In this document: one piece after another, positions 1 through 61,831 of the stretch
Layout of the letters: each line of letters begins with the position of its first letter
Numbering within the stretch: the first letter of the stretch is position 1
Assembly (NCBI GenBank): GCA_042576345.1
Contig: JBHPCE010000001.1
Coordinates: 1-61,831, forward strand
Length of the DNA: 61,831 nucleotides
Source of the DNA: Candidatus Babelota bacterium
Lineage (GTDB): Bacteria; Babelota; Babeliae; Babelales; GCA-2401785
Direction of reading: 5' to 3'
Position numbers and translations under genes: made by a program
Notes under the pieces: generated by a model
The model's database searches: none
What the model was told of the DNA's origin: nothing
Seen by the model: the letters and a program-made list of their open reading frames with translations, nothing else

Positions 1-1
1 G

Positions 2-1384
2 CTCAAAGTTCATGATTTGGTTTTAAGCCGAGATTTGCAAGGCAATTTGATACACGTTCGAATAAAATCGATTAAAAAACACAAAGTAGATTATATTTTT
101 GGAGTTTACACAGAGGGCTCAAGGCAACGCTACATCTCACTTTCACCATCTCAAACTTTGTACGACCCAGTGCGAGACGAGTGGGTTCAGGCTCAACACA
201 TAGACAAAAACACAGTTCTTTTGGATTCAGATGGCAATCATGTTGCCGTGACCAAAGTTGTCGTTCAAAAAGTTCCACAAAGGCATTTGGACAAAAATAT
301 TAGCAGTTGCTTTGCATATCCGTTTGAGCTTGAGCATTCAAATGTATTTTTCATCGTTGCCAGAAACTACAGCAATCCTTCCACTTTTCGATACATCCTA
401 GCCCACAATGGTCTACCCGCGCTTCTGCCCATAGCTGCAACGGCCTCGTTTTCTTTCGGTTCCTCGTTATCTTCATTAACCCTTACTGGAGCGACATTAA
501 GTGTCGGTAAAATTGGTCTTTCGCTGGGAATTGGGCTAACAGGAGTCGGCGTTGCCGTTTGCGTTGGCATCGCTGGCTACAAGGTTTTCAACTACTTTTT
601 CACAAAAAAACCACCAGAATTCATCGAGAGGGCAGGCAAAATTGATTCCTGGGCAAGTGACCCAAGGCCAAAGCGCACAGGAAACGCCATTGCGGCCCTT
701 CGTGACAGCGGCGAGCTTGGCGTGGTTGGAATCCAAAACTCCCAAACTCCGACTGAAAGCCCTCATCCAGCCATAACAGTCTTTGAAAATGACAATCCTT
801 CGGTAGGAATTATCGACTATGCTTTGAACTTGAATGATGAAAATCAAAAGGGAGATAAAGAAAAAGCAAAACAAAAAGATGAAGACAACGAAGTTTGTGC
901 TGCCGCCGGAGGTGGGCCACCGAAAAAGCCAGAAGATGATGACGACAAAGATGAAGAAAAAAAAGATGAGCAATCATCGGATAAAGAAGACAAAAATCAA
1001 GATAAACCAAAACAAGAAAAACCAATAGAAGATCTTGACAAAGAAACTATCATTAAAAAATTATCGGCTCTAGGTGCTGGATCTGTTGAAAAACTTCGAA
1101 GAAACTGGAAAACAATAAATCATTTTTTAAAACATACCAAGAGAGAACTTAAAAGAGCTCTTAAAAACTTTAAAAAACTTAAAAATACACATATAGAAAA
1201 AAGAAGAAATTACAATCGAGATCCCTACAAATACGACAATTTAGGAAAGTTAAAAAACGCAAAATCTCAGGAAGAAATAAACCGAACAATTTCAACACGT
1301 GACAATGAATTGGGCAATCAAATTTCTTTTCAAAATTTTTGTATAACTATAATCATTGCCTTATTGGATCTTAAAAAAGGGTAA
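2..1384 (+). CDS. Hint (Hedgehog/intein-like) domain protein with its 5' end outside the window. It carries a glycine-zipper hydrophobic segment and a charged C-terminal region, and is a candidate polymorphic-toxin-type protein.
   Basis: The frame is open back to base 2 (LKVHDLVLSRD...), so the TTG at 17 is probably not the true start. The block order DLVLSRD..GNL..V.I / EWVQAQHI.KNTVLLDSDGN.V.V / FELEHSNVFFIV....YILAHN matches Hint/bacterial intein-like domains that end in HN. This is followed by GIGLTGVGVAVCVGIAG and a K/E/D-rich tail. Confidence 0.5.
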   Translation, partial: LKVHDLVLSRDLQGNLIHVRIKSIKKHKVDYIFGVYTEGSRQRYISLSPSQTLYDPVRDEWVQAQHIDKNTVLLDSDGNHVAVTKVVVQKVPQRHLDKNISSCFAYPFELEHSNVFFIVARNYSNPSTFRYILAHNGLPALLPIAATASFSFGSSLSSLTLTGATLSVGKIGLSLGIGLTGVGVAVCVGIAGYKVFNYFFTKKPPEFIERAGKIDSWASDPRPKRTGNAIAALRDSGELGVVGIQNSQTPTESPHPAITVFENDNPSVGIIDYALNLNDENQKGDKEKAKQKDEDNEVCAAAGGGPPKKPEDDDDKDEEKKDEQSSDKEDKNQDKPKQEKPIEDLDKETIIKKLSALGAGSVEKLRRNWKTINHFLKHTKRELKRALKNFKKLKNTHIEKRRNYNRDPYKYDNLGKLKNAKSQEEINRTISTRDNELGNQISFQNFCITIIIALLDLKKG

Positions 1385-1389
1385 GTTTT

Positions 1390-1983
1390 ATGGAAATAAA
1401 GATTGACTATTTTGAATACATCTGTAACAGAATTATTTATGAAACTATATCTATGGGGTTTACCTCTATAGACATTAATGAATTTGATTTTTATTGGTGC
1501 ATTGTAGCAAGTGAGGAATATGATGACGATCCTCCCGAAGTTTGTATGGGCTCCTTGCTTGATGAGCGGGAATGGCTCTATTCAGTCTTAGACGATTCTG
1601 AAGACAACATGCCCATTATTTGCCACTACGAATGGCTTAGTCGTGTGATACAGGCTTTAAGTTATTTGGTTTTCAAGGGCAAAAAGCCAAATAAAACAGT
1701 CGATGAAACTATAGAAGTCAAAACAATCTCTCGCATTTTTGACGCCTTGGTTTTGGAGCCCAAAAAGCATGGAATAAGTTTTTTTAATATCGACTTTGAC
1801 CATCACTGGGATATAAAAATTGAAGATTTATTTGACACTTCTAAACAACCTGTACCTGTAAAATGCTCCTTGGGAAAAGATTATAAATGTTTGAAAGACA
1901 TGCTTGAAACAAATCAATTTAAACTTGCAGAGGCTCTGGAATGTTTGGCTCATTTAACAAAGGCAATCGGTTATTATAGCTAA
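1390..1983 (+). CDS. Small cytoplasmic protein, paralog 1 of 3 (candidate immunity protein)
   Basis: The ATG lies 5 nt after the upstream stop. The motif FDFYW...C.GSL.DE.EWL is shared with the next two ORFs. The protein itself looks like two copies of one module: FDFYWCIV...GSLLDEREWL...LSYL and DFDHHWDIKI...CSLGKDYKCL...AIGYY. Confidence 0.7.
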   Translation: MEIKIDYFEYICNRIIYETISMGFTSIDINEFDFYWCIVASEEYDDDPPEVCMGSLLDEREWLYSVLDDSEDNMPIICHYEWLSRVIQALSYLVFKGKKPNKTVDETIEVKTISRIFDALVLEPKKHGISFFNIDFDHHWDIKIEDLFDTSKQPVPVKCSLGKDYKCLKDMLETNQFKLAEALECLAHLTKAIGYYS

Positions 1984-2025
1984 AGGAAATTATCCCTTTT
2001 ATTAAATCAAAAAGGCTTAAGAAAG

Positions 2026-2690
2026 ATGCCACAAACAATATTTATCGCCCTCGAAAAACTAGAACAAGTCGGCTTGCGCATTTTCGAAGATGCTAAACAT
2101 CTATCACCCAAAAATCTTTGTTTAAATTGCATAAGTATCGATTACTGCTGGACCGCTTGTCCGGAAAACAAAAAACCTTCTTCCAAAAACCTGATGCCTG
2201 CATAGGTTCATTAAGCTCAAATTGGGAATGGTTGTCGAAAGTCTTGAATGGTCAAAACAGCTTTTCAGTAACTGATTTTGAAATGCTTGGTAAAATGCTT
2301 TGTGCGTTTGGATATTTTATGCAAACACCTAGTTGTATGAATTCAGAATGTTCATGTGGCGATTCAGAAAAGGTATCTCTAGCCAACCTAAAAAGCTTGT
2401 TCAATATATTCATTGACGCGATGAGTAAAAACAATTTTTATGACCTAGACTGCCAATCTATAGGCATTAATTATTGGGGCTTTAAAACGAACGAAAAGTA
2501 CAACTTCGAAAATAAAGAAACGGCCCCTGAGCCAACTAAATTTATAATCAAAGATACCTGGAACAAATTTCTGTCATTACGTAAGCACAATGCCATTTCG
2601 CTTGGAGATAGGCTTTCAATTTTGGGAGACATAATAAACATTTGCGGTGAAGTTGTATCCAATTCTGAACAACCATGGCTTTTATTTTGA
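2026..2690 (+). pseudogene. Paralog 2 of 3, disrupted by a -1 nt frameshift
   Basis: The ATG at 2026 gives MPQTIFIALEKLEQVGLRIFEDAKHLSPKNLCLNCISIDYCWTACPENKK... and stops at 2203-2205. The rest of the homology (KPDACIGSLSSNWEWLSKVL...) continues in the frame of tracked ORF 2118-2690. One extra base in the A-runs at 2170-2175 or 2184-2188 would join the two frames. Confidence 0.65.
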
Positions 2691-2696
2691 GGAAAT

Positions 2697-3314
2697 TTGT
2701 CAGTGACTCTAAAAATTAGCGAGCTAGAAGCTCTGTCGATATATGGTCTTAAAAATTTAACCAAATTAAAAATTGAGTCATTTGATTTCTCTTCTACAGA
2801 TTTTTATTGGGTAGTTTTTAGAGAAGATATGACTAAAAAGGGTGTAGCCCCTACCAATCTGGGTGTTGGATCTCTGCAGGATGAGTGGGAATGGCTTCAA
2901 GATATTTTTGATGATGAACAAATTGCCGTGACAATGGATTTCAACTACCTGGGGAGCCTTACCAGAACTATAAGCTATCTTATTTCCAATGGTTTGTTCT
3001 CTTCTAAGGCCTCAAATCAACAGTTCAACAAGCCTGTAAGAGTTGCGAAAATTCAAGATCTGTATGAAGCAATTTTTAAGAGTATTTTGGAATGTAGAAT
3101 TGAGGAAGTGGCTGTTGAGCATAATTTTTACTGGGTACTGGATATAGAAGATTCTTATTGTTTTGAAAAGATTCCAAAACCACGACAAAGGAAATTGACG
3201 GATGATATGAAATTCTTACGAGAGCAGATGAAAAACAAAAAAATGGATCACGACACTTTGGCTTTGTTTTTTGAGCGTCTTGGTAGCGTAATTAGGCTTG
3301 CAGATTTTCTTTAG
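2697..3314 (+). CDS. Paralog 3 of 3 (candidate immunity protein)
   Basis: It carries TDFYWVVF...GVGSLQDEWEWLQDIF plus a second module HNFYWVLDIED.... The GTG at 2703 sits 9 nt after GAGGA and may be the real start rather than the TTG at 2697. Confidence 0.7.
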   Translation: MSVTLKISELEALSIYGLKNLTKLKIESFDFSSTDFYWVVFREDMTKKGVAPTNLGVGSLQDEWEWLQDIFDDEQIAVTMDFNYLGSLTRTISYLISNGLFSSKASNQQFNKPVRVAKIQDLYEAIFKSILECRIEEVAVEHNFYWVLDIEDSYCFEKIPKPRQRKLTDDMKFLREQMKNKKMDHDTLALFFERLGSVIRLADFL

Positions 3315-3328
3315 AACTGAAAACGCTT

Positions 3329-4009
3329 CTAGCACCTGGACAAACTACCACCCTCCAGGTGATACACTTCATCCATCCGGTTCCACACCGTTTTGTCATG
3401 CGTACAAACTATTAAGCCATTTCCATGTTTTTCCTTGCCCCTTAGCAAAAGCTGGGTAATTTTTTCTGCGTTTTCCGCATCCAAGTTGCCTGTAGGCTCA
3501 TCTGCAAGAATGAATGAGGGAAGATTCATCATCGCCCGCACCAAGGCCACACGCTGTTGTTGTCCCCCAGAAAGTTGATTTGGAAAAAGGTCAATTTGCT
3601 TTTCAAGCCCAACTTCGCAGAGTAACTCCTTTGCTCTTCTGCTAGCATAATCCTCCTTGATTCCCCCAATTATTCCCGAAATAGCGGCGTTCTGGAGAAC
3701 TGACAGCTCACCAATCAGATAGTGAAACTGAAACATAAAGCCTATGGTTTTCCTCCTAAAATCGTTCACACTGTCTTCGCTCATCTTGAAAATGTCTTGC
3801 TCTCCAAGTTTAACCGTACCAGAGCTGGGATTGTCCAACCCTCCCAAAAGATGCATCAGTGTGGATTTTCCGCTTCCAGAAGCACCGGTTATAGCGTAAG
3901 ATCTTCCCTGCTCAAAAGAAACAGAAATGTCCTGCAAAACATTGGTCACTTTGCCACAATCTTGGACATAGGACTTTGAAAGGTTTTCCGCTGTGAGAGT
4001 TTGTTTCAT
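3329..4009 (-). CDS. ABC transporter ATP-binding protein, LolD/MacB/FtsE type
   Basis: Walker A is GASGSGKST, the signature is [14 protein letters not shown] and Walker B is [11 protein letters not shown]. The H-loop reads [20 protein letters not shown] resembles the LolD-type Q-loop region. Confidence 0.9.
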
Positions 4010-4584
4010 TTTTTTAACTTTTCTCTTTCTTCTATAAGTTTCTTATTTTCTATATACAATTCACGCCCCTTTTCATCCAAACGATTATTAAGTTCAGTAT
4101 ACATCTGGAGTAATTCACTGCTACGCAAAACTTCCTTTTTGAGGTCCTTACTTTTTTTTTCCCAATTACCAAATATCGAATCCCACCTTTTTACTATCCA
4201 ACCGCAATCACAAGATAAAGCCCTCGCTAAAAATAGTGGATAAGCAAAAAGCAAGACGACAAATGTAAAATACGAACAAAGAATCGTTTTAAAATGTACT
4301 TTGCTGATATCAATCTGCAAACGAGATTTATAATCGTCTGAATATCGATGCGAAAACCCAATGACTTTACCAAGATAATCTCTAAAACTAATCGTTTTAC
4401 CGGCCTTCTCACACTCCATTTTATATCCTTTAATCGCATAAAAAATTGTGAAACAAAGTGGAACAGGCATAAGACTGATCGCACACATTGTAGGCTTTCC
4501 ACAGCCCCCCATCAAGGGCATATTCAACATAGCAAAAAGTAAAAAAAAGGGCCAAACCAGCCTATAAATTCCACTGCAAACCAT
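4006..4584 (-). CDS. Membrane protein with a C-terminal coiled coil, paralog of 4587-5186
   Basis: It has roughly 3 hydrophobic segments followed by a K/E-rich helix ([50 protein letters not shown]). Its stop overlaps the ABC gene start by 4 nt. It shares ECxxAxKxxSFxxYL with the upstream ORF. Confidence 0.6.
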   Translation of the reverse strand: MVCSGIYRLVWPFFLLFAMLNMPLMGGCGKPTMCAISLMPVPLCFTIFYAIKGYKMECEKAGKTISFRDYLGKVIGFSHRYSDDYKSRLQIDISKVHFKTILCSYFTFVVLLFAYPLFLARALSCDCGWIVKRWDSIFGNWEKKSKDLKKEVLRSSELLQMYTELNNRLDEKGRELYIENKKLIEEREKLKK

Positions 4585-4586
4585 CT

Positions 4587-5186
4587 TTAAACACCTCTAC
4601 CTCTAGTCTTTAACCAAGTATCCATGGCTTTATTTTGCAAATTTAACGCTTCATTAAATTCTCTATAAAATCTTTCAGGCAATGGATTGCCGGCCTCAAG
4701 AGCCTCAAACCTTATGGTAAGATGATTTTCAAATAAATCATTTAGATCTCTTAGTAATTCCAAGTCGCGCGCTGTTATATTGTACTCTTTTTTAATTTTC
4801 CTCAGCGACCTATGCTTTGATTCTACTTGAACCAATCGATCATATAAACAATCAAAAGCTGCAACTTCAGTAAATGAAACGACGAGTGCTAATCCAAAAC
4901 AAATAAAAACCCACACACGCAACCTTCTTATTGGATTACCTTGAGAAATTTTTTTGTCTTCACTAAAAATGTTTTTCAAGTACTCTTTAAATGAAAGCCT
5001 TTTATCAGCAAGCTTACATTCCGCTTTGTAACTTAAATTAAAAATAAAAGTTGATGCTGCCGTGGTCAAAAAACAAACCGGCAACGTGGCAACTGCAAAT
5101 GTTTGTAGCTCACTAAATGAATTGCTGGGTGCTCCATAACACAAAACGCCCATGAACAGAACTAACAACCTCTTAATCTTTTTCAT
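4587..5186 (-). CDS. Membrane protein with a C-terminal helical domain, paralog of 4006-4584
   Basis: It has the same layout of three hydrophobic segments. Its stop abuts the next start with a 2-nt gap. Confidence 0.6.
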   Translation of the reverse strand: MKKIKRLLVLFMGVLCYGAPSNSFSELQTFAVATLPVCFLTTAASTFIFNLSYKAECKLADKRLSFKEYLKNIFSEDKKISQGNPIRRLRVWVFICFGLALVVSFTEVAAFDCLYDRLVQVESKHRSLRKIKKEYNITARDLELLRDLNDLFENHLTIRFEALEAGNPLPERFYREFNEALNLQNKAMDTWLKTRGRGV

Positions 5187-5422
5187 TATCCACCATGTAA
5201 AACGGAAAAAACATTAGCAAGGTCATGGTAACACGATAAGTTTAGCGCGTCAAATCCACGTTATCACGGTCCAAATCTCTCTCTGAAAGCCTGCCCTCGA
5301 ACATTTCAAATGGAGTGTTTGGGCACTTTATTGCTTTATATAAGGTAAATTAGTTAGGGTAACAACCAGTTACGGGGGAATGGAGGTTCCCTTGGCGGTG
5401 TACAAATGTTGCACGCCTACAG

Positions 5423-7789
5423 ATGGGGGTGATCATGAAGAACGAAGAAAAGGAAAGGGAAAAAGAAGCGATTCCCTGTACTCTTCCAGTAATTCCTACA
5501 GTCGACGTAGTCGTATTTCCACAAATGGTTGTTCCGCTTCTCGTACTCGACGAGAAAATCATTGGCGGAGTTTCAAGAGCGGCCGAAAACGACAAAAATG
5601 TACTGATAGTTGCAACCAAGGATCAGCCTGTTGGCTATGACGGCCCAATTGGCACACAAGATCTATTTAGCGTTGGAACCATCGGAAGGGTCTTGAGAGC
5701 AATGACACTTTCTGACGGGAGCATAAAAGTACTCGTTCAAGGAATCAGCCGAGCAAAAATCAAAAACATCACAACAGAAGGCGATGAACTCCAATCGGAA
5801 GTCGAAGAAGTTATATTTAACGTCTGCGAAGATAGAGAAGAAGAAGTCGAAATTAAAATGCGTGAAATGCTCGCCTATGTAGAACAGGTCGGCGAAAGAG
5901 TCCGCGACTATGGACGTGATTTTCAAGTCGTTATGTCGCAAATTCAAGATCCTGAGAGGCTCGTCGATTTTGTAATCTCTCACATGGGTGTCAGCGTCAA
6001 GCACTCACAAATCTTGCTCGAGAAAAATAATATCTTAGACTTACTGGACGGTGTTTTTGAGTTATTCAGAAATGAAGTTGAGCTCGCATCCGTTCAAGAA
6101 GACGTAAAAGTTACTGCCAGAGACTCCATCGACCGCTCACAGCGCGAGTACTTCCTCAAAGAACAGCTCAGAGCAATCCAAAAAGAGCTTGGTGAGTCGA
6201 GTGATTCAGAAAACGACGATTTAAAAGAAAAATTAAGAACGCTGCCATTGTCTGACGAAGCACGAGAAGAAGCTGAAAGGCAGCTGAGAAGATTGGAACA
6301 CACATCGCAAGACTCTCTTGAAGCCACTGTAATTCGAAACCACCTTGAATGGCTCTTTGGGATGCCATGGGGCGTTAAAACAGAAGATATTTGTGAGATA
6401 AAACATGCACAAACAATCTTGGACGAAGACCACTTTGGGCTTGAAAAAGTTAAAGACCGAATCTTAGATTACCTCTCAGTCCGCATGTTCCAGAACGAAT
6501 ACCACGCACCACTGCTCTGTTTAACCGGCCCTCCAGGGGTCGGTAAAACTTCTTTGGGCAAATCCGTTGCTCGCTGCTTAGGCCGAAAGTTTGTCAGAAT
6601 TTCTCTGGGTGGCGTTCATGATGAATCCGAAATACGAGGACACAGACGAACCTACGTAGGCGCTCTTCCTGGCCGAGTCGTTCAGTCCATGAGAAAAGCT
6701 GGCAGCATGAACCCAGTCTTGATGATCGACGAGGTCGACAAACTTGGTCAGTCAAACCGAGGAGATCCAGCTGCAGCGCTTTTAGAAGTTTTAGATCCAG
6801 AACAAAATTCAACATTTTATGACAACTACCTCGGCGTTCCGTTCGATCTTTCTCACGTCATGTTCATCGCAACTTCCAATGACGCCAGCTCAATCCCACC
6901 CGCTCTTCGTGACAGAATGGAAGTCATCGATCTTTCCGGATATTCCAAGCAGGAAAAAGTTCAAATCGCAACCGGGCACTTGGTAGGAAAAGCAATCAAA
7001 AACGCCGGGCTTGAAGAAAAAGGTATTGAATTTTCCGATGAACTTATTGGCGACATCATATCCAGCTATACGCGAGAGGCTGGGGTAAGAGAACTCGAAC
7101 GCTTCATCAGAAGAATATGCGCAAAATTTGCCAGATCCCTGGTTGAAAAAGGTGAAAAAGTAACGTTTACACACGACAACCTTCAACAATATCTTGGGCC
7201 AAGACGAATCCGGTGCGAAAAGGGCACTGGTGAGCGTAAGATTGGCGTTTGCAACGGCCTTGCATGGACACCATATGGAGGACAGGTTCTTCAAGTAGAA
7301 GCCGTTTTAATGCCCGGGCACGGAAAGCTTATTTTGACTGGACAACTTGGTGATGTAATGAAGGAATCAGCTCAAGCTGCCTTGAGCTACATCAGATCAC
7401 ACGCTGACAGATTTAAAATTGACGTCAACGCTTTTGAAGATTTCGACTTACACATACACCTACCTGCAGGTGCAATTCCAAAAGACGGGCCCTCTGCGGG
7501 CATCACACTCCTAGCATCTGTTCTGTCTGTCTTCACAAAAAGACCGCTGGACGGAACCTTTGCGATGACCGGCGAAGTTGATCTTCAAGGCACAATGCTT
7601 CCAATCGGCGGCCTTAAAGAGAAAGTTCTAGCAGCCAAGCAATATGGCGTCAAAACCGTGATTTTGCCAAAAGAAAATGAATGCGACGCGCAAGATGCCC
7701 TTAAATACGCCGAAGGCTTGGACCTGATGTTTGTCGAAAACGTTGAACAAGCATTGGACCGAATACTGCTTCCAGTTGAGAAATTTTAA
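5423..7789 (+). CDS. lon: ATP-dependent Lon protease (LonA), copy 1
   Basis: It has a LonA N-domain, Walker A GPPGVGKTS, Walker B VLMIDEVDK, the catalytic serine motif PKDGPSAGIT and a downstream GGLKEKVLAAK. An alternative start is the ATG at 5435, preceded by GGGGGTG. Confidence 0.95.
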   Translation: MGVIMKNEEKEREKEAIPCTLPVIPTVDVVVFPQMVVPLLVLDEKIIGGVSRAAENDKNVLIVATKDQPVGYDGPIGTQDLFSVGTIGRVLRAMTLSDGSIKVLVQGISRAKIKNITTEGDELQSEVEEVIFNVCEDREEEVEIKMREMLAYVEQVGERVRDYGRDFQVVMSQIQDPERLVDFVISHMGVSVKHSQILLEKNNILDLLDGVFELFRNEVELASVQEDVKVTARDSIDRSQREYFLKEQLRAIQKELGESSDSENDDLKEKLRTLPLSDEAREEAERQLRRLEHTSQDSLEATVIRNHLEWLFGMPWGVKTEDICEIKHAQTILDEDHFGLEKVKDRILDYLSVRMFQNEYHAPLLCLTGPPGVGKTSLGKSVARCLGRKFVRISLGGVHDESEIRGHRRTYVGALPGRVVQSMRKAGSMNPVLMIDEVDKLGQSNRGDPAAALLEVLDPEQNSTFYDNYLGVPFDLSHVMFIATSNDASSIPPALRDRMEVIDLSGYSKQEKVQIATGHLVGKAIKNAGLEEKGIEFSDELIGDIISSYTREAGVRELERFIRRICAKFARSLVEKGEKVTFTHDNLQQYLGPRRIRCEKGTGERKIGVCNGLAWTPYGGQVLQVEAVLMPGHGKLILTGQLGDVMKESAQAALSYIRSHADRFKIDVNAFEDFDLHIHLPAGAIPKDGPSAGITLLASVLSVFTKRPLDGTFAMTGEVDLQGTMLPIGGLKEKVLAAKQYGVKTVILPKENECDAQDALKYAEGLDLMFVENVEQALDRILLPVEKF

Positions 7790-7803
7790 AAAATAACTTC
7801 GTT

Positions 7804-7824
7804 TGGGCGGCCACGTGCCGCCCA
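7804..7824 (+). terminator. GC-rich hairpin downstream of lon
   Basis: The sequence is tGGGCGGC-cacgt-GCCGCCCa. No clear T-tract follows. Confidence 0.45.
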
Positions 7825-7875
7825 GCTCTCATTTTATAGCAATAAACCTATAGTATGCTTCAGATTTCTCTTTAA

Positions 7876-8045
7876 TGTCATCCCAGACTCGATCTGGGAT
7901 CTAGTCCCTTTTTTTGCCAAAAAATAATTTGGTTCGTGAAATTTGATCAAAGCGCCTTGAGCTGAAAAACCCCTATTCAAGCACCATTCAGCATAAAGCA
8001 TTCTGGATTAAGCGGTCTAGATCCCAGATCAAGTCTGGGATGACA
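7876..8045 (+). mobile_element. MITE copy 1 (nested-palindromic, roughly 170 bp)
   Basis: The termini tgtcatcccagactcgatctgggatctag ... ctagatcccagatcaagtctgggatgaca are inverted repeats of each other. Each terminus is also itself a hairpin (atcccaga/tctgggat). Boundaries are uncertain by about 12 bp. Confidence 0.85.
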
Positions 8046-8372
8046 ATTGAAAAAAATAAGTTTAAAACGCTGTCCCCTCAGCCTCCTGCAGGTGTAAATA
8101 CCTAAAGGTGCGCTACTATATCACCTGCTCAGGGCTGTTCTGAAATCAAAACAAAAAAAGCCCCCATAAAATGTTGCAGAATGCGTTTTTTTCACCTTTT
8201 CGCCCATTTTTAAACAAATTTGCAAAAACATTTTTTATAATATATCATAACCTCATGATGGTCTTTAAGAGGACCTGCAAAATGCAGCCTAAGTTGGATA
8301 GCTGCACTGCGAGACGGTCTCGCAACGGGGAAATGCCCCGAATGTATGTTTAATTAACCAAAAGAGAGGTTA

Positions 8373-9680
8373 ATGATGAAGAAAAATATATTGATAGTTC
8401 TTGCCATGGCGTTGTTTGCGGGCGGCGTGAGTTTTAGTGCTCATGCGAGTGACAACGTAGATCCTATGGTTAAAGCACTACAGGACGCTGGTTTTGGAAA
8501 GGGTGAATTAGAGGATTGGCAAAACTGTGATATAACAAGCTTAACTCATCTTAATTTATTCGAAGGAAAATCTTTTCACGAATATGCACAAACTGCCCAA
8601 GAAGCCGCAACCGTAGCTAAGAAACTGCAAGCCAAAGGAATTTCCAGTATGAGCCTTGACACAATTGTATCAATCGTTCATGGCAGAGATAGTCTTGATG
8701 CCGCAATAGAAAGACTCGCGAGCAAAAAAGAAAAAGAAGAAGAAGAAGAAGAGTACGATGATCTAAGCGATGACCATGGCGAAGGCCGCGGTGGTGACGA
8801 AGACGCTGTCGGCGGCGGTGATGGCTATGAAGGCGGCGGTGAAGGAGGCGGTGAAGGCGCTGTCGGTGAAGGCGGCGGTAAAGAAGACGACGATGCTGAC
8901 GACGGCCCCACAACCCCAAGATCTTCCTCACCAGACCAAGGCGTAGAAGGCGGCTACGAAGAAGGCGATGACTACGACGAAGAAGGCGGCGGCGGTGAAG
9001 GCTACGAGGAAGGTGGCTACGAGGAAGAAGGCTACGAAGAAGGCGGCAGAGATAACAACGTCGTATCTTGCCCAAACTGTGTTCATATGAACAATCCTGG
9101 ATCTACTGAATGCGCAAAATGCTTTAGCCCGCTTAGTAAACCAAACTACAATCTTTGCAGAAATTGTAAGCGATTTAGCAATTGCCAAGAAACTACATGT
9201 CCATTTTGTAATGGAACTCTAGATAAATATAATCCTCCAAAAGATTCCGGCGAACATCACGATGATGGCGACGATGACAAAACTGGATGGTTATGTACAA
9301 GCTGTTTTAAAATGAACACTATTCAAGCCAATGAATGCGCATACTGCCACCAACATATTAATCTAGGGTCCCAGGACAATGATTCCGACAAAGACTCTGG
9401 TCATTACTCAACCCTCACGCAACTGTTCTGGGCAGGAAAATATAATCTTGGAGCTGTAACAACAATTTCTGGCTCAGCAGCACTTGCTCTTTACATCGCT
9501 GCAAAAGTAGCTAAACACAGAGGCTGCAGCGCAAAAGTTGTAAAAACCTTGAAACAGCTTGCGATAGCTGGGGGCACATTGGGTGCTGGCGCATTTGTTT
9601 GGAACGGTGGAAGCATGTTGTTTGATAATCTATCGTCAGCTTGTGATAAAGACGAAAAAGCTCCAACTCCAATCAAATAA
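8373..9680 (+). CDS. Secreted acidic G/E/D-rich protein with RanBP2-type zinc fingers and a C-terminal hydrophobic hairpin
   Basis: The signal peptide reads MMKKNILIVLAMALFAGGVSFSAHA. CPNCVHMNNPGSTECAKC and WLCTSCFKMNTIQANECAYC fit (W)xCx2Cx3Nx6Cx2C. A third Cys4/5 ribbon is CRNCKRFSNCQETTCPFC. The RBS GAGAGG lies upstream. Confidence 0.8.
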   Translation: MMKKNILIVLAMALFAGGVSFSAHASDNVDPMVKALQDAGFGKGELEDWQNCDITSLTHLNLFEGKSFHEYAQTAQEAATVAKKLQAKGISSMSLDTIVSIVHGRDSLDAAIERLASKKEKEEEEEEYDDLSDDHGEGRGGDEDAVGGGDGYEGGGEGGGEGAVGEGGGKEDDDADDGPTTPRSSSPDQGVEGGYEEGDDYDEEGGGGEGYEEGGYEEEGYEEGGRDNNVVSCPNCVHMNNPGSTECAKCFSPLSKPNYNLCRNCKRFSNCQETTCPFCNGTLDKYNPPKDSGEHHDDGDDDKTGWLCTSCFKMNTIQANECAYCHQHINLGSQDNDSDKDSGHYSTLTQLFWAGKYNLGAVTTISGSAALALYIAAKVAKHRGCSAKVVKTLKQLAIAGGTLGAGAFVWNGGSMLFDNLSSACDKDEKAPTPIK

Positions 9681-9714
9681 TAATCTAGACAACGTTTAAA
9701 TTAACTTAAAACCG

Positions 9715-9737
9715 TGGGGGCGGATTTACCGGCCCCA
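9715..9737. terminator. Hairpin between convergent genes
   Basis: The sequence is tggggGcgg-attta-ccgGcccca with one G.G mismatch. It is followed by a T-rich stretch. Confidence 0.4.
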
Positions 9738-9741
9738 TCTC

Positions 9742-10788
9742 TTATTTTGTAGCTATGTACTCAAGAACGTCCAAGTTCCTTGGAAAAAAATCCTTATTTT
9801 TTCTGGATTCGCACCAAATTTTCTTTGTCTCATCACTCGAGCAACGCTCAATAAGCCCGTCTATCGAACAAAGAACATTTTCTGGAATAATTACCACTTT
9901 TGTCTTCCTTCCTGTGGTCATGTACACAACAGAAGCCGCAAAGAGACTTTCACTGTCGCACAATCCCTTAAGACAGGTTTTTTCAAGATGCGTAAAATTG
10001 AGCTGTATCGACAACTGCTTATTCTCAATTGATATCCCTCTTTTGCCTCCTTTAGCTTTCCAGCCTAAGTAATTGCACCCCGCAAGACTCCACAGAGCTT
10101 TGTTAAGCTCTATAAACTCATGTTCCATCCTGCCGACAACAGTTGTGTAATAATTTGTAACGCTTTTTAAAACTTCAAAAACCTGCCGCAACTCACTCAC
10201 ACTCAATAGTCTGGAATAACAATCTAGTTCGCGATTCTCACTTCTTGAAAAACTGGTTAAAATTCCAGGCATCAAAATAGCGGCAACGCCTCCTTTGTAC
10301 CTCAAAGATATTGTGAACGGCACTTCCCAACGAACGCTAAACCCAGTTTCCACTTCCTCGTGTGGCCAGGAAAAGTGGCAATAATTTGGAAACTCTTTTG
10401 TCAAAAACATCGAAAAAGTACGTTCGATAGGCGAATTCATGTACTCTGCGACAAGCTCACAAAGCTCTTCTGGAGAATCCTCCCAGGCGTTGTAAACAAT
10501 ATTTTTAAGTTCACAGCAGTTTCTTATCTCTCGCTGGTTAAGCTCTGTTGAAGAGATGGATACAGTGGTCAAAACGCCCAATAATGAAAATACAGATTTT
10601 AACCTCTTTGTCATCCCAGGCTTTGACCTGGGATCTAAACCGATTAATCCCAAATAATTTAACAGAAAATCTTGCTTAGAGCGGCATTCAGACTTTGTTT
10701 CCTTGATCATTTTTATCAAAAAACGGAATAGATCCCAGATCAAGTCTGGGATGACAGATTTGTCTAAAAACGACGCTAACAACTTCAT
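9742..10788 (-). CDS. Hypothetical protein whose annotated 5' end runs through a MITE
   Basis: The ORF of 348 aa has no recognisable motif. Residues 1-59 are a translation of MITE copy 2 (VIPDLIWDL, GLDPRSKPGM). A more likely start is the ATG at 10614, inside the MITE terminus gggATGaca, which gives MTKRLKSVFSLLGVLTTV.... Confidence 0.55.
   Translation of the reverse strand: MKLLASFLDKSVIPDLIWDLFRFLIKMIKETKSECRSKQDFLLNYLGLIGLDPRSKPGMTKRLKSVFSLLGVLTTVSISSTELNQREIRNCCELKNIVYNAWEDSPEELCELVAEYMNSPIERTFSMFLTKEFPNYCHFSWPHEEVETGFSVRWEVPFTISLRYKGGVAAILMPGILTSFSRSENRELDCYSRLLSVSELRQVFEVLKSVTNYYTTVVGRMEHEFIELNKALWSLAGCNYLGWKAKGGKRGISIENKQLSIQLNFTHLEKTCLKGLCDSESLFAASVVYMTTGRKTKVVIIPENVLCSIDGLIERCSSDETKKIWCESRKNKDFFPRNLDVLEYIATK
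10609..10756 (-). mobile_element. MITE copy 2 (shorter, inverted orientation)
   Basis: The termini are tgtcatcccaggctttgacctgggatc ... gatcccagatcaagtctgggatgaca. The internal sequence aligns to the reverse complement of copy 1. Confidence 0.8.
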
Positions 10789-10896
10789 ACGCTCAAAACC
10801 TCCATTTGCCTAGCTGCATAGATTTTAAGTCGTCAAACAAAACCTTTGGGACTACTTTTACACGCAAATATGCCCATAAATCAAGCAAAAAAGCTC

Positions 10897-12105
10897 TTAA
10901 ATGAACAAGCTTACAACAGCAGCATTCAAAAGGTTTACCAGAGTGCCACCCAACAAAGCTCTTAGACCAAGCCTTATTAAAACACCCCTCTTGGAAGGCA
11001 CCAGAGAGCCCAGCCCCCCAATTTGAATCCCTATCGATGGAAGACTTGCAAATCCACACAGTGCGTAAGTCATTATGGCCAAAGAACGCTCAGAAAGATT
11101 AGCTTTTAAGAGGCCCATATAACCCACAAATTCGTTTATAATTAGTTTCTTCCCCAGAACAGACCCCGCCGCTAAACTTTCGCTTCCCGGAATTCCTATG
11201 ATTCTAGCCACAAACGAAAAAATAAACCCCAAGATGGTTTCAAATGTGTACGCTGTGCCAAAAATCAAAGTGGTAATCTTGGCCATCAAAAAATTGGCCA
11301 TAGCGATCAAGCTTATAAATGAGATGAGCATTGCCATAACATTAAGCGCTAAACCTAAACCATCTGTTGTTCCTGTAGAAATCGCATCAATAACATTTGA
11401 AGTTGTAGGCTGTGCAACCTGATCTGTTTTTTCAATATCTGCTTCCGTTTCTGGCATCAGAATTTTTGAAATTAAAATTGAAGATGGAACGGCCATTACA
11501 CTCGCTGTCAAAAGGTGAGATACGGGAATCCCAAGAGATGCATACACGGCCAAAATAGCGCCACTTATTGTCGCCATTCCACTGACCATTACAAGAAATA
11601 TCTGAGAATCGCTCATGCTCGAAATGTAATTTTTCACCAAAAGAGGCGCTTCGGTTTGGCCCAGTAGAATGTTGGCAACAGCACAAAGCGTTTCTGCCCC
11701 AGCTGTCCCCAAAAACGGCCTTATAACCTTGGAAATGCCCGAAACCACCACCTGGATTACACCAATGTGAAACAAAAGTGACATAAACGCGCTAAAAAAT
11801 ATTATTAATGATGCAACCTTTATGGCAAAAATTAACTTCCACGGTCCCGCAGGATCAGCAAGCTCTCCAAAAACAAACCCAGCCCCACTACCGGCAAAAT
11901 CTTGTAGTGAGACAACTGCCGAAGCACAGTATGAAAAAAGAGTTTGCCCAAATGAAGTTTTTAGAATCAAGACACACAAGATCACCTGAAAAATAAGAGC
12001 TTTTAATGCGTAGTCTAAGCGTATTTTAGACCTGTTTACGGAAAACGCGTAAGCTGTTAACAAAATTGAAAAAATACCAATTAAACCCGTAAATTGGCCA
12101 AGCAT
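10897..12105 (-). CDS. nupC: Concentrative nucleoside transporter (NupC/CNT family)
   Basis: It is a polytopic protein of 402 aa. It carries the CNT-type motifs GKKLIINEFVGY and GFASLPSIGIQIGG. Confidence 0.8.
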   Translation of the reverse strand: MLGQFTGLIGIFSILLTAYAFSVNRSKIRLDYALKALIFQVILCVLILKTSFGQTLFSYCASAVVSLQDFAGSGAGFVFGELADPAGPWKLIFAIKVASLIIFFSAFMSLLFHIGVIQVVVSGISKVIRPFLGTAGAETLCAVANILLGQTEAPLLVKNYISSMSDSQIFLVMVSGMATISGAILAVYASLGIPVSHLLTASVMAVPSSILISKILMPETEADIEKTDQVAQPTTSNVIDAISTGTTDGLGLALNVMAMLISFISLIAMANFLMAKITTLIFGTAYTFETILGFIFSFVARIIGIPGSESLAAGSVLGKKLIINEFVGYMGLLKANLSERSLAIMTYALCGFASLPSIGIQIGGLGSLVPSKRGVLIRLGLRALLGGTLVNLLNAAVVSLFI

Positions 12106-12158
12106 CCAGGTCTCCTTTCACGCCAAAAACCGATAGAATTCTTCAAATTTCCCTTTAA

Positions 12159-12328
12159 TGTCATCCCAGACTTGATCTGGGATCTATACCTTTTTTTTGC
12201 TAAAAAAATATTTTGGTTCATGAAATTTTATCTTATCAGTTTAAGCTCGTAATCCTTGTTAACGCATCTTTCGTCATGAAGTTTCCTGTATTAAGCGGCC
12301 TAGATCCCAGATCGAGTCTGGGATGACA
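12159..12328 (+). mobile_element. MITE copy 3
   Basis: It has the same termini and internal sequence as copy 1 (gggatctataccttttttttgctaaaaaaatattttggttcatgaaatt...). Confidence 0.85.
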
Positions 12329-12425
12329 ATAGGTTAAAAAAATCGCTTAAACACCCTGCTCCAAAAATTCTCCTCACGACAACCAACTAAGAACGCCTTG
12401 CCATACATCCAAAAATTTTTTGATT

Positions 12426-13481
12426 CTAAACATCGATATTTTTTGTTCTCTTTTCCCGATCAGCAGCCATAAGAGGACCTATAACATCATCTAAATCGCC
12501 CTGCATTACAAGGTCCAATTTTTTCAGTGTCAAGCCAATGCGGTGGTCTGTAACACGATTTTGTGGAAAATTATACGTACGAATTTTCTCAGATCTCTCT
12601 CCTGTACCAACTTGCTCCTTACGCGCTGAGCTTCTCTCTTGTTCCAGCCTCTCACGCTCAGCTTCAAAAAGCCTTGATCTAAGAACCTTTAAAGCTTTTT
12701 CCCGATTTTTCAGCTGTGATCGCTCTTCCTGACAACTAACGACAACCCCGGTCGGAACATGTGTTATACGCACAGCAGAATCTGTTGTATTGACATGCTG
12801 CCCACCTGCGCCACTGGCCCTAAAAGTGTCAATCCGAAGGTCTGAAGGATTTATTGAAATATCAACTTCGCTTGCTTCTGGCATTACAGCAACTGTGATT
12901 GTTGAAGTGTGAATTCTTCCAGCAGCCTCTGTTGTTGGAACCCTTTGCACTCTGTGAACACCTGCCTCATGTTTGAAGAGCGCAAACGCACCCTTTCCCT
13001 TGACGTACATTACAATTTCTCTAAATCCACCAACTTCTGTTGGACTCTCGGATGTCACCGAAACCGTCCACCCTTTGTTTTGGGCATATGCACTGTACAT
13101 CTTGAAAAGATCTGCAACAAACAAAGATGCTTCCTGGCCACCAGCACCTGCTCTAAGCTCTAAAAACGCCGGTTTTGCATCGCACACATCTGGTGGCGAT
13201 AAAATATCTTCAAGCTCATGCATAAGCTCTTCACGGCGCCCTTTAGCGTCTTTTAGCTCATCTTCGTACAAGGCCTTGAGCTCATCGTCTAACTCTGCAC
13301 CACGCTTGCACTCACGAATTTCTAGGTCCAGCTTGTTCATTTCATCATGCAATGATAAAAGCCGCCCAAGTTGGGCGGCTCTTCTTTGAAGACTTACACG
13401 CTTTTCACGGGGAACGGAGGCATCGGCCAATTTGTCAGATATCTCAGAAAACTCTTTACGTAATTCCGGCCAATCTATCAT
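12426..13481 (-). CDS. prfA: Peptide chain release factor 1
   Basis: It has the GGQ motif ([23 protein letters not shown]). The RF1-type tripeptide region reads [18 protein letters not shown], with no SPF motif. Confidence 0.9.
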
Positions 13482-13514
13482 TAGCTCCCCCGCTGCAAAG
13501 AAAAAGTATAAAAC

Positions 13515-13754
13515 TTACTTTTTTTTGTTCTTTTTATTTTTCTTGGCACCATCACCAACATTTGCATACCTGGCTTGGAATTTTTCAATTCGCCCAGCCC
13601 TGTCCACAAACTTTTGTTGACCAGTGAAAAACGGATGGCAAGCAGAACATATATCGATTTCTATCTTAGACTTTGTAGAAACTGTCGAAAACTTGTTTCC
13701 GCAAGCACAAACCACCGTGGATTCAAATCTTTCCGGATGAATTCCTTTTTTCAT
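13515..13754 (-). CDS. rpmE: 50S ribosomal protein L31 with a K-rich C-terminal tail
   Basis: The translation reads MKKGIHPE...CACGN...[28 protein letters not shown]. The start is set at the internal ATG (13754) of tracked ORF 13515-13787. Confidence 0.9.
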
Positions 13755-13774
13755 AACTTTCACATCTCCAGCAA

Positions 13775-14806
13775 TCACCCGCCGCAAACTTTTTTTACGC
13801 TGCGACGCAATTTACCAATCACTTCCACTCTTCGAACATCCACTCCCAACTTAATTCCCAAGTTGTAAGAGGCAAAATCTGGCCAAATAACATGGGAAAT
13901 AAGCTGATTACACCAATTATCTCCCAAAACTCTCGGTCTGTAAAGCTGAGTATTATTTTCCCTCACGATATCGCAAAACTTATCTACGGCGTATGCCAAT
14001 TTCTTGTCCAAAAATTCCGTTGTAAAAACCAATGCTGCAGCAGGTTTCGAATTTTCACCAAAGCCCTCTATTAAATTGTGGTGAGCTTCTGGCAATCCAG
14101 AAAAAACAGCTCTAATTTTGGAATTCTCATTGAATTGTGTCTGAGCCCTGTAAGCCGCCCAAAAAGTATCACCGCTAACACCAAAAATATGCAAATCACG
14201 ATTTTCAAAATCTATTTCTAAAAAGTCGCTGTATTCACGCTTGTCAGAAAAAACCTCAACAACGCGTTCTATGTGCGTATTCAAATCATCTATTAAATTG
14301 GCAATTTCGACAAAACCTAAATTATCAATCAAAGAAAGTAATATCCCAACAAACCTGCCCAGCTCTTCGCGCGGCGTAGCACCAGTTTTAGGAGTATTCA
14401 AAACCCATGCTCCAGCCTTGCAAGCCTTTTCTGCCAAAATTCCGCCGACAGTAATCGCGCACAAATTCGCACCACAACCAACTACCCTGTCCAGAACATC
14501 CAAAATTTCCCAAGTATTTCCCGAATGAGAAACCAAAACCAAAAGATCCCCGCGGCCTAAATCAACCGGTATATCAAACGGATCCGATGCCAAAACTTTT
14601 GTACAGCCATTCCTAGAAGAGATCATGGAAACAATCTTCCCGGCTATGCCAGAGCCACCAATGCCGGTAATTACAACCCTGGAAAGCTTTTCTGAAAGAA
14701 TTTCACTATTATTTTCGAAAAAGTCCTTAGCGAGCTTAACTCCCTCACGAAACTTTTTCGGCCACAACAAGTACTCAGACACAACATAATCTCCAAAAAT
14801 AGGCAA
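13775..14806 (-). CDS. SIS-domain bifunctional phosphoglucose/phosphomannose isomerase-like protein
   Basis: It carries GIGGSGIAG and [12 protein letters not shown] motifs. Its length (343 aa) fits the PGI/PMI family. Confidence 0.7.
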
Positions 14807-14809
14807 AAA

Positions 14810-15667
14810 TCAAAGTTTGATTATTGAGGCCTCATCCCTTAAAATCTTTACATATTCACTATATCTCTTCTGCTTTTCCGCCTCTATCAGTTGCCTGCTT
14901 ATCTCCACACGCCTTTCATCAAGAGTTTTCAACCTTTTGGGAAATCGTTTAACCATCATAATTATCTGCTGCCCAACCTCGCTCTTGAAAGGCTTAGAAA
15001 TAGCTCCCTCAGGCATTCTTGAAACAAACTTCATATTTTCAGCAAGTTGCTTTTTATCAATTTTTCCTAGTTCAATCCAATCGAAATCTACCCCGCACCT
15101 ATCTTTTACCAACTTTTCCGCTTCTTCATCACTCAAGAAGGCCGATTTAAGCTCGTACGCTTCTTCTACGCAAACAGGATGTTTTTTGTAAAATTCAACA
15201 ACCTTTTTTTCTACAACATTTTCCTGATCAGAAAGAACGCTGTTTTTAAGTCTAGCCACCATGCCAACCCTGAAAAATTGTTTCTCCAAGCGCCTTTTTG
15301 AAAGGCCCAGCTGCCTAAGCCATTTGTCCCAAGCCTCGTCGCTACACCCAGAAAGACCGTTTGAACGCTTTAATCCGTTTGCTTGTGCTTCTATCTCCAC
15401 AGGACTAACCGTTATACCGTATTCAACAGCCTTTTGAACCAGAAGTTCTTCGTCAATTATTTGATCTTGCTTGAGTGGTTTTAAATTATTATCTAATCTC
15501 GGCTCAGATAAATCTGAATTTAAAAAACGAACACCGTTTACAACCACAACACTCTTGTCAACCAACTTTTTTCCGCTCTCCTTTTTTCCTGCAAGGCAAA
15601 AATTTGCAGCAAAAAACAAAAAAAGACAAAACCTGAAACTAGCTAAAAGCATTCTTCCAAGCACCAT
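14810..15667 (-). CDS. Periplasmic SurA-like chaperone / PPIase-related protein
   Basis: It has a signal peptide. Its N-terminal region (VVVVNGVRFLNSDL..., IDEELLVQKAVEYGITVS) resembles the SurA N-domain. The assignment is by resemblance only. Confidence 0.5.
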   Translation of the reverse strand: MVLGRMLLASFRFCLFLFFAANFCLAGKKESGKKLVDKSVVVVNGVRFLNSDLSEPRLDNNLKPLKQDQIIDEELLVQKAVEYGITVSPVEIEAQANGLKRSNGLSGCSDEAWDKWLRQLGLSKRRLEKQFFRVGMVARLKNSVLSDQENVVEKKVVEFYKKHPVCVEEAYELKSAFLSDEEAEKLVKDRCGVDFDWIELGKIDKKQLAENMKFVSRMPEGAISKPFKSEVGQQIIMMVKRFPKRLKTLDERRVEISRQLIEAEKQKRYSEYVKILRDEASIIKL

Positions 15668-15748
15668 TTTCTCCTCAGTTTAAACAAACATTTACTGAAA
15701 AAAGGGAGGGCCCTCGAGCCCTCCCTCAGACCTTTCAGAAAATATAGC

Positions 15749-16711
15749 TTATTTTCTGAAAAAATCCTCATTAACTTTAAGCGATGATCCCTCTTTGAAG
15801 CCTTCAAGCTTCGAATTAAGAATTTCACCAAAAGCCTTTTCTTCGAGCATTGATTTGATTTGAGGTTTTACCTCGTCAAACTTGTAGAATTCTGCATCTT
15901 TTTTGTCCATTACAAAGACAACCCAGAATTCCTTGTCACCAACTTCAACGATGCCTGCACCTGGGAATTTTTTCATTCCGAGAGCTTTTTTGGCAACCTT
16001 GTCAGGAGCACCTCTAAATGCCGCCTCTGTCACTCTACCAAAGTCTCTGTAGGTGGCTTTTTTGGCAGCCTTTGCGGCCTTTTCAAAGTCAGCAATTGTC
16101 TTGGCACTAACACTTGTTGCAAAGTTCTTAGCATCTTCCTCGCTAGCAAATTTTGCACCAGCAAGTCTTACTCCACCAGCAACTTTTGTGTAGCGTTCTT
16201 TATTGTTATCAAACTCTTTCTGAATCTCTGAGTCCTTGACGGTTATCTCTCCGCGCATGCTTGCAACGAATTTTTCTACTACCAAAGCATCTTCTAATGC
16301 TTCAACTCTGTCAGCAAGTTCACGCTTGAACTCCGAAGAATCTTTTATTTTGTTATCAGATCCCCAAACTTCCTTGATTAAAATTACGTTTAACCAATCA
16401 TTAAGAAGTTTTAATTTTGCTTCGGATGGAACCGTTGCAGGATCAATATCTTTTGTATAAGCGTTAGCTTGAAGCATCTGCCTCAATTTGTCATTAAAAG
16501 CACTTTCCATAATCACAGGCTTACCGCGAATCTCCGCCAAGACAGCGCCAGTACCTTTAGCCCCGGTAACACCTTCGGCTATCACCTGCCTAGGTTTAGC
16601 TTTTTTGCCAAAAATCCAGGACCAATCGCATCCCGGTATCAAAAACAATACAGCACATAAAGCAATACCAGACATTGCCTTTGCTGCGTTAGACCTCTTT
16701 AGCAGTTTCAT
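15749..16711 (-). CDS. Lipoprotein, SurA/PpiD/PrsA-like chaperone
   Basis: The start is trimmed to the ATG at 16711, which has a GAGGGA RBS 7 nt upstream. This gives MKLLKRSNAAKAMSGIALCAVLFLIPGC with a lipobox. The longer tracked ORF to 16942 would overlap the divergent gene. Confidence 0.55.
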   Translation of the reverse strand: MKLLKRSNAAKAMSGIALCAVLFLIPGCDWSWIFGKKAKPRQVIAEGVTGAKGTGAVLAEIRGKPVIMESAFNDKLRQMLQANAYTKDIDPATVPSEAKLKLLNDWLNVILIKEVWGSDNKIKDSSEFKRELADRVEALEDALVVEKFVASMRGEITVKDSEIQKEFDNNKERYTKVAGGVRLAGAKFASEEDAKNFATSVSAKTIADFEKAAKAAKKATYRDFGRVTEAAFRGAPDKVAKKALGMKKFPGAGIVEVGDKEFWVVFVMDKKDAEFYKFDEVKPQIKSMLEEKAFGEILNSKLEGFKEGSSLKVNEDFFRK

Positions 16712-16924
16712 ATTCGTTTCCCTCATAAGTAAGAACTGCCAACAAAACAACAACATACTTAGCAAATGTACCACAGAACAGCATATTTTCAAGGAAAATA
16801 ATGAAAATTTTACAACATCATTTCCAACAAGGTAAAACCAATGAAAAAAGTTTGCACTTTCTTGTATTTTTGATAGCGTAGCCAAATTCAAAGACCACAA
16901 AAAACATTCTGAAAGGGGAAAGGA

Positions 16925-17935
16925 ATGAGAGAGAGGACTCAATGCTTTGTAACGTACATACTTATTATCACTTTTATTTACTCTTACATCTGCGATTCTA
17001 GTGAAAAGATTTCCAGAGAAGAACTATCCGAAATGCCATTAGCATCGCATTCAAAACTAAGTCAAGTGTTCGAAGACAAACAAAATCTTGCAAATACCCT
17101 ACTTAACGTAACTCTTCTACCGGAGGATTTAATAAGGTATTGCATAGTGCCATACATAGGATTTACCAGAGCACACACATACGACGGAGCCAGGCTCACC
17201 CACACAATTCTTTTTGATGAGGCTGGCAATATTTACCAACACAATCACGCCGTTGGACTCGTTAAATATGAGGAAGCAAAGATGGAATTTAAAAAAATAA
17301 GAGAAGTGGACCAAAAACTTTTAAACGAAATTATGGAAGATACAAAAAAACAGGAAGAGTTGAAAAGACAATATGAAGGCGCCGAATCTATAAACTATTC
17401 GGACATCCCCTGTGCAAACTTTTTGGATTTAGAGGATCTTAACAGAGATTTCAAGTTCTCATTCAAGGAAGACGAGTACTTTGTTACACAAAACGGCCAA
17501 TGCTACAAAGACACAGAAGAAAGGCTTGTCAGATGTATCTTTGCACACAACAAGAGAGACTTTAGAAAAGAATTTCTAAATCAAACAAGCGGCTTAATGC
17601 GCCTCTTATCACCTTCAACGTGGATTGCTTTGGGAGGAATCGTTGGCTGCATTCTCATAGGTAAGTTCAAAGAAAAAGAAATTAAAAAAATTAAATCAAA
17701 AAAAATACACCGACGTGAAAAAAGAGCCCAAATTAAAAAGCTTGAGGAAAAAGTTCAAAAATGGCTTTTGCTCTCATATGGTGCTTCAGCACTCGGCTTT
17801 ATAGTGGCAACTCTTTACGATGGAGAGCGCCTATCCGACTCAAACTGCCCAGAAGACTACATACAAGCACTCTTAAGCTGTCCAATCAACGTCACCGCAA
17901 GACAAGCTTGGATGAAGGCGACAGGCAAAATCTAG
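16925..17935 (+). CDS. Hypothetical membrane protein with a TM - basic loop - TM hairpin
   Basis: The N-terminus is signal-like. The hairpin reads WIALGGIVGCILIG - KFKEKEIKKIKSKKIHRREKRAQIKKLEEKVQK - WLLLSYGASALGFIVATLY. Confidence 0.6.
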   Translation: MRERTQCFVTYILIITFIYSYICDSSEKISREELSEMPLASHSKLSQVFEDKQNLANTLLNVTLLPEDLIRYCIVPYIGFTRAHTYDGARLTHTILFDEAGNIYQHNHAVGLVKYEEAKMEFKKIREVDQKLLNEIMEDTKKQEELKRQYEGAESINYSDIPCANFLDLEDLNRDFKFSFKEDEYFVTQNGQCYKDTEERLVRCIFAHNKRDFRKEFLNQTSGLMRLLSPSTWIALGGIVGCILIGKFKEKEIKKIKSKKIHRREKRAQIKKLEEKVQKWLLLSYGASALGFIVATLYDGERLSDSNCPEDYIQALLSCPINVTARQAWMKATGKI

Positions 17936-18000
17936 CCATAGCAAATAATGCTTAAATTTAGACAAGTTAAATATTGAATTTTCCCGTATTTTTTCTCTAA

Positions 18001-18170
18001 TGTCATCCCAGACTCGATCTGGGATCTCTTCCTCTTAATTTAAACAGCCTTGCTATGAAAGGCGCTTGAATAGACATTTCCCAGCTTAAAACATTCCTGT
18101 TCAAATTCTATGAACCAAAACATTTTATGGCAAAAAAAGGACTAGATCCCAGATCAAGTCTGGGATGACA
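18001..18170 (-). mobile_element. MITE copy 4 (inverted orientation)
   Basis: It has the same termini. Its reverse complement aligns with copy 1 (gggatctagtcctttttttgccataaaatgttttggttcatagaa...). Confidence 0.85.
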
Positions 18171-18202
18171 GATTTGTTTAGACATGAGAAATTTTGGCCA
18201 TA

Positions 18203-20605
18203 TCACTTCTTTTTTGAAGAACTCTTTTTCGTTGCCACCTTTTTCTTTGAAAAGGGTGATTTTACCAAAGTTTCTTTTAAAACCTCGTCCATAGTTTTGA
18301 CATAAACAATTTTGATGTCGCCACCAAGCTCTTTTTCGAATTCCTTGATGTCATTTTTGTTTTCCTCTGGAACTATCACTGTTTCAAATCCCAGGCGTCT
18401 TGCAGCCAAAAGCTTTTCTCTTAAACCGCCCACAGGAAGCACTCTTCCGCGCAATGTAACTTCTCCAGTCATTGCAATTTTGTCTTTTACTGCAATTTTG
18501 GTCAAAACAGAAGCTATCGCCGCACCAATTGTTATACCAGCAGAAGGACCGTCTTTTGGAATTGCGCCTTCTGGAATATGAATGTGAATATCCGAGCCAG
18601 AATAAAAATCAGTTTTTACACCTAGTTCTTTTGCTATGGCCCTTATGTAACTGAGCGCAGCCTGGGCCGACTCGTGCATAACCTCTCCAAGCTGTCCTGT
18701 GACAGTTAACTCGCCCTTACCCTTGAAAAATGTAACTTCCACTTCTAAAACGTCGCCGCCAACCTCTGTCCAAGCAAGTCCAGTTGCAACGCCACAGACG
18801 CCTTTTGTGAAAGTATGATGTGCTTTAAAATGAGGAGCTCCAAGCCATTCTTCCAATTTTTTTTCTGTGATGACAACTTTCTTGGGAGGCTTTTCTCCAA
18901 TTAAAAGCTGAATTGCTTTTCTGTAAAGCTTTGCGATCAGTCTTTCCAACTGACGCACTCCAGCCTCTTTTGTGTACTCTTTGATAACTTTTTTGACAAT
19001 GGCATCAGAACATTGAACTTGAGCAGGTTTTAAATCGTATTGCTTCAAAAGTTTTGACATCAGATGCTTTGTTGCAATTTCTAACTTTTCCTCCTGTGTG
19101 TAGCCAGAAAGATAAACAATCTCCATCCTATCAAAAAGAGGAGCCGGAATGTGATCCATAACATTTGCGGTTGTTACAAAAAGAACCTTAGAAAGGTCAT
19201 ATTCAACTTCTACAAAGTGATCCACAAAGCCTTTATTTTGCTCGGGATCCAAAACTTCCAACAATGCCGATGCGGGGTCTCCCCTCATGTCCGAAGACAT
19301 CTTGTCCACTTCGTCAAGCAAAATAAGCGGATTGATAACTTTTGCTTTTTTCATTGCCTGGACAATTTTGCCAGGCATTGCACCTATGTAAGTTCTTCTA
19401 TGGCCGCGTATTTCCGCCTCATCTCTAACACCACCAAGTGAGATCCTGACGAACTTTCTACCCATCGCCTTGGCAATAGATGCGGCCAAAGAGGTTTTTC
19501 CAACACCAGGAGGGCCAACAAGGCAAATTATTGGCGCACGTTCAAGCTTTTCTCCAGCAAACTTTTTGGCCGCCAAAAACTCAATAATCCTTTCCTTGGC
19601 CTTCTTCATGCCAGAATGAGTGGAATCTAAAATTTCTTCTGCCTCAGCCAAGCCAACCTTGTCTTTTGTCTGCTTGTACCACGGCACAGAGGTCAGCCAG
19701 TCAACAAAATTGCGACTCACAGCCGCTTCCGGCGATGATGCAGGCATTTGCTCCAACCTTCGGCATTCCGAAAGTACTTTTTCCTTAGCCTCTTCTGGCA
19801 ACTTTAATTTTTTAACCTTTTTCCGCAAACTCTCTATTTCCTGAGTGATATCTTCTCGCCCAAGCTCACGCTGTATTGCCCGGATTTGCTCGTTGAGATA
19901 ATAATCGCGCTGATGTTTTTCGATCTGACTTTGAACTCTTTTGCGCACACTCTTTTCGGCCTTAAAAACCTCTATTTCGTTCTGAATTAAGGCACATAGA
20001 TGTATTGCTCTTTCTTTAACATCAAGCATTTCCAATAGATTTTGTTTTTCCTTAAAATCCATCTGAACATGAACAGCAACCGAATCGACCAGCGTTTCAA
20101 GATCACTTACAGATTTCAGCGGTGTTAAAGCATCCGGAGAAATTCTATCGTTGTAGGACACATATTCTTTGAATGACAGGAAAATGCGCCTTGAAAGGGC
20201 CTTACGCTCTGTAGCACTCTCCACACCAATAGACTCAACGTCTTGTACAACAGCGTCCAGATAATCTTCTGCATCACCCGGTTCTATGACCCGCGCGCGC
20301 CTAATTCCCTCGACCAAGAGCTTCATTGTGCCGTCTGCATCCTTTTTCATCTGCAAAATCACAGCACGAGTTCCATACTCATAAACATCAGAAACTTTGG
20401 GTCTGACAACCTCACTCAATTTTTGAGACGTCAAAAAGACAGCCCTATCACTCTTGAGCGCCTCTTCAACGGCTCTCACAGAGATATCGCGGCCCACTCG
20501 GACCGGCAAAATCCCCTTTGGGAGCGCCACAACGTTTTTTAGAGGCAAAATGGGAAGAAGCCTTCCCTGAAAAACTTGATCTTTTTTTTCTGCATCTTTA
20601 GGCAT
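18203..20605 (-). CDS. lon: ATP-dependent Lon protease (LonA), copy 2
   Basis: It carries GPPGVGKTS, LILLDEVDK, PKDGPSAGIT and GGLREKLLAARR. The RBS AAGGAA lies upstream. The C-terminal tail is K-rich. Confidence 0.95.
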   Translation of the reverse strand: MPKDAEKKDQVFQGRLLPILPLKNVVALPKGILPVRVGRDISVRAVEEALKSDRAVFLTSQKLSEVVRPKVSDVYEYGTRAVILQMKKDADGTMKLLVEGIRRARVIEPGDAEDYLDAVVQDVESIGVESATERKALSRRIFLSFKEYVSYNDRISPDALTPLKSVSDLETLVDSVAVHVQMDFKEKQNLLEMLDVKERAIHLCALIQNEIEVFKAEKSVRKRVQSQIEKHQRDYYLNEQIRAIQRELGREDITQEIESLRKKVKKLKLPEEAKEKVLSECRRLEQMPASSPEAAVSRNFVDWLTSVPWYKQTKDKVGLAEAEEILDSTHSGMKKAKERIIEFLAAKKFAGEKLERAPIICLVGPPGVGKTSLAASIAKAMGRKFVRISLGGVRDEAEIRGHRRTYIGAMPGKIVQAMKKAKVINPLILLDEVDKMSSDMRGDPASALLEVLDPEQNKGFVDHFVEVEYDLSKVLFVTTANVMDHIPAPLFDRMEIVYLSGYTQEEKLEIATKHLMSKLLKQYDLKPAQVQCSDAIVKKVIKEYTKEAGVRQLERLIAKLYRKAIQLLIGEKPPKKVVITEKKLEEWLGAPHFKAHHTFTKGVCGVATGLAWTEVGGDVLEVEVTFFKGKGELTVTGQLGEVMHESAQAALSYIRAIAKELGVKTDFYSGSDIHIHIPEGAIPKDGPSAGITIGAAIASVLTKIAVKDKIAMTGEVTLRGRVLPVGGLREKLLAARRLGFETVIVPEENKNDIKEFEKELGGDIKIVYVKTMDEVLKETLVKSPFSKKKVATKKSSSKKK

Positions 20606-20837
20606 GTTTTTCCTTAATTTATGAGTCTTTTTTCAAATCAGTTTCCATTTATAAGTCCACAACACATCACTCTGACTGTCAACAAGCAAAATCCTAAAGC
20701 CCTTCTTTAAATTTTGTCAAATTAACCTGCAGGCCTAAAAAACCACAAATTTTCTGTTCAAAATTGCTACAACACAATCACCATTTTACCATTTGAAAAC
20801 ATTTTTAATAAACACTCGAGCAAAAGCAATTTCGCGT

Positions 20838-20866
20838 TTGCACTTTCAAAATAGCTACAATATACT
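20838..20866 (+). promoter_or_regulatory. Candidate sigma70-type promoter upstream of the nucleotide transporter genes
   Basis: The layout is TTGCAC - 17 nt - TATACT. It lies about 170 nt upstream of the ATG at 21034. Confidence 0.3.
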
Positions 20867-21033
20867 GAAAATCGATCGTTTCTAGATTATGGCCTAACTG
20901 AAAGGAAAACTCGATTTGAAAGGCCTCAAATCAAATATCAACACCTTTACTTGTCCACGGTCTTCTGTTTCGAAGTTGTATAAAAATATACGCAGGTTGC
21001 ATTTTTTACAACAGTTTTTATAGAGGGGTTCAT

Positions 21034-22437
21034 ATGAACAATTATGGCCAAGAGAATGTAAGTCAAACTTCAAAACAAGGTTGGTTTAAGCATATTTGGC
21101 CATTCACAGGCGTTGAAAGCCAAAGAACCTTTTACTTCTCAGTTATCTTTTCATGTATCATTTTCTCTTATTCGATAATAAAACCACTCAAAGACACCAT
21201 TTTCATAGGCTTTATAGGCCCATCTTATCTTCCTTGGGCCAAACTTTTGATGCTGGCATCTCTGCCAATCTTCATGCCCCTTTATTCAGCCGCTGACAAC
21301 AAAGAAAAAAGAAATCGTGCGATAATGATTTTTAGTACATTCTACGGCCTAGTTTGCCTTATATTCGCCGTACTTTTCCTGAGTCCAACGATGGGCATTG
21401 CAAACACAGCAACCGGCCCAGGCAGAATTCTTGGATGGATTTTTTATGCAATAATGGATTTTTTCTCGATAGCAGTTGTTGCAACTTTTTGGGCCATGAT
21501 CAACTCTATCAGCACCCCAAACACGGCTAAAAAACAATATGGTATAATGGTTGCAGCCTCTAGAGGTCTTGGTGCGATAGCTGCCGGCCTTGGAACCGTC
21601 CTTACCTGGATAGGCATAAAAGACACAACATCTATCCCAACTATGATTGCTCTTGCCGGCATAAGCCTTGTTTTATGTACATTTTTAGCACACAAGATGT
21701 TTAAAAAGATCCCTCAAGATCACTTAAAAGGATACTCCGACGAACACGAAAAAGATAAAAGCAAATCATCAGTACCGAAAAACGCCTGGTCAAACCTAAA
21801 GACCCTTGTCACAAGGCCATATACATTTGGAATGTTCTGGCTTTTGTGTAGTTTTGAATTAATTTCTGCTTTGATGAACTACAGGATGCAATGCCTCATT
21901 GCACAATCTGCCAAAACAATCGGTGGAATCGGCAAGTTCATGTTTGCCTACACCTTTATTTTCCAAATTTTGGGACTTCTACTGGCTCTTTTTGGAACGA
22001 CAAAACTTCTCAAAAATTTTGGAGTCAGGTTCAGCCTTTTACTAACCCCGCTTATTGTTCTTTTACTCTCGTTCAGCCTAGTTTTCCTTAACAATTTGGC
22101 TGTGATAACAACATTAATGATATCGCTCAGAACACTTAACTACAGCCTTGATGTACCTGTTAAAGAAATATTATTTATCCCAACAACCCACAACATTCAA
22201 TATCAGGTTAAAGGCTGGATCGCATCTTTTGGAAAAACAATCTCAAAAACCACCGGTTCTTTGTTTAACGGCATAGCCGCAACTGCTTCTGCAAGAATTT
22301 TCTTGCGGACAGTAACGTATGCGCCCATTGTTTTAAGTTTTTTCTGGATTTTAACCGCCTTCATCGTTGGCAAAACATACAAAAAAGCTATAGATGCAGG
22401 AGCTGTGATCGGAGAAGACGACGTATCCACGGAGTGA
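21034..22437 (+). CDS. Tlc/NTT-family nucleotide transporter (ATP/ADP translocase-like), copy 1
   Basis: It is a polytopic protein of 467 aa. The N-terminal SIIKPLKDTIF corresponds to the LRSIKDGF box of Rickettsia Tlc. FWAMINSISTPNTAKKQYG corresponds to FWQFANQIT..EAKRFY. The C-terminal IP....KG.I..FGK...K..G box is also present. Confidence 0.65.
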   Translation: MNNYGQENVSQTSKQGWFKHIWPFTGVESQRTFYFSVIFSCIIFSYSIIKPLKDTIFIGFIGPSYLPWAKLLMLASLPIFMPLYSAADNKEKRNRAIMIFSTFYGLVCLIFAVLFLSPTMGIANTATGPGRILGWIFYAIMDFFSIAVVATFWAMINSISTPNTAKKQYGIMVAASRGLGAIAAGLGTVLTWIGIKDTTSIPTMIALAGISLVLCTFLAHKMFKKIPQDHLKGYSDEHEKDKSKSSVPKNAWSNLKTLVTRPYTFGMFWLLCSFELISALMNYRMQCLIAQSAKTIGGIGKFMFAYTFIFQILGLLLALFGTTKLLKNFGVRFSLLLTPLIVLLLSFSLVFLNNLAVITTLMISLRTLNYSLDVPVKEILFIPTTHNIQYQVKGWIASFGKTISKTTGSLFNGIAATASARIFLRTVTYAPIVLSFFWILTAFIVGKTYKKAIDAGAVIGEDDVSTE

Positions 22438-22515
22438 AAAGTTTAGATTCATGATTAAGTCCCAGCTTGCAAAAAACAACTCAGCAAAACTTTAATACAA
22501 CGCAGGAGAATAAAG

Positions 22516-23898
22516 ATGATAATCAAGAGGATAACTGAGCTCATAAAAAAACTAAGATCTTTAGACAAAGAAACTGCTAAAAAAATAATTTATCTCTCAT
22601 CAATTTATGCCCTTCTGATCTTCACATATTCCACCATCAGGCCAATTAAAGACGCCATATTCCTGGCAATGGTCGGAGCAAAGTTCCAACCAATTGCAAA
22701 ACTTGCAGTGATGGCCTTTTCGCCATTTTTTATAATTTTCTACTCAGCCATTGTCACAAGGATGAACCGAAAAAGGGCTTCTATGTCGCTCATAGGCGGA
22801 TATGCTGCCGCCTGCATCGCCCTTTCCTTAGCGTGCCTTCACCCTGTCCTTGGTATTTTGAACACTATAACGTCGCCATTCAGAATTTTAGGTTGGACAG
22901 CATACGCACTATTTGACATGTATCCTTTGGCCGTTATGACTTGTTTTTGGGCCCTTACAAGCTCAATCAGCACGCCAGACAAAGCCAGCACCCAATACGG
23001 CATAATGTCTGCCACATCAAGATTGGGCGGAATAATTGCATCAGGTTTTGGTTACATCGTAATGAAAAGTTCAATGCCAGTATATGCCACAATACCCGCA
23101 CTTACAGCGCTTTCTGGAACAATGCTTTTTGCAACCACTCTTCTGATCAAATCTATGTTCAAAAACATAAACAAAGAAAATCTAAAAGGTTACACTGATC
23201 AGAAAGCTGGATCGCCAACCAAAAGAAAAAAACCCGGTCTCTTAGAAGGTCTCAAGGCTGTTGTCAGAGAACCTTACGCATTCGGGATATTCACAATATT
23301 TTGTTCTTACGAGCTTATTTCAGCACTGGCAACGTTTAGAACTCAATGTTTGATCACGGCCCAGACGGCTCATTCAATGCAAAAAATAGGTTCCTACGTT
23401 TTTGGATACACTTTTATTTTCCAATCAATCGGCTTTTTCATAGCTCTTTTTGGAACAACCACTTTGCCAAAAAAACTTGGTATGAAAATCAGCCTTCTCA
23501 TAACACCAGCAATATTATTTATCTTTTCAGCAGCTCTTATCGGCAACCTAAATTTATACTCTTTGACCGCAATGATGATCGCCATGAAGGCCTTAAATTA
23601 CGGTTTTAACATACCGGTACGTGAAATGCTCTTCATCCCAACAAGCCGAAACATCCAGTTTATGGCAAAGGGCTGGATCGACTCATTCGGAAAAACCTTC
23701 AGTAAAGCCACAGGATCTGTAATGAACTTGGCTTCGACAATGCCACACCTATCTTCCCTTTCCGTAATGCTCGCGCCCATATCTCTAGCAATCAGCGCAG
23801 TCTGGGGCATCATCGCAATGGCTCTTGGAAACAAGTTCCAAAATGCGGTCAAAAAATCAGAGGTTATAGGACAAAAACAGCCAAAAAAGACACATTGA
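22516..23898 (+). CDS. Tlc/NTT-family nucleotide transporter, copy 2
   Basis: It is a paralog of the preceding gene (STIRPIKDAIF, FWALTSSISTPDKASTQYG, FIPTSRNIQFMAKGWIDSFGKTFSKATGS). Confidence 0.65.
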   Translation: MIIKRITELIKKLRSLDKETAKKIIYLSSIYALLIFTYSTIRPIKDAIFLAMVGAKFQPIAKLAVMAFSPFFIIFYSAIVTRMNRKRASMSLIGGYAAACIALSLACLHPVLGILNTITSPFRILGWTAYALFDMYPLAVMTCFWALTSSISTPDKASTQYGIMSATSRLGGIIASGFGYIVMKSSMPVYATIPALTALSGTMLFATTLLIKSMFKNINKENLKGYTDQKAGSPTKRKKPGLLEGLKAVVREPYAFGIFTIFCSYELISALATFRTQCLITAQTAHSMQKIGSYVFGYTFIFQSIGFFIALFGTTTLPKKLGMKISLLITPAILFIFSAALIGNLNLYSLTAMMIAMKALNYGFNIPVREMLFIPTSRNIQFMAKGWIDSFGKTFSKATGSVMNLASTMPHLSSLSVMLAPISLAISAVWGIIAMALGNKFQNAVKKSEVIGQKQPKKTH

Positions 23899-23915
23899 AG
23901 CAATCGAAAAAAAAT

Positions 23916-23944
23916 TTTACATCTCAAAAAATACATGTTATTAT
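23916..23944 (+). promoter_or_regulatory. Conserved promoter box A (TTTACA-17-TATTAT)
   Basis: The sequence tttaca tctcaaaaaatacatgt tattat recurs almost unchanged at 25114-25142. Confidence 0.5.
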
Positions 23945-24097
23945 ACCTATCGAGTTACAAACGTATAAAGTCTATTTTACTACTGCGTTTCATGAGCTTA
24001 ATTATTAAAAGGCTCCGCCACTCAACAGTTTTGGCATAGAGATAATCCAGAAAAATGTAAAAAAAATATATCGACGTTTTAAAAAAGGAAAATTATC

Positions 24098-24835
24098 ATG
24101 TATCTGAAAAATAAATCATTTTCACTTCTGTCATTTCTTCTGATTGCATTTTCTACTGGTTTAAAACCAAAGGAGGTCACAAATGATCAAGAAAAATGGA
24201 GACGCATAGCAAAATATTTGGTTTGTAAAGACGAAGTTATAAGTTACGCAAAAAGTTATGGAACAAAGTGGGGCGCAGTTATTCTTGCCCTTTCAACATC
24301 ATCTTTAACCATATTAGTGTATAAAGCATTTCTTATTAAAAATTTATTTAAAGATGCGGTCTTACCTAGACAACCTAATGATCAAAACTCAATTTTAAGT
24401 AATATTCCTCCCAGCATAGCAATCGCTGCTATACCATTTTCTATTTTCAGTGTAATTGGCGCAATCGCAGGAAGATATGGAGCCGGCAAAACCGCCTCTA
24501 AGTCTATCGATAAGATTAAAACCAATCGCATTAAAAAACTGTTTTTTCGAACAGAAAGGTGGCTTGAAAAAAACACTCCTGAAGAGGTAAAAACCTTAAT
24601 CATAAAATACAAGGAAACTGCAGACGTACGCCCAATAGAAGATCAAGATTTTATACTAATTTCAAATAAAATAGAAAAACTGTGGGAAGAAAATTCTCAA
24701 AATGAAGATAATTTGGCTGAATTGACTGAAAAGGAAATAGATGAATTAAGAAAAGATATTTGGACGGTATTTCGGAATGCATTGTTTATCGGCTCAAATA
24801 ACAACGGCAATGGTTTTAAGCTTACTTTTCTGTAA
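24098..24835 (+). CDS. Hypothetical membrane protein with a hydrophobic hairpin
   Basis: It has a signal-like N-terminus and two hydrophobic segments (AVILALSTSSLTILVYKAFLI ... IAIAAIPFSIFSVIGAIAG). The RBS AAGGA lies upstream. Confidence 0.6.
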   Translation: MYLKNKSFSLLSFLLIAFSTGLKPKEVTNDQEKWRRIAKYLVCKDEVISYAKSYGTKWGAVILALSTSSLTILVYKAFLIKNLFKDAVLPRQPNDQNSILSNIPPSIAIAAIPFSIFSVIGAIAGRYGAGKTASKSIDKIKTNRIKKLFFRTERWLEKNTPEEVKTLIIKYKETADVRPIEDQDFILISNKIEKLWEENSQNEDNLAELTEKEIDELRKDIWTVFRNALFIGSNNNGNGFKLTFL

Positions 24836-25113
24836 AAATTTTGTTGTAGGTAACCCTTCGCACCACCCAATCCACATAGCTATAAAAAAAATACGGAATT
24901 CCGATTTTAGCGGACCGTGGAACCAGCTGCTACACGGCAAATCAGGCGCTACGCAACAAGATAAGGGAGGCAGTTCAACACTCTACTTTTGCTCTACACA
25001 AAACGTGTAAATTAAAGAAGGACTGTTTTCGCCCTCGTATTTAACGGTAAAGCCATGCAAAATCATTCAGATCAAAGCTCTGGTAAGTGACTTACGGAAG
25101 CAGAAAATAACAT

Positions 25114-25142
25114 TTTACATCTCATAAAATGTGTGTTATTAT
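25114..25142 (+). promoter_or_regulatory. Conserved promoter box B (TTTACA-17-TATTAT)
   Basis: The sequence is tttaca tctcataaaatgtgtgt tattat. Its flanks are also similar to those of box A. Confidence 0.5.
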
Positions 25143-25188
25143 GCATATTGAGTAGTTTTCTAGTTGAGTTTTTAAGAAAGAACATGGA

Positions 25189-25908
25189 GTGGTTGACATG
25201 AAGATGAAAAATATATTTATGGGCATTATTGCGATATTCCTTTCACAAAACATAATCAAAACAACAGAACCATCCCCCTTGACAGTACTTAAAGAGGATG
25301 GAATAAATTTACAGGAAGCGGAAGACATAAGTTCTCGTTTAAATTTGCAACAAAAAATAGATGCGACCAAACAAATCATTAAATCTAGGAGTTCGGCTAC
25401 TGTTACATTTAAACTTAACGGAAAGTTTTACTTCTTTACGCCATTTACAAAAAAATGGTACGTAATTGGATCGTCAAAAGAAACTTCCGAACTTAATGAT
25501 GATGATCTAAAAGAAATCTCTGAGAAAGAATTGCAAAAACTCATACCACCAACAATTATTGGATCGCCAAAAGAAATTTCCGAACTTAATTTCGAAAACG
25601 TTACCTTAGGCTCACTAAAATCACCCTACGCTCTCCTTACAGCCTCGGGAATTTTAATCCCTGTGGGAACGTTAATCTACTACATTATAAAATCAAAAAA
25701 TAAAGGCATGGGCGATAAAATTAAACAAGCGTTCAGAAAATTGTTAAGAAACAAGATTCTGCTTGCATCTTCACTGACACTTTTGACTGTAGGAATCGGC
25801 TCCAAGTGCCTCAACAGAGTGTTCGAAAGTGAAGGGCCATGTAAAACATTTGTTGATTTCATGAACAAGCCATTGGAAGGCTGGAAGAAGTCTGGCGATG
25901 ACGACTAA
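25189..25908 (+). CDS. Secreted/membrane protein, family member A, with a shared C-terminal hairpin module
   Basis: It has a signal peptide and an internal repeat (GSSKETSELN / GSPKEISELN). The C-terminal module ENVTLGSLKSPYALLTASGILIPVGTLIYYIIKSKNKGMGDKIKQ... is shared with 26244-27020. The ATG at 25198 may be the true start. Confidence 0.65.
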   Translation: MVDMKMKNIFMGIIAIFLSQNIIKTTEPSPLTVLKEDGINLQEAEDISSRLNLQQKIDATKQIIKSRSSATVTFKLNGKFYFFTPFTKKWYVIGSSKETSELNDDDLKEISEKELQKLIPPTIIGSPKEISELNFENVTLGSLKSPYALLTASGILIPVGTLIYYIIKSKNKGMGDKIKQAFRKLLRNKILLASSLTLLTVGIGSKCLNRVFESEGPCKTFVDFMNKPLEGWKKSGDDD

Positions 25909-27020
25909 TCAAAGAATCTTTTTAGTTTTGGCCTTTGGCGCTTTTACGTTGGGATTGAGGGCGACTGACGAAACACAAAGCCTCATAGAACAAATAAAAC
26001 GTTGCCAAGACTTCACGAAAACCGAAGGAAAAAGTACTGAAAAGATTTTTAAAAGTATGAATCCGGGCCAAAAGGTTACGTTGGAAGGCGATCTTACCAT
26101 TTACAGAATCAGTGTTGGTGGAAAACCTAAATATGCCCTTAAAGCAAACTATGATGAAAGCGATTTCGCCCTATATGATAATTTAGATGATTTAAGAAAA
26201 ATATTCACAGAAAGTAACTTTCCAAGTATAAAATCTCAAATACATGTACAACACGATAACTCCCCCCCCCCCAAAAATTGGATTTAACATTACTGTTGAC
26301 GGAATAGATTTTTCATGCCAGGGAAACCAAAAACGTGAATGGGATGTTTTTGAAAATGAAGTTAAAAGAAAGCCAACCTATAAAGAACTTTTACTCATAA
26401 CAGAAAAATGCATTTCCTTATCCAAAGCTCATAAATATTACAGAATATTCACTCCAAAACTTCCAATATCCTTTCACGGAAATCCTTTCGTTCATCTCGG
26501 GTTTAAGCCGCCAAAGCCAAAGCCAAAGCCAAAGCCAAAGCAAGAGCCAGCAGATGACGATACTGATAAGGCGCCTCTAGAAAACGTTACCTTAGGCTCA
26601 CTAAAATCACCCTACGCTCTCCTTACAGCCTCGGGAATTTTAATCCCTGTGGGAACGTTAATCTACTACATTATAAAATCAAAAAATAAAGGCATGGGCG
26701 ATAAAATTAAACAAGCCCTCGGCAAACTTGTCAAAAACAAAATTGCACTCCTATCCTCACTCACACTTTTGACCGTAGGAATCGGTTCAAAATGCCTCAA
26801 TGGAGTGTTTTCAGATGAAGGACTATGCAATACCGTTTTTGATTTCATGAACACACCTCTGGGAAGCTCAAAGAAGTCTGAGGTAGGTAGACTCGAAGAA
26901 TTTGAAGATTTATACCCAGAAATTACCACTGGCCCCATTGGTGGTGGCTTACATGACGATAGTGATAACTCACGTCTTCTTCACGGTGAAGAAAATACAG
27001 AGTACGCTGATCAAAGTTGA
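25898..27020 (+). pseudogene. Family member B, split into two ORFs (25898-26287 and 26244-27020) by a C11 homopolymer. It is either a phase-variable gene in the OFF state or a homopolymer sequencing error.
   Basis: The first ORF has a signal peptide (MTTNQRIFLVLAFGAFTLGLRA) and ends ...HDNSPPPKNWI*. The second reads ...TPPPPKIGFNITVDG... and lacks its own signal peptide or RBS. A run of C10 or C13 would fuse them in frame. Confidence 0.6.
26262..26272 (+). repeat. Homopolymeric C11 tract
   Basis: Counted directly: t26261, then 11 C, then aaaaa. Confidence 0.95.
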
Positions 27021-27034
27021 CTCTAAGAGTAACC

Positions 27035-27583
27035 CTAAATCGCGCATAGCCCTAGCAATGCCACAATGCTTGCAAGAACTGACTTTCTCCAAACACAAAC
27101 ATCGTCGCGCGACTCGTAGATAAAAATTCCATGATTACCATATTTCATTGGCCAACCAATTGTGCTTGGATTTTCTATTTCAAACTCGCTCAATATTTTT
27201 GAATGATCACTTTTTTGGCGGTTAAGGCTACAAGACTTAAACGACCTGACGTTTTTGTTGAACGTCAGGTCGTTCATCGTTTTTGCCGATTCTACGGGAT
27301 TTTTCCAGACATCATCCGGGGGAGCCTCAAACTCTCCATGATGAAATCCTGCAATTCCATGAAGACAGTCAAAGTCGGGGTTGTCGACAAGATAGGCCGC
27401 TTTCTTAAGACCAAACCTTCCAGGGTTGGAAATGTCATACAGCACCAACTGCGCAAGACCATCGACGTGATGATTTTGAACAATTTTATGCGGCAGGGCC
27501 AAAATGCCGTCCACAAGGCCACGTTCGCTGGCGCTCAGTATATCGCCGCGATCTTTTACTGCATCCATTTCCTTTTCCCCCAA
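27035..27583 (-). CDS. Hypothetical protein with a hydrophobic C-terminal tail
   Basis: The ORF is 182 aa with no recognised motif. Confidence 0.5.
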   Translation of the reverse strand: MGEKEMDAVKDRGDILSASERGLVDGILALPHKIVQNHHVDGLAQLVLYDISNPGRFGLKKAAYLVDNPDFDCLHGIAGFHHGEFEAPPDDVWKNPVESAKTMNDLTFNKNVRSFKSCSLNRQKSDHSKILSEFEIENPSTIGWPMKYGNHGIFIYESRDDVCVWRKSVLASIVALLGLCAI

Positions 27584-27675
27584 ATAGACACATCACAAAG
27601 TGTATAAGATGCGCCCTAAAAACAACACTCGAATATTAACACCTTTTCCCTTGTTAAAACAACAAACTGCCATTT

Positions 27676-29193
27676 TTAAATAGCTACTCTTACAGCCTTT
27701 TCTTCTTCAACAACCTTCACCATTGAGTCGACAAGTTTGTTAAGCCCAACGGCTCTAGAAGCTTTAACCAAAACAAGAGCACCTGGCTTCATAATTTTGC
27801 CCAACAGCTCCTTTGCATCTTGTACACTTTCTACAGTTGTAGTCCTTAAAGTAATCGGTACAGTCTTTGCTACAAATTTTGCCCTCTCACCTATCAAAAT
27901 TACGTGAGAAAAACTTCTAACGTGTCTGAAAACCCTACCAACCTGGCGATGCCAAAAAATCTCTTTCTCGCCAAGTTCAAGCATGTCTCCAAGAACTGCT
28001 ATTTTCTGTTCCGCATGCATTGCATCAACAGCCTCTAAAGCTGCCCTCATGCTTTCCGGACTCGCGTTGTAGCAATCGCTTATAATCAAACTCTTTCCGT
28101 CAGCCGACAGTCTTGTTTCAAACCTTTCTGGTACACCAGAAAATTCTTGAACTGCAGCGATAATTTTAGCATCTTCAACCCCAAGAACGGTTGAAACCGC
28201 CATTGCTGCAAGAGAATTTTGTACAACACCTTCGTGCCAACCCTTTAATGAAACTTCAACTCTCGTTTTGTAAAGTTTAAGCCTGAAATTCGTTTTATAC
28301 TCTCCCTCATCCGACCTGACACGCCTCACTTTTCTAGCCTGAACCTGATTTTTTGTCTTTTGACCAAATTTAACAACCGGGCACAGAAACGACCTTTCTG
28401 CAAGCTCAGCCTGATCTCCGTTTACAACGCCAATATCCGTAGCCCCAAAATTTTTGAAAAGCTGACACTTTTCTATGGCAACTTCTGATGTCGACTCCAA
28501 ACCCTCAAGATGGTTATGTGCAACGCAGGTCACAGCACCTATTGTCGGTCTTAAAAGATCTGCAATTTGCGCCATCTCTCCCTTTGAATTGATCCCGATT
28601 TCAAAAACCCCAACTTCGTGCTCAGGATTCATCTTAAGAATAGATAAGGAAACGCCTAAAATCGTATTGTAGTTTCCTCTAGAGACTAATGCTTTTTTTT
28701 CAGCTTTTTTCAAAATCAACTTGACCATCTCTTTGGTTGTTGTCTTACCCAGTGAACCAGTTATTCCAACTATTGGGCATGTAAACGTCGATCGCCAAGA
28801 ATATGCTAGCTTGATCAGAGATTGAACTGTCGATTCCACACAGATTATCAATTTTCCGTGCAACAATTTTTCTGGAACATCATTTAAAAAATTTAGGCCT
28901 GATTTTTCGATAATCAAACCGGCCGCTCCAGATTTTAGCGCTTGCAATATAAACAAGTGTCCATCAACACGTGCGCCTGGAATGGCACAGTAAATTTCTC
29001 CTTTTTTTATTGTACGACTATCTATCGAAAACTCACACCCAAGACCGGAGTCGCTCTCTAATTCAATCTCCGTTTTACTACACTCACTACAGCTGCAACT
29101 TTTCAGACCACTCCGCTCACCGTCACCACCGAGCCCAATCCAAAAATCTGAACCTTCGAGCACAGCCTTGAGAAAATCCCCCATAATCCTCAT
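27676..29193 (-). CDS. murF: UDP-N-acetylmuramoyl-tripeptide--D-alanyl-D-alanine ligase
   Basis: It carries GITGSLGKTTTKEM and DCYNASPESMRAALEAV, the MurF-type C-terminal motif. Confidence 0.85.
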   Translation of the reverse strand: MRIMGDFLKAVLEGSDFWIGLGGDGERSGLKSCSCSECSKTEIELESDSGLGCEFSIDSRTIKKGEIYCAIPGARVDGHLFILQALKSGAAGLIIEKSGLNFLNDVPEKLLHGKLIICVESTVQSLIKLAYSWRSTFTCPIVGITGSLGKTTTKEMVKLILKKAEKKALVSRGNYNTILGVSLSILKMNPEHEVGVFEIGINSKGEMAQIADLLRPTIGAVTCVAHNHLEGLESTSEVAIEKCQLFKNFGATDIGVVNGDQAELAERSFLCPVVKFGQKTKNQVQARKVRRVRSDEGEYKTNFRLKLYKTRVEVSLKGWHEGVVQNSLAAMAVSTVLGVEDAKIIAAVQEFSGVPERFETRLSADGKSLIISDCYNASPESMRAALEAVDAMHAEQKIAVLGDMLELGEKEIFWHRQVGRVFRHVRSFSHVILIGERAKFVAKTVPITLRTTTVESVQDAKELLGKIMKPGALVLVKASRAVGLNKLVDSMVKVVEEEKAVRVAI

Positions 29194-29388
29194 CGCGTAC
29201 TATTCCTTCCAAAAAAATAAATTTAAAAAATGTACATATAAAACTCAAAACTCAATTGCTCCATACTGAAAAACTACGTAGTTACGCGCCGCTGTCAAGG
29301 GGTATGCACATTACAAAAACACTAAAATCGACCCTTTGCCCCTATCTTTGAGCCATAAAAATCTTGAAAAATAAATAAAAAACGTTGT

Positions 29389-31152
29389 TTAGAGCACCTT
29401 ACGAGGCTTACTACCTTGCGCTGGAGCTACAATTCCTTCTCGTTCTAGCTGATCAATTATTCTGGCAGATCTATTAAAACCTATTTTTAATTGTCGTTGC
29501 AGCATTGAAATCGAAATTTCATCCCTAGATTTTACAAACTCAACGGCATTTCCATACAAATCGTCCAACTCATCCACCTCAAAACCACTTCCCAAAATTT
29601 CAATATCTTTCAGCTCAACATAATTCGGAATGGCTGCTGCGCGTAAATAACTAGCCAAGCGCTCAACCTGATCACCTAAAACAAATGAACCGTGCAACCT
29701 ACGCAGGTACGGTACCGAAGGATGCATGAAAAGCATATCACCACGTCCAATCAACTTTTCTGCACCTGACGCATCCAAAATTGTCCTAGAATCAACTTTT
29801 GACGAAACTCTAAAGGCAATCCTGCTTGGAAAATTAACTTTTATTAAACCGGTCACAACGTCGACAGATGGACGTTGCGTGGCGACAACCATGTGTATCC
29901 CTGCAGCACGAGCCATTTGAGCAATTCTTACTAAATATCCTTCAACATCTCTTCCACCAATCATCATAAGGTCGGCAAGTTCATCTACAACAACCACAAT
30001 AAAGGGCATCTTTTCAAATTCATCATCACAACCCAAAACTTCTAATTTTTCTTGATACTCAGAAATATTACGAACACCCAACTTTGCCATAAACTCGTAT
30101 CGACGCTCCATTTCGAAGGACAGCCACTTGAGCGCACTTGTAGCTTTTTCGACATGGGTAATTACAGGAAAAAGAAGATACGGAATGTCGTAGTACGGCG
30201 CAAATTCAAGACGCTTTGGATCAATTAAAACTAACTTCAACTCATCAGGATTTTTTGACATCAAAAGACTGGAGATTATTGAGTGCATACACACCGACTT
30301 TCCAGACCCAGTTGAACCTGCAACCAAGAGATGAGGCATTTGGGAAAGATCTTCTATTACGGGTTGTCCAACACCATCGGCACCCAAAACCAAAGGAAGC
30401 TTTGCTCTATTTTTTTGCCATACTGGTGAACACAAAAGTTCATCAAAAAATACACTCTGAGGTTTTTTATGAGCAATTTCAAATCCAACAGCATTTTTCC
30501 CGGGAATCGGCGCCAAAATTCTGACACTCATAGCCGTCATGGCCATTGTCAAATCATCTTCAAGCGCCAAAATTTTACTTATTTTCGTCTCTGCAGCAGG
30601 CCTGTACTCAAATTGAGTAATGACCGGTCCTGGCCTGATTGCGGTAATTTTTCCTTTTATTCCAAATTTTCCGAGCTTTTCTTCCAAAAGTTTTGCCAAA
30701 TTTTCAGCCTCTTCCATATCAACGCAAATTTCACTGTCACGGCTGCACCGACTCTGCAAAATAACATCAATATCGGGCGGCAGTTTAACACCACTTTCCA
30801 GAACCATTGAACTATGAGCGGATTTCGTCTTTCTCTGAGCCTTTTTTGCAGGAATTCTCTTAACCTGTTTTGTCGACGTTTTTGAAATCGAAACATCATC
30901 AAATATGTAGACAATTTTGGGCCAAACAAAACTAAACAATTGCCACAATCTTATGGGCAAAATTACAAATTCGAACATCATAAAATTTATAACAAACATG
31001 AGAGGCCGCAAAAATAACCAAGCAAAAGAAAAGAAGACAAAAGTTAAAACTCTAAAAATTCCCCAAGAAATTTTACAGATTATCTTCCAAAGGAAAAGTA
31101 AAAAAATTGTTTCCCAATCATTTCGGTAAGCCTGTCTTTTTCTGCGTGACAT
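29389..31152 (-). CDS. ftsK: DNA translocase FtsK/SpoIIIE
   Basis: It has N-terminal TM segments, Walker A VAGSTGSGKSV, Walker B VVVVDELADLMM, and ATQRPSVDVVTGLIKVNFPSRIAFRVSSKVDSRTILD. A C-terminal gamma-like domain is present. Confidence 0.9.
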   Translation of the reverse strand: MSRRKRQAYRNDWETIFLLFLWKIICKISWGIFRVLTFVFFSFAWLFLRPLMFVINFMMFEFVILPIRLWQLFSFVWPKIVYIFDDVSISKTSTKQVKRIPAKKAQRKTKSAHSSMVLESGVKLPPDIDVILQSRCSRDSEICVDMEEAENLAKLLEEKLGKFGIKGKITAIRPGPVITQFEYRPAAETKISKILALEDDLTMAMTAMSVRILAPIPGKNAVGFEIAHKKPQSVFFDELLCSPVWQKNRAKLPLVLGADGVGQPVIEDLSQMPHLLVAGSTGSGKSVCMHSIISSLLMSKNPDELKLVLIDPKRLEFAPYYDIPYLLFPVITHVEKATSALKWLSFEMERRYEFMAKLGVRNISEYQEKLEVLGCDDEFEKMPFIVVVVDELADLMMIGGRDVEGYLVRIAQMARAAGIHMVVATQRPSVDVVTGLIKVNFPSRIAFRVSSKVDSRTILDASGAEKLIGRGDMLFMHPSVPYLRRLHGSFVLGDQVERLASYLRAAAIPNYVELKDIEILGSGFEVDELDDLYGNAVEFVKSRDEISISMLQRQLKIGFNRSARIIDQLEREGIVAPAQGSKPRKVL

Positions 31153-31705
31153 AATTTCGCCCCCAAAACTTAAAAATCTTTAAATCATCTCTGTAAGTCT
31201 AGAGGATAAGTAGACAGAATTTCGAGAAACCCCATCTACGCATACAACGATTTACTCAGTATTATCGCACGATTTGTAAAACTCTTGTAAAGAGGGTGCT
31301 ACCGGCTTTAGCCTTGGTTCGAAAACGCGAAAACATTGACAGGAAGCGCTCAAGAGAACGGTAGATGAGCTGTGAGCTCTTGCAGATACACTTCAGAAAA
31401 TTATACGATTATGGTTGCCTCAAATCTGGCAAGGTGTGCTAGAAAGATGAGGTATTTAGTTGTAACGTATGTTTTTTCTTAATGAGAGGAGGACAGTAAA
31501 AAACACTGCCTCCACAGGGCAAGCGCTATTGCGTTTGTCTATCTATCCTGGAAACTGAGCATTCCGTGGAGTGTGACAGATTGACAGTGATAGAGCGAGG
31601 GGTAGTAAGTGCGTATAGGCCACTGAACGTGGTCTTTTTGGAAGTGAGTTTGGTCGTCTCTGGGCAAAATGCCCTGTAGAAAGACAGACGGAGAAGGAAT
31701 TCATA

Positions 31706-33160
31706 ATGAACAGAAGCGTAACGCGCTTGCTCGCAGCCGCGCTCTTAGTCAGTACTGCGGCTATCGCGGGATCGAAGACGGAAACAAACCGTCCCTTTAT
31801 AAACACAAAGGACTTCAGAAACAGAGTGGAATCATTAACAATATTCCACAAAGCTCTGGCTTACGAGTCAGACAAGTTAATCGGCGGCAATGTACAAGTT
31901 GTGCCATTTTATCTTCAACAAAAAGATTCATCACGAGATGAACTTGGTAAGGGTTTCGGTGTAGACCACCTACAAAACATTATATTCGATGATGCAACGG
32001 GAATTGCTGCCGCACCCTCTACCAATGGCTACGTGGATGCTGGTTATCTAATTCACGAGGAAGACAGCTCCACAGACGGTACTGCATACAGCAAACTAGA
32101 AATAAAACCGAGACACAAAGCATATGGTGTAAACGTCGACTACTGCCACAAACTAGACGAACTTGCAGATGGACTGTGGTTCAGAGTTTGCACAGGTCTT
32201 GTAAAAGTAGAACATTTACTTGGCCTTACATGGGCTTCAGAAGCACAGGTTGACACAACACACCCATATGTTTCTCAATACCTTGATGGCTCCACAGAAA
32301 CTACCGACGCTGCCGACTTAACTAAACTACTAACACACGGCAAGATGGATGGTGAAACTAGAGATGAGTCGGGTTTCAACGACGTTGAAGCAATGATTGG
32401 CTGGAACTTCGTTGAAAAAGACAATGCAAAAATGGCTCTTTCAGTCGGAATTGTAATTCCAACAGGTAACGAGCCAACAGCAGAATATCGTTTTGAACCT
32501 CTGTACGGCACACGCCACTTCCAATTTGGCGTTGGTCTTACAGGTTGTGGCACACTGTGGGAAAAAGACGAAAACAAATTTAAAGCTGTTTTCGATGCCC
32601 ACTACAGGTATGCATTTGAGCGTGAAGTAAAACGTTTGGTTGGTATTAAAGACACCGATTATGGCTTTTACTATCTCCTACAACAAACAGGCGCTGCAGC
32701 TGCGACAAAACTTATTCCTGCTGCCAACTTGCTGGCAATGGATCTTAAGGTAACACCTGGAAGCTCCTTTGATGGTACAGCAATGCTAACCTTCTGCTCC
32801 AAGTGGTTTGTAGTTGATGCTGGTTACAACTTTTATGGTTGCCAATCACAAAAACCAACCATAAAAGACTGGACAGACGACACCTACTACAAAGTAGATA
32901 AGGCGTACGATACAAGTGCAACATGGGCAACAAACGCCTCAGCACTTCAAGGTACAGCAATTAACAAAACCAATCTCGACAAAGACATCGACAGCCAGAT
33001 GATCCACAAAGTCTTTGCTGCGGCAGGCGTTGTAACCACCGAATGGGATTATCCTGTAACATTCGGAATTGGTGGTTCAATAGAGTTTGTCCAAGGAGCT
33101 AAGAAGCAAATTACACCTGCCAACTACGAAGTATTTGGCAAAGTTGGAATTTCCTTCTAG
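31706..33160 (+). CDS. Putative outer-membrane beta-barrel protein (porin-like), paralog 1
   Basis: The signal peptide reads MNRSVTRLLAAALLVSTAAIAG. The sequence is rich in aromatic/Gly alternation. It ends in a C-terminal Phe (FGKVGISF). Confidence 0.6.
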   Translation: MNRSVTRLLAAALLVSTAAIAGSKTETNRPFINTKDFRNRVESLTIFHKALAYESDKLIGGNVQVVPFYLQQKDSSRDELGKGFGVDHLQNIIFDDATGIAAAPSTNGYVDAGYLIHEEDSSTDGTAYSKLEIKPRHKAYGVNVDYCHKLDELADGLWFRVCTGLVKVEHLLGLTWASEAQVDTTHPYVSQYLDGSTETTDAADLTKLLTHGKMDGETRDESGFNDVEAMIGWNFVEKDNAKMALSVGIVIPTGNEPTAEYRFEPLYGTRHFQFGVGLTGCGTLWEKDENKFKAVFDAHYRYAFEREVKRLVGIKDTDYGFYYLLQQTGAAAATKLIPAANLLAMDLKVTPGSSFDGTAMLTFCSKWFVVDAGYNFYGCQSQKPTIKDWTDDTYYKVDKAYDTSATWATNASALQGTAINKTNLDKDIDSQMIHKVFAAAGVVTTEWDYPVTFGIGGSIEFVQGAKKQITPANYEVFGKVGISF

Positions 33161-33182
33161 GAAAACTCCTACAAAGTCTAGC

Positions 33183-33204
33183 GGGGCTGAAATAATTCAG
33201 CCCC
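33183..33204 (+). terminator. Hairpin 1 downstream of OMP paralog 1
   Basis: The sequence is GGGGCTGAA-ataa-TTCAGCCCC. Confidence 0.6.
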
Positions 33205-33230
33205 ACAGACATACAAAAAAGATACCATCC

Positions 33231-33263
33231 GAGGGTCGCAGTATGCGACCCTCAGATTTTTTT
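33231..33263 (+). terminator. Rho-independent terminator
   Basis: GAGGGTCGCA-gta-TGCGACCCTC forms a 10-bp stem. It is followed by agaTTTTTTT. Confidence 0.85.
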
Positions 33264-33675
33264 AAAAAAAATAGCAAAAATAACATTCCTAATTATTTTT
33301 TTTTCACCGTCCATAGGTGCCAAAACACAACTCTTAAAAATTAATTGCCAAATCTAAAAAACTTTAGCGGAACAACGCTTTTAACCCCTAAAAGTAATAA
33401 GACTTTTGCGAAAATTACGTATATCCTCTCCAGTGGAACTGATCCATGCAAAACCCAAACCCTTGTCAAGGTCTTAAAAGGGGTTTATGTTAATCGGCGA
33501 TCGTTCTATATCTTAGGGGAAAAGTCTTTGAAACAAAGGCAGATTAAAAGAGAGGAGGGAAAGAGCCCCTCCAGAATATTCGAGGGGCAAGGGTGTTGAG
33601 CATTATTTCTTCAAAAGTTGATTTCGGTCTTATAGGTCTTAGAAAATTTAAATTTTTATAGTTGGGGGATTTCGA

Positions 33676-35148
33676 ATGAACCGATCAATTTCGCGTTTGC
33701 TCGCGTCCGTGCTCATCGTAAGCTGTGCTTTCGTAGCAAATGCAGTAACAAGCTCGGAAACAAATAGCACCATGTTAAGACTAAGGGATTATCGTAACCG
33801 TGCCGAAATGGCAACAATATTTCACAAAGCAGTTGAACTTAAATCAGATGATAGAGCAAATGGCAACTTAGAAATCATGCCATTCTATCGTCAAACATAT
33901 CACAGGGATAAACTCGGTAAAGGTATTGGTGTAAACCACAAAAACACATTCACAATCAAAGACACAGCTGTTGGAACAGGCGTTGCAACTGCACCTGTAT
34001 CAGGGGCAGACGTCAACGGTGCATACTTAATTCACAAATTGGATGCTGCTGGTAGCTCATACTACACAACAGTAAACCTAAAACCAAAACACTATGCATT
34101 CGGTGCAAACATCGACTTCTTCATGAACCTAGACAACCTTGTAGAAGGTCTGTACTTTGACGTGAATACAGCTATTGCCAAAGCATACAACAAAGTTGGA
34201 TTGATTCTTAGCAGCACACAAAACGTTGCTACATATCCAACATGGGAAACCTACTTTACAGGAGCAGCTGGAACAGTCGCCAACAACGAACAAAATGCTC
34301 TTGCTAAAGCAAAACTGAACTATGACAGCTATGTAGATAAAGGCGGAGTTGAAGATCCAGAACTCTTGATCGGCTACAATTTTGTAGACAACGATTCAGG
34401 AAAAGTAAGCGTAAACGTCGGAGCTTCTATTCCAACAGGCACAGACCCAACACGCGAATACACATTTGAGCCTCTTGTAGGTAGCCGCCACTTCAAGCTT
34501 GGCCTTGGCCTTAAAGCTTGCGCCAATCTATGGGAAAGCGAAAAGGAAGGTGGAACAAAACAAGAGCTTAAAGCCGTGTTCGACCTCAACTATCGTTATG
34601 CCTTCAAACGCGACATGTTGTTAACTCCACGTCTCAAAGTTAATGGCACAGCAACACAATGGGGTCACTACTACCTCATAGGTGAAATTACAGCAGCAAG
34701 CACCACAGCATTCGATCCTGCAGCAAACATCATCACACTTACCTATGAAGTAAAACCAGGCAACATGTTTGATGGAAACGCCTTGCTTTCATACAGTCAT
34801 GGATGCTTTGTTGGAGACCTTGGTGTAGCAGTTGAATTTAAAGAGTCACACACACCAACACTAAAAAGCTCATGGGATGACACCAAATATGGTGTAGCAT
34901 ATGACGATTCAAGTCTTGCATCAGATGCCTTCACAACATCCGAGAGCGTTGCATTGCTTAAGGCTCACTTTGATCCAAAAATCGAAAGCATGTGCCTATT
35001 CAAAGTCTTTGCAGCAGCTGGTGCAGTTATGACCGACTGGGATTATCCTGTCACCTTCGGCGTTGGTGCTGACGTTGACATCGCAAGCAAACAGCAGATC
35101 ACTCCAGAAAACTGGAAGGTCTTCGGCAAGGTCGGCATTACCTTTTAA
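33676..35148 (+). CDS. Putative outer-membrane beta-barrel protein (porin-like), paralog 2
   Basis: It begins MNRSISRLLASVLIVSCAFVANA and ends FGKVGITF. It shares blocks with paralog 1 (NLEIMPFY, GAYLIH, EPL.G.RHF.LG.GL, KVFAAAG.V.T.WDYPVTFG.G). Confidence 0.6.
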   Translation: MNRSISRLLASVLIVSCAFVANAVTSSETNSTMLRLRDYRNRAEMATIFHKAVELKSDDRANGNLEIMPFYRQTYHRDKLGKGIGVNHKNTFTIKDTAVGTGVATAPVSGADVNGAYLIHKLDAAGSSYYTTVNLKPKHYAFGANIDFFMNLDNLVEGLYFDVNTAIAKAYNKVGLILSSTQNVATYPTWETYFTGAAGTVANNEQNALAKAKLNYDSYVDKGGVEDPELLIGYNFVDNDSGKVSVNVGASIPTGTDPTREYTFEPLVGSRHFKLGLGLKACANLWESEKEGGTKQELKAVFDLNYRYAFKRDMLLTPRLKVNGTATQWGHYYLIGEITAASTTAFDPAANIITLTYEVKPGNMFDGNALLSYSHGCFVGDLGVAVEFKESHTPTLKSSWDDTKYGVAYDDSSLASDAFTTSESVALLKAHFDPKIESMCLFKVFAAAGAVMTDWDYPVTFGVGADVDIASKQQITPENWKVFGKVGITF

Positions 35149-35215
35149 AAAAGGTACGCTGAGTTTCTACCGTCACGCAGTTAACTCTGCTGGCGGCGGA
35201 AGACCGAAATCAAAC

Positions 35216-35249
35216 AAAGGGTCGCTCTGTGCGGCCCTTTGTTATTTTT
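35216..35249 (+). terminator. Rho-independent terminator
   Basis: AAAGGGTCGC-tctgt-GCGGCCCTTT forms a stem with one G.T pair. It is followed by gttaTTTTT. Confidence 0.75.
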
Positions 35250-35351
35250 CACCCAATCACCTAACCTCCAATTATTGCATTACCCAAACACCCTCCAGTA
35301 GGCTTTTTTGCGTCACTTTTAGCTCTTAAAGAAAACTGGAGGCAAAGCAAA

Positions 35352-37814
35352 ATGAAAACCTTTGCAAAAAATAACAAAAAATTGGCCATAACCTTTATCA
35401 TCGTCTCTACAACTTTGTTTGCAGATATTCCAGCTTCTTATGAAAGGCTTTTTCGCGAGCAAGAAAGTCACATAAAGGGCTTGGAAGAACAGCTTTCTCT
35501 TGTCAGTACAGAGTTAGAAAAAGAAAAAGCTAATTCAGCACAACTGCGTGAGCTAACAGAAAAGCACCAAGGCCTTTTACACAGTTTTGACAAACTAAAA
35601 CTTATAAAAACAAAAATTCAAAAGGAGCTCGCACAGACAAAAGAACGCCTGTCTGATCTGAAAAAATATTACTCTCTTGAACTTAAAGAGGCTGATATCC
35701 GCGAAAAAAGAATGCTGCGCGCAAGCACCAAGGTCACCGACACCTTGCACGAGCGCGAAAAAAGAATCTCTGAATTGGAGGGCCGAATCTTGGCACTCAC
35801 AACCGACATAAAGCAATCACACGCTCGCTATGTGGAACTTGCCAGCGGCCTTGAAGCAAAACAAAAAATAGAATCAAAAAAACAAGCCGCATTCAAACGA
35901 GAGTTTGAAAACATGCGAATCGATTTTGAGAAAACCCACAGACAAGCTTCTATCAAAGAACAGGAGCTCGAAAAAACTCTTAGAGAAAACAAAACATTAA
36001 ACACTCTTCTTTCAGCAACAAGAGAAGAAGCCAACAAAGCTTTTACCTCGCGGATGAAATCACTGAAAAACAAATATGAGCATGCAGAAAAAGAAATTGT
36101 AAAACACAAAGAAACTAGGAAAAAAATAGAGAAAAAAATGGCCAACATGCGCAAAGAACTCAATATGACCAACACAATTCTTCACACAACGTCCAAAACA
36201 AAAAATGCCCTGTTCAACGAAAAAATTGAACTAAAAAAACTTCTCGTGGAAACTGCAAAAGACCTGGAATACAAAATTGAACGCTTAGAAAAAGATTTAG
36301 ATAACTACAAATTTGCGTCGGCCGAAAAAGATAAGCTGATAGCAGAAATGAAGGAAACTCATGAAAAATTCGACAAAGTTTTAGCAGAGAAAAATCACGC
36401 ACAAGAAAGAGCTTACAACTACAAACGTGATTTGGAACAAACAACCACCCTTCTCTCTTCACTAACCCAAGAAATCAAAAACCTGAAAACCGAAAAGAAA
36501 ACTTTAAAAGAACATGCAGAAAGCATCATTAATAAAAACAAAGAACTAGCACATAAAAATATCCAGTTCAAAGGCGTTTCCAATGACCTTGATACCGCCT
36601 TAAGTGAACTAGAAACCACAAAATCACTCCTAAGACAAAAAGATGAACAACTACAGGCGTATATGAACATGGAAGTGAAAACAAAACGTTCCATAAACGA
36701 TCTTAAAATTGAATTTGCCGACACTGTAGCACTTTTAGACACATCAAAAGGATTTGGTTCCCGTCGAGATGTAAGCGAAAAAATCTCGAAAAAATTGATT
36801 GACCTGAGTGGTGCCTTGGCAAGAGAAACCGAAATTAATGCAATGCTTAGAAAAGAACTTGCATTGATAAAAGAAGAAGTTGAAAGCAAGCTGCTTTCCT
36901 TGACCGCCTCGCTAGATAAAGTTGAGCGTGAACGAAATGTATTGTCGATAACAGAAACGGCATTCAGGGACAAAATTGGTGCACTCGACAGCATGGTTAG
37001 GGGTGTGCTCATAAACCGCGAGGGAGATCTTGGCGAAAAAATCGCAGAACTCGCCCTAAACCTGAAGCGCTCACAAACCGCTACAGAATCTTTAAGACAA
37101 AAATTAGCAAGGAAAAGAAGAGGAGCTGCCGCTGTTTCTCAAAGGCACAAGTTGGAACTCACATCAATGGCAAAAGATCTGAAAATATTCAGAAAACAGC
37201 TTGGACAGTCTCAAGAAAAACTAGTAGCACAGGCAAATGAACATCGCAAAGAAAACGAAGCTATCGTCAAAAAACAGGCTCACATCACATGTGACTTAGA
37301 AAATGCCCTTTCTGGAATTCGTGATCGGGATAAAAAAATTGAAAAACTTACCGCTGCAAACGAGACAATAAAAACAAAAACTCAACAACTTCTCGCCTCT
37401 CTTGGTTTTGACGGAGAAAAAGGAAAAGAAGCCCTGAAAGCAAATTACTTAAGAATGATTGCCGAAAAAGAATTAAGTTCTATTCCATTTAGCGACCTTC
37501 AAAGCGGAAAAGCACGCCTTTCCTCGGGTCTTGTAAGCATTCTGAAAGATGGACGTGTTTTAGGACAAATGATAGAAGATTATGGAATGGCAGCTTACAT
37601 CGACAACGCCAGCAGTAAAGACAAATGCGGAACACTTTATAAATTATTCTTGGCAAAAAAACGCCTTACCCCAGAGCCCGACAAAAATCTCTCACCGCTA
37701 TTTAAACGCTATACCTCGATTGCCCAAAAACATCTCAAAACAAAAAAAATTGGCAAGATTGCTTTGCACGACCTTGAAGCGAGAGAAAACCCTCTGTCAC
37801 AAGCCATTTTTTAA
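35352..37814 (+). CDS. Large coiled-coil protein (820 aa) with an N-terminal hydrophobic anchor/signal
   Basis: KKLAITFIIVSTTLFA is followed by roughly 700 aa of heptad-like, K/E/L/Q-rich sequence. The RBS GGAGG lies upstream. Confidence 0.7.
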   Translation: MKTFAKNNKKLAITFIIVSTTLFADIPASYERLFREQESHIKGLEEQLSLVSTELEKEKANSAQLRELTEKHQGLLHSFDKLKLIKTKIQKELAQTKERLSDLKKYYSLELKEADIREKRMLRASTKVTDTLHEREKRISELEGRILALTTDIKQSHARYVELASGLEAKQKIESKKQAAFKREFENMRIDFEKTHRQASIKEQELEKTLRENKTLNTLLSATREEANKAFTSRMKSLKNKYEHAEKEIVKHKETRKKIEKKMANMRKELNMTNTILHTTSKTKNALFNEKIELKKLLVETAKDLEYKIERLEKDLDNYKFASAEKDKLIAEMKETHEKFDKVLAEKNHAQERAYNYKRDLEQTTTLLSSLTQEIKNLKTEKKTLKEHAESIINKNKELAHKNIQFKGVSNDLDTALSELETTKSLLRQKDEQLQAYMNMEVKTKRSINDLKIEFADTVALLDTSKGFGSRRDVSEKISKKLIDLSGALARETEINAMLRKELALIKEEVESKLLSLTASLDKVERERNVLSITETAFRDKIGALDSMVRGVLINREGDLGEKIAELALNLKRSQTATESLRQKLARKRRGAAAVSQRHKLELTSMAKDLKIFRKQLGQSQEKLVAQANEHRKENEAIVKKQAHITCDLENALSGIRDRDKKIEKLTAANETIKTKTQQLLASLGFDGEKGKEALKANYLRMIAEKELSSIPFSDLQSGKARLSSGLVSILKDGRVLGQMIEDYGMAAYIDNASSKDKCGTLYKLFLAKKRLTPEPDKNLSPLFKRYTSIAQKHLKTKKIGKIALHDLEARENPLSQAIF

Positions 37815-37893
37815 GAACAATTTTCGTCCTTGCCACATCACTTTTTTTCTTCTACAGTGAGACACATGTTTTATCATAAAAAGCCATAGGAGC

Positions 37894-39297
37894 TTGGTTA
37901 TGGGAACAAGGGCAGGAGGCCAAATTTCACAAAAACCAGGTTCTGGCAAGGGCGAAAATTATACAAAAATAATTCGATACTGGATACCCGAACTTTTGTC
38001 ATCGACACTTCTCTTTTCGCTTCCCTTCATCCTGGACGCATATTTTGTTGCAAAACTTAGATCCACATCAACCTATGGAGCCCTTGGTGTTGCAAGCTCC
38101 CTTATGCACACTTTGATGAAGTTTTCAGAAGCAATCATGGTCGCTTCAGTTTTTATCATCGGAAAACACAATGGAGCAGGTAACCAAAAAGAGTGTGGTA
38201 AATCTCTAGGAGACGCTTTCTGGAGCACCGTCATCCTTGGCTCCATACAATTCGTAGCAGTTTTTTCGGCATCTAGCCACTTTTTTCACTGGGTTGGGGT
38301 GTCTGAAAAAATTGCAAGAGTTGGAATTCCGTTTCTTAAAATTCAATCATTGGCAGTATTTTTTGCCTTTATTTTCCAAGCTTTCTTAGGTTTTTTCAGA
38401 GGTGTTAAAAACACGAAAACTCCTTTTTACATCAACTTAATTGGCGTTGCCGCATTCATACTTCTGGACTACCTTTTCATTTTTGGAAAATTCGGCATCC
38501 CAGAAATGGGCCTAATGGGATCAGCAATAGCCTCGCTTGCAAGGTTTTTTCTTCTCACAATCATTGCAGTCGCATACATCCTTGTTTCAAAAAAATACAG
38601 GGCATACTTTGATCAATCTTTTTTCAGATCTTGTAGACCAAAAAACATGATAAAACTTATAAAATTAAGTATTCCCGTAATGCTCGACAAAACAGCTCTT
38701 GCAACATCATACATTTGGCTTTTTAAAATGGCTGCTCCTCTTGGAACACTGGCACTTGCATCGATGAACGCGATATACAATCTTGAACGTTTCGCATTTT
38801 TGCCGGCAATCGCATTTGCCCAAATTGTCACATTCTTGGTCAGCAACAGCCTTGGCGCAAAAGATTATAAATCGGCACAGGAAAATATAAAAAAAGTACT
38901 TTTTCTCTCCATGTTCTTTGTCATGGTTGCGCTTGCTGTACTCTGCTGGAATGCAGAGCTTTTTATTGGAATATTCGACCATAAATGTGATTTTACTGCT
39001 TTTGCCGCATCGGCTTTAACCATCCTGAGCCCTCTTGTTGCATTCGACTTGTTGCAACTGATTTTTGCAGCATCGCTCAGAGGCGCCGGAAACATGAACA
39101 CCGTCATGTGGACACGCATCATAGGCTGCGGGCTTTTCTTTGTTCCCCTCTCAAGGTCAATTCACTGGCTCCCCATTACGGACGAATGGGTCAAGTTTGT
39201 GCTCATCTACGGCACTTTCTACCTTAACACAGCTTTAATGTCCCTGGTTTTCATGATCAAAATCTGGAACAACGGCTGGGATAAGAAAGAACTTTAA
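37894..39297 (+). CDS. MATE-family efflux transporter
   Basis: It has 12-TM-like hydropathy. The MATE-type N-terminus reads IIRYWIPELLSSTLLFSLPFILDAYFVAKL...ALGVASSL. The ATG at 37900 is an alternative start. Confidence 0.7.
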   Translation: MVMGTRAGGQISQKPGSGKGENYTKIIRYWIPELLSSTLLFSLPFILDAYFVAKLRSTSTYGALGVASSLMHTLMKFSEAIMVASVFIIGKHNGAGNQKECGKSLGDAFWSTVILGSIQFVAVFSASSHFFHWVGVSEKIARVGIPFLKIQSLAVFFAFIFQAFLGFFRGVKNTKTPFYINLIGVAAFILLDYLFIFGKFGIPEMGLMGSAIASLARFFLLTIIAVAYILVSKKYRAYFDQSFFRSCRPKNMIKLIKLSIPVMLDKTALATSYIWLFKMAAPLGTLALASMNAIYNLERFAFLPAIAFAQIVTFLVSNSLGAKDYKSAQENIKKVLFLSMFFVMVALAVLCWNAELFIGIFDHKCDFTAFAASALTILSPLVAFDLLQLIFAASLRGAGNMNTVMWTRIIGCGLFFVPLSRSIHWLPITDEWVKFVLIYGTFYLNTALMSLVFMIKIWNNGWDKKEL

Positions 39298-39344
39298 CAC
39301 ATAAATCATCTTTTTGACAAAAATAGGCACTTTTCAAAGAAAAT

Positions 39345-39373
39345 TTGACGCAAAATACATATTCTTATAAAAT
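39345..39373 (+). promoter_or_regulatory. Candidate promoter of the Cys-rich protein gene
   Basis: The layout is TTGACG - 17 nt - TAAAAT. It lies about 55 nt upstream of the ATG at 39430. Confidence 0.4.
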
Positions 39374-39429
39374 GTCAGTATAGTTAGCAAGATCTAAATT
39401 TAAACACAATTATTAAAAATAGGTAGAAA

Positions 39430-42400
39430 ATGCTGCAGTTTTATTTTATTAGAAAATTTATACCCGTTTTATGCGTGTATTTCTTAGCATCCACGTTCAT
39501 CTTTAAACAGCAATGTTATTGCACAGATGATATTGTTGAAGTTGCAGAATGTCTTTGTGGATGCGCAAGGGATATGTGTACAGACGGCTGCTGCCAAGTA
39601 AAAGATTGTATTGGTAGCTGTACTTCATGCTCCTGCGGAGGCTGCTCCTTCGATTACTGTGGAGGTTGCGAAAAAGACTGCGGAGCCTTTTGCTCCGGCT
39701 GCTCAGGATTCTGTAGCGGAATCGGAAGTTGTTTCAAGTGTGAATGTGGAGATGGAATAGGCGGAATTTGCAGCGGATGCTGGGATTGTGCCGCTGGTGG
39801 AAGAACTGATCACTACTGGCGTTCCGATAATCTGGACGTCCAAGGTGCATTAACAACATACAGCAACTTTGAACAAGCCAGTAATATGGTTCATCAAGCA
39901 GCTGCTTGTTGCCAACTGTGCGGTCTGGCCGCTTGTGGGCTTGCTTCATGTTGCAGCTCATGCAGTTGTCGCTCATGCTCAGGACCTAGTAAGCCAGTCG
40001 AACATAAACCTATGCCTAAAAAACAAAAAAAAGAATTTAAAAAAACCGTAAAAACCTTAAAGAAAATGGATAAAAAAGCCCGTGAAATAATGCCCCAATG
40101 GCTTAGAGCATACAGTATGGATAAAAGCAAACTGTTACGTAAGATGGATAAAAGCAAACTGTTACGTAAGGCGGAAGACAAACTTCAACATTTTATTGCT
40201 ACCTACGGGCTAAACAAATATTCTGGATTAGCATTATTCAGGGCCACTTACAAAGCCCTTCAACACTCCCCCCCTACAAAAGATGACTATGGTAGTTTAT
40301 GGTCCAAATTAGCCGGATCTATAGACCGCCGCTTTGGAATTCACTCACTTCCAAGTGAAACGCGCACGTTCCATACCGCTAGTGATATATTATCGAAGCA
40401 TAGATTTGGTTATCATAAGCATCTTAGAGACCAACTGATAGGATCCAAAACACCTTGTGGATTAAGCCCATATACCCAAACAGGAAAACAAATATGCGAA
40501 AAACTGCACCTACTCGGCCCTATTCAAGCTACAAATGAACAAGAAGAACAAATAGAAGCCGAACCCAAAGAATTGAAAGAAGAAGATAAACATGGAACAG
40601 AAGGAGCCCCCCACACCCAGCCAAAAAGGTATCTCACATCAACCAAACTCACACAAATGCTCGCGGCAAAACAGATAGCAAAAGCTGTGATTGATGGGAG
40701 AAAAATAAAGAAAAAAAATATCAAAAAGTTAGAACACTCTGCAGGAAGTGTAACAACAACAGCACTTAATACGGTATTAGATCAAATGATGAACCATAAT
40801 TTAACGGACAAAACCACAAAACCCAACAATTATTTAGAAGTTGCTACAAAACTACTGCCAGGCGTTAACCCTGAAATATTTACTGCAAACTGGTGCATTA
40901 AAAGATTAAAAGAAATTAAAGATAGCGCATCACGAAACAATTCCTTATGCCAAATGCTCGGAAAAATTTTTGATTATTGTATAGAAAAAATGGGCTCCGA
41001 AAGCGGGTTAGAGGATTCTAAAATCAGGTTAGAGGCTTCTAAAATCAAGTTAAAAGTAAGATGGTCTTCAACAAATAACGGTGACCATGTCGATGAGCAA
41101 TTAGAACCTACCTACCCTATGCCCAGTTGTAAACAAAGAAGTAAATGGGAAGAGTGTTTTTATCCGATGCCAGAATTGTGGTATCTAATGCCATCTTATT
41201 TTGCAGGAAAACAACGCGATTATATTAAAGATGGAATCGAACAGGCTGTAGTAATGGCTATGCAACCAGACGGTGGTGTGCAAAACTCAATCTTCGAAAG
41301 AATATTTCTCTTTTCACTATTTCCAAGATGGTTAGAGCCCGTGGCCTTTTTAACTAAAGGGAAACCTCAACCAAGGGAACTTGGGCCAATGTTCACTAAA
41401 TTTAGAGATAAATCCTTCAAATTCATGGAAAAATATGAAGATCCTAAGCTTGCTAATACCCCGTTTCTCTTAACAGTCATGAAAAGCGCTAGGCAAGTTG
41501 CACGATTCCATGATCCGACAAAAGAAAAATCCGTAAATGACGCAATGATCCAGGCACTAAAAAGAATCATTAAACCACAAGAATCGTATATCAGAAAGCA
41601 ACTATTTGAATCAATTTTACCACCAAAGGAAGCTCCAGACGAACCAGAGCCAGAGCCAGAGCCAGAACCTGAGCATGAGCCTAAGCCAGAACCAGAGCCG
41701 GAAAAAGAGCCAGAACCAGAGCGAAAGCAACAAGCGGCACTTCCTGTGGTTTCAGACGAGCCTGCTGTAGTTCCAGACGAGCCTGCTGTAGTTCCAGACG
41801 AGCCTGTAGTTCCAGACGAGCCTGCTGTAGTTCCAGACGAGCCTGCTGTAGTTCCAGACGAGCCTGCTGTAGTTCCAGACGAGCCTGCTGTAGTTCCAGA
41901 CGAGCCTGCTGTAGTTCCAGACGAGCCTGCTGTAGTTCCAGACGAGCCTGCTGTAGTTTCAGACGAGCCTGCTGTAGTTCCAGACGAACCAGAGCCAAAG
42001 CCAGAACCAGCAACAACACCAAAGAAAGGTAAAAAAAAATGGCAAAGGTTGGCATTCTTATTAAAAGCCGGCCTTAAGGCCACGGCAACAGCACAGGAAA
42101 CAAATACAAATAGAACTGAAACCGGATCCAGTACGACTCAATCCGAACTCGCTGCGACTATAGACACTCCTGATATAGAAGCGCCAAAAACCAACAAAAC
42201 GCAAACAACGTCATGCCATACCGATTCCACAGCAGTAAAACTAAAAACTTTTATATCAAAGCCGAATGTTGCTGTAGCATTTGTTGGAGGAGCAGCGCTA
42301 ACCACACACTCCATCTGTTTGTTTAATAACGCAATAAAAATAGCAACAACTACACTTGGCATGAGGCCAAACGAGGCCTTTAAATACGCCATCAAAAAGC

Positions 42401-42546
42401 TTGTTCGTCAACTGGCACCGTGGAAAAACCCCGTCAGTGCGGTATGTCTAGCATCTATGATTACTTGTATTGCAGCTGAGTTTTTCCCCAAAAACTCATT
42501 CAATAGCCCAAGATATACCCCTCAGTTATCCGATACAAAGGCCTAA
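39430..42546 (+). CDS. Large secreted/membrane protein with a Cys-rich N-terminal region, a K-rich region, a P/E-rich spacer, DEPAVVP tandem repeats and a C-terminal hydrophobic hairpin
   Basis: The ORF is 1038 aa with an N-terminal hydrophobic segment. Cysteines are dense between about aa 29 and 185. The spacer reads EPEPEPEPEPEH..., followed by 11 DEPAVVP units. Confidence 0.75.
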   Translation: MLQFYFIRKFIPVLCVYFLASTFIFKQQCYCTDDIVEVAECLCGCARDMCTDGCCQVKDCIGSCTSCSCGGCSFDYCGGCEKDCGAFCSGCSGFCSGIGSCFKCECGDGIGGICSGCWDCAAGGRTDHYWRSDNLDVQGALTTYSNFEQASNMVHQAAACCQLCGLAACGLASCCSSCSCRSCSGPSKPVEHKPMPKKQKKEFKKTVKTLKKMDKKAREIMPQWLRAYSMDKSKLLRKMDKSKLLRKAEDKLQHFIATYGLNKYSGLALFRATYKALQHSPPTKDDYGSLWSKLAGSIDRRFGIHSLPSETRTFHTASDILSKHRFGYHKHLRDQLIGSKTPCGLSPYTQTGKQICEKLHLLGPIQATNEQEEQIEAEPKELKEEDKHGTEGAPHTQPKRYLTSTKLTQMLAAKQIAKAVIDGRKIKKKNIKKLEHSAGSVTTTALNTVLDQMMNHNLTDKTTKPNNYLEVATKLLPGVNPEIFTANWCIKRLKEIKDSASRNNSLCQMLGKIFDYCIEKMGSESGLEDSKIRLEASKIKLKVRWSSTNNGDHVDEQLEPTYPMPSCKQRSKWEECFYPMPELWYLMPSYFAGKQRDYIKDGIEQAVVMAMQPDGGVQNSIFERIFLFSLFPRWLEPVAFLTKGKPQPRELGPMFTKFRDKSFKFMEKYEDPKLANTPFLLTVMKSARQVARFHDPTKEKSVNDAMIQALKRIIKPQESYIRKQLFESILPPKEAPDEPEPEPEPEPEHEPKPEPEPEKEPEPERKQQAALPVVSDEPAVVPDEPAVVPDEPVVPDEPAVVPDEPAVVPDEPAVVPDEPAVVPDEPAVVPDEPAVVPDEPAVVSDEPAVVPDEPEPKPEPATTPKKGKKKWQRLAFLLKAGLKATATAQETNTNRTETGSSTTQSELAATIDTPDIEAPKTNKTQTTSCHTDSTAVKLKTFISKPNVAVAFVGGAALTTHSICLFNNAIKIATTTLGMRPNEAFKYAIKKLVRQLAPWKNPVSAVCLASMITCIAAEFFPKNSFNSPRYTPQLSDTKA
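40117..40170 (+). repeat. Perfect 27-bp tandem duplication (MDKSKLLRK x2)
   Basis: The unit atggataaaagcaaactgttacgtaag occurs twice in tandem. Confidence 0.9.
41755..41982 (+). repeat. In-frame 21-bp tandem repeat array (11 units, one of them 18 bp)
   Basis: The unit is gacgagcctgctgtagttcca (DEPAVVP). The units are nearly identical; one lacks gct and one has ttt for ttc. Confidence 0.95.
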
Positions 42547-42664
42547 CGGCATAACCAAATTGACAAAATCACAACATAAGTTATTATCTTTGCAATGCCA
42601 CTTTGGCAAAGTCTTTTCGCAATGCTGTCTAACTAATCACTAAATTGTGCACTAAGGAGTCCTC

Positions 42665-43987
42665 ATGGTAAAAGATCTTTTATACTTGATAAGCGATCAT
42701 GTCCTTTGGATTCCTTTTACTTTCATGTTTGGAGTAAGTGTCCTCCTAACAATAAAATCTCGTTTTGTTCAGATAAGAGCTCTACCAAAAATTTTCAAAA
42801 TACTTTTTTCAAAAACAAAACCATGCAACAGTTTATGCGGACATACGATATCACCTAGAAGCGCACTCTTTGTATCGCTATCCACGTGCATTGGAATGGG
42901 TAATATTGCAGGTCCCATCATAGCCATAGGGCTTGGAGGTCCTGGTGCACTTGCAGGATTTATAGTTGCATCTTTGTTTGGTTCTGCAGTGGGTTTTGTA
43001 GAGGTTTATCTTTCAATATCTCACAGAAAAAAACGTAAAGATGGATCGATTCAGGGCGGAGCAATGCCATATCTAGATTCGTATTTCAAACCTTGGCTTG
43101 CAACTTTGTACGCATACTCCATGGGAGTCTTAATGCTTTCCTGGTCAGCAAGTCAGGCCAACCAGCTAGCGGTTCTTTTAGAAACAAAAGGCATCCCGAC
43201 AATGGCCACAGGAATACTTTTGACAATAGCTGTAACATTCATTTTAATCGGGGGCATTACACGTCTTGGAGCACTGTGTAACAAACTAGTACCAACTATG
43301 TTTGTAGGGTATTGCATTGCAACTCTTTGGATAATTTGCGTTAACTACCAAAATATCCCATACACATTCAAATTGATGTTTTCCGCTCTATTTTCTCCTG
43401 TTGGCATTACAGGAATTACAATGGGCTATGGCATGCAACAGGCCATTAGATGGGGCCTTGCACGAGCTATGCAGGCAACAGAAACGGGAACCGGAGCCTT
43501 AACTTTTCCACACTCAACTGCAAGAAACACAACACCTTACAATCAGGGGATTTTGGCTATAGCGACAACTTTTGGAAACGGAATCATATGCCTTTTAACT
43601 GGTCTGACAATTATGACAAGCGGCGTTTGGACACAACCAGGCGCAACTTTTGATGTCAGAATGTTTACCAGCGTGCTTGCGACACATTTCCCAGTGTTTG
43701 GGCCAAATATATTTATTTTTTGTTCGCTACTTTTTGCATTTGGAACAGTTGTTGGTAACAACTACAATGGAAGTGAGTGTTTTCTCCACTTAACCCGCAA
43801 CAGGTGGATATGGCTGTACCACGCAATCTCTGGACTTGCGGTTTTTGTTGGATGCATCATGGATGTTAAATTCATATGGACTTTGATAGATTTTTTCATA
43901 CTCCCAGTTGTCATACCGCATATGATTGCTATAGTAATTCTCGCCTTTAGAAAAGGAAAAATTCAATATCAAGAGGATGCATCATGA
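42665..43987 (+). CDS. Sodium:alanine (amino acid carrier, AGCS) family symporter
   Basis: It has an AGCS-like N-terminus (VLWIPFTFMFGVSVLLTIKSRFVQIRALPKIF) and the box GLGGPGALAGF. The RBS AAGGAG lies upstream. Confidence 0.7.
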   Translation: MVKDLLYLISDHVLWIPFTFMFGVSVLLTIKSRFVQIRALPKIFKILFSKTKPCNSLCGHTISPRSALFVSLSTCIGMGNIAGPIIAIGLGGPGALAGFIVASLFGSAVGFVEVYLSISHRKKRKDGSIQGGAMPYLDSYFKPWLATLYAYSMGVLMLSWSASQANQLAVLLETKGIPTMATGILLTIAVTFILIGGITRLGALCNKLVPTMFVGYCIATLWIICVNYQNIPYTFKLMFSALFSPVGITGITMGYGMQQAIRWGLARAMQATETGTGALTFPHSTARNTTPYNQGILAIATTFGNGIICLLTGLTIMTSGVWTQPGATFDVRMFTSVLATHFPVFGPNIFIFCSLLFAFGTVVGNNYNGSECFLHLTRNRWIWLYHAISGLAVFVGCIMDVKFIWTLIDFFILPVVIPHMIAIVILAFRKGKIQYQEDAS

Positions 43988-44262
43988 GTGATTTGAGCAC
44001 ACAGGAACTCGAAAAACTTGCTAAGCTTTCTGGCCTTGCACTTAGCGAGGAAGAATCAAAAGCATTTGAAGGACAACTTAAGCAGCTTTTAGATTACACA
44101 GAAGAAATCACTAATTTATCTCTCGGGGCAGAAGTAGAGGCCACCAGAAGCGTTAATGTTTTTAGAGAAGACAAGGTGATCAAAAAGAAAACTGATGATG
44201 TCACAGGAACTGTTTCGAAATTTGAAAACAATTACTTTGTTGTTCCAAAAGTGCTCGACTAG
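43984..44262 (+). CDS. gatC: Asp/Glu-tRNA amidotransferase subunit C
   Basis: The translation reads LSTQELEKLAKLSGLALSEEESKAFEGQLKQLLDYTEEI. The length is 92 aa. The start overlaps the upstream stop (ATGA). Confidence 0.85.
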   Translation: MSDLSTQELEKLAKLSGLALSEEESKAFEGQLKQLLDYTEEITNLSLGAEVEATRSVNVFREDKVIKKKTDDVTGTVSKFENNYFVVPKVLD

Positions 44263-44274
44263 GGAGAGTTTGCT

Positions 44275-45705
44275 TTGAAAGCTTTCGATACAATCAAGGA
44301 AATCAAAGAGAAAATAGAAAACCGCGAGATCTCGCCATCTGAGGTAACCGCATTTTTCAGGGAAAGACTCAAAAAATATAATCCAGAACTAAACGTTGCA
44401 ATCGAGATATTCGAGGACACAAAACAAGAAAATATTGAGTCAGGCCTTTTAGGCGGCATCCCCGGAATTTTAAAGGATAATATTTGCCAGAAACGAAGGG
44501 TGACTTCCGCCGGCTCCAAAATTTTAAAAAATTTTAAAGCTCCGTATGATGCCGCGGTCTCGAAAAGACTGAAAGCCGCAGGTGCACCGATAATCGGCCG
44601 CGCAAATTGCGACGAATTTGCAATGGGCTGTACTGGAGAATTCACCGCATACGGACCGACAAAAAATCCCTGGAATACTGCACATGTTCCGGGAGGCTCA
44701 AGTTCTGGATCTGCAGCGGCTGTTGCAGCTGGACTTGTTCCGTGGGCGATTGGAACTGAAACTGGAGGCTCTGTTAGACAACCTGCAGCTTTTTGTAATC
44801 TTGTGGGTCTGTACCCTACTTACGGCCTGCATTCAAGATACGGAATCATTGCATTCGGCTCTTCACTCGACCAGCCAGGTCCAATCACAAGAACTGTTTA
44901 CGACAACGCTCTTTTGACTTCAGTTATTGCTGGACATGATCCAAAAGATTCAACATCTCTTCCCGAGCCCAAACGCGACTACACAAGGAAATTGAACGGC
45001 AAGTTACCCGAAAACATAACGATTGGCATCATAAAAGATTCGATTGAATCTGAGGGTGTTTGCGAGGAAGTTAAAAAATCTTTTAAAAACAGTGTTCACG
45101 AACTTGAAAAACTCGGGGCAAAAATTAAGTATATCGACATCCCGGACCTCAAGTATGGAATCTCTGTGTACTTCGTCATCAGCCGCGCAGAGGCGGCATC
45201 AAACCTCTCTCGAATCGACGGTGCAATAATCGGTGATAGAGTGGACTCAGACACTCTTGGAGAAATGTACATTAAAACCAGAAGTGAAGGGTTTGGCCCT
45301 GAAGTAAAACGTAGAATTTTAATGGGTAACTACGTACTTTCTGCCGCCCACAGAAGCTTTTACGAAAAGGCCTCTCACGTCAGAGCAATGATTCGAGCAG
45401 AGTTCGAAAAAGCGCTCAGTGAAGTTGATATCCTGACAAGTCCGACAACATCTGCACTTCCCTTTGAATTTGGACAATTAGAAACCGATCCTTTGAAAAT
45501 TTATATGGGAGACTACTTCAATTGCCCAAGCTGTGTTGCAGGACTTCCTGCCATTTCTGTGCCTTCGGGATTCTCTCAAAGCGGCCTTCCAATTGGGATC
45601 CAGTTCATAGGACCAAGGCTTTCGGAGGAAATGTTGTTCCAGGTTGGACATGCCTACGAAAAACACCATCCACTCTACAAAAAACACCCGGAAGGCTATG
45701 AATAA
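44275..45705 (+). CDS. gatA: Asp/Glu-tRNA amidotransferase subunit A
   Basis: It has the amidase signature GGSSSGSAAAVAAG and the box GTETGGSVRQPAAFC. The TTG start follows AGGGAGAG. Confidence 0.9.
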   Translation: MKAFDTIKEIKEKIENREISPSEVTAFFRERLKKYNPELNVAIEIFEDTKQENIESGLLGGIPGILKDNICQKRRVTSAGSKILKNFKAPYDAAVSKRLKAAGAPIIGRANCDEFAMGCTGEFTAYGPTKNPWNTAHVPGGSSSGSAAAVAAGLVPWAIGTETGGSVRQPAAFCNLVGLYPTYGLHSRYGIIAFGSSLDQPGPITRTVYDNALLTSVIAGHDPKDSTSLPEPKRDYTRKLNGKLPENITIGIIKDSIESEGVCEEVKKSFKNSVHELEKLGAKIKYIDIPDLKYGISVYFVISRAEAASNLSRIDGAIIGDRVDSDTLGEMYIKTRSEGFGPEVKRRILMGNYVLSAAHRSFYEKASHVRAMIRAEFEKALSEVDILTSPTTSALPFEFGQLETDPLKIYMGDYFNCPSCVAGLPAISVPSGFSQSGLPIGIQFIGPRLSEEMLFQVGHAYEKHHPLYKKHPEGYE

Positions 45706-46675
45706 GATTGATAATTTTTGGACTCAAAAAATAAATATCGGCAAACTTTCTATTCCAAGGTTTATGTCGGCACCAATGGACGGCATAACCGACTCTCCTT
45801 TCAGAAGGCTGATCAGAAAATATTCACCAGAAGAACTGGTTTTCGGGGAAATGTGTCATGTGGCGACCGCCGCACACAACAAAAAAAGCTCTCTTTTAAA
45901 ATTTGATAAAATCGAGCATCCCATCTGCTTTCAATTTTCCAACAACAGACCTCTTTTCATAGAAGAAGCGGTCAACCGCGTTATAGACCTCGGTTTCGAC
46001 ATGATCGACATGAACTCCGGATGTCCCGCAAGACAAGTTATAAAATCCGGCTCCGGCTCTGCCCTGATGGCCAACATTCCAATGCTAATAAAACTTTTAA
46101 AAAGAACTAGGGAAGTTATAGACGGAAGAGTTCCATTTTCAATAAAAATCAGAGCTGGATTTAAAGAAAAAAATGCCCTAGATGTAGCTCTTGCAGCGCA
46201 AGATACCGGTATTGACATGATCACAATACATCCAAGGCTCCAGACAGGCGGCTTCACTTCTACACTAGACATCGACCTTGTCGCACAAATAAAAAAGAAA
46301 ATATCGGTTCCTTTAGTTTTTTCTGGAAACATCAATTCTTTTGCGAGAGCGAAAAAGATGTACGATTTTACCGGCGTTGATGGATTCATGATCGGCCGCG
46401 CCTTATGGGGCGCTCCATGGAAAATTCTGGAAATCCACACAGAAATGCTTGGCGAAAAATTTGAAGTTGGACACAGGCAAGCCGTACAATGCGCCATTGA
46501 ACACCTAAAGCTGAATATTGAGCATTACGGAGAAGCTGGGGTACAAAAAATTAAGCAACAACTCCCGCAATACATCCGTGGAGTCAAAAACGCTGCAAAA
46601 ATGCGAAATACGCTTGTTCGAATAAATGATCGGGAAGAAATGCTACACACCCTTGAACATCTCTCTGAAGAGTAA
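45698..46675 (+). CDS. dus: tRNA-dihydrouridine synthase
   Basis: It carries APMDGITDSPFRRL, IDMNSGCPARQV and ITIHPR. The start is set at the ATG at 45698, which overlaps the gatA stop. Confidence 0.85.
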   Translation: MNKIDNFWTQKINIGKLSIPRFMSAPMDGITDSPFRRLIRKYSPEELVFGEMCHVATAAHNKKSSLLKFDKIEHPICFQFSNNRPLFIEEAVNRVIDLGFDMIDMNSGCPARQVIKSGSGSALMANIPMLIKLLKRTREVIDGRVPFSIKIRAGFKEKNALDVALAAQDTGIDMITIHPRLQTGGFTSTLDIDLVAQIKKKISVPLVFSGNINSFARAKKMYDFTGVDGFMIGRALWGAPWKILEIHTEMLGEKFEVGHRQAVQCAIEHLKLNIEHYGEAGVQKIKQQLPQYIRGVKNAAKMRNTLVRINDREEMLHTLEHLSEE

Positions 46676-46691
46676 ATTTGAGGCTTTACAA

Positions 46692-47504
46692 ATGACAAAC
46701 GCAAGTCGCTGGAAGCTACTAAAGCTCGCTCTTGTATTCATCGTCATCGCATTTTTATTTAAACAACCAAAGATTCTCAAAAAAATCACATCGGTAGCCA
46801 CTTTTCCAATAATTTTTGTGGCATCAAAAATTACCATGCCCTTTAAAAAGGCATTTAGAAAAATCAAACAAATACTTACAAAAAATAGCAAAATAGCGTC
46901 TCTCATAAACGAAAACGAATCTTTGATAGAAGAAAATGTACACCTGAGAGCTACCATCGATTACCTTGAAAGAAGTGCAGATCTTTTCTCGTTTACACAA
47001 CGTTACTCTCAAAAAAATCTTGTACTAAGCCAAATTTTGCTGACAAATTTTTCGCCGGAAGGACACTACTTTTTTATCGACAAGGGAAGTTCTAGCGGCG
47101 TAACCAAAGAATCTTGCGCCGTCTTTAAATCTCATCTTCTTGGAAAAGTGGAGGAAGTTTTCCGCAATCACAGCCTCGTAAGAATAATCACAGACAAAAA
47201 ATGTAAAGTTGCCGCAAGGATTTCCAGAAAAAACACTCTGTGCCTCAGTACAGGCAACACCAGAGCCCTGGAGTTTGATGTTTGCTGCGTTCAAAACACA
47301 AGAAACCTAAAAATTGGCGATCTTGTCATTTCCAGCGGAAAAGGAATGATTGTCCCAGAAGGCTTTGTTTTGGGCAAAATAATTGAAATTTTACCACCCA
47401 CTTCACAATCAATCTCCGATGACTGGAAAATTAAAGCAAAACCACTTGTTGATATTAAAAACTTAGAATTTTGTCACATAATTCCGTACGAAGGATTAAT
47501 TTAA
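46692..47504 (+). CDS. mreC: Rod shape-determining protein MreC
   Basis: It has an N-terminal TM segment, a coiled segment ENESLIEENVHLRATIDYLE, and the C-terminal box LVISSGKGMIVPEGFVLGKIIEI. The start is set at the internal ATG at 46692. Confidence 0.75.
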   Translation: MTNASRWKLLKLALVFIVIAFLFKQPKILKKITSVATFPIIFVASKITMPFKKAFRKIKQILTKNSKIASLINENESLIEENVHLRATIDYLERSADLFSFTQRYSQKNLVLSQILLTNFSPEGHYFFIDKGSSSGVTKESCAVFKSHLLGKVEEVFRNHSLVRIITDKKCKVAARISRKNTLCLSTGNTRALEFDVCCVQNTRNLKIGDLVISSGKGMIVPEGFVLGKIIEILPPTSQSISDDWKIKAKPLVDIKNLEFCHIIPYEGLI

Positions 47505-48178
47505 GCCTTTTGGGAATTTGTCGTCTCTGCAACATCATTCATGCTGAACATAATCGCCTGATTAAAATCGTCCAAAAGTTTTTTTACCTTGCTAGAAAGA
47601 CCCCGTTTTTTTGGCTCTTTTGTTACCCTCCAGTCACCTATGGGAAAGTTCAAAAACGCCCCCATTGGCGTTCCCTTGTAGAAAAGACTGCCACCGGGAC
47701 TGATGATTTTTTTGATAGAAACGCGCCTGCTGAGCTTTATATCTTTCCCCACCGTCAAACCATTTGGAAGAGTTGCACCAAAACCGGGAACAACGCAGTA
47801 TCCCTCTTTAAGCTTTACGATGTCGTAAAAAATATTGCCGCCAATGGAAGGATTATCTCGAACATACGGCCCCCGCCAATTCTTCGGATATGCCAGGTTT
47901 ATGTTGCCAACCTCGGATCCGACAAAACTTTTTATGGTCAAAAAATCGACAGGAACCCGAGTTCTTTGAACGTCTGTTATTGCACACGACTTGTCGATAT
48001 CTTCCAAAATAGAGGCGATTTTACGGATATCTCTGTTTATCAAACGTGCCTGATCCCACGTTCTGGCATAAAAAACCCAGACCATAGAGCCTGCTATGAG
48101 TAAAAACAGAAACGCCGAAGCCGCTACTGGAAACCGCTCTTCTAACCACTTTATTTCCATCATCATCCTCCTCCTCAT
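47501..48178 (-). CDS. Hypothetical protein with an N-terminal TM anchor
   Basis: The ORF is 225 aa. The anchor reads FPVAASAFLFLLIAGSMVWVF. No family was recognised. Confidence 0.55.
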   Translation of the reverse strand: MRRRMMMEIKWLEERFPVAASAFLFLLIAGSMVWVFYARTWDQARLINRDIRKIASILEDIDKSCAITDVQRTRVPVDFLTIKSFVGSEVGNINLAYPKNWRGPYVRDNPSIGGNIFYDIVKLKEGYCVVPGFGATLPNGLTVGKDIKLSRRVSIKKIISPGGSLFYKGTPMGAFLNFPIGDWRVTKEPKKRGLSSKVKKLLDDFNQAIMFSMNDVAETTNSQKA

Positions 48179-48190
48179 TTTTTTTTAAAC

Positions 48191-48838
48191 CTAGCCCCAA
48201 AACCTGATTCCAGCCATTGTAAGGTTAAACAACAGATAAACGCCAATTCCAAAAAATGCCACACCCATGAGTGACGTGATGAAAGTTTGAAAACGCTCTG
48301 AGAAAAAATTACCAACACGCGATGCCAGCAAACTGACAAGTGAAAGCGTGAAAAACGCACCAGAAGAAACAGCCGTACCACTGTAAAGAATCACATGCAT
48401 CGGCAACCTCTGAACTATGTATTGAGAAAATAGTTTTGCCGCCACACCGGCGTAAAACAAAATTGCGATGGGGTTGGATAGTGTTATCAGTGCGGCGCTG
48501 AACGCCATCCAAAAAAATCCACCACGCCCAACAACGGGTATTTGTTGTATTGCGTGCCTGGCAATCAAAACCCTAATGCCCATAAAAATCAGAAAAATAC
48601 CACCAACAAGCTCTAACGTATGAACAATCCAACCGTCGTAGTAAGAAACCTGAAGTAGCCCTGCAAGCGCTAATCCAAAAAATGTACCCTCTACGATTGA
48701 TGTTCCAAGAGCACTAAATACCCCAGAAAAAAATCCTCGTGTCACCGCTCGCTGCATAACGAGCATAAAAATTGGACCGGCAAACCAACCACCTATCGCA
48801 CCGACCAAGAACGACTTGATAATCATTTCCATCAACAT
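48191..48838 (-). CDS. LysE/RhtB-family amino-acid exporter
   Basis: It has six hydrophobic segments. The LysE-type N-terminus reads FLVGAIGGWFAGPIFMLVMQRAVTRG. The start is set at the ATG at 48838, preceded by GGAGGTG. Confidence 0.7.
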   Translation of the reverse strand: MLMEMIIKSFLVGAIGGWFAGPIFMLVMQRAVTRGFFSGVFSALGTSIVEGTFFGLALAGLLQVSYYDGWIVHTLELVGGIFLIFMGIRVLIARHAIQQIPVVGRGGFFWMAFSAALITLSNPIAILFYAGVAAKLFSQYIVQRLPMHVILYSGTAVSSGAFFTLSLVSLLASRVGNFFSERFQTFITSLMGVAFFGIGVYLLFNLTMAGIRFWG

Positions 48839-49093
48839 CCCCGCACCTCCATTTTTTGCGCACCGCTTTTCGCTCACCGCGCGCTATGCAATTTGCAATT
48901 TAATTATATTACCCAAAAAGCCATAAAATAAAGAGTATTGAAAGTGTAAATTTCTACAAACAACTAAAAGTCGCAAGGGTCAAAAACTTCCAACTCAATT
49001 TTTTCAACAATCCAAAACCCTCTTTTTTTGTTAGTATGTCTTTACTTCGCATTCAAATATGGACTCAAAAGCAAAAATCGAAAGCACGAAAAT

Positions 49094-50440
49094 ATGGGTA
49101 ACCTAGCATTTGGAACAGATGGTATCCGCGCAAAATCGAACTCAGAAATATTCAAACCCGAGAATATAAGCCGCATTGCAAGCGCCATATCGTTCTGGAC
49201 AAAAGACAAAGTAAACAAAAGTGAGCCTTGTATTCTTATAATTTCTGACACCAGAAAATCTTGTGACACAATAAAAAAGCACCTTACAGAAAGCCTAAAT
49301 TACTACGGATGCAATGTGTTGGATGCTGGGGTTCTTCCGACTCCAGCCGCACTAGTAATTTTAAAAAAACACCCAGAAATTGACTCTGCCGTTGTAATTT
49401 CGGCTTCTCACAACCCAGCCGAGTACAACGGAATAAAAATATTTGGGTCAGAAGGCAAACTTTCTGAAATAGACGAAATACTGGTATGCGAGGCATTTGA
49501 AAAAAACATCTCCCCAACCCCTAAAAATATTACAGGAACTGCGAAAAAATGGGAAAATAGCGCAATTTTTTATGAAGAAAAGATTTTGATCCCATTTTCT
49601 ACGAATCTTCTTGCAGGCAAAAAAATCGCACTCGATTGCGCCAATGGCGCGGCTTTCAGGGTTGCTCCAAATATTTTTCGTTCTCTGGGAGCCCAAGTAA
49701 CCACGATTGGAAATACACCAGACGGCACAAACATAAACAAGGGCGTAGGTTCCGAATATCCCGGCGCTTTGGCAAAAGCAGTTTTGGAAAACAACGCAGA
49801 TCTTGGCATAGCATTCGACGGCGATGCCGACAGAATTTTGGCAATAAACTCCAAAGGTAAAAAAAGAGACGGTGATGACATCGCTTACATTATATCTAAA
49901 CATCCCGACTTTATGGAAAACACAAAAATAGTTGGAACAATCATGACCAATGAAGGCCTAAGACATCAGCTCGATCAAGAAGGTAAAACTTTTGTCAGAA
50001 CAAAAGTTGGCGACAAATATGTTTCGCGAAAAATGCAGGAAATTAATTCAAACTTAGGTTCAGAGCCCTCCGGACACGTTATCATAAGATCTCACATCCC
50101 TTGCAGCGACGGTATTTTCGCAGCACTCAAGCTTTGCGAAACACTTTGTGAAACCGATAACTGGGAAATGAAATCATTCAAAAAATTTCACCAAAAAACA
50201 ATCAACGTTAAAACCGAAATTCGCAAAAATTTGTCCGAACCACCTTACTCAAATATCATCGAATCATGCAAAAATGATCTCAACGGCGGCAGGGTCGTGG
50301 TACGCTACTCAGGCACAGAACCTTTGCTTCGCGTAATGGTGGAGGCAAAATCAAAAAATGAGTGCGAAAATAGCGCACTAAAACTGGCAAGTGAATTAAA
50401 AAAAGCTCTGGATGAGCACATTATTAGGAGAAAACAATGA
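49094..50440 (+). CDS. glmM: Phosphoglucosamine mutase
   Basis: It carries GTDGIRA, SASHNPAEYNGIKIF, FDGDADR and GSEPSGH. The start is set at the internal ATG at 49094. Confidence 0.9.
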   Translation: MGNLAFGTDGIRAKSNSEIFKPENISRIASAISFWTKDKVNKSEPCILIISDTRKSCDTIKKHLTESLNYYGCNVLDAGVLPTPAALVILKKHPEIDSAVVISASHNPAEYNGIKIFGSEGKLSEIDEILVCEAFEKNISPTPKNITGTAKKWENSAIFYEEKILIPFSTNLLAGKKIALDCANGAAFRVAPNIFRSLGAQVTTIGNTPDGTNINKGVGSEYPGALAKAVLENNADLGIAFDGDADRILAINSKGKKRDGDDIAYIISKHPDFMENTKIVGTIMTNEGLRHQLDQEGKTFVRTKVGDKYVSRKMQEINSNLGSEPSGHVIIRSHIPCSDGIFAALKLCETLCETDNWEMKSFKKFHQKTINVKTEIRKNLSEPPYSNIIESCKNDLNGGRVVVRYSGTEPLLRVMVEAKSKNECENSALKLASELKKALDEHIIRRKQ

Positions 50441-51114
50441 TAAGATCCTTATGGGAAGGCATAAAAGCAATTGTACATTACATCAAAAGCTTGTTCATGG
50501 CTGGAATTTTTACACTGCTACCATTGGCTGTTACAGCCCTTGTTGTAAAATTTTTCTACGGAATTTCATACGGCCTTTTGGCACCATTTGACTACATAGA
50601 TCTACTCCTGATGGGATCTGCAATATTACTTGTGGGCCTTCTTGGTCGATTCATAATCACAAGAGCAATTATCAACCCCATAGAAAGGCTGATTAAAAGA
50701 ATTCCAATTTTGGGTGCATTTTACTCCGGAATAAAGACCATGGTCGATTTCTTCAACGTTTCTGGACACCCAGAGCGCAAAAGACAGGCAGTTCTAATCC
50801 CCTATCCCAAAGACGATTTTTACAGCGTAGCTTTTGTTGTGGGCCCAGCCGACAAGGACTTTCAAAGCCTCCTTCCAGGCCAAAATCCAGAAAACAAAGA
50901 CAAAATAATGAAAGTGTTTATTCCAACAACACATGTACACTTCGGCTTTTTCACACTCATCCCAGAAAGTAAAATAATTTATACCGACATAAAACTCGAA
51001 GAGGCCGTTAAAACAATACTTTCCTGTGGAATCATTGTTCCAGCAAGCTTGAGGAAAAAGAAAATAACTCATCAGGAACAAAAACCTCTAGCGGATGAAA
51101 AAACAAACCAATAA
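50437..51114 (+). CDS. DUF502-like membrane protein
   Basis: It has two N-terminal TM segments with GIFTLLPLAVTALVV, followed by a soluble domain. The start overlaps the glmM stop. Confidence 0.5.
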   Translation: MIRSLWEGIKAIVHYIKSLFMAGIFTLLPLAVTALVVKFFYGISYGLLAPFDYIDLLLMGSAILLVGLLGRFIITRAIINPIERLIKRIPILGAFYSGIKTMVDFFNVSGHPERKRQAVLIPYPKDDFYSVAFVVGPADKDFQSLLPGQNPENKDKIMKVFIPTTHVHFGFFTLIPESKIIYTDIKLEEAVKTILSCGIIVPASLRKKKITHQEQKPLADEKTNQ

Positions 51115-51205
51115 AAACACTAGCTGATTGATTTACAAGACCGCGTTTTTTTAGCCTCTTTTCCACAAGAACCCAAGCTCAAGTCAAATGTAAAAGGGGA
51201 AGGCG

Positions 51206-52186
51206 GTGAACAGAAAAAGTTTTTTTGCAATGAGTTTTTTTTGCACGTGTCTTCTGGGTGTTGCGCTAAATTCATTTCACCCAAAACGCTCAGAACCGCT
51301 AATGATCGAAAATGAGCCTGTAACGCGCCAGCCTATGCGAAATAAGAATTTCGAAGCAATCTCCACCAGTAGACTTTGTTCCATTGAGACGAGAACAGAC
51401 GATGACTACACATACATCCACGTCTTTTGTCCAGACAAGTCAGAATGCAAAAAAATCATCTGCGGCGGAATTTTGCCACATCTTTATCCAATCGAAGAAA
51501 CATCATACAACTGGATGACCCGTACAAAGAAGCACAAGCTTTACCAAACACCGCTCCCACTTCCAACAAGATCTACAATATTCAGGTGCATTACCGGAAG
51601 CTCAAAGTTTGGAGGAACGTTGCTAATCGATGAGTACAATAAACATATGCCAATGTGGTGGAAACTGCGATCAATAGGCGAGCTAAAAAGTCTTATCAGC
51701 TACTTTAACGAAAAAGCAGTTCTCAACAATGCAATTCCACAAAATGACAACATTCTTTTTATCTCAGTAGAAGAATATCCGTTTTTGATATCCTCCCAGG
51801 AAGAAGAAGCGGTTCCAATGCTTAGCAAGGCAGAAATGGGCATTTTAAAGACTTATTTTACGGTCGTAGAGGACGAACGGATCATTCAAAACTGCCACCT
51901 TTTTCACAGAACCATGATGATCAGCATGAGCAAAATTGAAAACAGCGACTACAAGCTGGCATCCAACTCACTTCGGCAAACAATTGCCGATTCTTTAGAA
52001 CGCGGCTACAAATCCTTGGGATTTAAAGAAATCGCCCTGATAATCATTTCCGCAAAAGTTATTCATCTACTGCAAAAAGCAGAATCTTCGATGGACGACC
52101 TTTTCAAGGCCGGCCTAAAAAAAACCTTTGACGCCCTACACGACTTTTTGAGAGGCAAATCCAGCGAGGAAGAGAAAAAAGAATAA
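51206..52186 (+). CDS. Hypothetical secreted protein
   Basis: It has a GTG start after AAAGGGGA and a signal-like N-terminus. No motif was recognised. Confidence 0.5.
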   Translation: MNRKSFFAMSFFCTCLLGVALNSFHPKRSEPLMIENEPVTRQPMRNKNFEAISTSRLCSIETRTDDDYTYIHVFCPDKSECKKIICGGILPHLYPIEETSYNWMTRTKKHKLYQTPLPLPTRSTIFRCITGSSKFGGTLLIDEYNKHMPMWWKLRSIGELKSLISYFNEKAVLNNAIPQNDNILFISVEEYPFLISSQEEEAVPMLSKAEMGILKTYFTVVEDERIIQNCHLFHRTMMISMSKIENSDYKLASNSLRQTIADSLERGYKSLGFKEIALIIISAKVIHLLQKAESSMDDLFKAGLKKTFDALHDFLRGKSSEEEKKE

Positions 52187-52195
52187 CAATTCAAC

Positions 52196-53731
52196 CTAAG
52201 TCTTCGTCTCCTCGGCAACTTTAAGACTGACAGAGTTTTCTTTAGAAATTCGCAAACGCTTTACCAGCGAAAAAGAGTCCTTCAGTACCTTCTTTGAATC
52301 AAAAACACCAAGAACACCTACGTGATTTTTTAACACAACAAATTCGTCATTCTTCAAAGATCTTTCAACCTCTCTTCTAAAATCTTTTAGAGTATTCGTC
52401 TCAACATCACCAACAGATTTTATCAGATCTCCCATACGAATGCATTGCCCGGTAGCACTCGCTTCACAAGTCGGAATCACGTATGTAACTATCAATGCTG
52501 GACGACCTGTACAAACTTCCATTAACAAATATTTAGCAAGAAGGGGATTGTGTTTTTCGAAGGCTCTAACATGAGATTTAGACAGCTCCATCACGACAAA
52601 TCCTGCACCAAAAACCTCGTAATCAATTTTTTCATAACCAAAGAACAAATTTCTTACAGGGGGAACATTGGTATTCTTCTTTTTTTCTTTTAGCTTCAAT
52701 TTCTTACCAGAACGAAAAACTCCAACTTCTATGTCGGCCCCTAAAGGCAATCGAGAAATCACCTCTAACAATGGAACAGGCTCGTCACTCCAACCAACCG
52801 AAACCAAGCCGTTTCTGTCAATTTTTTTTCCGTTTACCTCACAAATTAGATCTCCCTTTTCAACTCCCATTCTACCCGCAAAACCTTCGGGACAAAGATC
52901 AACCACGTAAACACCTCCCAAACCCTTTGGACACTTCAAAAATTTTAACAACGAAGGTGTTGCTAGTTGCACGGTTACACCACAAAAAAGCCGTCTAACA
53001 ATCTTGGTTTTCTTCATTTCTTCAATCACGGCTTTAACCGAGTCGATTGGAATCATATAACCTACATTCTGAGCATCACTGAATGCAGCAAAATTAATTC
53101 CAACAACCCAACCCTCCTTATTCACAGTTGGACCACCGGAATTTCCATTATTAATCGGTGAAGTGGTTTGCAAACAGATTGAGTTGAAGCCAACAATATC
53201 GAACGTAACAGTCTCCCATCCGGAAACAACCCCCTGAGCACCTTTTAAATGCTCTTGCCCAAGAGGAAATCCCAAAGCTAACGTAGCACTCCCCCTTCTC
53301 ATCTTGTCAGAAGATCCAAATCTTAAAAAAGGAACTTTTTGAAAATTATCTTTTAATTTTTTTATACCCTCATCACACAGTTTAATGAGAGCTAAATCAT
53401 TTTCTGGAGAAATACTTACAACTTCAACATCAAAACGATTCTTTCCAATAGATGGAACCTGTATTTGTACACGTTTTGCATTCGCAACAACGTGATAATT
53501 TGTAATAATCAATCCACTTTCGTCTATTAAAAATCCACTACCACAACACTGAGAAACTTCGCCTTCCTTGTAAGGCTCACTGAAACTGAACCCTGAAAAA
53601 TCGTTAAAAACTTGAACAACAGCATTGCGACACCTTTCCTGCACATCGGCCCAGGAATCGCCAAAAAACCAAGCATTTAAAGGCAAAAAAGACGAAAAAA
53701 CCAAACAACAAAACAATAAACTTTTTTTCAT
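52196..53731 (-). CDS. HtrA/Deg-type trypsin-like serine protease, paralog 1
   Basis: It has a signal peptide. The catalytic triad contexts are ITNYHVV, NDLALIKL and NNGNSGGP. A PDZ-like C-terminal region is present. Confidence 0.8.
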   Translation of the reverse strand: MKKSLLFCCLVFSSFLPLNAWFFGDSWADVQERCRNAVVQVFNDFSGFSFSEPYKEGEVSQCCGSGFLIDESGLIITNYHVVANAKRVQIQVPSIGKNRFDVEVVSISPENDLALIKLCDEGIKKLKDNFQKVPFLRFGSSDKMRRGSATLALGFPLGQEHLKGAQGVVSGWETVTFDIVGFNSICLQTTSPINNGNSGGPTVNKEGWVVGINFAAFSDAQNVGYMIPIDSVKAVIEEMKKTKIVRRLFCGVTVQLATPSLLKFLKCPKGLGGVYVVDLCPEGFAGRMGVEKGDLICEVNGKKIDRNGLVSVGWSDEPVPLLEVISRLPLGADIEVGVFRSGKKLKLKEKKKNTNVPPVRNLFFGYEKIDYEVFGAGFVVMELSKSHVRAFEKHNPLLAKYLLMEVCTGRPALIVTYVIPTCEASATGQCIRMGDLIKSVGDVETNTLKDFRREVERSLKNDEFVVLKNHVGVLGVFDSKKVLKDSFSLVKRLRISKENSVSLKVAEETKT

Positions 53732-53774
53732 TATGCATCCTATCGGTAGAAAAACATTCTATAAAAACTTTAAA

Positions 53775-55472
53775 TCAGCAAACCACACAATTTTTTGATT
53801 CGGCTAGAACCATTGAATGCGTTTTATCATACATGAAAAGATTTGCCAGTCTAGTTTCATCTTCGAAAAGCGGCCTTGTGGCAACAACTGCCAATCTGTC
53901 ATCATCCGTCGTAATCCTTACAAACTCCTTAGATCCAGTCTTTTTGAGCTCCTTTCTGAGCTCCCCAAGAGTTGACACTTTTTTTCCGTTGACCTCATCT
54001 AGAAGTGATCCAACCGTGATAATTCCCCTCATGTTGTGAACCTTCGATGTTGGTTGTATGTGTGTAACAATAAGCCTTTTGTCATATTGATGTTCATCGA
54101 ACGCGTATTTGATAAGCGTTGGGACATTATCACCTAAAATGGCTATATGATTTAATGCAAGCTCCATTATCACAAGCCCACCAAAGACCTCGTAGTCAAC
54201 ATTTTCATAATCGGGATACACAAACCTAATCGGCGGAATCTCATCTTTTTCAAAAACAAACTTAAACTCTTTTCGCTTGCCACCTCTGTAAACGACAAAA
54301 GAAATCTCATCACCAACTACAAGCCGATTCAAAAGATCCATTCCAGAAACCTTGTCCTCACTCCATGTGACAACAACATTGCTCTGGTAATCGAGCAGAT
54401 GGCCATTTATCTCTTTGATCACATCACCTTTTTTAAGACCAACCTTTTCTGTAAGACTCCCTTTCATGACCTTTGTCACATAAAGACCACCACCTTTTGG
54501 AAAATTTAAATATTTTGCCATGTCTTCCGTTGTGTGCTGCATAGCACATCCTAGTCGCGGTTTTCTTAAAAGCTCCACGTTGTGCAAATCCGCAATCGCA
54601 CTTTTGACATCGTTGATTGGAATGACATAGCCAACATTTTGGGCATTGGCTGCACCAGCAAAATTGATGCCAATAACCTCGCCATTACCGTTAAGCGAGG
54701 GACCTCCCGAACTTCCAGGGTTAATTGGCGCCGTCATCTGAAAACAAAGCTGGCCAAAACTACGCTCGCTAAAAATTATGCGTTCCCATCCACTCAAAAT
54801 CCCTTGCGTACTCTTGATATGCTCCATTCCAAGCGGAAAACCAAGAGCCAAAAGCTCTTCACCACGCTGGACATCATCTGAACTCCCAAATTTCAAAGCA
54901 GGAATTTTACCGAATTCTTGTCGCAACCTTGCACATCCATACTCATCGAGTTTTACCAGAGCCAAATCTCTCTCTGGACTAACGCCCAACACATGCGCAT
55001 CAAACCTCTCTTTCCCAAAAACAGGAAGTTGAACTTGAACTCTCAGTGCCTGGGAAACAACATGATAATTTGTGAGAAAATGACCTTTTTCATCAATGAA
55101 AAATCCACTCCCCCTTCCCTCTCCTTGACTAGGCACCTTGTAAGGTTCCAACCAATTAAAGGCCAAGGTATTTGTAAATACCTGAAGAACGGAATTACGA
55201 GCCTTTTTTTGAACTTCAATCCATCTGGACGGCACAATCCCAGGCTTATTTTCCAACTGCTCTGTAAAAACAGCTCTTTTTCTCGAAGCTTCTTTAACCA
55301 CGCTGATTTCACTTTTTATTTTATTAAGATCGGTAGAAATTTCCGAAAACTTTTTGGTGAAACCAAAATCAACCCCAAAAAAACTGTAAAGGATGTAAAA
55401 AATGAAGCCTGTACACAAAACGGGCAAAACAAAATAACGCACAATTTTCACAGAATTTTTTTCAAAAAGCAT
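53775..55472 (-). CDS. HtrA/Deg-type trypsin-like serine protease, paralog 2
   Basis: It has an N-terminal TM segment. The triad contexts are LTNYHVV, RDLALVKL and NPGSSGGP. A PDZ-like region is present. Confidence 0.8.
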   Translation of the reverse strand: MLFEKNSVKIVRYFVLPVLCTGFIFYILYSFFGVDFGFTKKFSEISTDLNKIKSEISVVKEASRKRAVFTEQLENKPGIVPSRWIEVQKKARNSVLQVFTNTLAFNWLEPYKVPSQGEGRGSGFFIDEKGHFLTNYHVVSQALRVQVQLPVFGKERFDAHVLGVSPERDLALVKLDEYGCARLRQEFGKIPALKFGSSDDVQRGEELLALGFPLGMEHIKSTQGILSGWERIIFSERSFGQLCFQMTAPINPGSSGGPSLNGNGEVIGINFAGAANAQNVGYVIPINDVKSAIADLHNVELLRKPRLGCAMQHTTEDMAKYLNFPKGGGLYVTKVMKGSLTEKVGLKKGDVIKEINGHLLDYQSNVVVTWSEDKVSGMDLLNRLVVGDEISFVVYRGGKRKEFKFVFEKDEIPPIRFVYPDYENVDYEVFGGLVIMELALNHIAILGDNVPTLIKYAFDEHQYDKRLIVTHIQPTSKVHNMRGIITVGSLLDEVNGKKVSTLGELRKELKKTGSKEFVRITTDDDRLAVVATRPLFEDETRLANLFMYDKTHSMVLAESKNCVVC

Positions 55473-55493
55473 AGCGGTACTCTAAAAAAAGGA

Positions 55494-56003
55494 TTACTTA
55501 CAAACGCTAACTCTGGCATGGCGAAGAACAACGTCCTTAAACTTGTAACCTTTTCTCAGAACTTCGACAATAGCCCCAGAATCGTGCTTTTCAGATTCTA
55601 CAGAAACTAAAGCTTCGTGAAAATGTGGATCAAAAGGAACCGTACAATCAATTTCTTCAACACCCTGATCTTGCAAAATCTTATTAAACTTCTTTTGAAT
55701 CAGCCTAAAACCTTCCATCCACTCTCTGTCCGAATCTGTTGTTTCAGAAGCTTCTGCTGCGAGCATCGCTAGATCGATATCATCGATCAAAGGCAAAAAT
55801 AGACGTAAAACTGCAGCCTGACTGACAATACCCCACCCAGCGCGTTCTTTTTCTGTCCTTTTTTTGAAATTCTGAAAATCCGCCGTTACACGCAAAAGCC
55901 TCTCAGAGCACTCTTTTAGCTTATTACAATAAGCCCCATCGCTTCTGTTTTCCACTTCAACTTTTTCTACAGCCTCAGCTCCAACGTTCTTTTTATCTTT
56001 CAT
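55494..56003 (-). CDS. grpE: Nucleotide exchange factor GrpE
   Basis: It carries LLRVTADFQNFKKRTEKE and GFRLIQKKFNKILQDQGVEEI...FDPHFHEAL. The start is set at the ATG at 56003. Confidence 0.85.
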   Translation of the reverse strand: MKDKKNVGAEAVEKVEVENRSDGAYCNKLKECSERLLRVTADFQNFKKRTEKERAGWGIVSQAAVLRLFLPLIDDIDLAMLAAEASETTDSDREWMEGFRLIQKKFNKILQDQGVEEIDCTVPFDPHFHEALVSVESEKHDSGAIVEVLRKGYKFKDVVLRHARVSVCK

Positions 56004-56236
56004 CCGACACCCATAAATAACTTTAAATAATAGAAGAACCACGATTTTTAGGAAAAGTAGCCATTCGGTAATCTTACCATAGAAAACCAAATGCTCAAAA
56101 TTTGAATTTCACAAAGCATATGTAACGAAAAAATAAGTGGAAAATTTAGCTAAAGTTGGCAGCAAATTTATCAACATATTCACAAACCAATAGAATATTT
56201 TTTCATACCTCATCAAAAGTCCTTCGCAGTTATTCG

Positions 56237-57244
56237 TCAGGTACTCTCTTGCGCCTTACCAATAACCGACCTTATAGCTGCTTGGATGACTGCCTCTTCT
56301 GCATCATCGTCGAAGACCCAATGTTCCTCGTCCCAGCCACCACCTGCTTTAACCAATAGTTCATCAAATTCATCAACCTTTTTTGCATTATCTAAATAAG
56401 CTAAAAGTGTATCTGCATTTTCTTCAGTAATAATCCCCGTAGCAATCTCTTTTAGCCTAACAAATCCATAGTAATCTTCATTCAACACATCAAAGTACAA
56501 CCTTTCAGCAAGTTTTTTAATAGCCTCATCTTTACTTGTAACTTGCGCAGTCTGCACAACTACCACAGCATCTTCTGCCTCCTTACTACTATCTTCTACT
56601 CCTCTTTCTTTCTCACTACCTCTTTCGCCATCATGAACTGGTTCAACACTGTGCCTTAGAACTCTCATAGTCTGCACAGTAACCGGATTTCCATTTTGAT
56701 CCTTACCTACCACTGTTTCATCTTCACCAAGCTGTCCCCCCACAAATCCCAACATAGTGTCGTCATCACCTTCTTCATCGCCTTGTCCGCCTGCAATAGG
56801 AGCTCCTCCTGGCTTGTCATCGTCTTCTTCTTCTTCTTCTTCTTCTTGTTGTTCTTCTTCTTCTTCTTCTGTTTGTTCTTCTTCTACTGATTCTCCTTTT
56901 CTTCTTTGAAACAGCATATTAATACCGCCCACCAACGCACAACTCATGCAAAGTGCGCGAATTAAGTTTCTTTTTTTATTTTCTTTACTAATGAATGTAA
57001 CCTTTAAAGCCTCTTTAAGGGCTTCTTGAATCGATTCAGATCTCGGCTTTTGTTGGATGAAGTTGTATGCAAACGCAACAACAGATTCAATTCCAGCCCC
57101 AATACCTAAAACAATCCCCAGGCTAGCAATACCCTGCACAAGTTCACTTCTACTTGAAGAATCAGCTCCAGAAGGCGTATCCGTTGCTCCAACCGAAACA
57201 CCTACTGACAAAACAAATAAAACTGTAAAAAACATCTTTTTCAT
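56237..57244 (-). CDS. Secreted acidic (poly-E) protein with a hydrophobic hairpin
   Basis: It has the signal peptide MKKMFFTVLFVLSVGVSVGA, followed by a TM-loop-TM segment. The acidic tract reads EEEQTEEEEEEQQEEEEEEEDDD. Confidence 0.65.
   Translation of the reverse strand: MKKMFFTVLFVLSVGVSVGATDTPSGADSSSRSELVQGIASLGIVLGIGAGIESVVAFAYNFIQQKPRSESIQEALKEALKVTFISKENKKRNLIRALCMSCALVGGINMLFQRRKGESVEEEQTEEEEEEQQEEEEEEEDDDKPGGAPIAGGQGDEEGDDDTMLGFVGGQLGEDETVVGKDQNGNPVTVQTMRVLRHSVEPVHDGERGSEKERGVEDSSKEAEDAVVVVQTAQVTSKDEAIKKLAERLYFDVLNEDYYGFVRLKEIATGIITEENADTLLAYLDNAKKVDEFDELLVKAGGGWDEEHWVFDDDAEEAVIQAAIRSVIGKAQEST
56823..56885 (-). repeat. Imperfect (GAA)n / (CTT)n trinucleotide tract encoding poly-Glu
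   Basis: The plus strand reads tcttcttcttcttcttcttcttcttgttgttcttcttcttcttcttctgtttgttcttcttc. Confidence 0.85.
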
Positions 57245-57573
57245 AACACTTTTCCTTTTTTAATTAAACAATCACTAATCCTTCATACAGCAACCGGCCG
57301 CATAATCCCACTGAACACAATAACGATTATAGACCAAAAAAATAATAATGCAAGTCTTCACACAAAATACATCATTTTTATACAGACTGACAATTCGCCA
57401 CCCTCTTTATCCTTTCGATTTCACTGTTCTAGAACTAAAAATCGACAGTACAATACAGAAGTATGGTTCGAGATTTTCTTTGATGCCGTAGGAGCCCCAA
57501 ACCTAACCTTGGGCCTTTACGACACATTTGTTTTTTGGCAAAAAACCGATAGCTTGATTCAGATTTCCCTATA

Positions 57574-57741
57574 ATGTCATCCCAAACTTGATCTGGGATC
57601 TAGTCCTTTTTTGCCAAAAAAATATCTTGATTCATAAGATTTAATCATCTGAACTTAAGCTCAAAAGCCCCTGTTCAAGCGTCCTTTAAAATAAAATCCT
57701 CTGGATTAAGAGGTCTAGATCCCAGATCAAGTCTGGGATGA
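57574..57741 (+). mobile_element. MITE copy 5
   Basis: The termini are tgtcatcccaaacttgatctgggatctag ... ctagatcccagatcaagtctgggatga. The internal sequence is like copy 1. Confidence 0.85.
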
Positions 57742-57756
57742 TGGACTGAAAAAGTT

Positions 57757-57975
57757 CTAAACCAATGGCAACGGCTGTTTTCGGCCTTGCCAAAACTCTG
57801 GGCCATAGTCAATTAAAAGCTGCTCTCCAGGCTTAATATCTCTTGCAGCTACAAAAACCAAGTGCCATAGCCCTCGGTGGTAGACGTACTCCCCATCAAT
57901 GTTTCTTTTCGAGTCGTGGTTCAGAAACCTGAAATAATTCTCGTGTATTTTGGACCTACAAAAGCCATTAAACAT
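57757..57975 (-). pseudogene. 3' fragment of a second SET-domain gene
   Basis: The 72-aa ORF has a C-terminal 60 aa (NYFRFLNHDSKRNIDGEYVYHRGLWHLVFVAARDIKPGEQLLIDYGPEFWQGRKQPLPLV) that duplicates the C-terminus of 59845-60672. The catalytic N-terminal part is missing. Confidence 0.8.
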
Positions 57976-58090
57976 GCAAATCTACGCGAATTTACGCGCA
58001 AAAAAACAAAACTCGCACTTTTCCTAAAATATTATAATATAAGTAATATAATTAAATGTGGATGATTAATTTTATATAGAAAGGTGGGGC

Positions 58091-59488
58091 GTGGTTAAAA
58101 AATTAATATTATTACCTTTAGCTTTTTTTGGCCTTGGAAGGCCAGCACATCAACTTTCAGCAACGGCAAAAGTAGCTTCTGGTGCATTCTTTGCCGGCGG
58201 CACATTTGTTTTGCTGCGCGACATAGCCAGGTGTATAAAAAAAAGAAAAATAAGTAAAGAAGCTGCAATGCGGATTACAGCAAGTCTTACGGTAATGGGA
58301 CTTTCTGGTTGGCATCTTTATTATGCTTGGCAACAAGCACATGCAGTAGAGCCTGAACCAGAACCAGAGCCTGACGAACCAGCAGTCCCATTGGAAATAC
58401 CATCTGTTCCAAGTGCTGCACATTTATCTGAAGGAGTTCGTGTCAAAATAGGTGGACGAACAATCAGCGATAAAGAAAAGCTAGAGTTTTTTGAACGTAT
58501 AAAGACTAAAGTTGCCTTTGCACAGTTTATAGAATCTCTTTGGACTCATGGCCATTTTGGCGCTAGTACTGAAGATGGATTAGCTTATCCTCTTATTGAA
58601 TTTTCGGATTTGGGAGAACGAGTCTCTTTCGATAATCTTGGACTTTCTTTAAAATCGAATGAAACTGCTTTGCGCAGCATAACCCTTGATGGGTTGTCAC
58701 TTCACGCAAGTTTATATTTGAAACAAGCCTATTTGGCAAGTTTTACGTGTAGATCTGCAAGCTTGATAAGTGTTGTGTTTGATGGGTGCACCACTACCAA
58801 AGCAGATTTTAGTGGGTCTGATTTTGAAAAATGTTATTTGCATGGTGTTGATCTCTGCCATTCCGTAATGTATACACCTCATGGTGAATATGTGGAACAA
58901 GTAATCCAAGTAGCAATTGATCAAGGTGCGCAGTTGGAGGCCACAGAAAAGCTTAAACGTTTTAATGAAGCCTATAATTTTTTAGCTAAATCTGATTTTA
59001 AGACTTGGTTTGAAGGTTGGTCGCATTCTTGTTCGTGTACATACATAAGAGACTCAACAATAAAAGAAACTGATCTTTCTAATGCAGATCTTAGGGTTGT
59101 ACATTTTAACAACGTCGAGTTAATAAATTCAAGTTTTGAACATACAGATTTGAGGCTTTCTCACTTTATTGAATGTAATTTTGATAAAGTATCTTTTGTT
59201 GGTGCTAAAACTCTTGGCGCGTGGTTTCGGGATTGCAATTTAAGTGACTCGGATCTAAGTGGATTAGATTTCTCTAGAACGAATATGAAAAGAACAAACC
59301 TTCGCGGAGCAGATCTTTCTAATACAGTTTTTGCGAAAGCAGATTTGAGAGAAATGGATTTTTCTAATGTTAAATTAATTGAAGGTGCAATCTTCTATGA
59401 TGCTCGGATTGACACTAGCCAAAGAGAAGTGTTGCAAAGCCGTGGCATACCTGAAGAAGCATTGCAAGGTGTTCACTGGGCGGTTTGA
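58091..59488 (+). CDS. Pentapeptide-repeat protein with an N-terminal hydrophobic hairpin and an EP-rich linker
   Basis: The C-terminal half is made of A(D/N)LxX-type pentapeptide repeats (ADLSNADLRVVHFNNVELINSSFEHTDLRLSHFIECNFDKVSF...NLRGADLSNTVFAKADLREMDFSNVKL). The linker reads EPEPEPEPDEPAVP. Confidence 0.8.
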   Translation: MVKKLILLPLAFFGLGRPAHQLSATAKVASGAFFAGGTFVLLRDIARCIKKRKISKEAAMRITASLTVMGLSGWHLYYAWQQAHAVEPEPEPEPDEPAVPLEIPSVPSAAHLSEGVRVKIGGRTISDKEKLEFFERIKTKVAFAQFIESLWTHGHFGASTEDGLAYPLIEFSDLGERVSFDNLGLSLKSNETALRSITLDGLSLHASLYLKQAYLASFTCRSASLISVVFDGCTTTKADFSGSDFEKCYLHGVDLCHSVMYTPHGEYVEQVIQVAIDQGAQLEATEKLKRFNEAYNFLAKSDFKTWFEGWSHSCSCTYIRDSTIKETDLSNADLRVVHFNNVELINSSFEHTDLRLSHFIECNFDKVSFVGAKTLGAWFRDCNLSDSDLSGLDFSRTNMKRTNLRGADLSNTVFAKADLREMDFSNVKLIEGAIFYDARIDTSQREVLQSRGIPEEALQGVHWAV

Positions 59489-59513
59489 AGTCTTAAGTAC
59501 AACACTTCGTTCA

Positions 59514-59772
59514 TTATAAAACAACTCCAGTTTCTTTAAAAATAACTTGCGCAGGTGTCTGAAAATTCAGGGTTTTTCGGGGTCTTCTATTAAGTTTACG
59601 CATAATCTCATTAATTTCATCATCCGATACATCGTCAAAATTTGTGCCCTAAGGCAAATATTGTCTGACAAGGGGGGGGGGGGGGTTGGTTGCACAATTT
59701 CTCCATTGACGCATGTAGTAACGAATTGTGAGCTGTACAAAGACTACTGCAAACTCTCTTTTTTTTTACCCC
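59514..59772 (-). mobile_element. Remnant of an IS30-family transposase gene (3' end only, with an in-frame stop)
   Basis: The minus-strand translation is ...QWRNCATNPPPPLVRQYLP*GTNFDDVSDDEINEIMRKLNRRPRKTLNFQTPAQVIFKE...*. This matches the conserved IS30 C-terminus (WQRG.NENTNGL.RQY.PKGTD...LN.RPRK.L...TP.EVF). Confidence 0.7.
59672..59685 (+). repeat. Homopolymeric G14 tract
   Basis: Counted directly. It lies inside the IS30 remnant, where it reads as PPPP on the minus strand. Confidence 0.95.
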
Positions 59773-59844
59773 TAGGTATTGAACTTCAAATTTCAAAGTA
59801 GGTGGTAGTCAAATCCGCAAACATAACAAAAAAAACATAACCCC

Positions 59845-60672
59845 CTACGCTAGCGGCAACGGCTGTTTTCGGCCTTGCCAAAACTCTGGGCCATAGTCAA
59901 TTAAAAGCTGCTCTCCAGGCTTAATATCTCTGGCTGCTACAAAAACTAAGTGCCACAAGCCCCTGTGGTAGACGTATTCACCATCAACGTTTCTTTTCGA
60001 GTCGTGGTTCAGAAATCTGAAATAATTACCCTCTCTCATAACATCGATTACAAACTGTCTGTCAGGATTAGCCGAGGGATAGTGAAATAAGTAGTCATTT
60101 TGATGGCTTACTTTGTACACCGGCACAATCTGACCTGCGCATTCACCCAGAAAATCGCCTTTTTTTATCTTGCCTTTTGCGTAAACACCATATCCAACCA
60201 GACTGTTTGTCCATCCAACATAGATCGAACCAATTTCCTTGGAATCAAGTTTTTTTCCAAAGCGCTTTACCATATCTTTTTGATAAGTTCGTTCATCCTT
60301 GCAAAGGTTTATTTGAACATCATCGTCAAAAACATCTAAAGTGGAAGCTACAAGAGAATCTTGGTACTGAGCACCTAGCGCAGGAAAGTCCTTTTTCCAA
60401 TATTTTTTACTTTTAAGTGCTGCCAAGTGAGTTATCTTTTCAACACCTTTTGCAGCAACATCTTTTTCCGAAATCTTGGATTCCACAACCTTAAGAGCAT
60501 GCTTTATGATTGGATTACTAGACTTTTTGTACCCAGAAGGCATTCTAAACTTTGATTTTTTTAATATCCCAGAGCCCTTATGCCGCCTAAAACCACCTGC
60601 AAGTGCACAAAAACTATAAAAGCCCATCAGTGTAACTAACATTGTTAAAAATCTTTGTGAATAAACTTTCAT
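59845..60672 (-). CDS. SET-domain protein (putative protein lysine methyltransferase) with a signal/anchor N-terminus
   Basis: It carries GYGVYAKGKIKKGDFLGECAGQIV, FRFLNHDSKRN (in place of the NHSCxPN box) and GEQLLIDYG (the ELxxDY box). Confidence 0.75.
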   Translation of the reverse strand: MKVYSQRFLTMLVTLMGFYSFCALAGGFRRHKGSGILKKSKFRMPSGYKKSSNPIIKHALKVVESKISEKDVAAKGVEKITHLAALKSKKYWKKDFPALGAQYQDSLVASTLDVFDDDVQINLCKDERTYQKDMVKRFGKKLDSKEIGSIYVGWTNSLVGYGVYAKGKIKKGDFLGECAGQIVPVYKVSHQNDYLFHYPSANPDRQFVIDVMREGNYFRFLNHDSKRNVDGEYVYHRGLWHLVFVAARDIKPGEQLLIDYGPEFWQGRKQPLPLA

Positions 60673-60835
60673 GATTCAATTCTCCTTTGCTCATACAATC
60701 CCTACAATCAATAAAATTTTATATCGATCTAAACACTCCGTGCGCAAGTTGTGGCGTTTTCGCTGTATCTTAGTATGATTACTTGTTGTAAGGCTATCAG
60801 TAGCAAAAAACAACTTATTGGCTTTAATTACGGTT

Positions 60836-61831
60836 ATGATTGAACTAAAAAACATTTCACTGACACTTGGGAACAAAGAACTTTTCAGAAATTTTTCCAT
60901 GCTACTTTCCAAAAAACGCCGCATAGGTGTTGTTGGACGCAACGGAAGCGGCAAATCTACCCTTTTAAAACTTGTAACGGGCCTCTTAACGCCAGACTCT
61001 GGCTCTATCGAGACAAAAAAAGGTCAAACAATTGCCTATGTTCCTCAAGAAATGGTTTTTGAGACAACAAAAACTATCTTTCAAGAAGCTATGATGGCCT
61101 TTGAAGATCAAATCCACTCCAAAGAAGCTTTGGATGGGCTGATTGAAAAATACGAATCACAACATACGTCATCGTCTGACGAACTTGCAGAACAAATACA
61201 CACACTTTCCGAAAAAATTAAAGACACAAATTTTAACCAGCTCGAAAAGAAAGCTCAGCAAGCCCTGTTTGGTCTTGGTTTTGACGAGAAACAAATGAAT
61301 CAGCCCGCATCAACACTAAGCGCTGGCTGGAAAATGCGCCTACTTCTGGCAAAACTATTGCTTCAAAATGCCGACTTTTATCTCTTTGATGAACCTACAA
61401 ACCACCTGGATATTGTCGCCAGAGACTGGTTTTTGGACTTCGTACAAAAATCCAATTTCGGTTTTTTACTTGTCAGTCACGACCGATATTTTCTAGATCA
61501 CGCCTGCTCCCACATCTTAGACCTAGATCAAAAACCACCAAAACTTTATGTTGGAACGTACGCTAATTTTTTAGAAAAAAGAAAACACGACTTGGAAATC
61601 TTAAAAGCGGCTGTCGTTAACCAAGAGAGAATGATAAAAGCCAAACTAGCTACAGCAGAGCGATTTCGAGCAAAATCCAGCAAAGCAAAAATGGCTCAAA
61701 GTATTTTCAAAGAAGTAGAAAAAATTGAAAAAATAGAGCTTCCCCAAGAGACAAGTTCAATCAAAATCAAGTTTAAAGATATACCGCGTTCTGGAAAAAT
61801 CACCCTAGAAACCAAGAACTTGTCCAAATCT
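60836..61831 (+). CDS. ABC-F family ATPase, with its 3' end outside the window
   Basis: It begins MIELKNISLTLGNKELF. Walker A is GRNGSGKST, the signature is LSAGWKMRLLLAKLL and Walker B is FYLFDEPTNHLD, followed by an ABC-F-type linker. There is no stop before the window end, so it is absent from the ORF track. Confidence 0.85.
   Translation, partial: MIELKNISLTLGNKELFRNFSMLLSKKRRIGVVGRNGSGKSTLLKLVTGLLTPDSGSIETKKGQTIAYVPQEMVFETTKTIFQEAMMAFEDQIHSKEALDGLIEKYESQHTSSSDELAEQIHTLSEKIKDTNFNQLEKKAQQALFGLGFDEKQMNQPASTLSAGWKMRLLLAKLLLQNADFYLFDEPTNHLDIVARDWFLDFVQKSNFGFLLVSHDRYFLDHACSHILDLDQKPPKLYVGTYANFLEKRKHDLEILKAAVVNQERMIKAKLATAERFRAKSSKAKMAQSIFKEVEKIEKIELPQETSSIKIKFKDIPRSGKITLETKNLSKS

Follow-up and report, generated by a model that had tools for sequence, protein, structure and literature searches.

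One end of a contig from a Dependentiae bacterium encodes a protein with a candidate Hint domain, followed at once by three small paralogous genes, which raises the question of whether this locus produces a toxin together with its antidotes. The first-pass annotation had proposed such a reading from the gene layout, and we consider that the locus is probably a polymorphic toxin-immunity locus. Loci of this kind are already known, and the toxin tip and antidote families found here are unnamed. The window that we analyzed is the entire contig of 61,831 nt, and its relevant features are given in Table 1.

Table 1. Features of ORF A and the three genes downstream of it.
Feature	Position (nt)	Strand	Basis
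Hint domain (PT-HINT-like/bacterial intein-like), C-terminal ~136 residues	2..409	+	Homology via full-length relatives
Predicted autoproteolytic site, Asn136-Gly137	407..412	+	HN invariance; chemistry inferred from intein/BIL knowledge
Gly/Ala/Ser-rich hydrophobic region, aa 137-195	410..586	+	Kyte-Doolittle; conservation in P0002, P0003, P0004, and L007
Linker, aa 196-262, end of the constant region common with Babeliales homologs	587..787	+	Alignment
Acidic/Lys-rich low-complexity spacer, aa 263 to ~365, with GGGPP motif at nt 908-922	788..1096	+	Composition
C-terminal domain (CT), basic, ~95 aa, aa 366-460 plus stop, predicted toxin	1097..1384	+	CT HMM, alignment
Paralog 1, 197 aa, pI 4.6, two modules, predicted immunity	1390..1983	+	BLASTP, family HMM
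Paralog 2, disrupted, 221 aa once repaired	2026..2690	+	Frame analysis, family HMM
Paralog 3, 203 aa from GTG 2703 (TTG 2697 also possible), two modules, predicted immunity	2703..3314	+	BLASTP, HMM

Domain order of ORF A and its relatedness to Hint proteins

The first gene, ORF A, is open on the plus strand from nt 2 to a TAA at nt 1382-1384 and encodes 460 amino acids, with its 5' end cut off by the end of the contig, as the first-pass annotation had recognized. Judged from full-length relatives, ~47 N-terminal residues are absent, and the homologs indicate that the missing part amounts to no more than a predicted signal peptide plus some 21 residues of the Hint domain. ORF A lacks this peptide because the contig ends there; in the homologs a predicted signal peptide is all that lies upstream of the Hint domain, with no trafficking or repeat domain. 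When read by eye, the P0002, P0003, L007, and L017 proteins begin with signal-peptide-like leaders. The full-length relatives share the order predicted signal peptide, Hint domain ending in HN before a G, Gly-rich hydrophobic segment, linker, and variable C-terminus. ORF A is 51-55% identical to three of them, P0002, P0003, and P0004 (E about 1e-80), with a query coverage of 57-58% and homology that stops near the motif ITVFEN. Machinery for its export or delivery is not apparent.

The Hint assignment of ORF A rests on these homologs, with neither Pfam nor NCBIfam giving a Hint match for the 5'-incomplete protein itself. PT-HINT (PF07591) is the best or sole Pfam match in P0002, P0003, P0004, and the L007 homolog, with scores of 18.3, 18.3, 15.2, and 25.9 bits that stay below the gathering score of 27.7 bits in every case (E 1.3e-5 to 0.027). 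TIGR01443, which describes the intein C-terminal region, matches the L007 homolog at 22.7 bits, above its cut-off of 15.6, and is not detected in ORF A, which carries an insertion before ILAHN. A profile of the ORF A family matches the BIL2 structure (6Y75/6TMM) with an E of 0.003. In a Foldseek search of the PDB with an AF2 model of P0002, which is 55% identical to ORF A, the top matches were nearly all BIL, intein, or Hedgehog domains. Leading the list were BIL2, the C. thermocellum BIL, mini-inteins, and Hedgehog HhC, with E values starting at 2.7e-5, a probability of 1.00, and a target TM near 0.5 across ~124 columns; the model itself is poor (mean pLDDT 34, and 50-58 in the beta region). 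The P0002 model and the family profile together point to a predicted Hint fold, and these results bear out the earlier reading of a Hint-like domain ending in YILAHN. This motif, aa 131-136 (nt 392-409), is the C-terminal end of the domain, which also contains SLSPSQT at the block-B position (nt 137-157) and FELEHSNVFF (nt 323-352).

The terminal HN is invariant in five of five family members, and the residue that follows is Gly in ORF A, P0002, P0003, and P0004, and Met in L007. We considered and rejected an intein, as this +1 residue is not Cys, Ser, or Thr. The block-B Thr-x-x-His is absent from all members, which have (S/T)-P-x-Q instead, with the Gln of every member aligning with the His of BIL2. 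Because the +1 Gly of ORF A is non-nucleophilic and the block-B His is absent, splicing is not expected. A candidate nucleophile for Hint position 1 lies beside the predicted signal-peptide cleavage site, namely a Ser in P0002 and P0003 and a Cys in L007, in an uncertain block A register.

The hydrophobic region that follows the Hint domain consists of a strong TM-like core at ~aa 170-192 and a weaker stretch at ~aa 138-160, and hydropathy in a 19-residue Kyte-Doolittle window peaks at 2.1 at aa 182. Within the strong core is the glycine-zipper-like sequence GIGLTGVGVAVCVGIAG (aa 176-192, nt 527-577), found where the first-pass annotation had described one. Similar hydrophobic segments lie N-terminal to the CT in L016 and L017. 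A Lys/Arg cluster, read from the sequence, is located C-terminal to the strong core of ORF A and suggests, by the positive-inside rule, that the CT could remain cytoplasmic in the producer.

The region of ~270 charged residues reported previously is present but is not uniform, and instead comprises the linker, the acidic spacer, and the basic ~95-aa CT. The variable cassette of ORF A begins with the spacer at nt 788, and GGP-type motifs are also found N-terminal to the CT in L007, L017, L004, and L019. At the start of the spacer, where homology to the relatives with the other tip stops, the GC content falls by 10-17 points, from 0.44-0.50 to 0.28-0.37. The low GC content of nt 900-1400 is owed in part to its Lys/Glu-rich composition.

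A recurrent C-terminal tip and its adjacent gene family

The CT is a recurrent and portable tip that occurs on unrelated carriers and in orphan cassettes. An HMM of the domain matches ORFs in L004, L007, L010, L014, L016, L017, and L018 with E values of 1e-19 to 1e-41. It forms the C-terminal end of an 861-aa protein in L017 and a 545-aa protein in L014, both of which are unrelated carriers without a Hint match. In L016, the CT ORF is an Rhs orphan cassette flanked by Rhs genes, including one that terminates in Tox-WTIP, and it opens with EDPNGYW, a remnant of the Rhs junction. Short orphans consisting of the CT only occur in L010, L018, and L004, and a degraded copy in L019 lies on a Cronobacter plasmid island with MafI-immunity and Tlde1 genes. 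Among the eight aligned CTs, that of the window diverges most, at 27-35% identity, and it retains all residues that are identical across the other seven. The invariant residues are the polar H397, K400, D412, and R433, along with P408. Pfam gave no match for the CT of the window, L004, L007, L014, L016, or L017, NCBIfam gave none for that of the window, L007, L014, or L016, and a PDB profile search with the CT had a best E of 0.085, which is not a match. Because the CT has no recognizable catalytic fold or database relative in Pfam, NCBIfam, or the PDB, we label it a toxin from its context alone.

The genes downstream of ORF A are paralogs of one another (pairwise BLASTP E 1e-7 to 1e-17, 19-24% identity), with no further copies elsewhere in the 61,831-nt window. 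Paralog 1 starts with an ATG at nt 1390, 5 nt past the stop codon of ORF A, and for this reason is the most likely cognate immunity gene. Its net charge of -17, with a pI of 4.6, complements that of the CT (+15, pI 10.4). The paralogy and spacing of three such ORFs had been described correctly in the first-pass annotation, but paralog 2 is not intact. The N-terminal part of paralog 2, including its IDYCW motif, is in frame 1 (nt 2026-2205) and the remainder is in frame 0 (nt 2118-2690), so that a 1-nt shift within about nt 2160-2202, which is open in both frames, repairs the gene. We placed the frameshift in the A-run at nt 2183-2187. Once repaired, paralog 2 matches the family HMM over its full length with 158.7 bits, compared with 140.5 bits for the frame-0 part alone, and public annotation contains only a 152-aa fragment of it (P0007). 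The frameshift marks paralog 2 as a pseudogene, or else it stems from an assembly error. Paralogs 1 and 3 show no disruption and align with the family HMM over its whole length.

Each paralog was also suspected to be internally duplicated, and this holds: when the N-halves in a family alignment of 35 members are compared with the C-halves, hhalign yields a probability of 99.8% and an E of 3e-29, and single-module relatives of about 95 aa align to either half. The family as a whole is acidic, with its ~95-aa module single or duplicated, and comprises 396 clusters with no match to a housekeeping family. Any one Pfam family is matched by at most 2 of 34 members, none of the matches is to an Imm family, and the best is a single sub-threshold match to DUF7071. 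NCBIfam and PDB profile searches gave no match, and a Foldseek search with a model of paralog 1 returned nothing at E <= 0.001. The CT and the paralog family both fall outside the named families of Pfam and NCBIfam and have no match in the PDB, in agreement with the earlier impression that both were unfamiliar.

The two families are found side by side. A gene of the paralog family lies within a few nt downstream of the CT in nine of nine CT matches, and a CT lies directly upstream in 8 of the 13 evaluable paralog-family loci. The five other loci are solitary genes adjoining housekeeping genes, so the family may have other roles. L017 has three paralog-family genes behind its toxin gene, as in the window. 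The tip and the downstream gene also vary together: P0002, P0003, and P0004 have in common with ORF A the Hint domain, hydrophobic segment, and linker, along with the predicted signal peptide, but carry an unrelated CPEC...CxxC tip from aa ~262 and are followed by a gene for a TPR protein, whereas L007 combines the architecture of ORF A with a window-type CT and then a paralog-family gene. One Hint-plus-hydrophobic constant region consequently bears two C-termini, each with its own downstream gene, either paralog family or TPR. In P0020, P0027, and P0028, the paralog family is fused to the same TPR module as is found downstream of the other tip (36% identity, E 7e-42 and 9e-33). Polyimmunity proteins are built as fusions of different immunity modules (PMC3482391). 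The tip exchange, the adjacency of the CT and paralog family, and the paralog-TPR fusions support the polymorphic toxin-immunity layout suggested at the outset. The first-pass annotation had named computable outcomes that would speak against its reading, namely the lack of a Hint-family match, a housekeeping identity for the small ORFs, and an invariant gene order among relatives, and we found none of these.

Proposed mechanism and alternative explanations

We infer the cleavage, toxicity, neutralization, target, and delivery route in the following mechanism. ORF A would be a small Sec-exported pro-toxin with an exchangeable C-terminal cassette made up of the GGGPP/acidic spacer and the CT. 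The Hint domain, at the mature N-terminus, would cut once through cyclization of Asn136, without splicing, to free the hydrophobic segment together with the CT. The hydrophobic segment could aid membrane insertion or translocation, allowing the CT to act in the cytoplasm of the target cell. Because the CT is very basic and has invariant His, Lys, Asp, and Arg residues, it may target nucleic acid or another anion. The acidic, leaderless paralogs would bind and neutralize the CT as immunity proteins, with paralog 1 as the cognate partner. Paralog 3 and paralog 2, the latter frameshifted, would make up a small polyimmunity array of the homogeneous type. Counting against a toxin is the lifestyle of Dependentiae, which are thought to live within protists, where meetings with competitors may be rare.

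ORF A could instead encode an effector directed at the host, in which the released hydrophobic segment would insert in a protist membrane with the charged C-terminus facing the host cytosol, with the paralogs acting as chaperones or regulators to hold the effector inert in the bacterium. In favor of this reading are the two lobes of the ~58-aa hydrophobic stretch, the abundance of ankyrin, TPR, and LRR genes in related loci, and the tandem TLC ATP/ADP translocases encoded in the Dependentiae MAG of the window, these translocases being a mark of intracellular energy parasitism. The L007 protein also has a weak SidA_fam match (E 2.8e-4, 19.9 bits), but this score is far under the cut-off of 60 and the match is absent from the other CTs. 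Further, the CT and its partner occur as a pair in the Rhs orphan cassette of L016 and within the immunity island of an enterobacterial plasmid, both of them typical contexts for conflict between bacteria. The host-directed toxins of intracellular pathogens are mostly not accompanied by immunity genes, and immunity genes adjacent to toxins in amoeba symbionts have been read as a sign of bacterial conflict (PMC3482391). The predicted immunity genes that adjoin the CT here run against the pattern for host-directed toxins, and we consider a host effector unlikely.

A further alternative is that the CT and paralog family work inside the cell as a module of two genes, for instance a toxin-antitoxin addiction pair or a partner-switch pair, which happens to have been fused to various carriers, with the Hint-plus-hydrophobic part a mere membrane anchor. 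The short CT ORFs without an obvious carrier that are followed by single-module genes in L010, L018, and L004 would fit this idea, as would solitary family genes that adjoin small paired genes in L008 and L011, which from a reading of translations resemble PIN-type toxin-antitoxin pairs, and a predicted topology that may keep the CT in the producer cytoplasm. However, the short CT ORFs are without clear start codons and resemble orphan cassettes, with that of L016 keeping its Rhs junction remnant. To our knowledge, the toxin of a toxin-antitoxin module does not form the C-terminal end of an Rhs protein or of a protein with a signal peptide. The exchange of tips on a single constant region is characteristic of polymorphic toxins, as are polyimmunity fusions, making an intracellular module quite improbable. 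Slightly less probable still is a decaying or inactive remnant with the layout of a toxin system, to which the frameshift in paralog 2, the lost block-B His, the divergence of the window CT, and degraded copies elsewhere (L019) could point, but ORF A is open over all 460 captured codons, its CT keeps every residue identical in the other seven, the HN and hydrophobic segment are conserved, paralogs 1 and 3 are intact with full family HMM matches, an A-run frameshift in a MAG may be an assembly error, and the block-B Gln, being invariant across the ORF A family, is a family trait and not decay.

Comparison of the locus with known systems

As a probable polymorphic toxin-immunity locus, this end of the window can be compared with several known systems. 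Like CdiA-CT/CdiI and colicin nuclease/immunity pairs, it combines a small basic tip with a small acidic cytoplasmic partner encoded directly downstream, although no sequence or structural relationship to these pairs was detected and the locus is without TPS/FHA delivery, receptor-binding, or translocation domains. With Rhs/YD-repeat toxins the link is closer, as the window CT and a single-module relative of the paralogs form the orphan cassette in the Rhs locus L016, and both systems have a hydrophobic helix after the cleavage or junction motif. Unlike Rhs toxins, ORF A lacks RHS repeats and a shell, and the predicted release of its tip is by Hint Asn cyclization rather than an aspartyl autoprotease.

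In structure and sequence, the N-terminal domain of ORF A is closest to BIL domains, including Tetrahymena BIL2 (6Y75/6TMM) and the Clostridium thermocellum BIL (2LWY). ORF A and the BIL domains alike end in His-Asn with a non-nucleophile after it, which in BIL domains favors cleavage over splicing. The ORF A family differs in having no N-extein beyond the signal peptide and SPxQ at block B in place of TxxH, and the identity of residue 1 in ORF A is uncertain.

The paralogs resemble homogeneous polyimmunity loci such as SUKH arrays (PMC3482391) in being tandem, same-strand, closely spaced, and distant in sequence (19-24% identity in the window), and two-module fusions like those of polyimmunity proteins (PMC3482391) also exist here, joining the paralog family to TPR. 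In contrast to those loci, the window has three copies only, positioned directly behind a toxin gene and not in a toxin-free array, and each copy is an internal ~95-aa duplication from a family that is not a named Imm.

Sec/T2SS-type polymorphic toxins with a pre-toxin HINT releasing peptidase (PT-HINT; Zhang et al. 2012, PMC3482391) differ from the locus in several respects. The PT-HINT scores of the ORF A homologs are under the Pfam gathering threshold, with Gln for His at block B, and the toxin and immunity domains are from unnamed families. The Hint domain of ORF A is at the mature N-terminus, with no preceding adhesion, repeat, or filament domain. In polymorphic toxins exported by Sec, HINT immediately precedes the toxin (PMC3482391), whereas a ~60-aa hydrophobic segment and ~170 aa of linker and spacer separate the two in ORF A. 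Nonetheless, the order of signal peptide (predicted for the ORF A family), Hint domain, and variable C-terminal toxin is the same in both (PMC3482391), as are the leaderless immunity gene directly downstream and the swapping of tips on a constant region.

A Hint domain in ORF A with predicted C-terminal cleavage

ORF A has the open frame, the YILAHN motif, and the glycine-zipper-like stretch that the first-pass annotation attributed to it (see table). Together with paralogs 1 and 3 of the three small genes that follow, it is recorded as a hypothetical protein of Candidatus Dependentiae bacterium (ACFLY6_00005, ACFLY6_00010, and ACFLY6_00025, respectively). The contig on record is 61,831 bp long, the length of the window, and so offers no further upstream sequence. 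Among 5.8 billion proteins, ORF A has only three relatives, all from Babeliales MAGs (P0002, P0003, and P0004), which are 51-55% identical to it in an alignment confined to its first ~262 residues. These full-length relatives are ~500 residues long and lead directly from a putative signal peptide, read from sequence, into a beta-rich domain. Therefore, ORF A is expected to miss only ~47 residues at the contig end, with no repeat or trafficking domain upstream of its Hint domain. A more distant family member of 375 residues, encoded in the related locus L007, has its parts in the identical order: putative signal peptide, Hint domain, hydrophobic segment, linker, and variable C terminus. The hydrophobic segment is rich in glycine, alanine, and serine, and spans ~60 residues with one strong transmembrane-like core. 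When the ORF A family alignment was scanned against GTDB genomes, only one locus turned up, and it was already known; scanning metagenomes with it gave no locus. Matches of ORF A to CDC45, FlhF, and Tom22 were rejected as low-complexity artefacts, and a promoter and terminator scan gave a number of sites not above chance expectation.

The proposal that ORF A contains a Hint or bacterial intein-like (BIL) domain is borne out by four agreeing lines of evidence. PT-HINT is the top Pfam match in four family members (E 1.3e-5 to 0.027), every one below the gathering score. In the L007 protein, the NCBIfam model for the intein C terminus scores above its cut-off. A profile built from four sequences of the domain matches PDB entries 6Y75 and 6TMM (E 0.003), which are the BIL2 intein-like domain (PMC8616854). 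Finally, the top Foldseek matches of an AF2 model of P0002 are mostly members of the Hint superfamily, including BIL2, a Clostridium BIL, mini-inteins, and the Hedgehog autoprocessing domain (best E 2.7e-5); this model is poor (pLDDT 34) and was employed solely for the Hint question, where the matches agreed.

The terminal His-Asn is invariant in the ORF A family, the +1 residue that follows the asparagine is glycine or methionine, and the block-B histidine is replaced by an invariant glutamine in the ORF A family. With glycine or methionine at the +1 position the nucleophile is absent, which rules out splicing, and we therefore rejected the identification of ORF A as an intein. Instead, the three features together predict a single C-terminal cut. 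Asparagine cyclisation is the C-terminal cleavage chemistry of inteins and BILs, and by analogy the Hint domain of ORF A would cut once by this reaction, at N136|G137. The hydrophobic segment would have a membrane role, and the Lys/Arg cluster after its transmembrane core suggests that the C-terminal domain might face the cytoplasm of the producing cell. With the Hint domain at the mature N terminus and the hydrophobic segment next, ORF A has a very compact Hint-based release layout, which could serve as a model for C-terminal cleavage.

A portable C-terminal domain and its downstream gene family

The C-terminal ~95 residues of ORF A (CT, the predicted toxin tip) are similar to those of two other proteins, the L007 protein and the product of a short ORF in locus L004; a paralog-family gene immediately follows each of these. 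An HMM built from these three C termini detects the same domain in five more loci (E 1e-19 to 1e-26), all of which came from a DNA-pattern search for the paralog family. In L016, CT is an orphan ORF within an Rhs locus that opens with EDPNGYW, a remnant of the Rhs junction, and adjoins an Rhs protein whose end is the known toxin Tox-WTIP. Proteins of 861 residues (L017) and 545 residues (L014) also end in CT, with no Hint match in either. A tblastn search added a copy on the Cronobacter condimenti plasmid pCCO1 (L019) that is degraded and interrupted by an in-frame stop. The surrounding island also carries Tlde1 genes and immunity genes of the MafI family, and the gene after this CT copy is a divergent member of the paralog family (HMM E 6.8e-12). 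These Rhs and plasmid-island settings oppose two alternative explanations of the locus, a host-directed effector with chaperone-like partners and an intracellular module resembling toxin-antitoxin systems, and we assign both a low probability. A search of CT against phages gave no match, and a SidA_fam match on the L007 protein was rejected because it fell far below the cut-off and was not reproduced by the other CTs.

Five residues are invariant in the eight aligned CTs, corresponding to H397, K400, P408, D412, and R433 of ORF A. A third alternative, that the locus is a decaying remnant, is improbable given these invariant residues and the intact ORFs. CT is basic (pI 10.4, net charge +15). 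It would be toxic, possibly by acting on a nucleic acid, as its charge and the invariant His, Lys, Asp, and Arg suggest. A GGP[PG]-[DE]-rich motif occurs 50-90 residues ahead of CT on otherwise unrelated carriers (residues 303-307, nt 908-922, of ORF A, and in L007, L017, L004, and L019). Junctions are marked by VENN in CdiA and by DPxGx in Rhs proteins, and by analogy this motif may be the recombination junction mark of a CT cassette. The GC content is 0.44-0.50 across the constant region of ORF A and 0.28-0.40 between about nt 800-900 and nt 3300; the convergent ABC ATPase gene after the paralogs is back at 0.45. The fall lies where ORF A ceases to be homologous to the relatives that carry another tip and fits a swapped cassette, with the Lys/Glu-rich spacer adding to it.

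As first noted, 5 nt separate the ORF A stop from the start of paralog 1. The description of three tandem paralogous ORFs holds for their paralogy (E 1e-7 to 1e-17, 19-24% identity), but paralog 2 is split over two frames. A 1-nt shift restores a 221-residue protein, which aligns with the family HMM over the full length of the model; the shift lies within a stretch open in both frames (~2160-2202) and was placed in an A-run at 2183-2187. No further copy occurs within the window. Each protein is an internal duplication, as had been suggested, with the N-terminal and C-terminal halves of 35 family members matching in a profile-profile comparison (probability 99.8%, E 3e-29). An exhaustive profile search (E <= 0.001) gave 396 family representatives at 50% identity clustering. 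The best 150 of these include 83 single-module proteins of <=140 residues that match either profile half, 57 two-module proteins of 180-250 residues, and 3 with a C-terminal TPR region. The family consensus is ..DYYW.., then ~15-20 residues, ..GSLxDDWxxLxKvL.. and DFERLGN, and its members, read from sequence, lack a leader peptide. The window paralogs are acidic (pI 4.6-5.5) and would neutralise CT, with paralog 1 as the candidate cognate immunity protein.

That neither CT nor the small proteins match a named family was upheld: CT has no relatives in Pfam, NCBIfam, or PDB, and the paralog family has no common Pfam family, no NCBIfam match, and no PDB match by sequence. DUF7071 was rejected for the family because it matched 1/34 members, below cut-off. 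An AF2 model of paralog 1 of moderate quality (pLDDT 69.7, pTM 0.70) has an alpha-beta-beta-alpha-alpha arrangement, twice, and Foldseek found no PDB match to it. Exact-sequence look-ups with paralogs 1 and 3 gave no match, and a word-indexed search returned only paralog 3 itself when queried with that protein and only 5 proteins when queried with the 35-member alignment. A hand-made degenerate DNA pattern for the family identified 11 metagenome loci and 0 viral contigs, and matched none of the previously retrieved loci; tblastn searches of plasmids and phages with a single-module query protein gave no match.

All 9/9 CT occurrences have a paralog-family gene within a few nucleotides downstream, and CT lies directly upstream in 8/13 family loci with readable upstream sequence. 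The layout of the window recurs in L017, where three family genes come after the toxin. The pair is found in Dependentiae/Babeliales MAGs, in one Gammaproteobacterium (the Cronobacter plasmid), and on metagenomic contigs that include the Rhs locus. Five solitary genes (L008, L009, L011, L012, and L015) are single-module members of sub-type DYERFASILRAISETI with housekeeping genes adjacent and no CT upstream; those in L008 and L011 adjoin small paired genes that, read from sequence, resemble PIN-type toxin-antitoxin pairs. The Hint relatives with a Cys-rich C terminus have a TPR protein downstream in place of a paralog-family gene. There are also fusion proteins in which an N-terminal paralog-family part is joined to a C-terminal part 36% identical to this TPR module (E 7e-42 and 9e-33). 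In polymorphic toxin systems, proteins that combine different immunity modules have been described, as have tandem arrays made up of distant paralogs from a single immunity family (PMC3482391).

Three further arrangements were observed. The TPR gene of L001 (9228-9869) encodes one ~200-residue module, and that of L002 (1804-3771) a single 655-residue protein with three segments that each match it, a repetition that parallels the duplication in the window paralogs. L013, a whole 2-kb contig, has a single-module family gene in a tight same-strand array with two other pairs of small paralogous ORFs and looks like a heterogeneous polyimmunity locus; a WapI match on a neighbour (E 0.009) was too weak to use. 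In L005, an ankyrin-rich contig with no CT, family gene P0156 lies between ORFs at 7279-7950 and 8929-9543 (~205-225 residues each) that read as mutually related multi-pass membrane proteins.

Other features of the window

Tandem TLC ATP/ADP translocases, a hallmark of energy parasitism, fit the intracellular lifestyle of Dependentiae. At 24-27 kb the GC content is 0.35-0.39, compared with about 0.40-0.45 in the flanking sequence, and this stretch may be a further recombining cassette. Read from sequence, the 435-residue protein starts with a leader-like stretch and ends in a hydrophobic region rich in Gly and Ala. It also has three zinc-ribbon-like CxxC...CxxC motifs and a long low-complexity region rich in Gly, Glu, and Asp, and it may be another secreted or membrane effector.

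Coordinates of features in the window
Feature	Position	Strand	Description
ORF A	2-1384	+	460 aa, open from nt 2, stop at 1382-1384
YILAHN	ORF A aa 131-136	+	
Gly-rich stretch	ORF A aa 176-192	+	GIGLTGVGVAVCVGIAG
Tandem paralogs	21034-22437, 22516-23898	+	43% identity; first (only one scanned) Pfam TLC ATP/ADP transporter
Two full-length paralogs	5423-7789; 18203-20605	+; -	~790-800 aa, 42% identical; Lon proteases (read from sequence)
Tandem paralogs	52196-53731, 53775-55472	-	41% identity; first (only one scanned) HtrA-like protease, Trypsin_2 + PDZ
Two adjacent ORFs	25189-25908, 26244-27020	+	No Pfam match; common 101-aa C-terminal block 82% identical
Tandem paralogs	31706-33160, 33676-35148	+	~485 aa, 42% identical; first (only one scanned) without Pfam match
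435-aa protein	8373-9680	+	No Pfam match

Interpretation and relation to known systems

The locus is probably a polymorphic toxin-immunity cassette, as first read. The observations behind this reading are the layout of ORF A and its relatedness to Hint proteins, the recurrence of the tip on different carriers, always paired with the paralog family, and the co-variation of tip and downstream gene. A more novel reading, which we consider unlikely, makes CT and the DYYW/GSLxDDW module the first members of previously unseen toxin and immunity folds whose activity is also new. In Dependentiae their delivery would follow an undescribed route, in which the N-terminal Hint domain of a Sec-exported protein cuts itself off and the hydrophobic segment inserts into membranes and takes the toxin into co-infecting bacteria or host organelles inside a protist. 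If true, this would be a minimal self-launching toxin without a dedicated secretion or injection apparatus.

Polymorphic toxins are a well-known kind of system, and the finding enlarges their catalogue and overturns nothing. The new elements are two domain families without a name, an immunity module in duplicated form, a compact layout that places Hint first and a hydrophobic segment between it and the toxin, and the occurrence in Dependentiae. Of the two families, one is a basic toxin tip and the other an acidic immunity module (396 clusters at 50% identity), each of ~95 residues, and together they form a testable cognate pair. Our literature search found no mention of Dependentiae together with polymorphic toxins. 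Members of this intracellular candidate phylum carry such loci complete with immunity arrays, which suggests conflict between bacteria inside protist hosts.

The accessible part of the supplement on 'PT/PIM' pairs (Nachmias et al., bioRxiv 10.1101/2021.10.19.465003) contained no motif match to CT or the paralog family, and the solved PT1 and PT7 complexes were absent from the PDB search results for both. CT and the paralog family may correspond to one of PT2-PT6, PT8, and PT9. In PT-HINT polymorphic toxins, HINT acts as a releasing peptidase in Sec-exported toxins, as proposed here for ORF A, and the homogeneous immunity arrays of polymorphic toxin systems consist of tandem distant paralogs, as do the three paralogs in the window (PMC3482391).

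Follow-up and report, generated by a model that had tools for sequence, protein, structure and literature searches.

Three Cys4 zinc ribbons in a putatively Sec-exported orphan protein of a Dependentiae/TM6 bacterium: RanBP2-like in pattern, probably bacterial in kinship

Does a bacterial gene that carries the cysteine pattern of eukaryotic RanBP2-type zinc fingers really encode such fingers, and is its product directed at a host? The question is raised by an open reading frame (ORF) within 61,831 nucleotides of Candidatus Babelota bacterium DNA (contig JBHPCE010000001.1), referred to as the window. A preliminary description had proposed RanBP2/NZF fingers placed behind a signal peptide and an acidic region and in front of a membrane hairpin, and had regarded this arrangement as suited to a host-directed effector. 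The ORF comprises 435 amino acids from its first Met; the gene call of the collection (P0001) starts at the second ATG, position 8376, and comprises 434. Of the two, ATG 8376 is the likelier start. The base composition of the ORF resembles that of its surroundings. Its features are as follows.

8364..8369, + strand: ribosome-binding site GAGAGG, read directly from the sequence, 3 nt 5′ of ATG 8373 and 6 nt 5′ of ATG 8376
8373..9680, + strand: whole ORF, taken from the ORF list, 435 amino acids with the first Met; orphan modular protein
8373..8447, + strand: predicted Sec-type signal peptide, residues 1-25; n-region MMKKN, h-region ILIVLAMALFAGGVSF, c-region SAHA, cleavage before SD
8448..8726, + strand: N-terminal helical domain of about 93 amino acids, from AF2 helices; no recognisable family
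8727..9056, + strand: acidic Gly/Glu/Asp/Tyr low-complexity spacer, residues 119-228, from composition; net charge −38
9069..9122, + strand: zinc ribbon 1 (F1), residues 233-250, CPNCVHMNNPGSTECAKC; first half of a DZR-like double ribbon, Asn at +4, without Trp
9156..9209, + strand: zinc ribbon 2 (F2), residues 262-279, CRNCKRFSNCQETTCPFC; five Cys, completes the DZR-like unit begun by F1; a conserved Y-N-P comes after it
9288..9347, + strand: zinc ribbon 3 (F3), residues 306-325, WLCTSCFKMNTIQANECAYC; found by regular expression, Trp at −2 and Asn at +4, the sole finger with the full RanBP2 signature
9447..9503, + strand: hydrophobic segment 1, residues 359-377, LGAVTTISGSAALALYIAA; Kyte-Doolittle (KD) 19-residue peak 1.59, AF2 helix 359-382 with pLDDT of about 65-71
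9504..9557, + strand: basic loop of 18 residues, KVAKHRGCSAKVVKTLKQ; six Lys/Arg and one His, no acidic residue, predicted cytoplasmic by the positive-inside rule
9558..9623, + strand: hydrophobic segment 2, residues 396-417, LAIAGGTLGAGAFVWNGGSMLF; weak, Gly/Ala-rich, AF2 helices 387-402 and 406-411

The gene appears to be confined to a single Dependentiae/TM6 bacterium of the amoeba-parasite type, with an orthologue nowhere in the collections searched. A word-indexed search of 5.8 billion clusters returned only the protein itself when the full length was used, the acidic repeat having swamped the candidates, and no match for residues 223-435. An exhaustive search of 1.84 billion representatives revealed no homologue over the full length or over the C-terminal half, scanning the GTDB species genomes with the protein gave no match, and no paralogue is encoded within the window. 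When window proteins were looked up by exact sequence, all those tested were singletons at 90% identity, except for two 57-amino-acid fragments that cluster with a 505-amino-acid protein of the Mur ligase family.

Judged by inspection and hydropathy, for which the n-region had to contain Lys/Arg, the h-region to be hydrophobic over 10-16 residues and the cleavage site to read A-x-A, the N-terminus (MMKKN / ILIVLAMALFAGGVSF / S-A-H-A|SD) has the appearance of a Sec export signal, with a KD 19-residue peak of 1.99 at residues 6-24 and the AXA site read directly. The signal peptide noticed in the preliminary description is thus borne out by eye and hydropathy. Its long acidic Gly/Glu/Asp region is present too: residues 119-228 contain 34 Gly, 27 Glu and 17 Asp, are encoded by 12-nt (8828-8883) and 15-nt (8945-9047) tandem repeats, and are disordered in the AF2 model. 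Between them, the single-sequence AF2 model places helices at residues 29-38, 43-49, 68-87, 95-102 and 108-129, with pLDDT values of 60-79 only for residues 70-130. This N-terminal domain matched nothing in Pfam and nothing meaningful in the PDB, where a de novo designed protein and then flagellins scored best. A UBA-like or HeH-like three-helix motif (pattern KKLQAKGIS...SLDAAIERL) was considered for it and dropped in view of the same Pfam and PDB results.

The 435-residue ORF contains three C-x2-C-x10-C-x2-C motifs at nt 9069-9347. These positions agree exactly with those given earlier, first to last cysteine, because nt 9069 falls at Cys233 and nt 9347 is the end of Cys325. Three Cys4 units far exceed chance: in 20000 shuffles of the whole protein at least three such motifs never arose (0/20000), and shuffling the 102-amino-acid Cys-rich segment alone produced them in 52/20000 cases. 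The core of F3 is identical to that of F1 at 8 of 18 positions (44%) with the same spacing, and the alignment of the two fingers extends into the acidic leader that precedes each. F3 is therefore probably an internal duplicate that carries Trp at −2 by happenstance, and this Trp makes it coincide with the RanBP2 signature. The CAYCH sequence of F3 was also considered as a CXXCH haem attachment site; this was rejected, since Pfam Cytochrom_c3_2 reached only E=0.22 and in a regular Cys4 unit CAYCH is the second knuckle.

The RanBP2-type signature has been given as W-x-C-x(2,4)-C-x3-N-x6-C-x2-C (PMC12383448). One of the three fingers conforms to it: F3 fits exactly, F1 has no Trp, and F2 has neither Trp nor an Asn in register, so that F3, the only finger with Trp at −2, is the only full match. 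The preliminary description had reported an exact fit of one finger, a fit lacking only the Trp in another and a third Cys ribbon between them, all of which holds; its term "eukaryotic" for this consensus does not, as the bacterial DZR proteins P0003 and P0004 possess the same core. It had also named the lack of a significant zf-RanBP profile hit as grounds for abandoning its reading. With the PF00641 (zf-RanBP) profile, whose gathering score is 27 bits, neither the whole protein nor the 93-amino-acid finger region gave a match at E≤10. When single fingers were submitted, F3 reached 12.8 bits (E=0.072), and F1 and F2 gave none.

Among solved structures, RanBP2-type fingers are nevertheless the nearest sequences. 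Seven of the ten best PDB matches of F3 belong to this type, namely Nup153 (three entries), RanBP2, the TAB2 NZF, ZRANB2 and MDM2, with E-values of 0.015-0.65, and the best match of F1 is the ubiquitin-binding NZF of Npl4 (E=0.12). F3 was unmatched by bacterial zinc-ribbon models. A Thr-Phe pair directly after the first Cys pair is critical for ubiquitin binding by NZF domains (PMC12383448). In the alignment this pair, present in Npl4 as C-T-F-M-N, is replaced by VH in F1 (C-V-H-M-N) and by FK in F3 (C-F-K-M-N), and the Leu-Val of Nup153 fingers is likewise FK in F3. RNA binding of the ZRANB2/FUS type, as reportedly described by Loughlin in 2009, involves an aromatic residue that follows the conserved Asn, together with Arg residues of the second hairpin that contact GGU. 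Compared with this motif, F3 reads N-T-I-Q-A-N-E and F1 reads N-N-P-G-S-T-E, and neither contains Asn-Phe/Trp...Arg. The literature search found no paper on bacterial effectors with zf-RanBP domains. Of the RanBP2/NZF reading, the proximity to such fingers in the PDB therefore stands; the sub-threshold profile score, the missing Thr-Phe and the bacterial DZR proteins found as relatives speak against it.

These relatives came from an exhaustive phmmer search with residues 223-435 against the 1.84 billion representatives, which yielded only P0002, P0003 and P0004 (E 8.7e-5 to 8e-4), all aligning to F1-F2, and at E≤1e-3 no eukaryotic or RanBP2-type protein. In P0002 and P0003 a double zinc ribbon (DZR) is followed by two hydrophobic stretches, and F1 aligns to their first ribbon. 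Alignment A1 displays Cys, Asn, Tyr and Pro residues that are invariant in these two proteins and the window protein, including Y-x-P after ribbon 2. P0003 and P0004 score 29.2 and 31.9 bits with the DZR profile (PF12773), above its gathering score of 27.3. Of all families, F1 and F2 together score best with this one, at 21.0 bits (E=3.8e-4, residues 233-280), covering all 45 model positions; this is below threshold, and DZR membership is therefore probable, not formal. F1 alone was matched in Pfam by DZR (19.3 bits), Zn_Ribbon_1 (14.6) and Zn_ribbon_3 (13.7), with no zf-RanBP match. P0003 and P0004 furthermore contain the exact C-x2-C-x3-N-x6-C-x2-C core, and as a control P0004 was scored on PF00641, where it obtained 16.6 bits, more than F3 of the window protein. 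With a profile built from bacterial fingers only, the best PDB match was RBM10, whose finger is of the RanBP2 type. Since bacterial DZR proteins carry the RanBP2-like pattern and one of them outscores F3, the pattern is spread across the zinc-ribbon clan and is no eukaryotic hallmark.

It is thus probable from sequence comparison that F1-F2 form a bacterial DZR-like double ribbon, kin to the DZR found at the N-terminus of small bacterial proteins with two hydrophobic stretches behind it. With DZR proteins (PF12773; zinc_ribbon PF13240/PF13248; P0002, P0003) the window protein shares a pair of adjoining C-x2-C-x10-C-x2-C ribbons with Asn at +4, and with P0002 and P0003 also the Y-x-P after ribbon 2 and the hydrophobic pair downstream, at 32-34% identity over about 65 residues. 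Unlike them it has a third ribbon, a signal peptide, a helical head and the 110-amino-acid spacer of acidic repeats, its ribbons are predicted outside instead of inside the cytoplasm, and its Pfam score is below the gathering threshold. With the RanBP2/NZF fingers (PF00641; Nup153, RanBP2, Npl4, TAB2, ZRANB2, MDM2) it shares the predicted zinc-ribbon fold class, the Cys spacing and, in F3, Trp and Asn, in addition to its proximity to them among solved structures. It differs from them in not reaching the HMM threshold, in lacking Thr-Phe and the Leu-Val of Nup153, and in being a bacterial protein behind a Sec signal peptide with no eukaryotic relative in the exhaustive search.

The RanBP2 fold is defined by two orthogonal β-hairpins that enclose a single zinc, the Trp being packed against the core. 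The AF2 models of the window protein are of low confidence (pLDDT 44.8 and 56.8). Without an alignment, the whole protein gave pLDDT 44.8 with the fingers unmodelled, and the Foldseek matches of this model were discarded as meaningless. A four-row alignment raised the fingers to pLDDT 53-55 over F3 and 55-73 over F1-F2, with short strands and β-hairpins modelled without zinc; the best values (68-73) were obtained at F2, again with β-hairpins. Local Foldseek matches of this finger model were generic zinc ribbons (eL40, Nop10, aIF2-gamma; rmsd 0.7-2 Å over about 30 residues), none of them significant.

The C-terminal 104 amino acids matched nothing in Pfam. The membrane hairpin suggested earlier is borne out only in part: segment 359-377 is moderately hydrophobic (KD 1.59), and every 19-residue KD window in segment 396-417 stays below 1.0 (about 0.95 by hand count). 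The net charge of region 353-415 is +7. The signal peptide and the basic loop together predict an N-out, loop-in, C-out topology, which would place the ribbons outside the cytoplasm. In a study of effector membrane proteins, the transmembrane segments of effectors are reportedly less hydrophobic. Such proteins carry an export signal plus transmembrane segments, according to passages of PMC6110835. Measured against the Inc-like pattern of a bilobed hydrophobic domain with a T3SS/T4SS signal, the window protein has two lobes (KD 1.59 and <1.0) with the 18-residue basic loop between them. Excerpts from the literature on TMD-effectors, i.e. chlamydial Inc and Legionella T4SS proteins (PMC6110835, PMC12981334), describe paired, modestly hydrophobic segments and a soluble domain facing the host cytosol, in which the window protein would resemble them. 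In contrast to it, they use T3SS/T4SS signals without a Sec signal peptide, and its hairpin differs from theirs in being C-terminal with a long and strongly basic loop.

The genomic context identifies the organism as a Babeliales/Dependentiae (TM6) bacterium, and this phylum is intracellular. Lon2, encoded in the window, is 81% and then 60-71% identical to Lon proteins of Candidatus Babeliales/Dependentiae/TM6, and the window also encodes tandem TLC nucleotide transporters, a NupC transporter and a SET-domain protein with a signal-peptide-like N-terminus. N-termini of this kind are present in about 14 of 45 window ORFs, and periplasmic folding factors (a SurA-like protein, a PPIase and two HtrA-like proteins) are encoded as well. 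The locus itself is variable. Metagenomic relatives have no orthologue of the target downstream of Lon1 but different genes, among them small ORFs of the signal-peptide type: L016 encodes a same-strand ankyrin ORF with a signal peptide, and both L016 and L017 have, on the other strand, a small unrelated ORF whose N-terminus is hydrophobic. Around Lon2 the relatives keep the TLC-Lon adjacency without the target locus. A GTDB scan with Lon1 retrieved only chance-pattern matches of about 40% identity in unrelated phyla, of no use for taxonomy or synteny, and no Rfam RNA family was detected in the window.

In Chromulinavorax, whose cells reside in the host cytoplasm and shed vesicles, 44% of CDS have signal peptides and this set is enriched in ORFans; signal-peptide ORFans have been put forward as candidate effectors of Dependentiae (PMC6561590). 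Because nearly half of the Dependentiae proteins have a predicted signal peptide, this feature discriminates poorly. Excerpts of a TM6 study describe type II secretion components as conserved and do not mention type III/IV (PMC4776705). Like the candidate effectors of Chromulinavorax and Babela, the window protein is an ORFan from an intracellular TM6 lineage that combines a Sec signal peptide with a repeat-rich, interaction-type module, whereas the candidates described so far are mainly ankyrin-repeat proteins, proteases and nucleases, and the word zinc occurs in PMC6561590 and PMC4776705 only for a zinc transporter. A host-directed role is plausible, since lineage, signal-peptide ORFan status and variable locus fit it, and it is unproven because ordinary bacterial DZR domains look like RanBP2 fingers.

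Our preferred reading, which we judge to have an even chance of being right, is a lineage-specific, Sec-exported modular protein that acts as a tethered zinc-ribbon binding scaffold, probably facing the host. It would be composed, in order, of a cleavable signal peptide, a helical head of about 90 amino acids, an acidic spacer of about 110, three Cys4 ribbons and a weakly hydrophobic hairpin with a basic loop. A DZR plus two-segment module may have been fused behind an exported N-terminal region, and the fusion would have flipped the ribbons from the cytoplasmic side, usual for DZR, to the outside. Once exported by Sec, the protein would be held by its low-hydrophobicity hairpin or later inserted through it, displaying ribbons, spacer and helical head towards the host side, where a reducing cytosol would permit zinc binding. 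The scaffold might then bind a host macromolecule, with ubiquitin in the canonical NZF mode being unlikely. Several observations run counter to this reading: the DZR match (21.0 vs 27.3 bits) draws on three database matches with E ~1e-4; F3 is left unmatched by bacterial zinc-ribbon models and its nearest solved structures are mostly eukaryotic; a route from periplasm to host membrane is undemonstrated in the Dependentiae phylum; a true inner-membrane hairpin anchor would retain the protein in the bacterial envelope; and there the twelve clustered cysteines might form disulfides instead of binding zinc.

The last two points lead to an envelope protein without a host target, hairpin-anchored in the inner membrane and facing the periplasm, with its cysteines forming disulfides or a metal buffer and its acidic repeats binding cations. 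We regard this as doubtful, though of appreciable probability. The predicted N-out, loop-in, C-out topology suits the inner membrane, signal peptides are very common in the phylum, ordinary membrane proteins included, and both the share of window ORFs with such N-termini and the encoded folding factors are in keeping with it. Nevertheless, Cys4 ribbons spaced as in DZR normally bind zinc in the cytoplasm, and those of the nearest relatives are located at an N-terminus without signal peptide. The hairpin is also weakly hydrophobic for a stable inner-membrane anchor, and an orphan in a variable locus would be unusual for envelope housekeeping.

True RanBP2/NZF fingers, host-derived or convergent, in a membrane-tethered effector that binds ubiquitin chains, RanGDP or single-stranded RNA are in our estimation unlikely. 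They are favoured by the exact signature of F3, the PDB neighbours of F3 and F1, a life that depends on a host and further exported, eukaryote-like proteins encoded in the window, e.g. the SET-domain protein. Yet F3 stays far below the PF00641 threshold, F1 and F2 give no match to this profile, a common bacterial DZR protein outscores F3 on it, the exhaustive search returned no eukaryotic or RanBP2-type protein, the Thr-Phe and Leu-Val pairs are replaced, and all PDB E-values are 0.015 or worse in a database biased to eukaryotic fingers. That the gene has no selected function, being an ORF that arose by chance or a fusion in decay whose repeats have expanded, would agree with a singleton without homologue in which a slippage-prone repeat makes up a quarter of the protein. 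We consider this very improbable in view of the intact 1.3-kb ORF with a ribosome-binding site, the canonical signal peptide, the three intact Cys4 units of perfectly conserved spacing (0/20000 shuffles) and a base composition like that of the surroundings.

The motif C-x2-C-x3-N-x6-C-x2-C, with or without the Trp, does not tell eukaryotic fingers apart from the zinc ribbons common in bacteria, and calls of "eukaryote-like zinc fingers" in bacteria that are made from the motif only therefore need profile and control tests. Should the ribbons, Sec-exported and membrane-tethered, read ubiquitin chains, Ran or RNA in the host cytosol in a RanBP2/NZF-like manner, for which we see quite a small chance, the protein would be the first bacterial effector based on this finger type, and a cytoplasmic bacterial DZR module would have been turned inside-out and repurposed against a eukaryotic host. 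Almost nothing is known of host manipulation by TM6 bacteria beyond ankyrin repeats. Provided that the exported topology is correct, a TM6 bacterium with an obligate intracellular life would display a DZR module outside its cytoplasm, and the protein would be a testable effector candidate.

The cysteine motifs reported at window positions 9069–9347 in the preliminary description are present, and the borders of this interval coincide exactly with the outermost cysteines of the fingers: nucleotide 9069 opens the codon of Cys233 and nucleotide 9347 closes that of Cys325. For the ORF that carries them, the gene call of the protein collection takes the second ATG as start codon (434 aa), which agrees with the position of a GAGAGG motif.

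Target ORF and its three Cys4 zinc-ribbon units (F1–F3)
8364–8369, forward strand: ribosome-binding site GAGAGG
8373–9680, forward strand: target ORF, 435 aa in the ORF list
Residues 233–250: F1, CPNCVHMNNPGSTECAKC
Residues 262–279: F2, CRNCKRFSNCQETTCPFC
Residues 306–325: F3, WLCTSCFKMNTIQANECAYC

All three units have the same C-x2-C-x10-C-x2-C spacing. At least three such units arose in none of 20000 shuffles of the whole protein and in 0.26% of those in which only the Cys-rich stretch of 102 aa was shuffled. Since shuffling almost never yields them, the three units are real and non-random. An exhaustive HMMER search of 1.84 billion representative proteins with residues 223–435 revealed no homologue of the C-terminal half; nevertheless, that an ORF with three such units is non-functional appears very improbable.

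The proposed membership of the fingers in the eukaryotic RanBP2/NZF class was not borne out by profile searches. PF00641 (current Pfam name ‘Zn_ribbon_RanBP’) gave no significant hit, with 0 matches at E ≤ 10 for the whole protein and for the isolated 93-aa finger region. The best Pfam family was the bacterial double zinc ribbon DZR (PF12773; 21.0 bits, E = 3.8e-4), which matched residues 233–280 over the whole 45-position model with a score below the 27.3-bit cut-off. F1 alone matched DZR (19.3), Zn_Ribbon_1 (14.6) and Zn_ribbon_3 (13.7) and no RanBP family in Pfam, F2 alone had no relevant Pfam match, and F3 alone reached 12.8 bits (E = 0.072) on PF00641, whose gathering score is 27. A likeness to RanBP2/NZF fingers was visible against solved structures, but weakly, with E values of 0.015 or worse. 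Top match of F1 was the Npl4 NZF (E = 0.12). F3 matched Nup153 first (E = 0.015) and also RanBP2, TAB2-NZF, ZRANB2 and MDM2 fingers (E 0.15–0.65), with ribosomal eL40 and Rpb12 ribbons interleaved among the RanBP2-type fingers.

A Thr-Phe pair is critical for ubiquitin binding by NZF (PMC12383448). This position is occupied by Val-His in F1 and by Phe-Lys in F3, where Nup153 fingers have Leu-Val instead. Judged by these residues, the functional signatures of NZF and Nup153 fingers are absent from F1 and F3, and canonical NZF-type ubiquitin binding is unlikely. The single RanBP2-specific feature of the protein is the Trp of F3. The cores of F3 and F1 are identical at 8 of 18 positions, and F3 with its acidic leader aligns with F1 with its acidic leader; F3 as an internal duplicate with an aromatic residue at −2 would be a simpler reading than kinship with RanBP2. 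A genuine RanBP2/NZF function, for which the structure matches and this Trp speak, is considered improbable.

Bacterial proteins served as a control. Besides the protein itself, the HMMER search matched three DZR relatives (P0002, P0003 and P0004; E 8.7e-5 to 8e-4), all aligning to F1–F2; P0003 and P0004 pass the curated DZR thresholds of Pfam. P0002 and P0003, both small and bacterial, lack a signal peptide and have an N-terminal double ribbon that precedes two hydrophobic stretches. All Cys residues, the Asn and a Y-x-P right after ribbon 2 are common to them and the target protein, to which they are 32–34% identical. The core C-x2-C-x3-N-x6-C-x2-C had been taken for a eukaryotic consensus, but exactly the same core occurs in the ribbons of the bacterial relatives (CPNCGEMNGESNDKCYKC, CPSCAEQNRPGSAQCARC, CPSCRELNHEGTARCARC). 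P0004, an ordinary bacterial DZR protein, scored 16.6 bits on PF00641, more than F3. A profile of the bacterial fingers alone had the RanBP2-type finger of RBM10 as top PDB match (E = 0.034); with the target protein's fingers included, E was about 1e-3 and MDM2, Mdm4, RanBP2 and TAB3 were also matched. Because the bacterial controls behave likewise and both groups are zinc ribbons, sub-threshold RanBP2-likeness is common to bacterial zinc ribbons in general and thus no evidence of eukaryotic origin. The profile searches do not support membership of the fingers in the RanBP2 family, and the fingers are not distinguishable from bacterial DZR ribbons.

AF2 modelled the fingers at pLDDT about 30 in the whole protein without alignment. 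When a four-row alignment (A4) was supplied, pLDDT over the finger region averaged 56.8, with the best values over F2 and its hairpins (68–73) and 53–55 over F3. Foldseek found no significant match to this model; local superpositions (rmsd 0.7–2 Å over about 30 residues) were all with generic zinc ribbons (eL40, Nop10, aIF2-gamma, adenylate kinase lid). These low-confidence models are consistent with zinc ribbons and cannot discriminate between families.

A signal-peptide-like N-terminus and the acidic G/E/D region are both present ahead of the fingers. Residues 1–25 resemble a Sec signal peptide of the classical kind (MMKKN, then a hydrophobic core of 16 residues and SAHA|SD; Kyte-Doolittle (KD) peak 1.99). 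Residues 26–118 are helical in the weak AF2 model and matched no family. Residues 119–228 are of Gly/Glu/Asp/Tyr low complexity with a net charge of −38; this region stems from tandem repeats with units of 12 and 15 nt. At 8945–9047 the acidic repeat, which the 15-nt unit produces, reads EGYEEGGYEEEGYEEGG and resembles the Glu/Gly/Tyr-rich C-terminal tail of alpha-tubulin. The membrane hairpin suggested behind the fingers is plausible, as two hydrophobic stretches exist, but weak: segment 359–377 has a KD peak of 1.59, and all 19-residue windows of segment 396–417 stay below 1.0 (about 0.95, hand count). The 18-residue loop between them contains six Lys/Arg, one His and no acidic residue. Residues 26–358 including the ribbons are predicted to lie outside the cytoplasm if the signal peptide is cleaved and the positive-inside rule is applied.

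The window has a G+C content of about 40% and encodes, besides many family-less ORFs, NupC, two Lon proteases about 10 kb apart and two nucleotide transporters.

Lon and transporter loci, and the ORF at the corresponding place in contig L016
5423–7789, forward strand: Lon1, Lon-like by tblastn
18203–20605, reverse strand: Lon2, full Pfam Lon architecture
21034–22437 and 22516–23898, forward strand: tandem divergent TLC-family nucleotide transporters, E about 1e-15
L016 6162–6686, forward strand: ankyrin ORF, 174 aa, signal peptide and Ank_2, E = 2.9e-7

Lon2 shares 81% identity with the Lon of a ‘Candidatus Babeliales bacterium’ and 60–71% with many Lons whose source is named as Babeliales, Dependentiae or candidate division TM6. 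All window proteins checked are singletons at 90% identity, except two 57-aa fragments which cluster with a 505-aa Mur-ligase-family protein. From these identities and singletons, the source organism is assigned to Dependentiae as a novel member. The TLC transporters adjoin Lon2 in divergent orientation. This adjacency is kept in two related Dependentiae contigs (TLC at L014 2807–4183), whereas the target region is not. The nearest Lon1 orthologues found, in L016 and L017, are only 55–56% identical and are followed by genes other than the target ORF. In L016, the closest metagenomic relative, the ankyrin ORF lies directly downstream of the Lon1 orthologue on the same strand, in the place of the zinc-ribbon protein; downstream of Lon1, the opposite strand of both contigs also encodes a small unrelated protein whose N-terminus is hydrophobic. 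Because different exported-type ORFs are found there, the site looks like a variable slot for lineage-specific exported-type proteins. Between the target stop codon and the end of a convergent 348-aa orphan gene (9742–10788, reverse strand) lies an imperfect GC-rich hairpin (9714–9737, TGGGGGCGG-ATTTA-CCGGCCCCA). It may be a terminator shared by both genes; lacking a T-tail, it was unflagged in a consensus terminator scan.

Signal-peptide-like N-termini were seen in about 14 of 45 window ORFs.

Further ORFs of the window
31706–33160 and 33676–35148, forward strand: two adjacent ORFs, about 485 aa each
39430–42546, forward strand: Cys-rich ORF, 1038 aa, 46 cysteines
52196–53731 and 53775–55472, reverse strand: tandem HtrA/DegP-like serine proteases, Trypsin_2 and PDZ
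58091–59488, forward strand: pentapeptide-repeat ORF, 465 aa, PF00805, E = 3e-27
59845–60672, reverse strand: SET-domain ORF, 275 aa, PF00856, E = 4.5e-19

The two adjacent ORFs have near-identical signal-peptide-like N-termini (MNRSVTRLLAAALLVS / MNRSISRLLASVLIVS), match no Pfam family and probably represent tandem paralogues from one orphan family of exported proteins. The Cys-rich ORF, also without Pfam family, has a hydrophobic N-terminus and dense Cys blocks close to it, e.g. CTSCSCGGCSFDYCGGCEKDCGAFCSGC. Signal-peptide-like N-termini are likewise present in the pentapeptide-repeat ORF, in at least the first HtrA/DegP-like protease and in the SET-domain ORF (MKVYSQRFLTMLVTLMGFYSFCALAGG). 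By its profile match, the latter is an exported-type protein with a genuine eukaryote-like domain of the histone-methyltransferase type, and it is a stronger effector candidate than the zinc-ribbon protein.

The target protein is an exported-type orphan with three zinc-ribbon units, and the alignments show F1–F2 as kin to bacterial DZR modules preceding two hydrophobic stretches. We propose that such a DZR and two-segment module became joined to the end of an N-terminal part made up of signal peptide, helical head and growing acidic spacer, so that the ribbons would have come to face outward. Cys4 ribbons depend on reducing surroundings and the hydrophobicity of the hairpin is weak, and for these reasons a host-facing tethered binding scaffold is favoured over a purely periplasmic role. 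We give this DZR-derived, host-facing scaffold roughly even chances and regard a protein confined to the envelope or periplasm as considerably less probable. The transmembrane segments of effector membrane proteins are reportedly less hydrophobic. An export signal together with transmembrane segments is described for such proteins (PMC6110835).

The protein thus joins two known kinds, the zinc-ribbon/DZR protein and the signal-peptide ORFan of Dependentiae, in a new architecture. Cultured Dependentiae live as parasites inside protist cells. Of the CDS of Chromulinavorax destructans, 44% carry signal peptides; ORFans and ankyrin proteins considered to be effectors are over-represented in this set, and the bacteria reside in the cytoplasm of the host, where they release vesicles (PMC6561590). 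The phylum has conserved components of type II secretion (PMC4776705). The target protein is a reasonable effector candidate, and it would become more interesting if binding or localisation revived the eukaryote-mimic reading.

Follow-up and report, generated by a model that had tools for sequence, protein, structure and literature searches.

The window, that is, the whole stretch of 61,831 nucleotides that was analyzed, is a Candidatus Dependentiae contig from an uncultured intracellular bacterium, represented solely by a MAG, and encodes ten proteins (A to J) that carry a hydrophobic hairpin, defined here as two runs of at least 15 residues without D, E, K or R, with a mean Kyte-Doolittle hydropathy of at least 1.0, and a loop between them. 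Signal peptides and transmembrane (TM) segments were called by home-made, heuristic hydropathy rules rather than by SignalP, DeepTMHMM or TOPCONS. The hairpins and the features discussed with them are as follows.

LolD-like ABC ATPase, 3329-4009, minus strand: Pfam ABC_tran 5e-31; directly downstream of I and J
J hairpin, 4225-4494, minus strand: gene 4006-4584; TM1 31-51, loop 48 aa (11 K/R, 6 D/E), TM2 100-120
I hairpin, 4869-5108, minus strand: gene 4587-5186; TM1 27-53, loop 37 aa (11 K/R, 5 D/E), TM2 91-106
A hairpin, 9441-9623, plus strand: gene 8373-9680; TM1 357-377, loop 17 aa (6 K/R, 0 D/E), TM2 395-417, 18-aa tail
B hairpin, 17603-17818, plus strand: gene 16925-17935; TM1 227-246, loop 33 aa (16 K/R, 5 D/E), TM2 280-298
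C hairpin, 24269-24472, plus strand: gene 24098-24835; TM1 58-75, loop 20 aa (4 K/R, 2 D/E), TM2 96-125
D hairpin, 25621-25803, plus strand: gene 25189-25908; TM1 145-167, loop 22 aa (9 K/R, 1 D/E), TM2 190-205
ORF D2, 25898-26287, plus strand: signal peptide and small domain
E Pro-rich spacer, 26502-26549, plus strand: KPPKPKPKPKPKQEP; about 20 aa before TM1
E hairpin, 26607-26789, plus strand: gene 26244-27020; TM1 122-144, loop 22 aa (8 K/R, 1 D/E), TM2 167-182
F Pro-rich stalk, 41632-42009, plus strand: (EP)n run, 12 tandem 21-nt units encoding PDEPAVV, and EPKPEP; between passenger and hairpin
F hairpin, 42262-42477, plus strand: gene 39430-42546; TM1 945-969, loop 30 aa (7 K/R, 1 D/E), TM2 1000-1016
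G hairpin, 56906-57142, minus strand: gene 56237-57244; TM1 35-52, loop 44 aa (9 K/R, 5 D/E), TM2 97-113, then poly-Glu
H hairpin, 58172-58348, plus strand: gene 58091-59488; TM1 28-42, loop 19 aa (8 K/R, 2 D/E), TM2 62-86
H Pro-rich spacer, 58346-58414, plus strand: EPEPEPEPDEPAVPLEIPSVPS; directly after TM2

An earlier note on this DNA had described the hairpin in eight otherwise unrelated proteins, A to H, and all eight of the ranges that it gave map onto two charge-free hydrophobic runs with a loop between them. There are indeed eight hairpins, but D and E are paralogs, 82% identical over the module, so that these proteins represent seven independent cases. The loops, which had been described as K/R-rich and 15-35 aa long, are K/R-rich and measure 17-44 aa in A to H, but the loop of G exceeds the stated range at 44 aa and that of C, the least basic of the set, has a net charge of only +2. 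With the two members beyond the first eight, I and J, whole modules span 59-90 aa. Hydropathy is weak in the second run of A and in both runs of H (Kyte-Doolittle 0.75-1.4). The passenger domain lies before the hairpin in A, B, D, E, and F and after it in C, G, H, I, and J, and the Pro-rich spacers reported beside the hairpin are present in E, F, and H. An Rfam search of the window gave no matches.

The module has a marked charge asymmetry. The ten loops contain 89 K/R against 28 D/E in 292 residues (about 30% K/R), while the 15-aa flanks contain 37 K/R against 46 D/E in 300 residues (12% K/R), with the C-terminal flank net acidic. Sec-type signal-peptide-like N-termini are found in seven of the ten proteins by the heuristic and in nine of ten by eye, with a basic n-region, a hydrophobic h-region and, in several, AXA-like ends (AHA|SD in A, VGA|TD in G, YGA|PS in I). 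Protein E has no signal peptide because of a frameshift in a run of 11 C (26262-26272); one is supplied by D2, which is probably the N-terminal part of E, split off by a frameshift in the C11A5 homopolymer at 26262-26277, and a PPPPK motif can be read in either frame. The hairpin runs are as hydrophobic as 51 hydrophobic runs of six transporters encoded on the same contig, with median simple Hessa sums, a crude scale rather than a full delta-G predictor, of 2.4 and 1.85, respectively (Mann-Whitney p=0.33). Their content of Gly, small and aliphatic residues equals that of the transporter runs, and the reduced-hydrophobicity or glycine-zipper signature of secreted TM proteins is absent from them. 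Since this is ordinary TM hydrophobicity, the Sec machinery should treat the runs as stop-transfer segments. AlphaFold2, run without an alignment on B and on the C-terminal half of A, gave an overall pLDDT of about 42, which restricts use of the models to the hairpin helices and did not justify a fold search. In A these are predicted at 362-382, 387-402, and 406-425 (pLDDT 64-80), and in B a helix at 230-258 is followed by a turn and a second helix at 263-301, the loop having pLDDT values as high as 95.

We considered and rejected the idea that all the hairpins belong to one homologous domain. When every module was compared with every other by Smith-Waterman, with block-shuffled sequences as controls, z stayed below 2 for all pairs other than D/E and I/J. 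The common element is an architecture and not one homologous domain. In the two exceptional pairs, conservation is confined to the module. The 82% identity of D and E extends over 101 aa, covering only the module and the tail, while the passengers are unrelated, and at the DNA level the repeat 25594-25893 / 26580-26879 is 85% identical. Similarly, I and J are homologous over the module only (27% identity, E=1e-5) and have the loop motif YK.EC..A.K..SF..YL in common. The hairpin, including loop residues, has thus been kept while passengers diverged or were swapped, which points to selection on, or reuse of, the module itself. The same architecture recurs with unrelated sequence at the same genomic slot in the closest relative. 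Two proteins of relatives follow the same logic as the hairpin proteins: L016, with a signal peptide, TM segment, 50-aa basic loop, TM segment, Pro-rich spacer, and domain, and L017, from the same genomic slot, with a signal peptide, ankyrin repeats, one TM segment, and a basic tail.

The recurrence of the hairpin on the window exceeds chance. A fixed detector finds the architecture in six to eight of the 48 window ORFs, and its strict form flags eight, including a false one, 15749-16942, a protein with a PPIC-type rotamase (PPIase) domain, possibly PpiD-like, that was rejected as an artefact of an over-extended ORF start, the real start giving a lipoprotein-type signal. Residue-shuffled window proteins gave 0.27 matches on average and never more than 2. 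In 200 kb of E. coli K-12, one of 177 ORFs was flagged, a spurious ORF inside 23S rRNA, and among 80 metagenomic Lon neighborhoods four of 812 were flagged, none with a signal peptide and three plainly false; these loci came from a metagenome search with the Lon of a relative that did not recover the relative's own contig. When a signal peptide was required, the window retained six of 48 ORFs against two of 368 in other Dependentiae loci (p=4e-5), so sampled, the anchor is rare outside this lineage, and against two of 745 in non-Dependentiae (p=9e-7). Both of the latter are polytopic cytochromes b, leaving no true case among the 745. A genome-contig search with the OMP pair returned one syntenic 7-kb contig without hairpin genes, and a metagenome search with the Npt pair gave no match. 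Within the window, the hairpin is present in ten of about 24 genes lacking a housekeeping Pfam assignment and in none of the 25 Pfam-assigned housekeeping genes (p=2e-4). This bears out part of the proposal of the earlier note, in that a recurrent anchoring module marks a class of accessory proteins. Equal frequency in housekeeping membrane proteins, one of the outcomes that the note had named as refuting its proposal, is therefore not what is seen. The GC3 of hairpin genes is slightly lower than that of the other genes (0.32 vs 0.38).

Only one of the ten hairpin proteins, H, has a Pfam family, its C-terminal domain consisting of pentapeptide repeats (3e-27), and generic pentapeptide proteins are its sole homolog matches. 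The description of the passengers as eukaryote-like or low-complexity was overstated as regards the former, because the pentapeptide repeats are mostly bacterial by their homolog matches and the RanBP2 match of A is not significant. Specifically, A had been called a RanBP2-finger protein, an assignment we reject as the match to the Nup153 RanBP2 finger has E=1.5; its zinc ribbons have a double zinc ribbon as best Pfam match, at 2.6e-4, below threshold. B is an ORFan with no homologs among 5.8 billion clusters, and the central domain of F has no relatives among 1.84 billion representative proteins. A PDB sequence search with the passengers of B, C, G, and L016 gave nothing meaningful; G matches the proteasome alpha-7 tail (E=2e-4) across its loop and poly-Glu stretch, probably as an effect of composition. 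One neighbor of the hairpin genes codes for a SET-domain protein that bears a signal peptide. OMP-like, SurA-like, and HtrA proteins are also encoded on the contig, which gives the hairpin proteins a diderm, Sec-centered setting.

In composition, the spacers (EPEPEPEP, DEPAV(V)P, and KPKPKPKPK) match the rod with which E. coli TonB spans the periplasm, which reads EPEPEPEPIPEPP...KPKPKPKPKPKP in the translated TonB used for comparison. A membrane anchor, a (Glu-Pro)n/(Lys-Pro)n spacer and a distal domain are common to both systems, and H matches the TonB layout exactly, while in E and F the spacer sits between passenger and anchor. TonB differs in that its one anchor is N-terminal, and in having a TonB C-terminal domain and the partners ExbB and ExbD; Pfam searches found no TonB_C in the hairpin proteins and no ExbB or ExbD among the contig matches. 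The resemblance is compositional and functional, not one of homology. The genes for I and J are translationally coupled to that of a LolD-like cytoplasmic ATPase. The start of the ATPase gene overlaps the stop of J by 4 nt, and the gene has no LolC/E-type permease as a neighbor. The best NCBIfam match of the ATPase is LolD, at 4e-67, which does not reach the curated cutoff.

From the architecture, its enrichment, the charge asymmetry, the ordinary TM hydrophobicity and the module-only conservation in paralogs, we infer a hypothetical mechanism in which the module is a hairpin inserted by Sec/YidC with an N-out/C-out topology that anchors exported, fast-evolving accessory proteins in the cytoplasmic membrane of the bacterium, a reading to which we give about an even chance. 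The N-terminal signal peptide would take the N-terminus across the inner membrane, the first hydrophobic helix would act as a stop-transfer segment, the K/R-rich helical loop would remain cytoplasmic, as the positive-inside rule predicts, and the second helix would lead the remaining chain back outside. In such an N-out/C-out hairpin the passenger would therefore be tethered in the periplasm whether it lies before or after the hairpin, and the TonB-like (Glu-Pro)/(Lys-Pro) rod in E, F, and H could keep it at a distance from that membrane, nearer to the outer membrane or to the interface with the host. Insertion of helical hairpins obeying the positive-inside rule is established membrane-protein biogenesis, and the likeness lies in two close TM helices whose orientation is set by a cytoplasmic K/R-rich segment. 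What differs here is the combination of a cleavable signal peptide with a long helical polybasic loop in ten unrelated proteins within 62 kb, which is unusual and has no counterpart in the 177 E. coli ORFs. Several observations sit uneasily with an inner-membrane anchor. TM2 of A and both segments of H are marginal and might not span the membrane; the Cys4 zinc ribbons of A, the Cys-rich F and the neighboring signal-peptide SET domain fit the reducing host cytosol better than the periplasm; the similarity to the TonB spacer is one of composition rather than descent; and a tether alone does not explain how lineage-specific proteins meet the host.

The earlier note had likened the module to the bilobed hydrophobic domain of chlamydial Inc proteins and proposed that it may mark a class of effectors. 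There are genuine likenesses, as in both cases an obligate intracellular bacterium has accessory proteins that are unlike one another and recognizable only by their two-helix hairpin, which can lie near either protein end, and both involve a high share of lineage-specific genes. The analogy nevertheless fails on the defining features, namely Sec-like N-termini, K/R-rich loops, and ordinary TM hydrophobicity. Inc proteins have TM helices of 15-32 aa in a bilobed domain of 40-60 aa, with loops of 3-22 aa (mean 8; in-silico cutoff <30 aa) that are rich in P/G/N/S/T and without K/R/D/E, an N-terminal type III signal and both termini in the host cytosol (PMC3048545). The loops here are 17-48 aa long, with about 30% K/R, and are predicted to be helical (by AlphaFold2 on A and B); five of ten fall below the Inc screening cutoff and none is near the 8-aa mean. 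The termini are predicted to lie on the side away from the bacterial cytoplasm, and a Pfam search of the hairpin proteins gave no Inc matches. The TM effectors of type III and type IV systems in Legionella, Coxiella, and Salmonella likewise join one or two TM segments to variable effector domains, and the more hydrophobic among them may go through an intermediate in the inner membrane (PMC12981334). Typically they have moderate hydrophobicity that escapes SRP, short loops, an N-in/C-in orientation, and either a type IV signal at the C-terminus or a type III signal at the N-terminus, without a Sec signal peptide (PMC12981334), unlike the housekeeping-level hydrophobicity, signal peptides, long loops and predicted opposite orientation seen here. 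No type III components are among the Pfam matches of the contig, secretion-gene content being judged from this one contig, and a text search of the TM6 comparative paper finds neither type III nor type IV secretion. That paper counts the genes for type II secretion and type IV pili among the core functions of the phylum, whose literature describes these genes and Sec only.

A role in the host could still be envisaged if the proteins left the cell after Sec export, by type II secretion, in vesicles or by extraction from the inner membrane, and the hairpin inserted into a host-derived membrane to display the passengers, as host-membrane effectors analogous to Incs. Such a scheme would account for a strongly enriched architecture in an obligate intracellular lineage, its confinement to accessory, ORFan genes in variable genomic slots, and effector-like passengers (zinc ribbons, a Cys-rich region, poly-Glu, repeats) with a signal-peptide SET protein next door. 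In Chromulinavorax the ankyrin proteins mostly carry signal peptides and outer-membrane vesicles have been seen; type II secretion belongs to the core gene set of the phylum, whose outer membrane is described as degenerate, and TM effectors of Legionella can be inserted into the inner membrane as an intermediate step (PMC12981334). We nevertheless consider it unlikely. Loop composition is the opposite of that in Inc proteins and all loops are longer than the Inc mean (PMC3048545), the N-termini are Sec-like and not of type III, and the TM segments are as hydrophobic as housekeeping ones, unlike those of type III and type IV TM effectors. Insertion from outside would presumably require a polybasic loop of 17-48 aa or the whole passenger to be moved across the host membrane, for which no machinery is known, and the phylum is not known to possess a secretion system for TM proteins (TM6 comparative paper). 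Moreover, Chromulinavorax replicates in the host cytoplasm with no inclusion. A broader version, in which a reusable cassette of signal peptide and TM-polybasic helix-TM carries fast-turnover passengers to the bacterium-host interface or to host membranes, would define a Sec-dependent, type III-independent host-interaction class, a convergent counterpart of Incs that follows different rules; we regard this as quite improbable on present evidence. The positive-inside charge, the TonB-like spacers and the operon of I, J, and the LolD-like ATPase favor the N-out/C-out inner-membrane anchor over an Inc-like effector.

The proteins might instead have no function in common, being heterogeneous, young, low-complexity ORFan membrane proteins for which two helices and a basic cytoplasmic loop are simply the easiest topology, with some segments, such as TM2 of A and those of H, not TM at all. 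The module pairs other than D/E and I/J, no closer than their block-shuffled controls, agree with this, as do the lack of homologs for B and for the F central domain, the marginal hydrophobicity in A and H, the variants with a single TM segment and a basic tail in relatives, and the slightly low GC3. Ten cases in 48 ORFs are hard to obtain by drift alone when the share is about 0.5% at other Dependentiae loci and zero outside the phylum; D/E and I/J conserve the hairpin while their passengers diverged or were swapped, and the closest relative has the architecture in the same slot with unrelated sequence. We doubt this explanation. We hold it to be very unlikely that the modules are subunits of envelope machines whose loops dock cytoplasmic partners, for example, with I and J replacing LolC/E as membrane partners of the LolD-like ATPase. 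The three genes are contiguous on one strand, with the overlap of J and the ATPase and no canonical permease adjoining, and the loop motif of I and J is conserved. However, the operon context concerns only I and J, the other eight genes being scattered; permeases of the LolC/E type, with their four TM helices and large periplasmic domain, do not resemble I and J; and the ATPase falls below the LolD cutoff.

The Dependentiae, obligate parasites of protists, are widespread, and signal peptides are found on about half of their genes. To our knowledge no injection system is known in the phylum. In Chromulinavorax destructans, 44% of CDS have signal peptides, which are enriched in ORFans and ankyrin proteins. 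The proteins described here resemble this accessory Sec secretome, coming from the same phylum and having N-terminal signal peptides on lineage-specific proteins; the TM-basic loop-TM anchor is not described in that literature (Chromulinavorax, TM6 comparison). If the inner-membrane anchor is correct and the proteins are confined to the inner membrane, screens for effectors by bilobed hydrophobic domains would mislead in bacteria other than Chlamydiae if they leave loop charge and signal type out of account. If they do reach host membranes, they would represent a second, independently evolved Inc-like solution. In either case, a signal peptide with two helices and a polybasic loop, often beside a Pro-rich stalk, forms a sequence-independent signature that would pull candidate host- or envelope-interface proteins from hundreds of uncultured, ORFan-rich genomes.

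Two charge-free hydrophobic runs flanking a K/R-rich loop are present in each of the eight accessory proteins that the earlier note had singled out, and two further members, I and J, lie on the minus strand. The hairpin proteins, each with a variable passenger domain, and one associated ORF are:

8373-9680 (+): A, zinc-ribbon protein
16925-17935 (+): B, accessory protein
24098-24835 (+): C, accessory protein
25189-25908 (+): D, paralogue of E
25898-26287 (+): D2, ORF between D and E
26244-27020 (+): E, paralogue of D
39430-42546 (+): F, Cys-rich protein
56237-57244 (-): G, poly-Glu protein
58091-59488 (+): H, pentapeptide protein
4587-5186 (-): I, paralogue of J
4006-4584 (-): J, paralogue of I

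The architecture holds in all eight, but they are not all unrelated, as had been claimed, D and E being paralogues. The loop is basic overall but has a net charge of only +2 in C, its length in G (44 aa) departs from the 15-35 aa proposed, and the hydrophobic segments, although present throughout, are weak in the second run of A and in both runs of H. The Pro-rich spacers next to the hairpin are genuine in E, F and H; with the sequences EPEPEPEP, DEPAV(V)P and KPKPKPKPK, they flank the anchor towards the passenger, and that of F contains 12 tandem 21-nt units, each coding PDEPAVV.

In its strict version, our detector accepted proteins with two hydrophobic runs, no more and no fewer, besides any signal peptide, provided that the loop measured 8-50 aa and carried a net charge of +3 or more; the second version made a signal peptide mandatory and allowed up to four runs.

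ORFs flagged by the two detector versions; signal-peptide and TM assignments follow home-made rules and the control loci are skewed to Lon neighbourhoods
Strict, window: 8/48 (one an artefact of an over-long ORF)
Strict, shuffled window proteins: mean 0.27, maximum 2
Strict, E. coli K-12, 200 kb: 1/177 (a spurious ORF within 23S rRNA)
Strict, 80 metagenomic Lon neighbourhoods, 1 Mb: 4/812 (all four lacking a signal peptide and three of them clearly false)
Second, window: 6/48
Second, other Dependentiae loci: 2/368 (p=4e-5)
Second, non-Dependentiae: 2/745 (both polytopic cytochromes b; p=9e-7)

Within the window, 10 of the ~24 genes that Pfam does not assign to a housekeeping family carry the module versus 0/25 Pfam-assigned housekeeping genes (p=2e-4), and the sole housekeeping two-TM protein, DUF502, lacks a signal peptide and went unflagged. 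Equal frequency in housekeeping membrane proteins, which the earlier note had named as speaking against its idea, is therefore not what is seen. The anchoring signature is real and statistically robust, and it marks a class of accessory proteins.

A single shared homologous hairpin domain is ruled out, since, when the ten modules were compared in pairs with block-shuffled sequences as controls, z stayed below 2 for all pairs but D/E (z=27) and I/J (z=7). In both of these pairs the hairpin is the sole conserved portion: D and E are 82% identical across 101 aa comprising the module and a short tail, with unrelated N-terminal passengers, and the alignment of I with J is confined to the module, loop motif included. 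No homologue of B was found in a collection of 5.8 billion clusters and none of the central domain of F among 1.84 billion representatives, and H matches generic pentapeptide proteins only. Module-only conservation in the paralogues, together with these homologue-poor passengers, suggests that the module acts like a cassette, either reusable or kept by selection, on genes that turn over fast. Residues 48-144 of G, which span the loop, TM2 and poly-Glu region, weakly match a PDB sequence, the yeast proteasome subunit alpha-7, in its C-terminal part (E=2e-4); the match is probably compositional.

The best explanation, to which we give about an even chance, is that the module is a Sec-inserted, N-out/C-out hairpin anchor in the inner membrane, a proposal drawn from a single contig and predicted from sequence. 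The loops hold 89 K/R versus 28 D/E and the outer flanks 37 versus 46, with a net acidic C-flank, which is the textbook positive-inside pattern, and N-termini resemble signal peptides in seven of the ten proteins by heuristic and in nine by eye. Signal peptide and charge pattern would together give an N-out, loop-in, C-out topology, which would place every passenger on the trans side whether it stands before or after the hairpin. The hydrophobic runs match, in hydrophobicity (p=0.33) and in composition, the helices of transporters encoded on this contig, so for the Sec translocon they should act as normal stop-transfer and re-insertion segments. AF2 models made without an alignment were poor overall, but in both B and A the predicted helix-turn-helix runs unbroken through the loop, at pLDDT up to 95 and 64-80, respectively. 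The spacers mirror in composition the periplasm-spanning rod of TonB (E. coli TonB, translated for comparison). We infer that the location is the bacterial inner membrane, and the evidence points to variable domains displayed from there into the envelope. Helical-hairpin membrane anchors are a known kind, of which these proteins are a variant; no description of the TM-basic loop-TM architecture was found in the Dependentiae literature examined.

The missing signal peptide of E is explained entirely by a C11A5 homopolymer (26262-26277), lying exactly at the ORF overlap and with PPPPK readable in both frames, which splits E from D2, the ORF that bears one. This tract reflects either a frameshift from assembly or sequencing, or slipped-strand phase variation of a surface-type gene. 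On the minus strand, I, J and a LolD-like ABC ATPase form a contiguous set (3329-5186 for the three together): I and J precede the ATPase, the J stop overlaps the ATPase start, and no LolC/E-type permease adjoins it. This arrangement is consistent with the loops serving, on the cytoplasmic side, as docking sites for a partner in the cytoplasm, and we regard it as quite improbable that the modules, for I and J at least, are subunits of a machine. It is unlikely that the hairpin proteins share no function.

The earlier interpretation survives as far as an accessory-class anchor is concerned, but the defining features of chlamydial Inc proteins are absent. As defined by Dehoux et al., Inc proteins have two TM helices, a loop of 3-22 aa (mean 8) that is P/G/N/S/T-rich and free of charged residues, and an N-terminal type III signal (PMC3048545); the window loops differ in composition and tend to be longer, and the N-termini are Sec-signal-like. 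The comparative TM6 paper places type II secretion genes in the core along with possible type IV pilus genes, describes the outer membrane as degenerate, and nowhere mentions type III or type IV secretion, and Chromulinavorax, with signal peptides on 44% of CDS and observed vesicles, replicates in the host cytoplasm. From the loop and N-terminus mismatch and this literature, we therefore reject Inc family membership. Nor, on the predicted topology, do the moderate hydrophobicity, short loops and N-in/C-in orientation typical of type III/type IV TM effectors (PMC12981334) apply. That the proteins nevertheless work like Inc, as host-membrane effectors, is doubtful and requires an unknown exit route for TM proteins from the cell, although it would accommodate the restriction of the hairpin to ORFan accessory genes, the Cys4 zinc ribbons of A and extremely Cys-rich domain of F (awkward in an oxidising periplasm), the adjoining SET-domain protein with its signal peptide, and the phylum-wide habit of signal peptides on ankyrin proteins. 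To call the passengers eukaryote-like was an overstatement: the Cys4 ribbons of A stand, but their match to a RanBP2 finger of Nup153 is not significant (E=1.5), and their best score, a sub-threshold 2.6e-4, is to the Pfam double zinc ribbon. Pentapeptide repeats, for their part, occur mainly in bacteria.

The SET-domain protein (59845-60672, minus strand; Pfam 4.5e-19) has its signal peptide at the N-terminus, and a 173-nt, 93%-identical copy of the 3' end of its gene lies 2 kb away (57757-57975, minus strand), so that the two copies bracket H as direct repeats. An intergenic element also recurs:

7839-8062: ~200-bp element, upstream of A
12122-12345: ~200-bp element
17964-18187: ~200-bp element, downstream of B
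57538-57741: ~200-bp element, upstream of G
10710-10773: solo motif

Three of its four copies thus adjoin hairpin genes. With an inverted 30-bp palindromic motif at either end (AATGTCATCCCAGACTCGATCTGGGATCTAG and its reverse complement), the ~200-bp element resembles a MITE, and it has no Rfam match. Starting at the contig edge, ORF 17-1384 (+) shows by eye a Hint-like '...ILAHN' motif and then a hydrophobic stretch of 60 aa, rich in Gly/Ser/Ala and interrupted by one Lys; this stretch has a short-loop bilobed shape that is more Inc-like than the ten hairpins. Behind it come a low-complexity region of acidic and basic residues and a hydrophobic tail at the C-terminus. Three ~200-aa ORFs downstream (1390-3314, +), paralogous-looking by eye and without a Pfam family, make the array reminiscent of a toxin followed by immunity genes.

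Exact protein look-ups place the window proteins (MFC18542xx, locus tags ACFLY6_) in a 'Candidatus Dependentiae bacterium' MAG, of which the window is one complete contig of 61,831 bp. The housekeeping set (two Lon proteases, two Npt-type ATP/ADP translocase paralogues, a nucleoside transporter, RF, MurF, FtsK, MreC, GlmM, GatCA, GrpE, two HtrA-like proteases, a SurA-like protein, a PPIC-type rotamase (PPIase)-domain protein and two OMP-like paralogues) fits an energy-parasitic diderm. The two OMP-like paralogues (31706-33160 and 33676-35148, +), 44% identical, have a signal peptide and a last residue Phe, match no family in Pfam or NCBIfam, and are kept in tandem in MAG CSMAG_1513 (OMP1 76% identical). 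Between this pair and a MatE transporter lies an exported ORFan without the hairpin (35352-37814, +; 820 aa), a signal peptide followed by near-unbroken coiled coil with only weak SMC-like matches.

The gene order S2-Npt-Npt-Lon is kept across Dependentiae; B occupies the variable slot adjoining Lon, and C, D, D2 and E form an insertion after the second Npt gene, where relatives run directly into ribosomal protein S2. Elsewhere in Dependentiae, the Lon slot holds signal-peptide ankyrin or LRR proteins (L017 3256-3942 (-), L006 12541-14160 and L011 10012-13770, loci from relatives), the first of which, from a relative with Lon 68% identical, carries ankyrin repeats between its signal peptide and a single TM, with a basic tail behind. 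In the closest available genome (GCA_023131495.1, Lon 81% identical), the slot holds a 355-aa protein in which the signal peptide is followed by a weak TM rich in Gly/Ala, a loop of 50 aa with 11 K/R, another TM, a spacer rich in Pro and finally a globular domain; in sequence this protein is similar to none of those in the window. A 159-aa protein of the same layout occurs at a more distant Dependentiae-like locus. Judging from the 355-aa, 159-aa and ankyrin/single-TM proteins, the theme of Sec signal, TM and putatively cytoplasmic basic segment is therefore broader in the phylum, and its two-helix version is expanded within the lineage of the window.

Follow-up and report, generated by a model that had tools for sequence, protein, structure and literature searches.

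An eleven-cytosine tract divides a probable single gene for a predicted exported protein in Candidatus Dependentiae: a candidate phase-variable locus

Two overlapping open reading frames in a Candidatus Dependentiae (TM6) MAG, annotated in GenBank as two hypothetical proteins, are very probably the two parts of one gene that is split at a run of eleven cytosines. The window that we analyzed is the whole contig, 61,831 nt in length. ORF1, the 5' part, occupies positions 25898-26287 (+) in frame 2 and encodes 129 amino acids (ACFLY6_00120, MFC1854261.1), and ORF2, the 3' part, is annotated from the ATG at 26244 and extends to 27020 (26244-27020, +; frame 0; 258 amino acids; ACFLY6_00125, MFC1854262.1). 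Fusion in silico reconstructs a single gene at 25898-27020 (+), of which the deposited sequence represents the OFF frame. We favor one gene because the coding frame switches at the tract, only the fused product is topologically consistent, and no other homopolymer in the assembly causes a frameshift. The interpretation given in the initial annotation therefore stands as far as it describes a single gene of about 370 codons with a signal peptide, a C-terminal two-helix module and a one-base frameshift at the tract. Its further proposal, that the split gene is a real and reversible phase-variable (contingency) locus, is kept here as a candidate explanation with an even chance of being right.

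The tract is an uninterrupted C11 at positions 26262-26272 (+), flanked by T and AAAAA, and it reads TCC CCC CCC CCC (S P P P) in the frame of ORF1. Its length is exceptional, beyond what composition gives, in agreement with the earlier description of the run as conspicuous: C11 appeared in 0 of 100 dinucleotide-preserving shuffles of the sequence. Within the window, the other C runs are at most 7 nt long and the G runs at most 5 nt, apart from one G14, and in a control set of 80 unrelated MAG loci (1.32 Mb) there are no G/C runs of at least 10 nt. The codons that make up the tract are also unusual. CCC is the rarest proline codon (12.9% of Pro codons), TCC accounts for 12% of Ser codons, and PPP is absent from the 13,561 other codons of 27 long ORFs; the chance of such a codon choice for S-P-P-P is about 0.002.

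The coding signal changes frame at this site. By codon usage, frame 2 scores positive as far as the tract and frame 0 beyond it, and many stops interrupt the other frames. The ATG of ORF2 lies 18 nt 5' of the tract, which is bracketed by a frame-0 stop at 26229, the closest upstream stop in that frame, and a frame-2 stop at 26285. The TAA at 26285-26287 ends ORF1 15 nt past the tract, so that the two ORFs overlap by only 44 nt (26244-26287) with C11 at the center, and both the end of ORF1 and the overlap across the tract are as the initial annotation had reported. Its claim that C10 or C13 would fuse the ORFs also holds in silico, where the fused ORF is 373 codons long for C10 and 374 for C13; with C12, ORF1 and ORF2 stay unfused, and the C11 and C12 frames both end soon after the tract. 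Removal of one C lets the open frame grow from 262 to 384 codons. There are 121 open codons on one side of the tract and 249 on the other, and no second lesion was found across the 370 codons of the split gene. Peptides predicted from its frame-0 part include IGFNITVDGIDFSCQGNQK.

The signals expected of an independent gene are missing from the 3' part. No motif resembling a Shine-Dalgarno (SD) sequence is located within 25 nt of the ORF2 ATG, which bears out the reported lack of a ribosome-binding site; such a motif precedes most ATG-start genes in the window. Consensus scoring found no promoter-like site before ORF1 or ORF2 comparable to the one at 25114-25142, and hydropathy analysis found no hydrophobic stretch at the N-terminus of ORF2, as expected from the claim that it has no signal peptide. 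It is therefore very improbable that the locus comprises two genuine separate genes, encoding a 129-aa secreted protein and an independent 258-aa membrane protein, even though the NCBI pipeline calls ACFLY6_00120 and ACFLY6_00125 separately and ORF2 has an ATG at 26244. ORF2 would then lack an SD-like motif, a promoter-like site and a signal peptide, yet its topology requires export; the 44-nt overlap centered on the only C11 of the contig would be an extreme coincidence; and a paralogue holds both functions in one ORF.

The predicted architecture of the protein is also best described by a single gene. The signal peptide attributed to ORF1 is recognizable by hydropathy as the residues MTTNQR followed by a hydrophobic stretch, the signal-peptide-like segment comprising residues 6-22 (25913-25963, +). 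In ORF2, hydropathy places two transmembrane helices at about 26616-26675 and about 26742-26798 (both +). The 21-residue loop between these helices contains 7 K/R against 1 D/E, and the acidic tail, which begins within the module shared with the paralogue, contains 5 K/R against 16 D/E. According to the positive-inside rule, the basic loop and the acidic tail put the large N-terminal region outside, and this region would need the signal peptide found on ORF1; in ORF2 itself, about 125 N-terminal residues would have to be exported to satisfy the hydropathy-derived topology. A coherent predicted topology results only for the fused product. Its N-terminus would be a signal peptide of the Sec type, followed by an exported region of some 215 amino acids and a (KP)n linker; two helices flanking a strongly basic cytoplasmic loop would then form a membrane hairpin, and an acidic exported tail would end the protein. 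A location at the surface, or facing the host, is presumed from this predicted order. Neither Pfam (E ≤ 0.01) nor NCBIfam domains were found in the protein, and a single-sequence AlphaFold2 model of the fused product (pLDDT 40, pTM 0.20) was judged unusable.

The linker KPPKPKPKPKPKQEP is encoded by a hexanucleotide repeat, (GCCAAA)x6.7, at 26510-26549 (+; period 6, 91% matches). This makes two simple-sequence repeats in the split gene; gain or loss of copies of the hexanucleotide would preserve the reading frame.

Directly upstream lies the paralogue ACFLY6_00115 (25198-25908, +; 236 amino acids), in which the same plan, a signal-peptide-like N-terminus, a unique N-domain and the two-helix module, is contained in one ORF. 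The shared C-terminal module that had been ascribed to ORF2 is indeed present: 300 nt at 26580-26879 (+) are paralogous to 25594-25893, with 85% identity in DNA and about 83% in protein. The N-domains of ORF1 and the paralogue show no similarity; accordingly, the argument from common architecture depends on the signal peptide together with the shared module, and not on homology of the N-domains. The family to which the split gene belongs is small, specific to the lineage and tandemly duplicated. In the comparison of the modules, the first 137 nt are identical, which indicates a probable recent gene conversion with the paralogue. The remainder has a Ks of about 0.98 and a Ka/Ks of about 0.26 (about 0.26-0.33 for the module), a ratio that bears only on past constraint, and judged from these values the module evolved under purifying selection relative to the paralogue.

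The arrangement of the two genes suggests that they are co-transcribed and translationally coupled, since ORF1 starts 11 nt inside the paralogue (ATG at 25898) and overlaps its stop codon. Ahead of this two-gene unit is a promoter-like site at 25114-25142 (+), consisting of TTTACA, a 17-nt spacer and TG-TATTAT. It scores 10/12 and has an extended -10 TG, a consensus match to which we assign a putative function. A paralogous promoter-like copy at 23916-23944 precedes the gene at 24098-24835, and the two sites are located in a 49-nt repeat (23907-23955 and 25105-25153, 82% identity).

The organism is host-adapted, as had been supposed. The contig encodes two TLC ATP/ADP transporters, next to the split gene, and a SET-domain protein, and members of the Dependentiae parasitize protists, on which they depend as hosts (PMC4776705). 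The split gene is located just past a conserved FtsK-MurF-182aa block, in a region that varies between lineages. By MurF, the closest genomes are far removed (MurF identities of 56% and 46%); they have FtsK-MurF-182aa in common with the contig and carry unrelated genes beyond the block, so that there is no orthologous locus to compare.

Searches of sequence collections gave the same picture. The fused protein matched only two same-contig proteins among 5.8e9 proteins, and ORF1 alone matched only itself. An exhaustive phmmer search with ORF2 against 1.84e9 representatives returned, besides ORF2, the paralogue and a protein of 1316 amino acids that has cadherin-like repeats. The last was rejected as spurious: the score was the sum of 13 weak matches to residues 3-42 of ORF2, which include the out-of-frame N-terminus, and the in-frame sequence gave no BLASTP alignment with the 1316-aa protein. 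No record turned up in an exact look-up of the contigs that encode P0001 and P0002, a DNA pattern of the tract flanks with a variable gap had 0 matches in genome_contigs and 0 in metagenome_contigs, and a back-translated search of the JGI metagenomes with the fused protein found none. The protein is an orphan, with no relative or second assembly of the locus in the collections searched.

An error in the consensus would explain the split without any biological cause. The true tract would then be C10 (or C13), the gene would be intact, and the extra C would be a length miscall by the sequencer or assembler. On all platforms, indels are most frequent in long G/C runs; C11 exceeds every other C run in the contig, the rest of the gene looks intact, and the frameshift is of exactly one base. 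We nevertheless consider a miscall unlikely. Among 130 homopolymer runs that we tested, including A8-A9 and T8-T9 within ORFs of 800-1039 codons, C11 is the only one that splits a gene internally, and none of the other 129 (5-9 nt) is associated with an internal frameshift. Moreover, conserved genes on the contig match Pfam at full length. Together, these two observations show that the quality of the consensus is high. A C10 tract in a coding region would still be hypermutable, and a miscall is therefore compatible with phase variation. Two related artifacts were rejected: that homopolymers in the assembly are generally unreliable, by the 130-run test, and that the tract marks a chimeric join, because 11 bases are fewer than any assembly k-mer and the predicted architecture runs through it without a break.

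The window has just one further long G/C run, the G14 at 59672-59685, which is located inside a degenerate IS30 transposase remnant that has an in-frame TAG. Long G/C tracts are thus not restricted to working surface-protein genes here; such tracts may grow in this genome as a neutral by-product of mutation, and the split gene could equally be decaying. The location of G14 counts slightly against the contingency reading. It fits a young pseudogene, in which a neutrally grown tract slipped and inactivated one copy of a redundant duplicated family, leaving a fixed and decaying gene. The dead DNA around G14 demonstrates that such tracts occur outside functional genes, the paralogue immediately upstream would provide redundancy, the family is lineage-specific and its region variable, and Dependentiae genomes are reduced (PMC4776705). 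Against this stand the single lesion, the intact coding signal on both sides of it, and the 137 nt that match the paralogue perfectly, a sign of recent gene conversion. A pseudogene is, in our estimate, a minority possibility with a fairly low probability.

Alternatively, the C11 template could be expressed as it stands. RNA polymerase slippage would produce some C10 transcripts, or ribosomes would make a +1 shift on CCC-C where they stall at poly-proline; by either route, the frameshift would be tolerated or even regulatory. The shift needed to pass from frame 2 to frame 0 is +1, and the P-site tRNA-Pro can re-pair from CCC to CCC throughout the run. Both +1 slippage at CCC-N and ribosome stalling at PPP have been described in Escherichia coli and Salmonella. 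In the insect endosymbionts Buchnera and Blochmannia, frameshifts at poly(A) tracts are rescued by transcriptional slippage. As in these cases, a long homopolymer shifts the frame of a gene that otherwise looks intact, and the bacterium is restricted to its hosts and has a reduced genome, but the tract is poly(C) rather than poly(A), and it stands alone as an outlier and does not belong to a genome-wide excess of A/T runs; the known cases of transcriptional slippage are most efficient at A/T runs. The slippery CCC-C of a programmed +1 frameshift is present and the stimulator is absent: we found no stimulatory structure in the 100 nt downstream (z = -0.25) and no SD-like element upstream of the tract, and the zero-frame stop is located 4 codons past the tract, not adjacent to it. 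Recoding of the C11 template, whether by polymerase or ribosome, is thus very improbable, and if present would be a low-level leak rather than a designed mechanism.

We hypothesize that the split gene is a contingency locus in which C11 would act as a slipped-strand switch, gaining and losing single bases at high frequency by replication mispairing. A tract of 10 or 13 C would allow synthesis of the complete exported protein (ON). With 11 or 12 C, translation would stop 4 to 13 codons past the tract and yield a secreted stub of 129 amino acids or similar (OFF). The deposited consensus would then represent an OFF length, and the population would be expected to mix tract lengths. Heterogeneity in length, reversibility and a selective benefit are what we infer for such a locus. 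The position of the tract is less typical: the extreme 5' end of genes is where such phase-variable tracts are usually enriched (PMC3315296), whereas C11 is found at codon 122 of 373, about one third (33%) into the gene.

The locus has much in common with contingency loci of Campylobacter jejuni, Helicobacter pylori, Neisseria and Haemophilus, in which homopolymeric G/C tracts are found inside surface-protein ORFs. As in those loci, a pure G/C run of at least 8 nt is located in the N-terminal part of a gene for a predicted exported or membrane protein, the genome is moderately AT-rich and otherwise without such runs, and a one-base change toggles between full-length and truncated products. In contrast to them, the organism is an uncultured parasite of protists and not of animals, the candidate is known from one consensus sequence, the gene is an orphan, and the tract is not within the first few dozen codons.

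Another parallel comes from Chlamydia, likewise an intracellular group, where polyG/polyC tracts occur in the Cpn1054/ppp family of C. pneumoniae as well as in pmpG genes. The pmpG genes, which are paralogous and exported, carry tracts of 8-24 nt that switch by the same mechanism (PMC6740158). Like these, the split gene is found in an obligate intracellular bacterium within an expanded, tandem, lineage-specific family of putatively exported paralogues, has its polyC inside the ORF of a frameshifted but otherwise intact copy, and shows signs of paralogue turnover or gene conversion. Unlike these, it belongs to a two-member family, would be anchored by a two-helix hairpin and not a beta-barrel, and has no sequence or domain relation to Pmp proteins; the marks by which the latter are recognized, GGA(I/L/V) and FxxN repeats and the PF03797 autotransporter beta-barrel, are absent, with no Pfam match at E ≤ 0.01. 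An orphan protein with two hydrophobic helices close together, in an intracellular bacterium, also recalls the chlamydial Inc proteins with their bilobed hydrophobic domain. However, the helices are near the C-terminus and separated by a strongly basic loop of 21 residues instead of a short turn, the predicted signal is a Sec-type signal peptide and not a type III signal, and there is no homology. We speculate, as an idea that we hold to be somewhat less probable than not, that Dependentiae independently evolved Chlamydia-like poly-C switches in tandem, gene-converting families of exported membrane proteins, of which this gene would be the first example, hidden by its annotation as two proteins.

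The analysis flags a mis-annotation, in that two GenBank 'hypothetical proteins' are very probably one gene; if the tract is a miscall or the gene a pseudogene, its value is limited to this local annotation. It also indicates that contingency-type loci may be recognizable in MAGs from intrinsic evidence alone, and that long G/C tracts merit routine inspection of read pile-ups. A literature search for simple-sequence phase-variable genes in the phylum Dependentiae (TM6) found none, and if the length of the tract varies, the split gene would be the first reported in this phylum. Switching would provide heterogeneity at the host interface, which may serve host range, evasion of uptake or digestion, or phage resistance. 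The usual rationale of immune evasion does not obviously apply to protist hosts, which are without adaptive immunity. Contingency-type switching in a bacterium with protist rather than animal hosts would therefore extend the rationale for such loci beyond the evasion of adaptive immunity.

An uninterrupted run of eleven C residues (context T-C11-AAAAA) occupies positions 26262-26272, and the two open reading frames that meet there lie where the initial annotation had placed them. ORF1 (25898-26287, 129 aa) ends ...GAT AAC TCC CCC CCC CCC AAA AAT TGG ATT TAA, and ORF2 (26244-27020, 258 aa) follows in the next frame, in which the nearest upstream stop is at 26229. Because the stop of ORF1 ends 15 nt 3' of the tract and the ATG of ORF2 is located 18 nt 5' of it, the two overlap by only 44 nt, with the tract at the centre. 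In silico substitution of the tract length bore out the claim that C10 or C13 would join the ORFs into a protein of about 370 aa: C10 gives a single ORF of 373 codons and C13 one of 374, while C12 gives no fusion. GenBank lists two hypothetical proteins, ACFLY6_00120 (MFC1854261.1) and ACFLY6_00125 (MFC1854262.1).

Five lines of intrinsic evidence lead us to conclude that ORF1 and ORF2 are very probably one gene that is interrupted at the tract. In a log-likelihood scan of codon usage, frame 2 scores positive between 25890 and the tract and frame 0 between the tract and 27020; the remaining frames contain one to seven stops per 30 codons. The fused protein, joined in silico, begins with the signal-peptide-like N-terminus described for ORF1 (hydrophobic segment at residues 6-22, with R before and LRATDE after it), and has a pair of hydrophobic helices, at 240-259 and 282-300. 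The loop between them carries seven K/R and one D/E, and the acidic tail that follows carries five K/R and 16 D/E; the positive-inside rule predicts a cytoplasmic loop and export of the large N-terminal region. Such export requires a signal peptide, which is located on ORF1, and this favours a single gene. Two separate genes, as annotated in GenBank, are very improbable, since ORF2 alone, which lacks a signal peptide as initially reported, would have to export ~125 residues without one. In the upstream paralogue (25198-25908, ACFLY6_00115) one ORF has the plan of the fused protein, and the paralogue's C-terminal two-helix module (25594-25893) is indeed carried by ORF2 (26580-26879). An SD-like motif, present at most ATG-start genes of the window, is absent at ORF2, again as had been noted, and neither ORF1 nor ORF2 is preceded by a promoter-like site. 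The ATG of ORF1 sits 11 nt within the upstream paralogue, which has a strong promoter-like site (TTTACA-17-TG-TATTAT, 25114-25142) on its 5' side. When one-base indels were introduced in silico at 130 homopolymers, C11 was the sole case in which an indel merged ORFs within a gene; a further four flagged homopolymers are intergenic or at or near gene boundaries.

A 49-nt element with a near-consensus promoter-like site is duplicated in this region (23907-23955 and 25105-25153, 82% identity), one copy being located 5' of gene 24098-24835 and the other 5' of the paralogue (25198). The product of gene 24098-24835 has a similar plan to the split-gene family, with a signal peptide and two helices, and no sequence similarity to it.

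The tract is exceptional in its surroundings. Counts of C runs in the window fall approximately four- to five-fold with each extra base, and the longest is otherwise 7; the longest G run, besides a G14 discussed below, is 5. C11 was obtained in none of 100 dinucleotide-preserving shuffles, and a control set of 80 unrelated MAG loci (1.32 Mb), which had been fetched for another purpose, contained no G/C runs of at least 10 and three of 9. In 13,561 codons from 27 long ORFs, Pro is encoded least often by CCC (12.9%), TCC accounts for a minor share of Ser codons (12%), and PPP does not occur; given S-P-P-P, codon usage predicts a C run of at least 10 with a probability of ~0.12 x 0.129^2 = ~0.002. 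Together, the decay of run counts, the shuffles, the control loci and codon usage rule out a compositional accident as the origin of C11, and imply that the tract was selected or has grown through slippage-driven expansion.

A slipped-strand switch is the best-supported of the mechanisms weighed, and we give real phase variation by tract-length change, as first proposed, an even chance. Replication slippage would add or remove one C of the run; the full, predicted exported and membrane-anchored protein would come from C10 or C13, and a short secreted stub from C11 or C12, in which case the deposited consensus would represent a majority in the truncated (OFF) state. A second simple-sequence repeat in the split gene, (GCCAAA)6.7 at 26510-26549, encodes a (KP)n linker; changes in its copy number would keep the frame, and it may be an in-frame variable-length element of the same gene.

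Alternatively, C11 may be a tract-length miscall by a single base, which we consider unlikely. The assembly is clean elsewhere, with A8, A9 and T8 runs inside intact ORFs of 800-1039 codons and full-length Pfam matches for all conserved genes. A chimeric join at the tract is implausible, because assembly k-mers are all longer than 11 bases and the architecture of the gene appears unbroken across the tract. Recoding at the tract is improbable: a low-level leak is mechanistically possible, via RNA-polymerase slippage or +1 ribosomal slippage on CCC-C at a poly-proline stall, and against a programmed event there is neither downstream structure (z = -0.25) nor an upstream SD-like element.

A young pseudogene is likewise an unlikely reading, for which the only other long G/C run of the contig is relevant. 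This G14 (59672-59685; context 59517-59800, minus strand, on which it reads C14) lies within a degenerate C-terminal remnant, of ~80 codons, of an IS30-family transposase (NF033563, E = 1e-8, profile positions 235-267 of 267). The C14 translates in frame as PPPP, displacing part of a conserved transposase motif, and is followed by an in-frame TAG. Long poly-C tracts of this genome are thus also present in dead DNA, which tempers the interpretation of C11 as a selected switch and lends the pseudogene reading some weight. The reading frame and spacing are kept across G14, and this makes it less likely that the tracts are random assembly joins. No further lesion besides the frameshift was found in the split gene. 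In a 312-nt alignment to the paralogue, the first 137 nt are identical (25594-25730 in the paralogue, 26580-26716 in the split gene) and then diverge strongly, with 53 differences (~30%, Ks ~1). For the divergent part Ks is ~0.98 and Ka/Ks ~0.26, and for the whole module Ka/Ks is 0.33; judged from these substitutions, the values indicate long-term purifying selection on the shared module and give no date for the frameshift. Perfect identity over 137 nt followed by ~30% divergence indicates recent gene conversion between the copies, limited to the module's first transmembrane helix and loop, which does not date the frameshift either.

Near G14, a 173-nt direct repeat (57767-57939 and 59855-60027, 93% identity) partly duplicates the 3' end of a SET-domain gene (59845-60672, minus strand). 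With the IS30 remnant and a pentapeptide-repeat gene (58091-59488) lying between its copies, the arrangement suggests a possible IS-associated rearrangement around these features. A 34-nt inverted repeat (57577-57610 and 57708-57741; 91% complementary, arms 97 nt apart) is located in a gene-poor stretch adjoining the SET-gene fragment.

Among 5.8e9 proteins or 1.84e9 representatives, no homologue of the fused protein, ORF1 or ORF2 was found beyond their own contig, and the genome, metagenome and contig collections yielded neither the locus nor the protein. The one further hit, a 1316-aa protein with cadherin-like repeats, was rejected as spurious: 13 weak matches to the out-of-frame N-terminus, added together, account for it. 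The product contains no Pfam or NCBIfam domain, and a single-sequence AlphaFold model was unusable (pLDDT 40). A block of FtsK, MurF and a 182-aa hypothetical protein (27035-31152, minus strand) is kept in both nearest genomes (28-2194 in L001 and 7561-11928 in L002; MurF identity 56% and 46%), and each genome has different genes just past the one for the 182-aa protein. As these genes are unrelated, synteny breaks where the split-gene family is located, and the DNA there is lineage-specific.

The window is the whole contig (40.5% G+C; locus tags ACFLY6_) of a MAG labelled Candidatus Dependentiae bacterium. Dependentiae (TM6) are inferred protist parasites with reduced genomes and ATP/ADP translocases (PMC4776705). 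The contig encodes transporters of kinds that are typical in host-dependent bacteria, namely two TLC ATP/ADP transporters in tandem (21034-23898), a nucleoside transporter, a MatE transporter and an alanine symporter, and the housekeeping genes include two Lon proteases, FtsK, a MurF-like ligase, Dus, MreC, GrpE, two HtrA-like proteases, a class-I peptide-chain release factor (PCRF and RF-1 domains) and an amidase-family protein. The SET-domain protein and the pentapeptide-repeat protein, which has an N-terminal hydrophobic segment, are eukaryote-like candidates. Three gene families are doubled within this single 62-kb contig of a reduced genome: full-length Lon (5423-7789; 18203-20605, minus strand), TLC (21034-22437; 22516-23898) and HtrA-like (52196-53731; 53775-55472, both minus strand). 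Four large plus-strand ORFs (484, 490, 820 and 1038 aa; 31706-37814 and 39430-42546) have no Pfam match at E <= 1e-5, with the MatE gene (37894-39297) separating the third from the fourth.

The split gene shows three defining features of a contingency locus (an exceptional tract, a frame toggle and an otherwise intact reading frame), its product has a putative surface location, and it would work in the manner of the homopolymeric-tract loci known from Campylobacter, Helicobacter and Neisseria. The closest likeness in lifestyle and gene-family context is to the polyG/polyC-switched pmpG paralogues of Chlamydia (PMC6740158). Repeats of this kind are enriched towards protein N-termini, a signature of phase variation (PMC3315296), whereas this tract interrupts the gene at 33% of its length. 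Membership of the Pmp family is excluded by the lack of an autotransporter domain and of homology, and membership of the Inc family by the lack of homology and by differences in loop geometry and signal type. We found no literature on phase variation or homopolymeric switches in Dependentiae. If confirmed, the split gene would be a contingency locus in a phylum and host context without a described example, and would correct the public annotation; the mechanism is a classical one and the gene an orphan.
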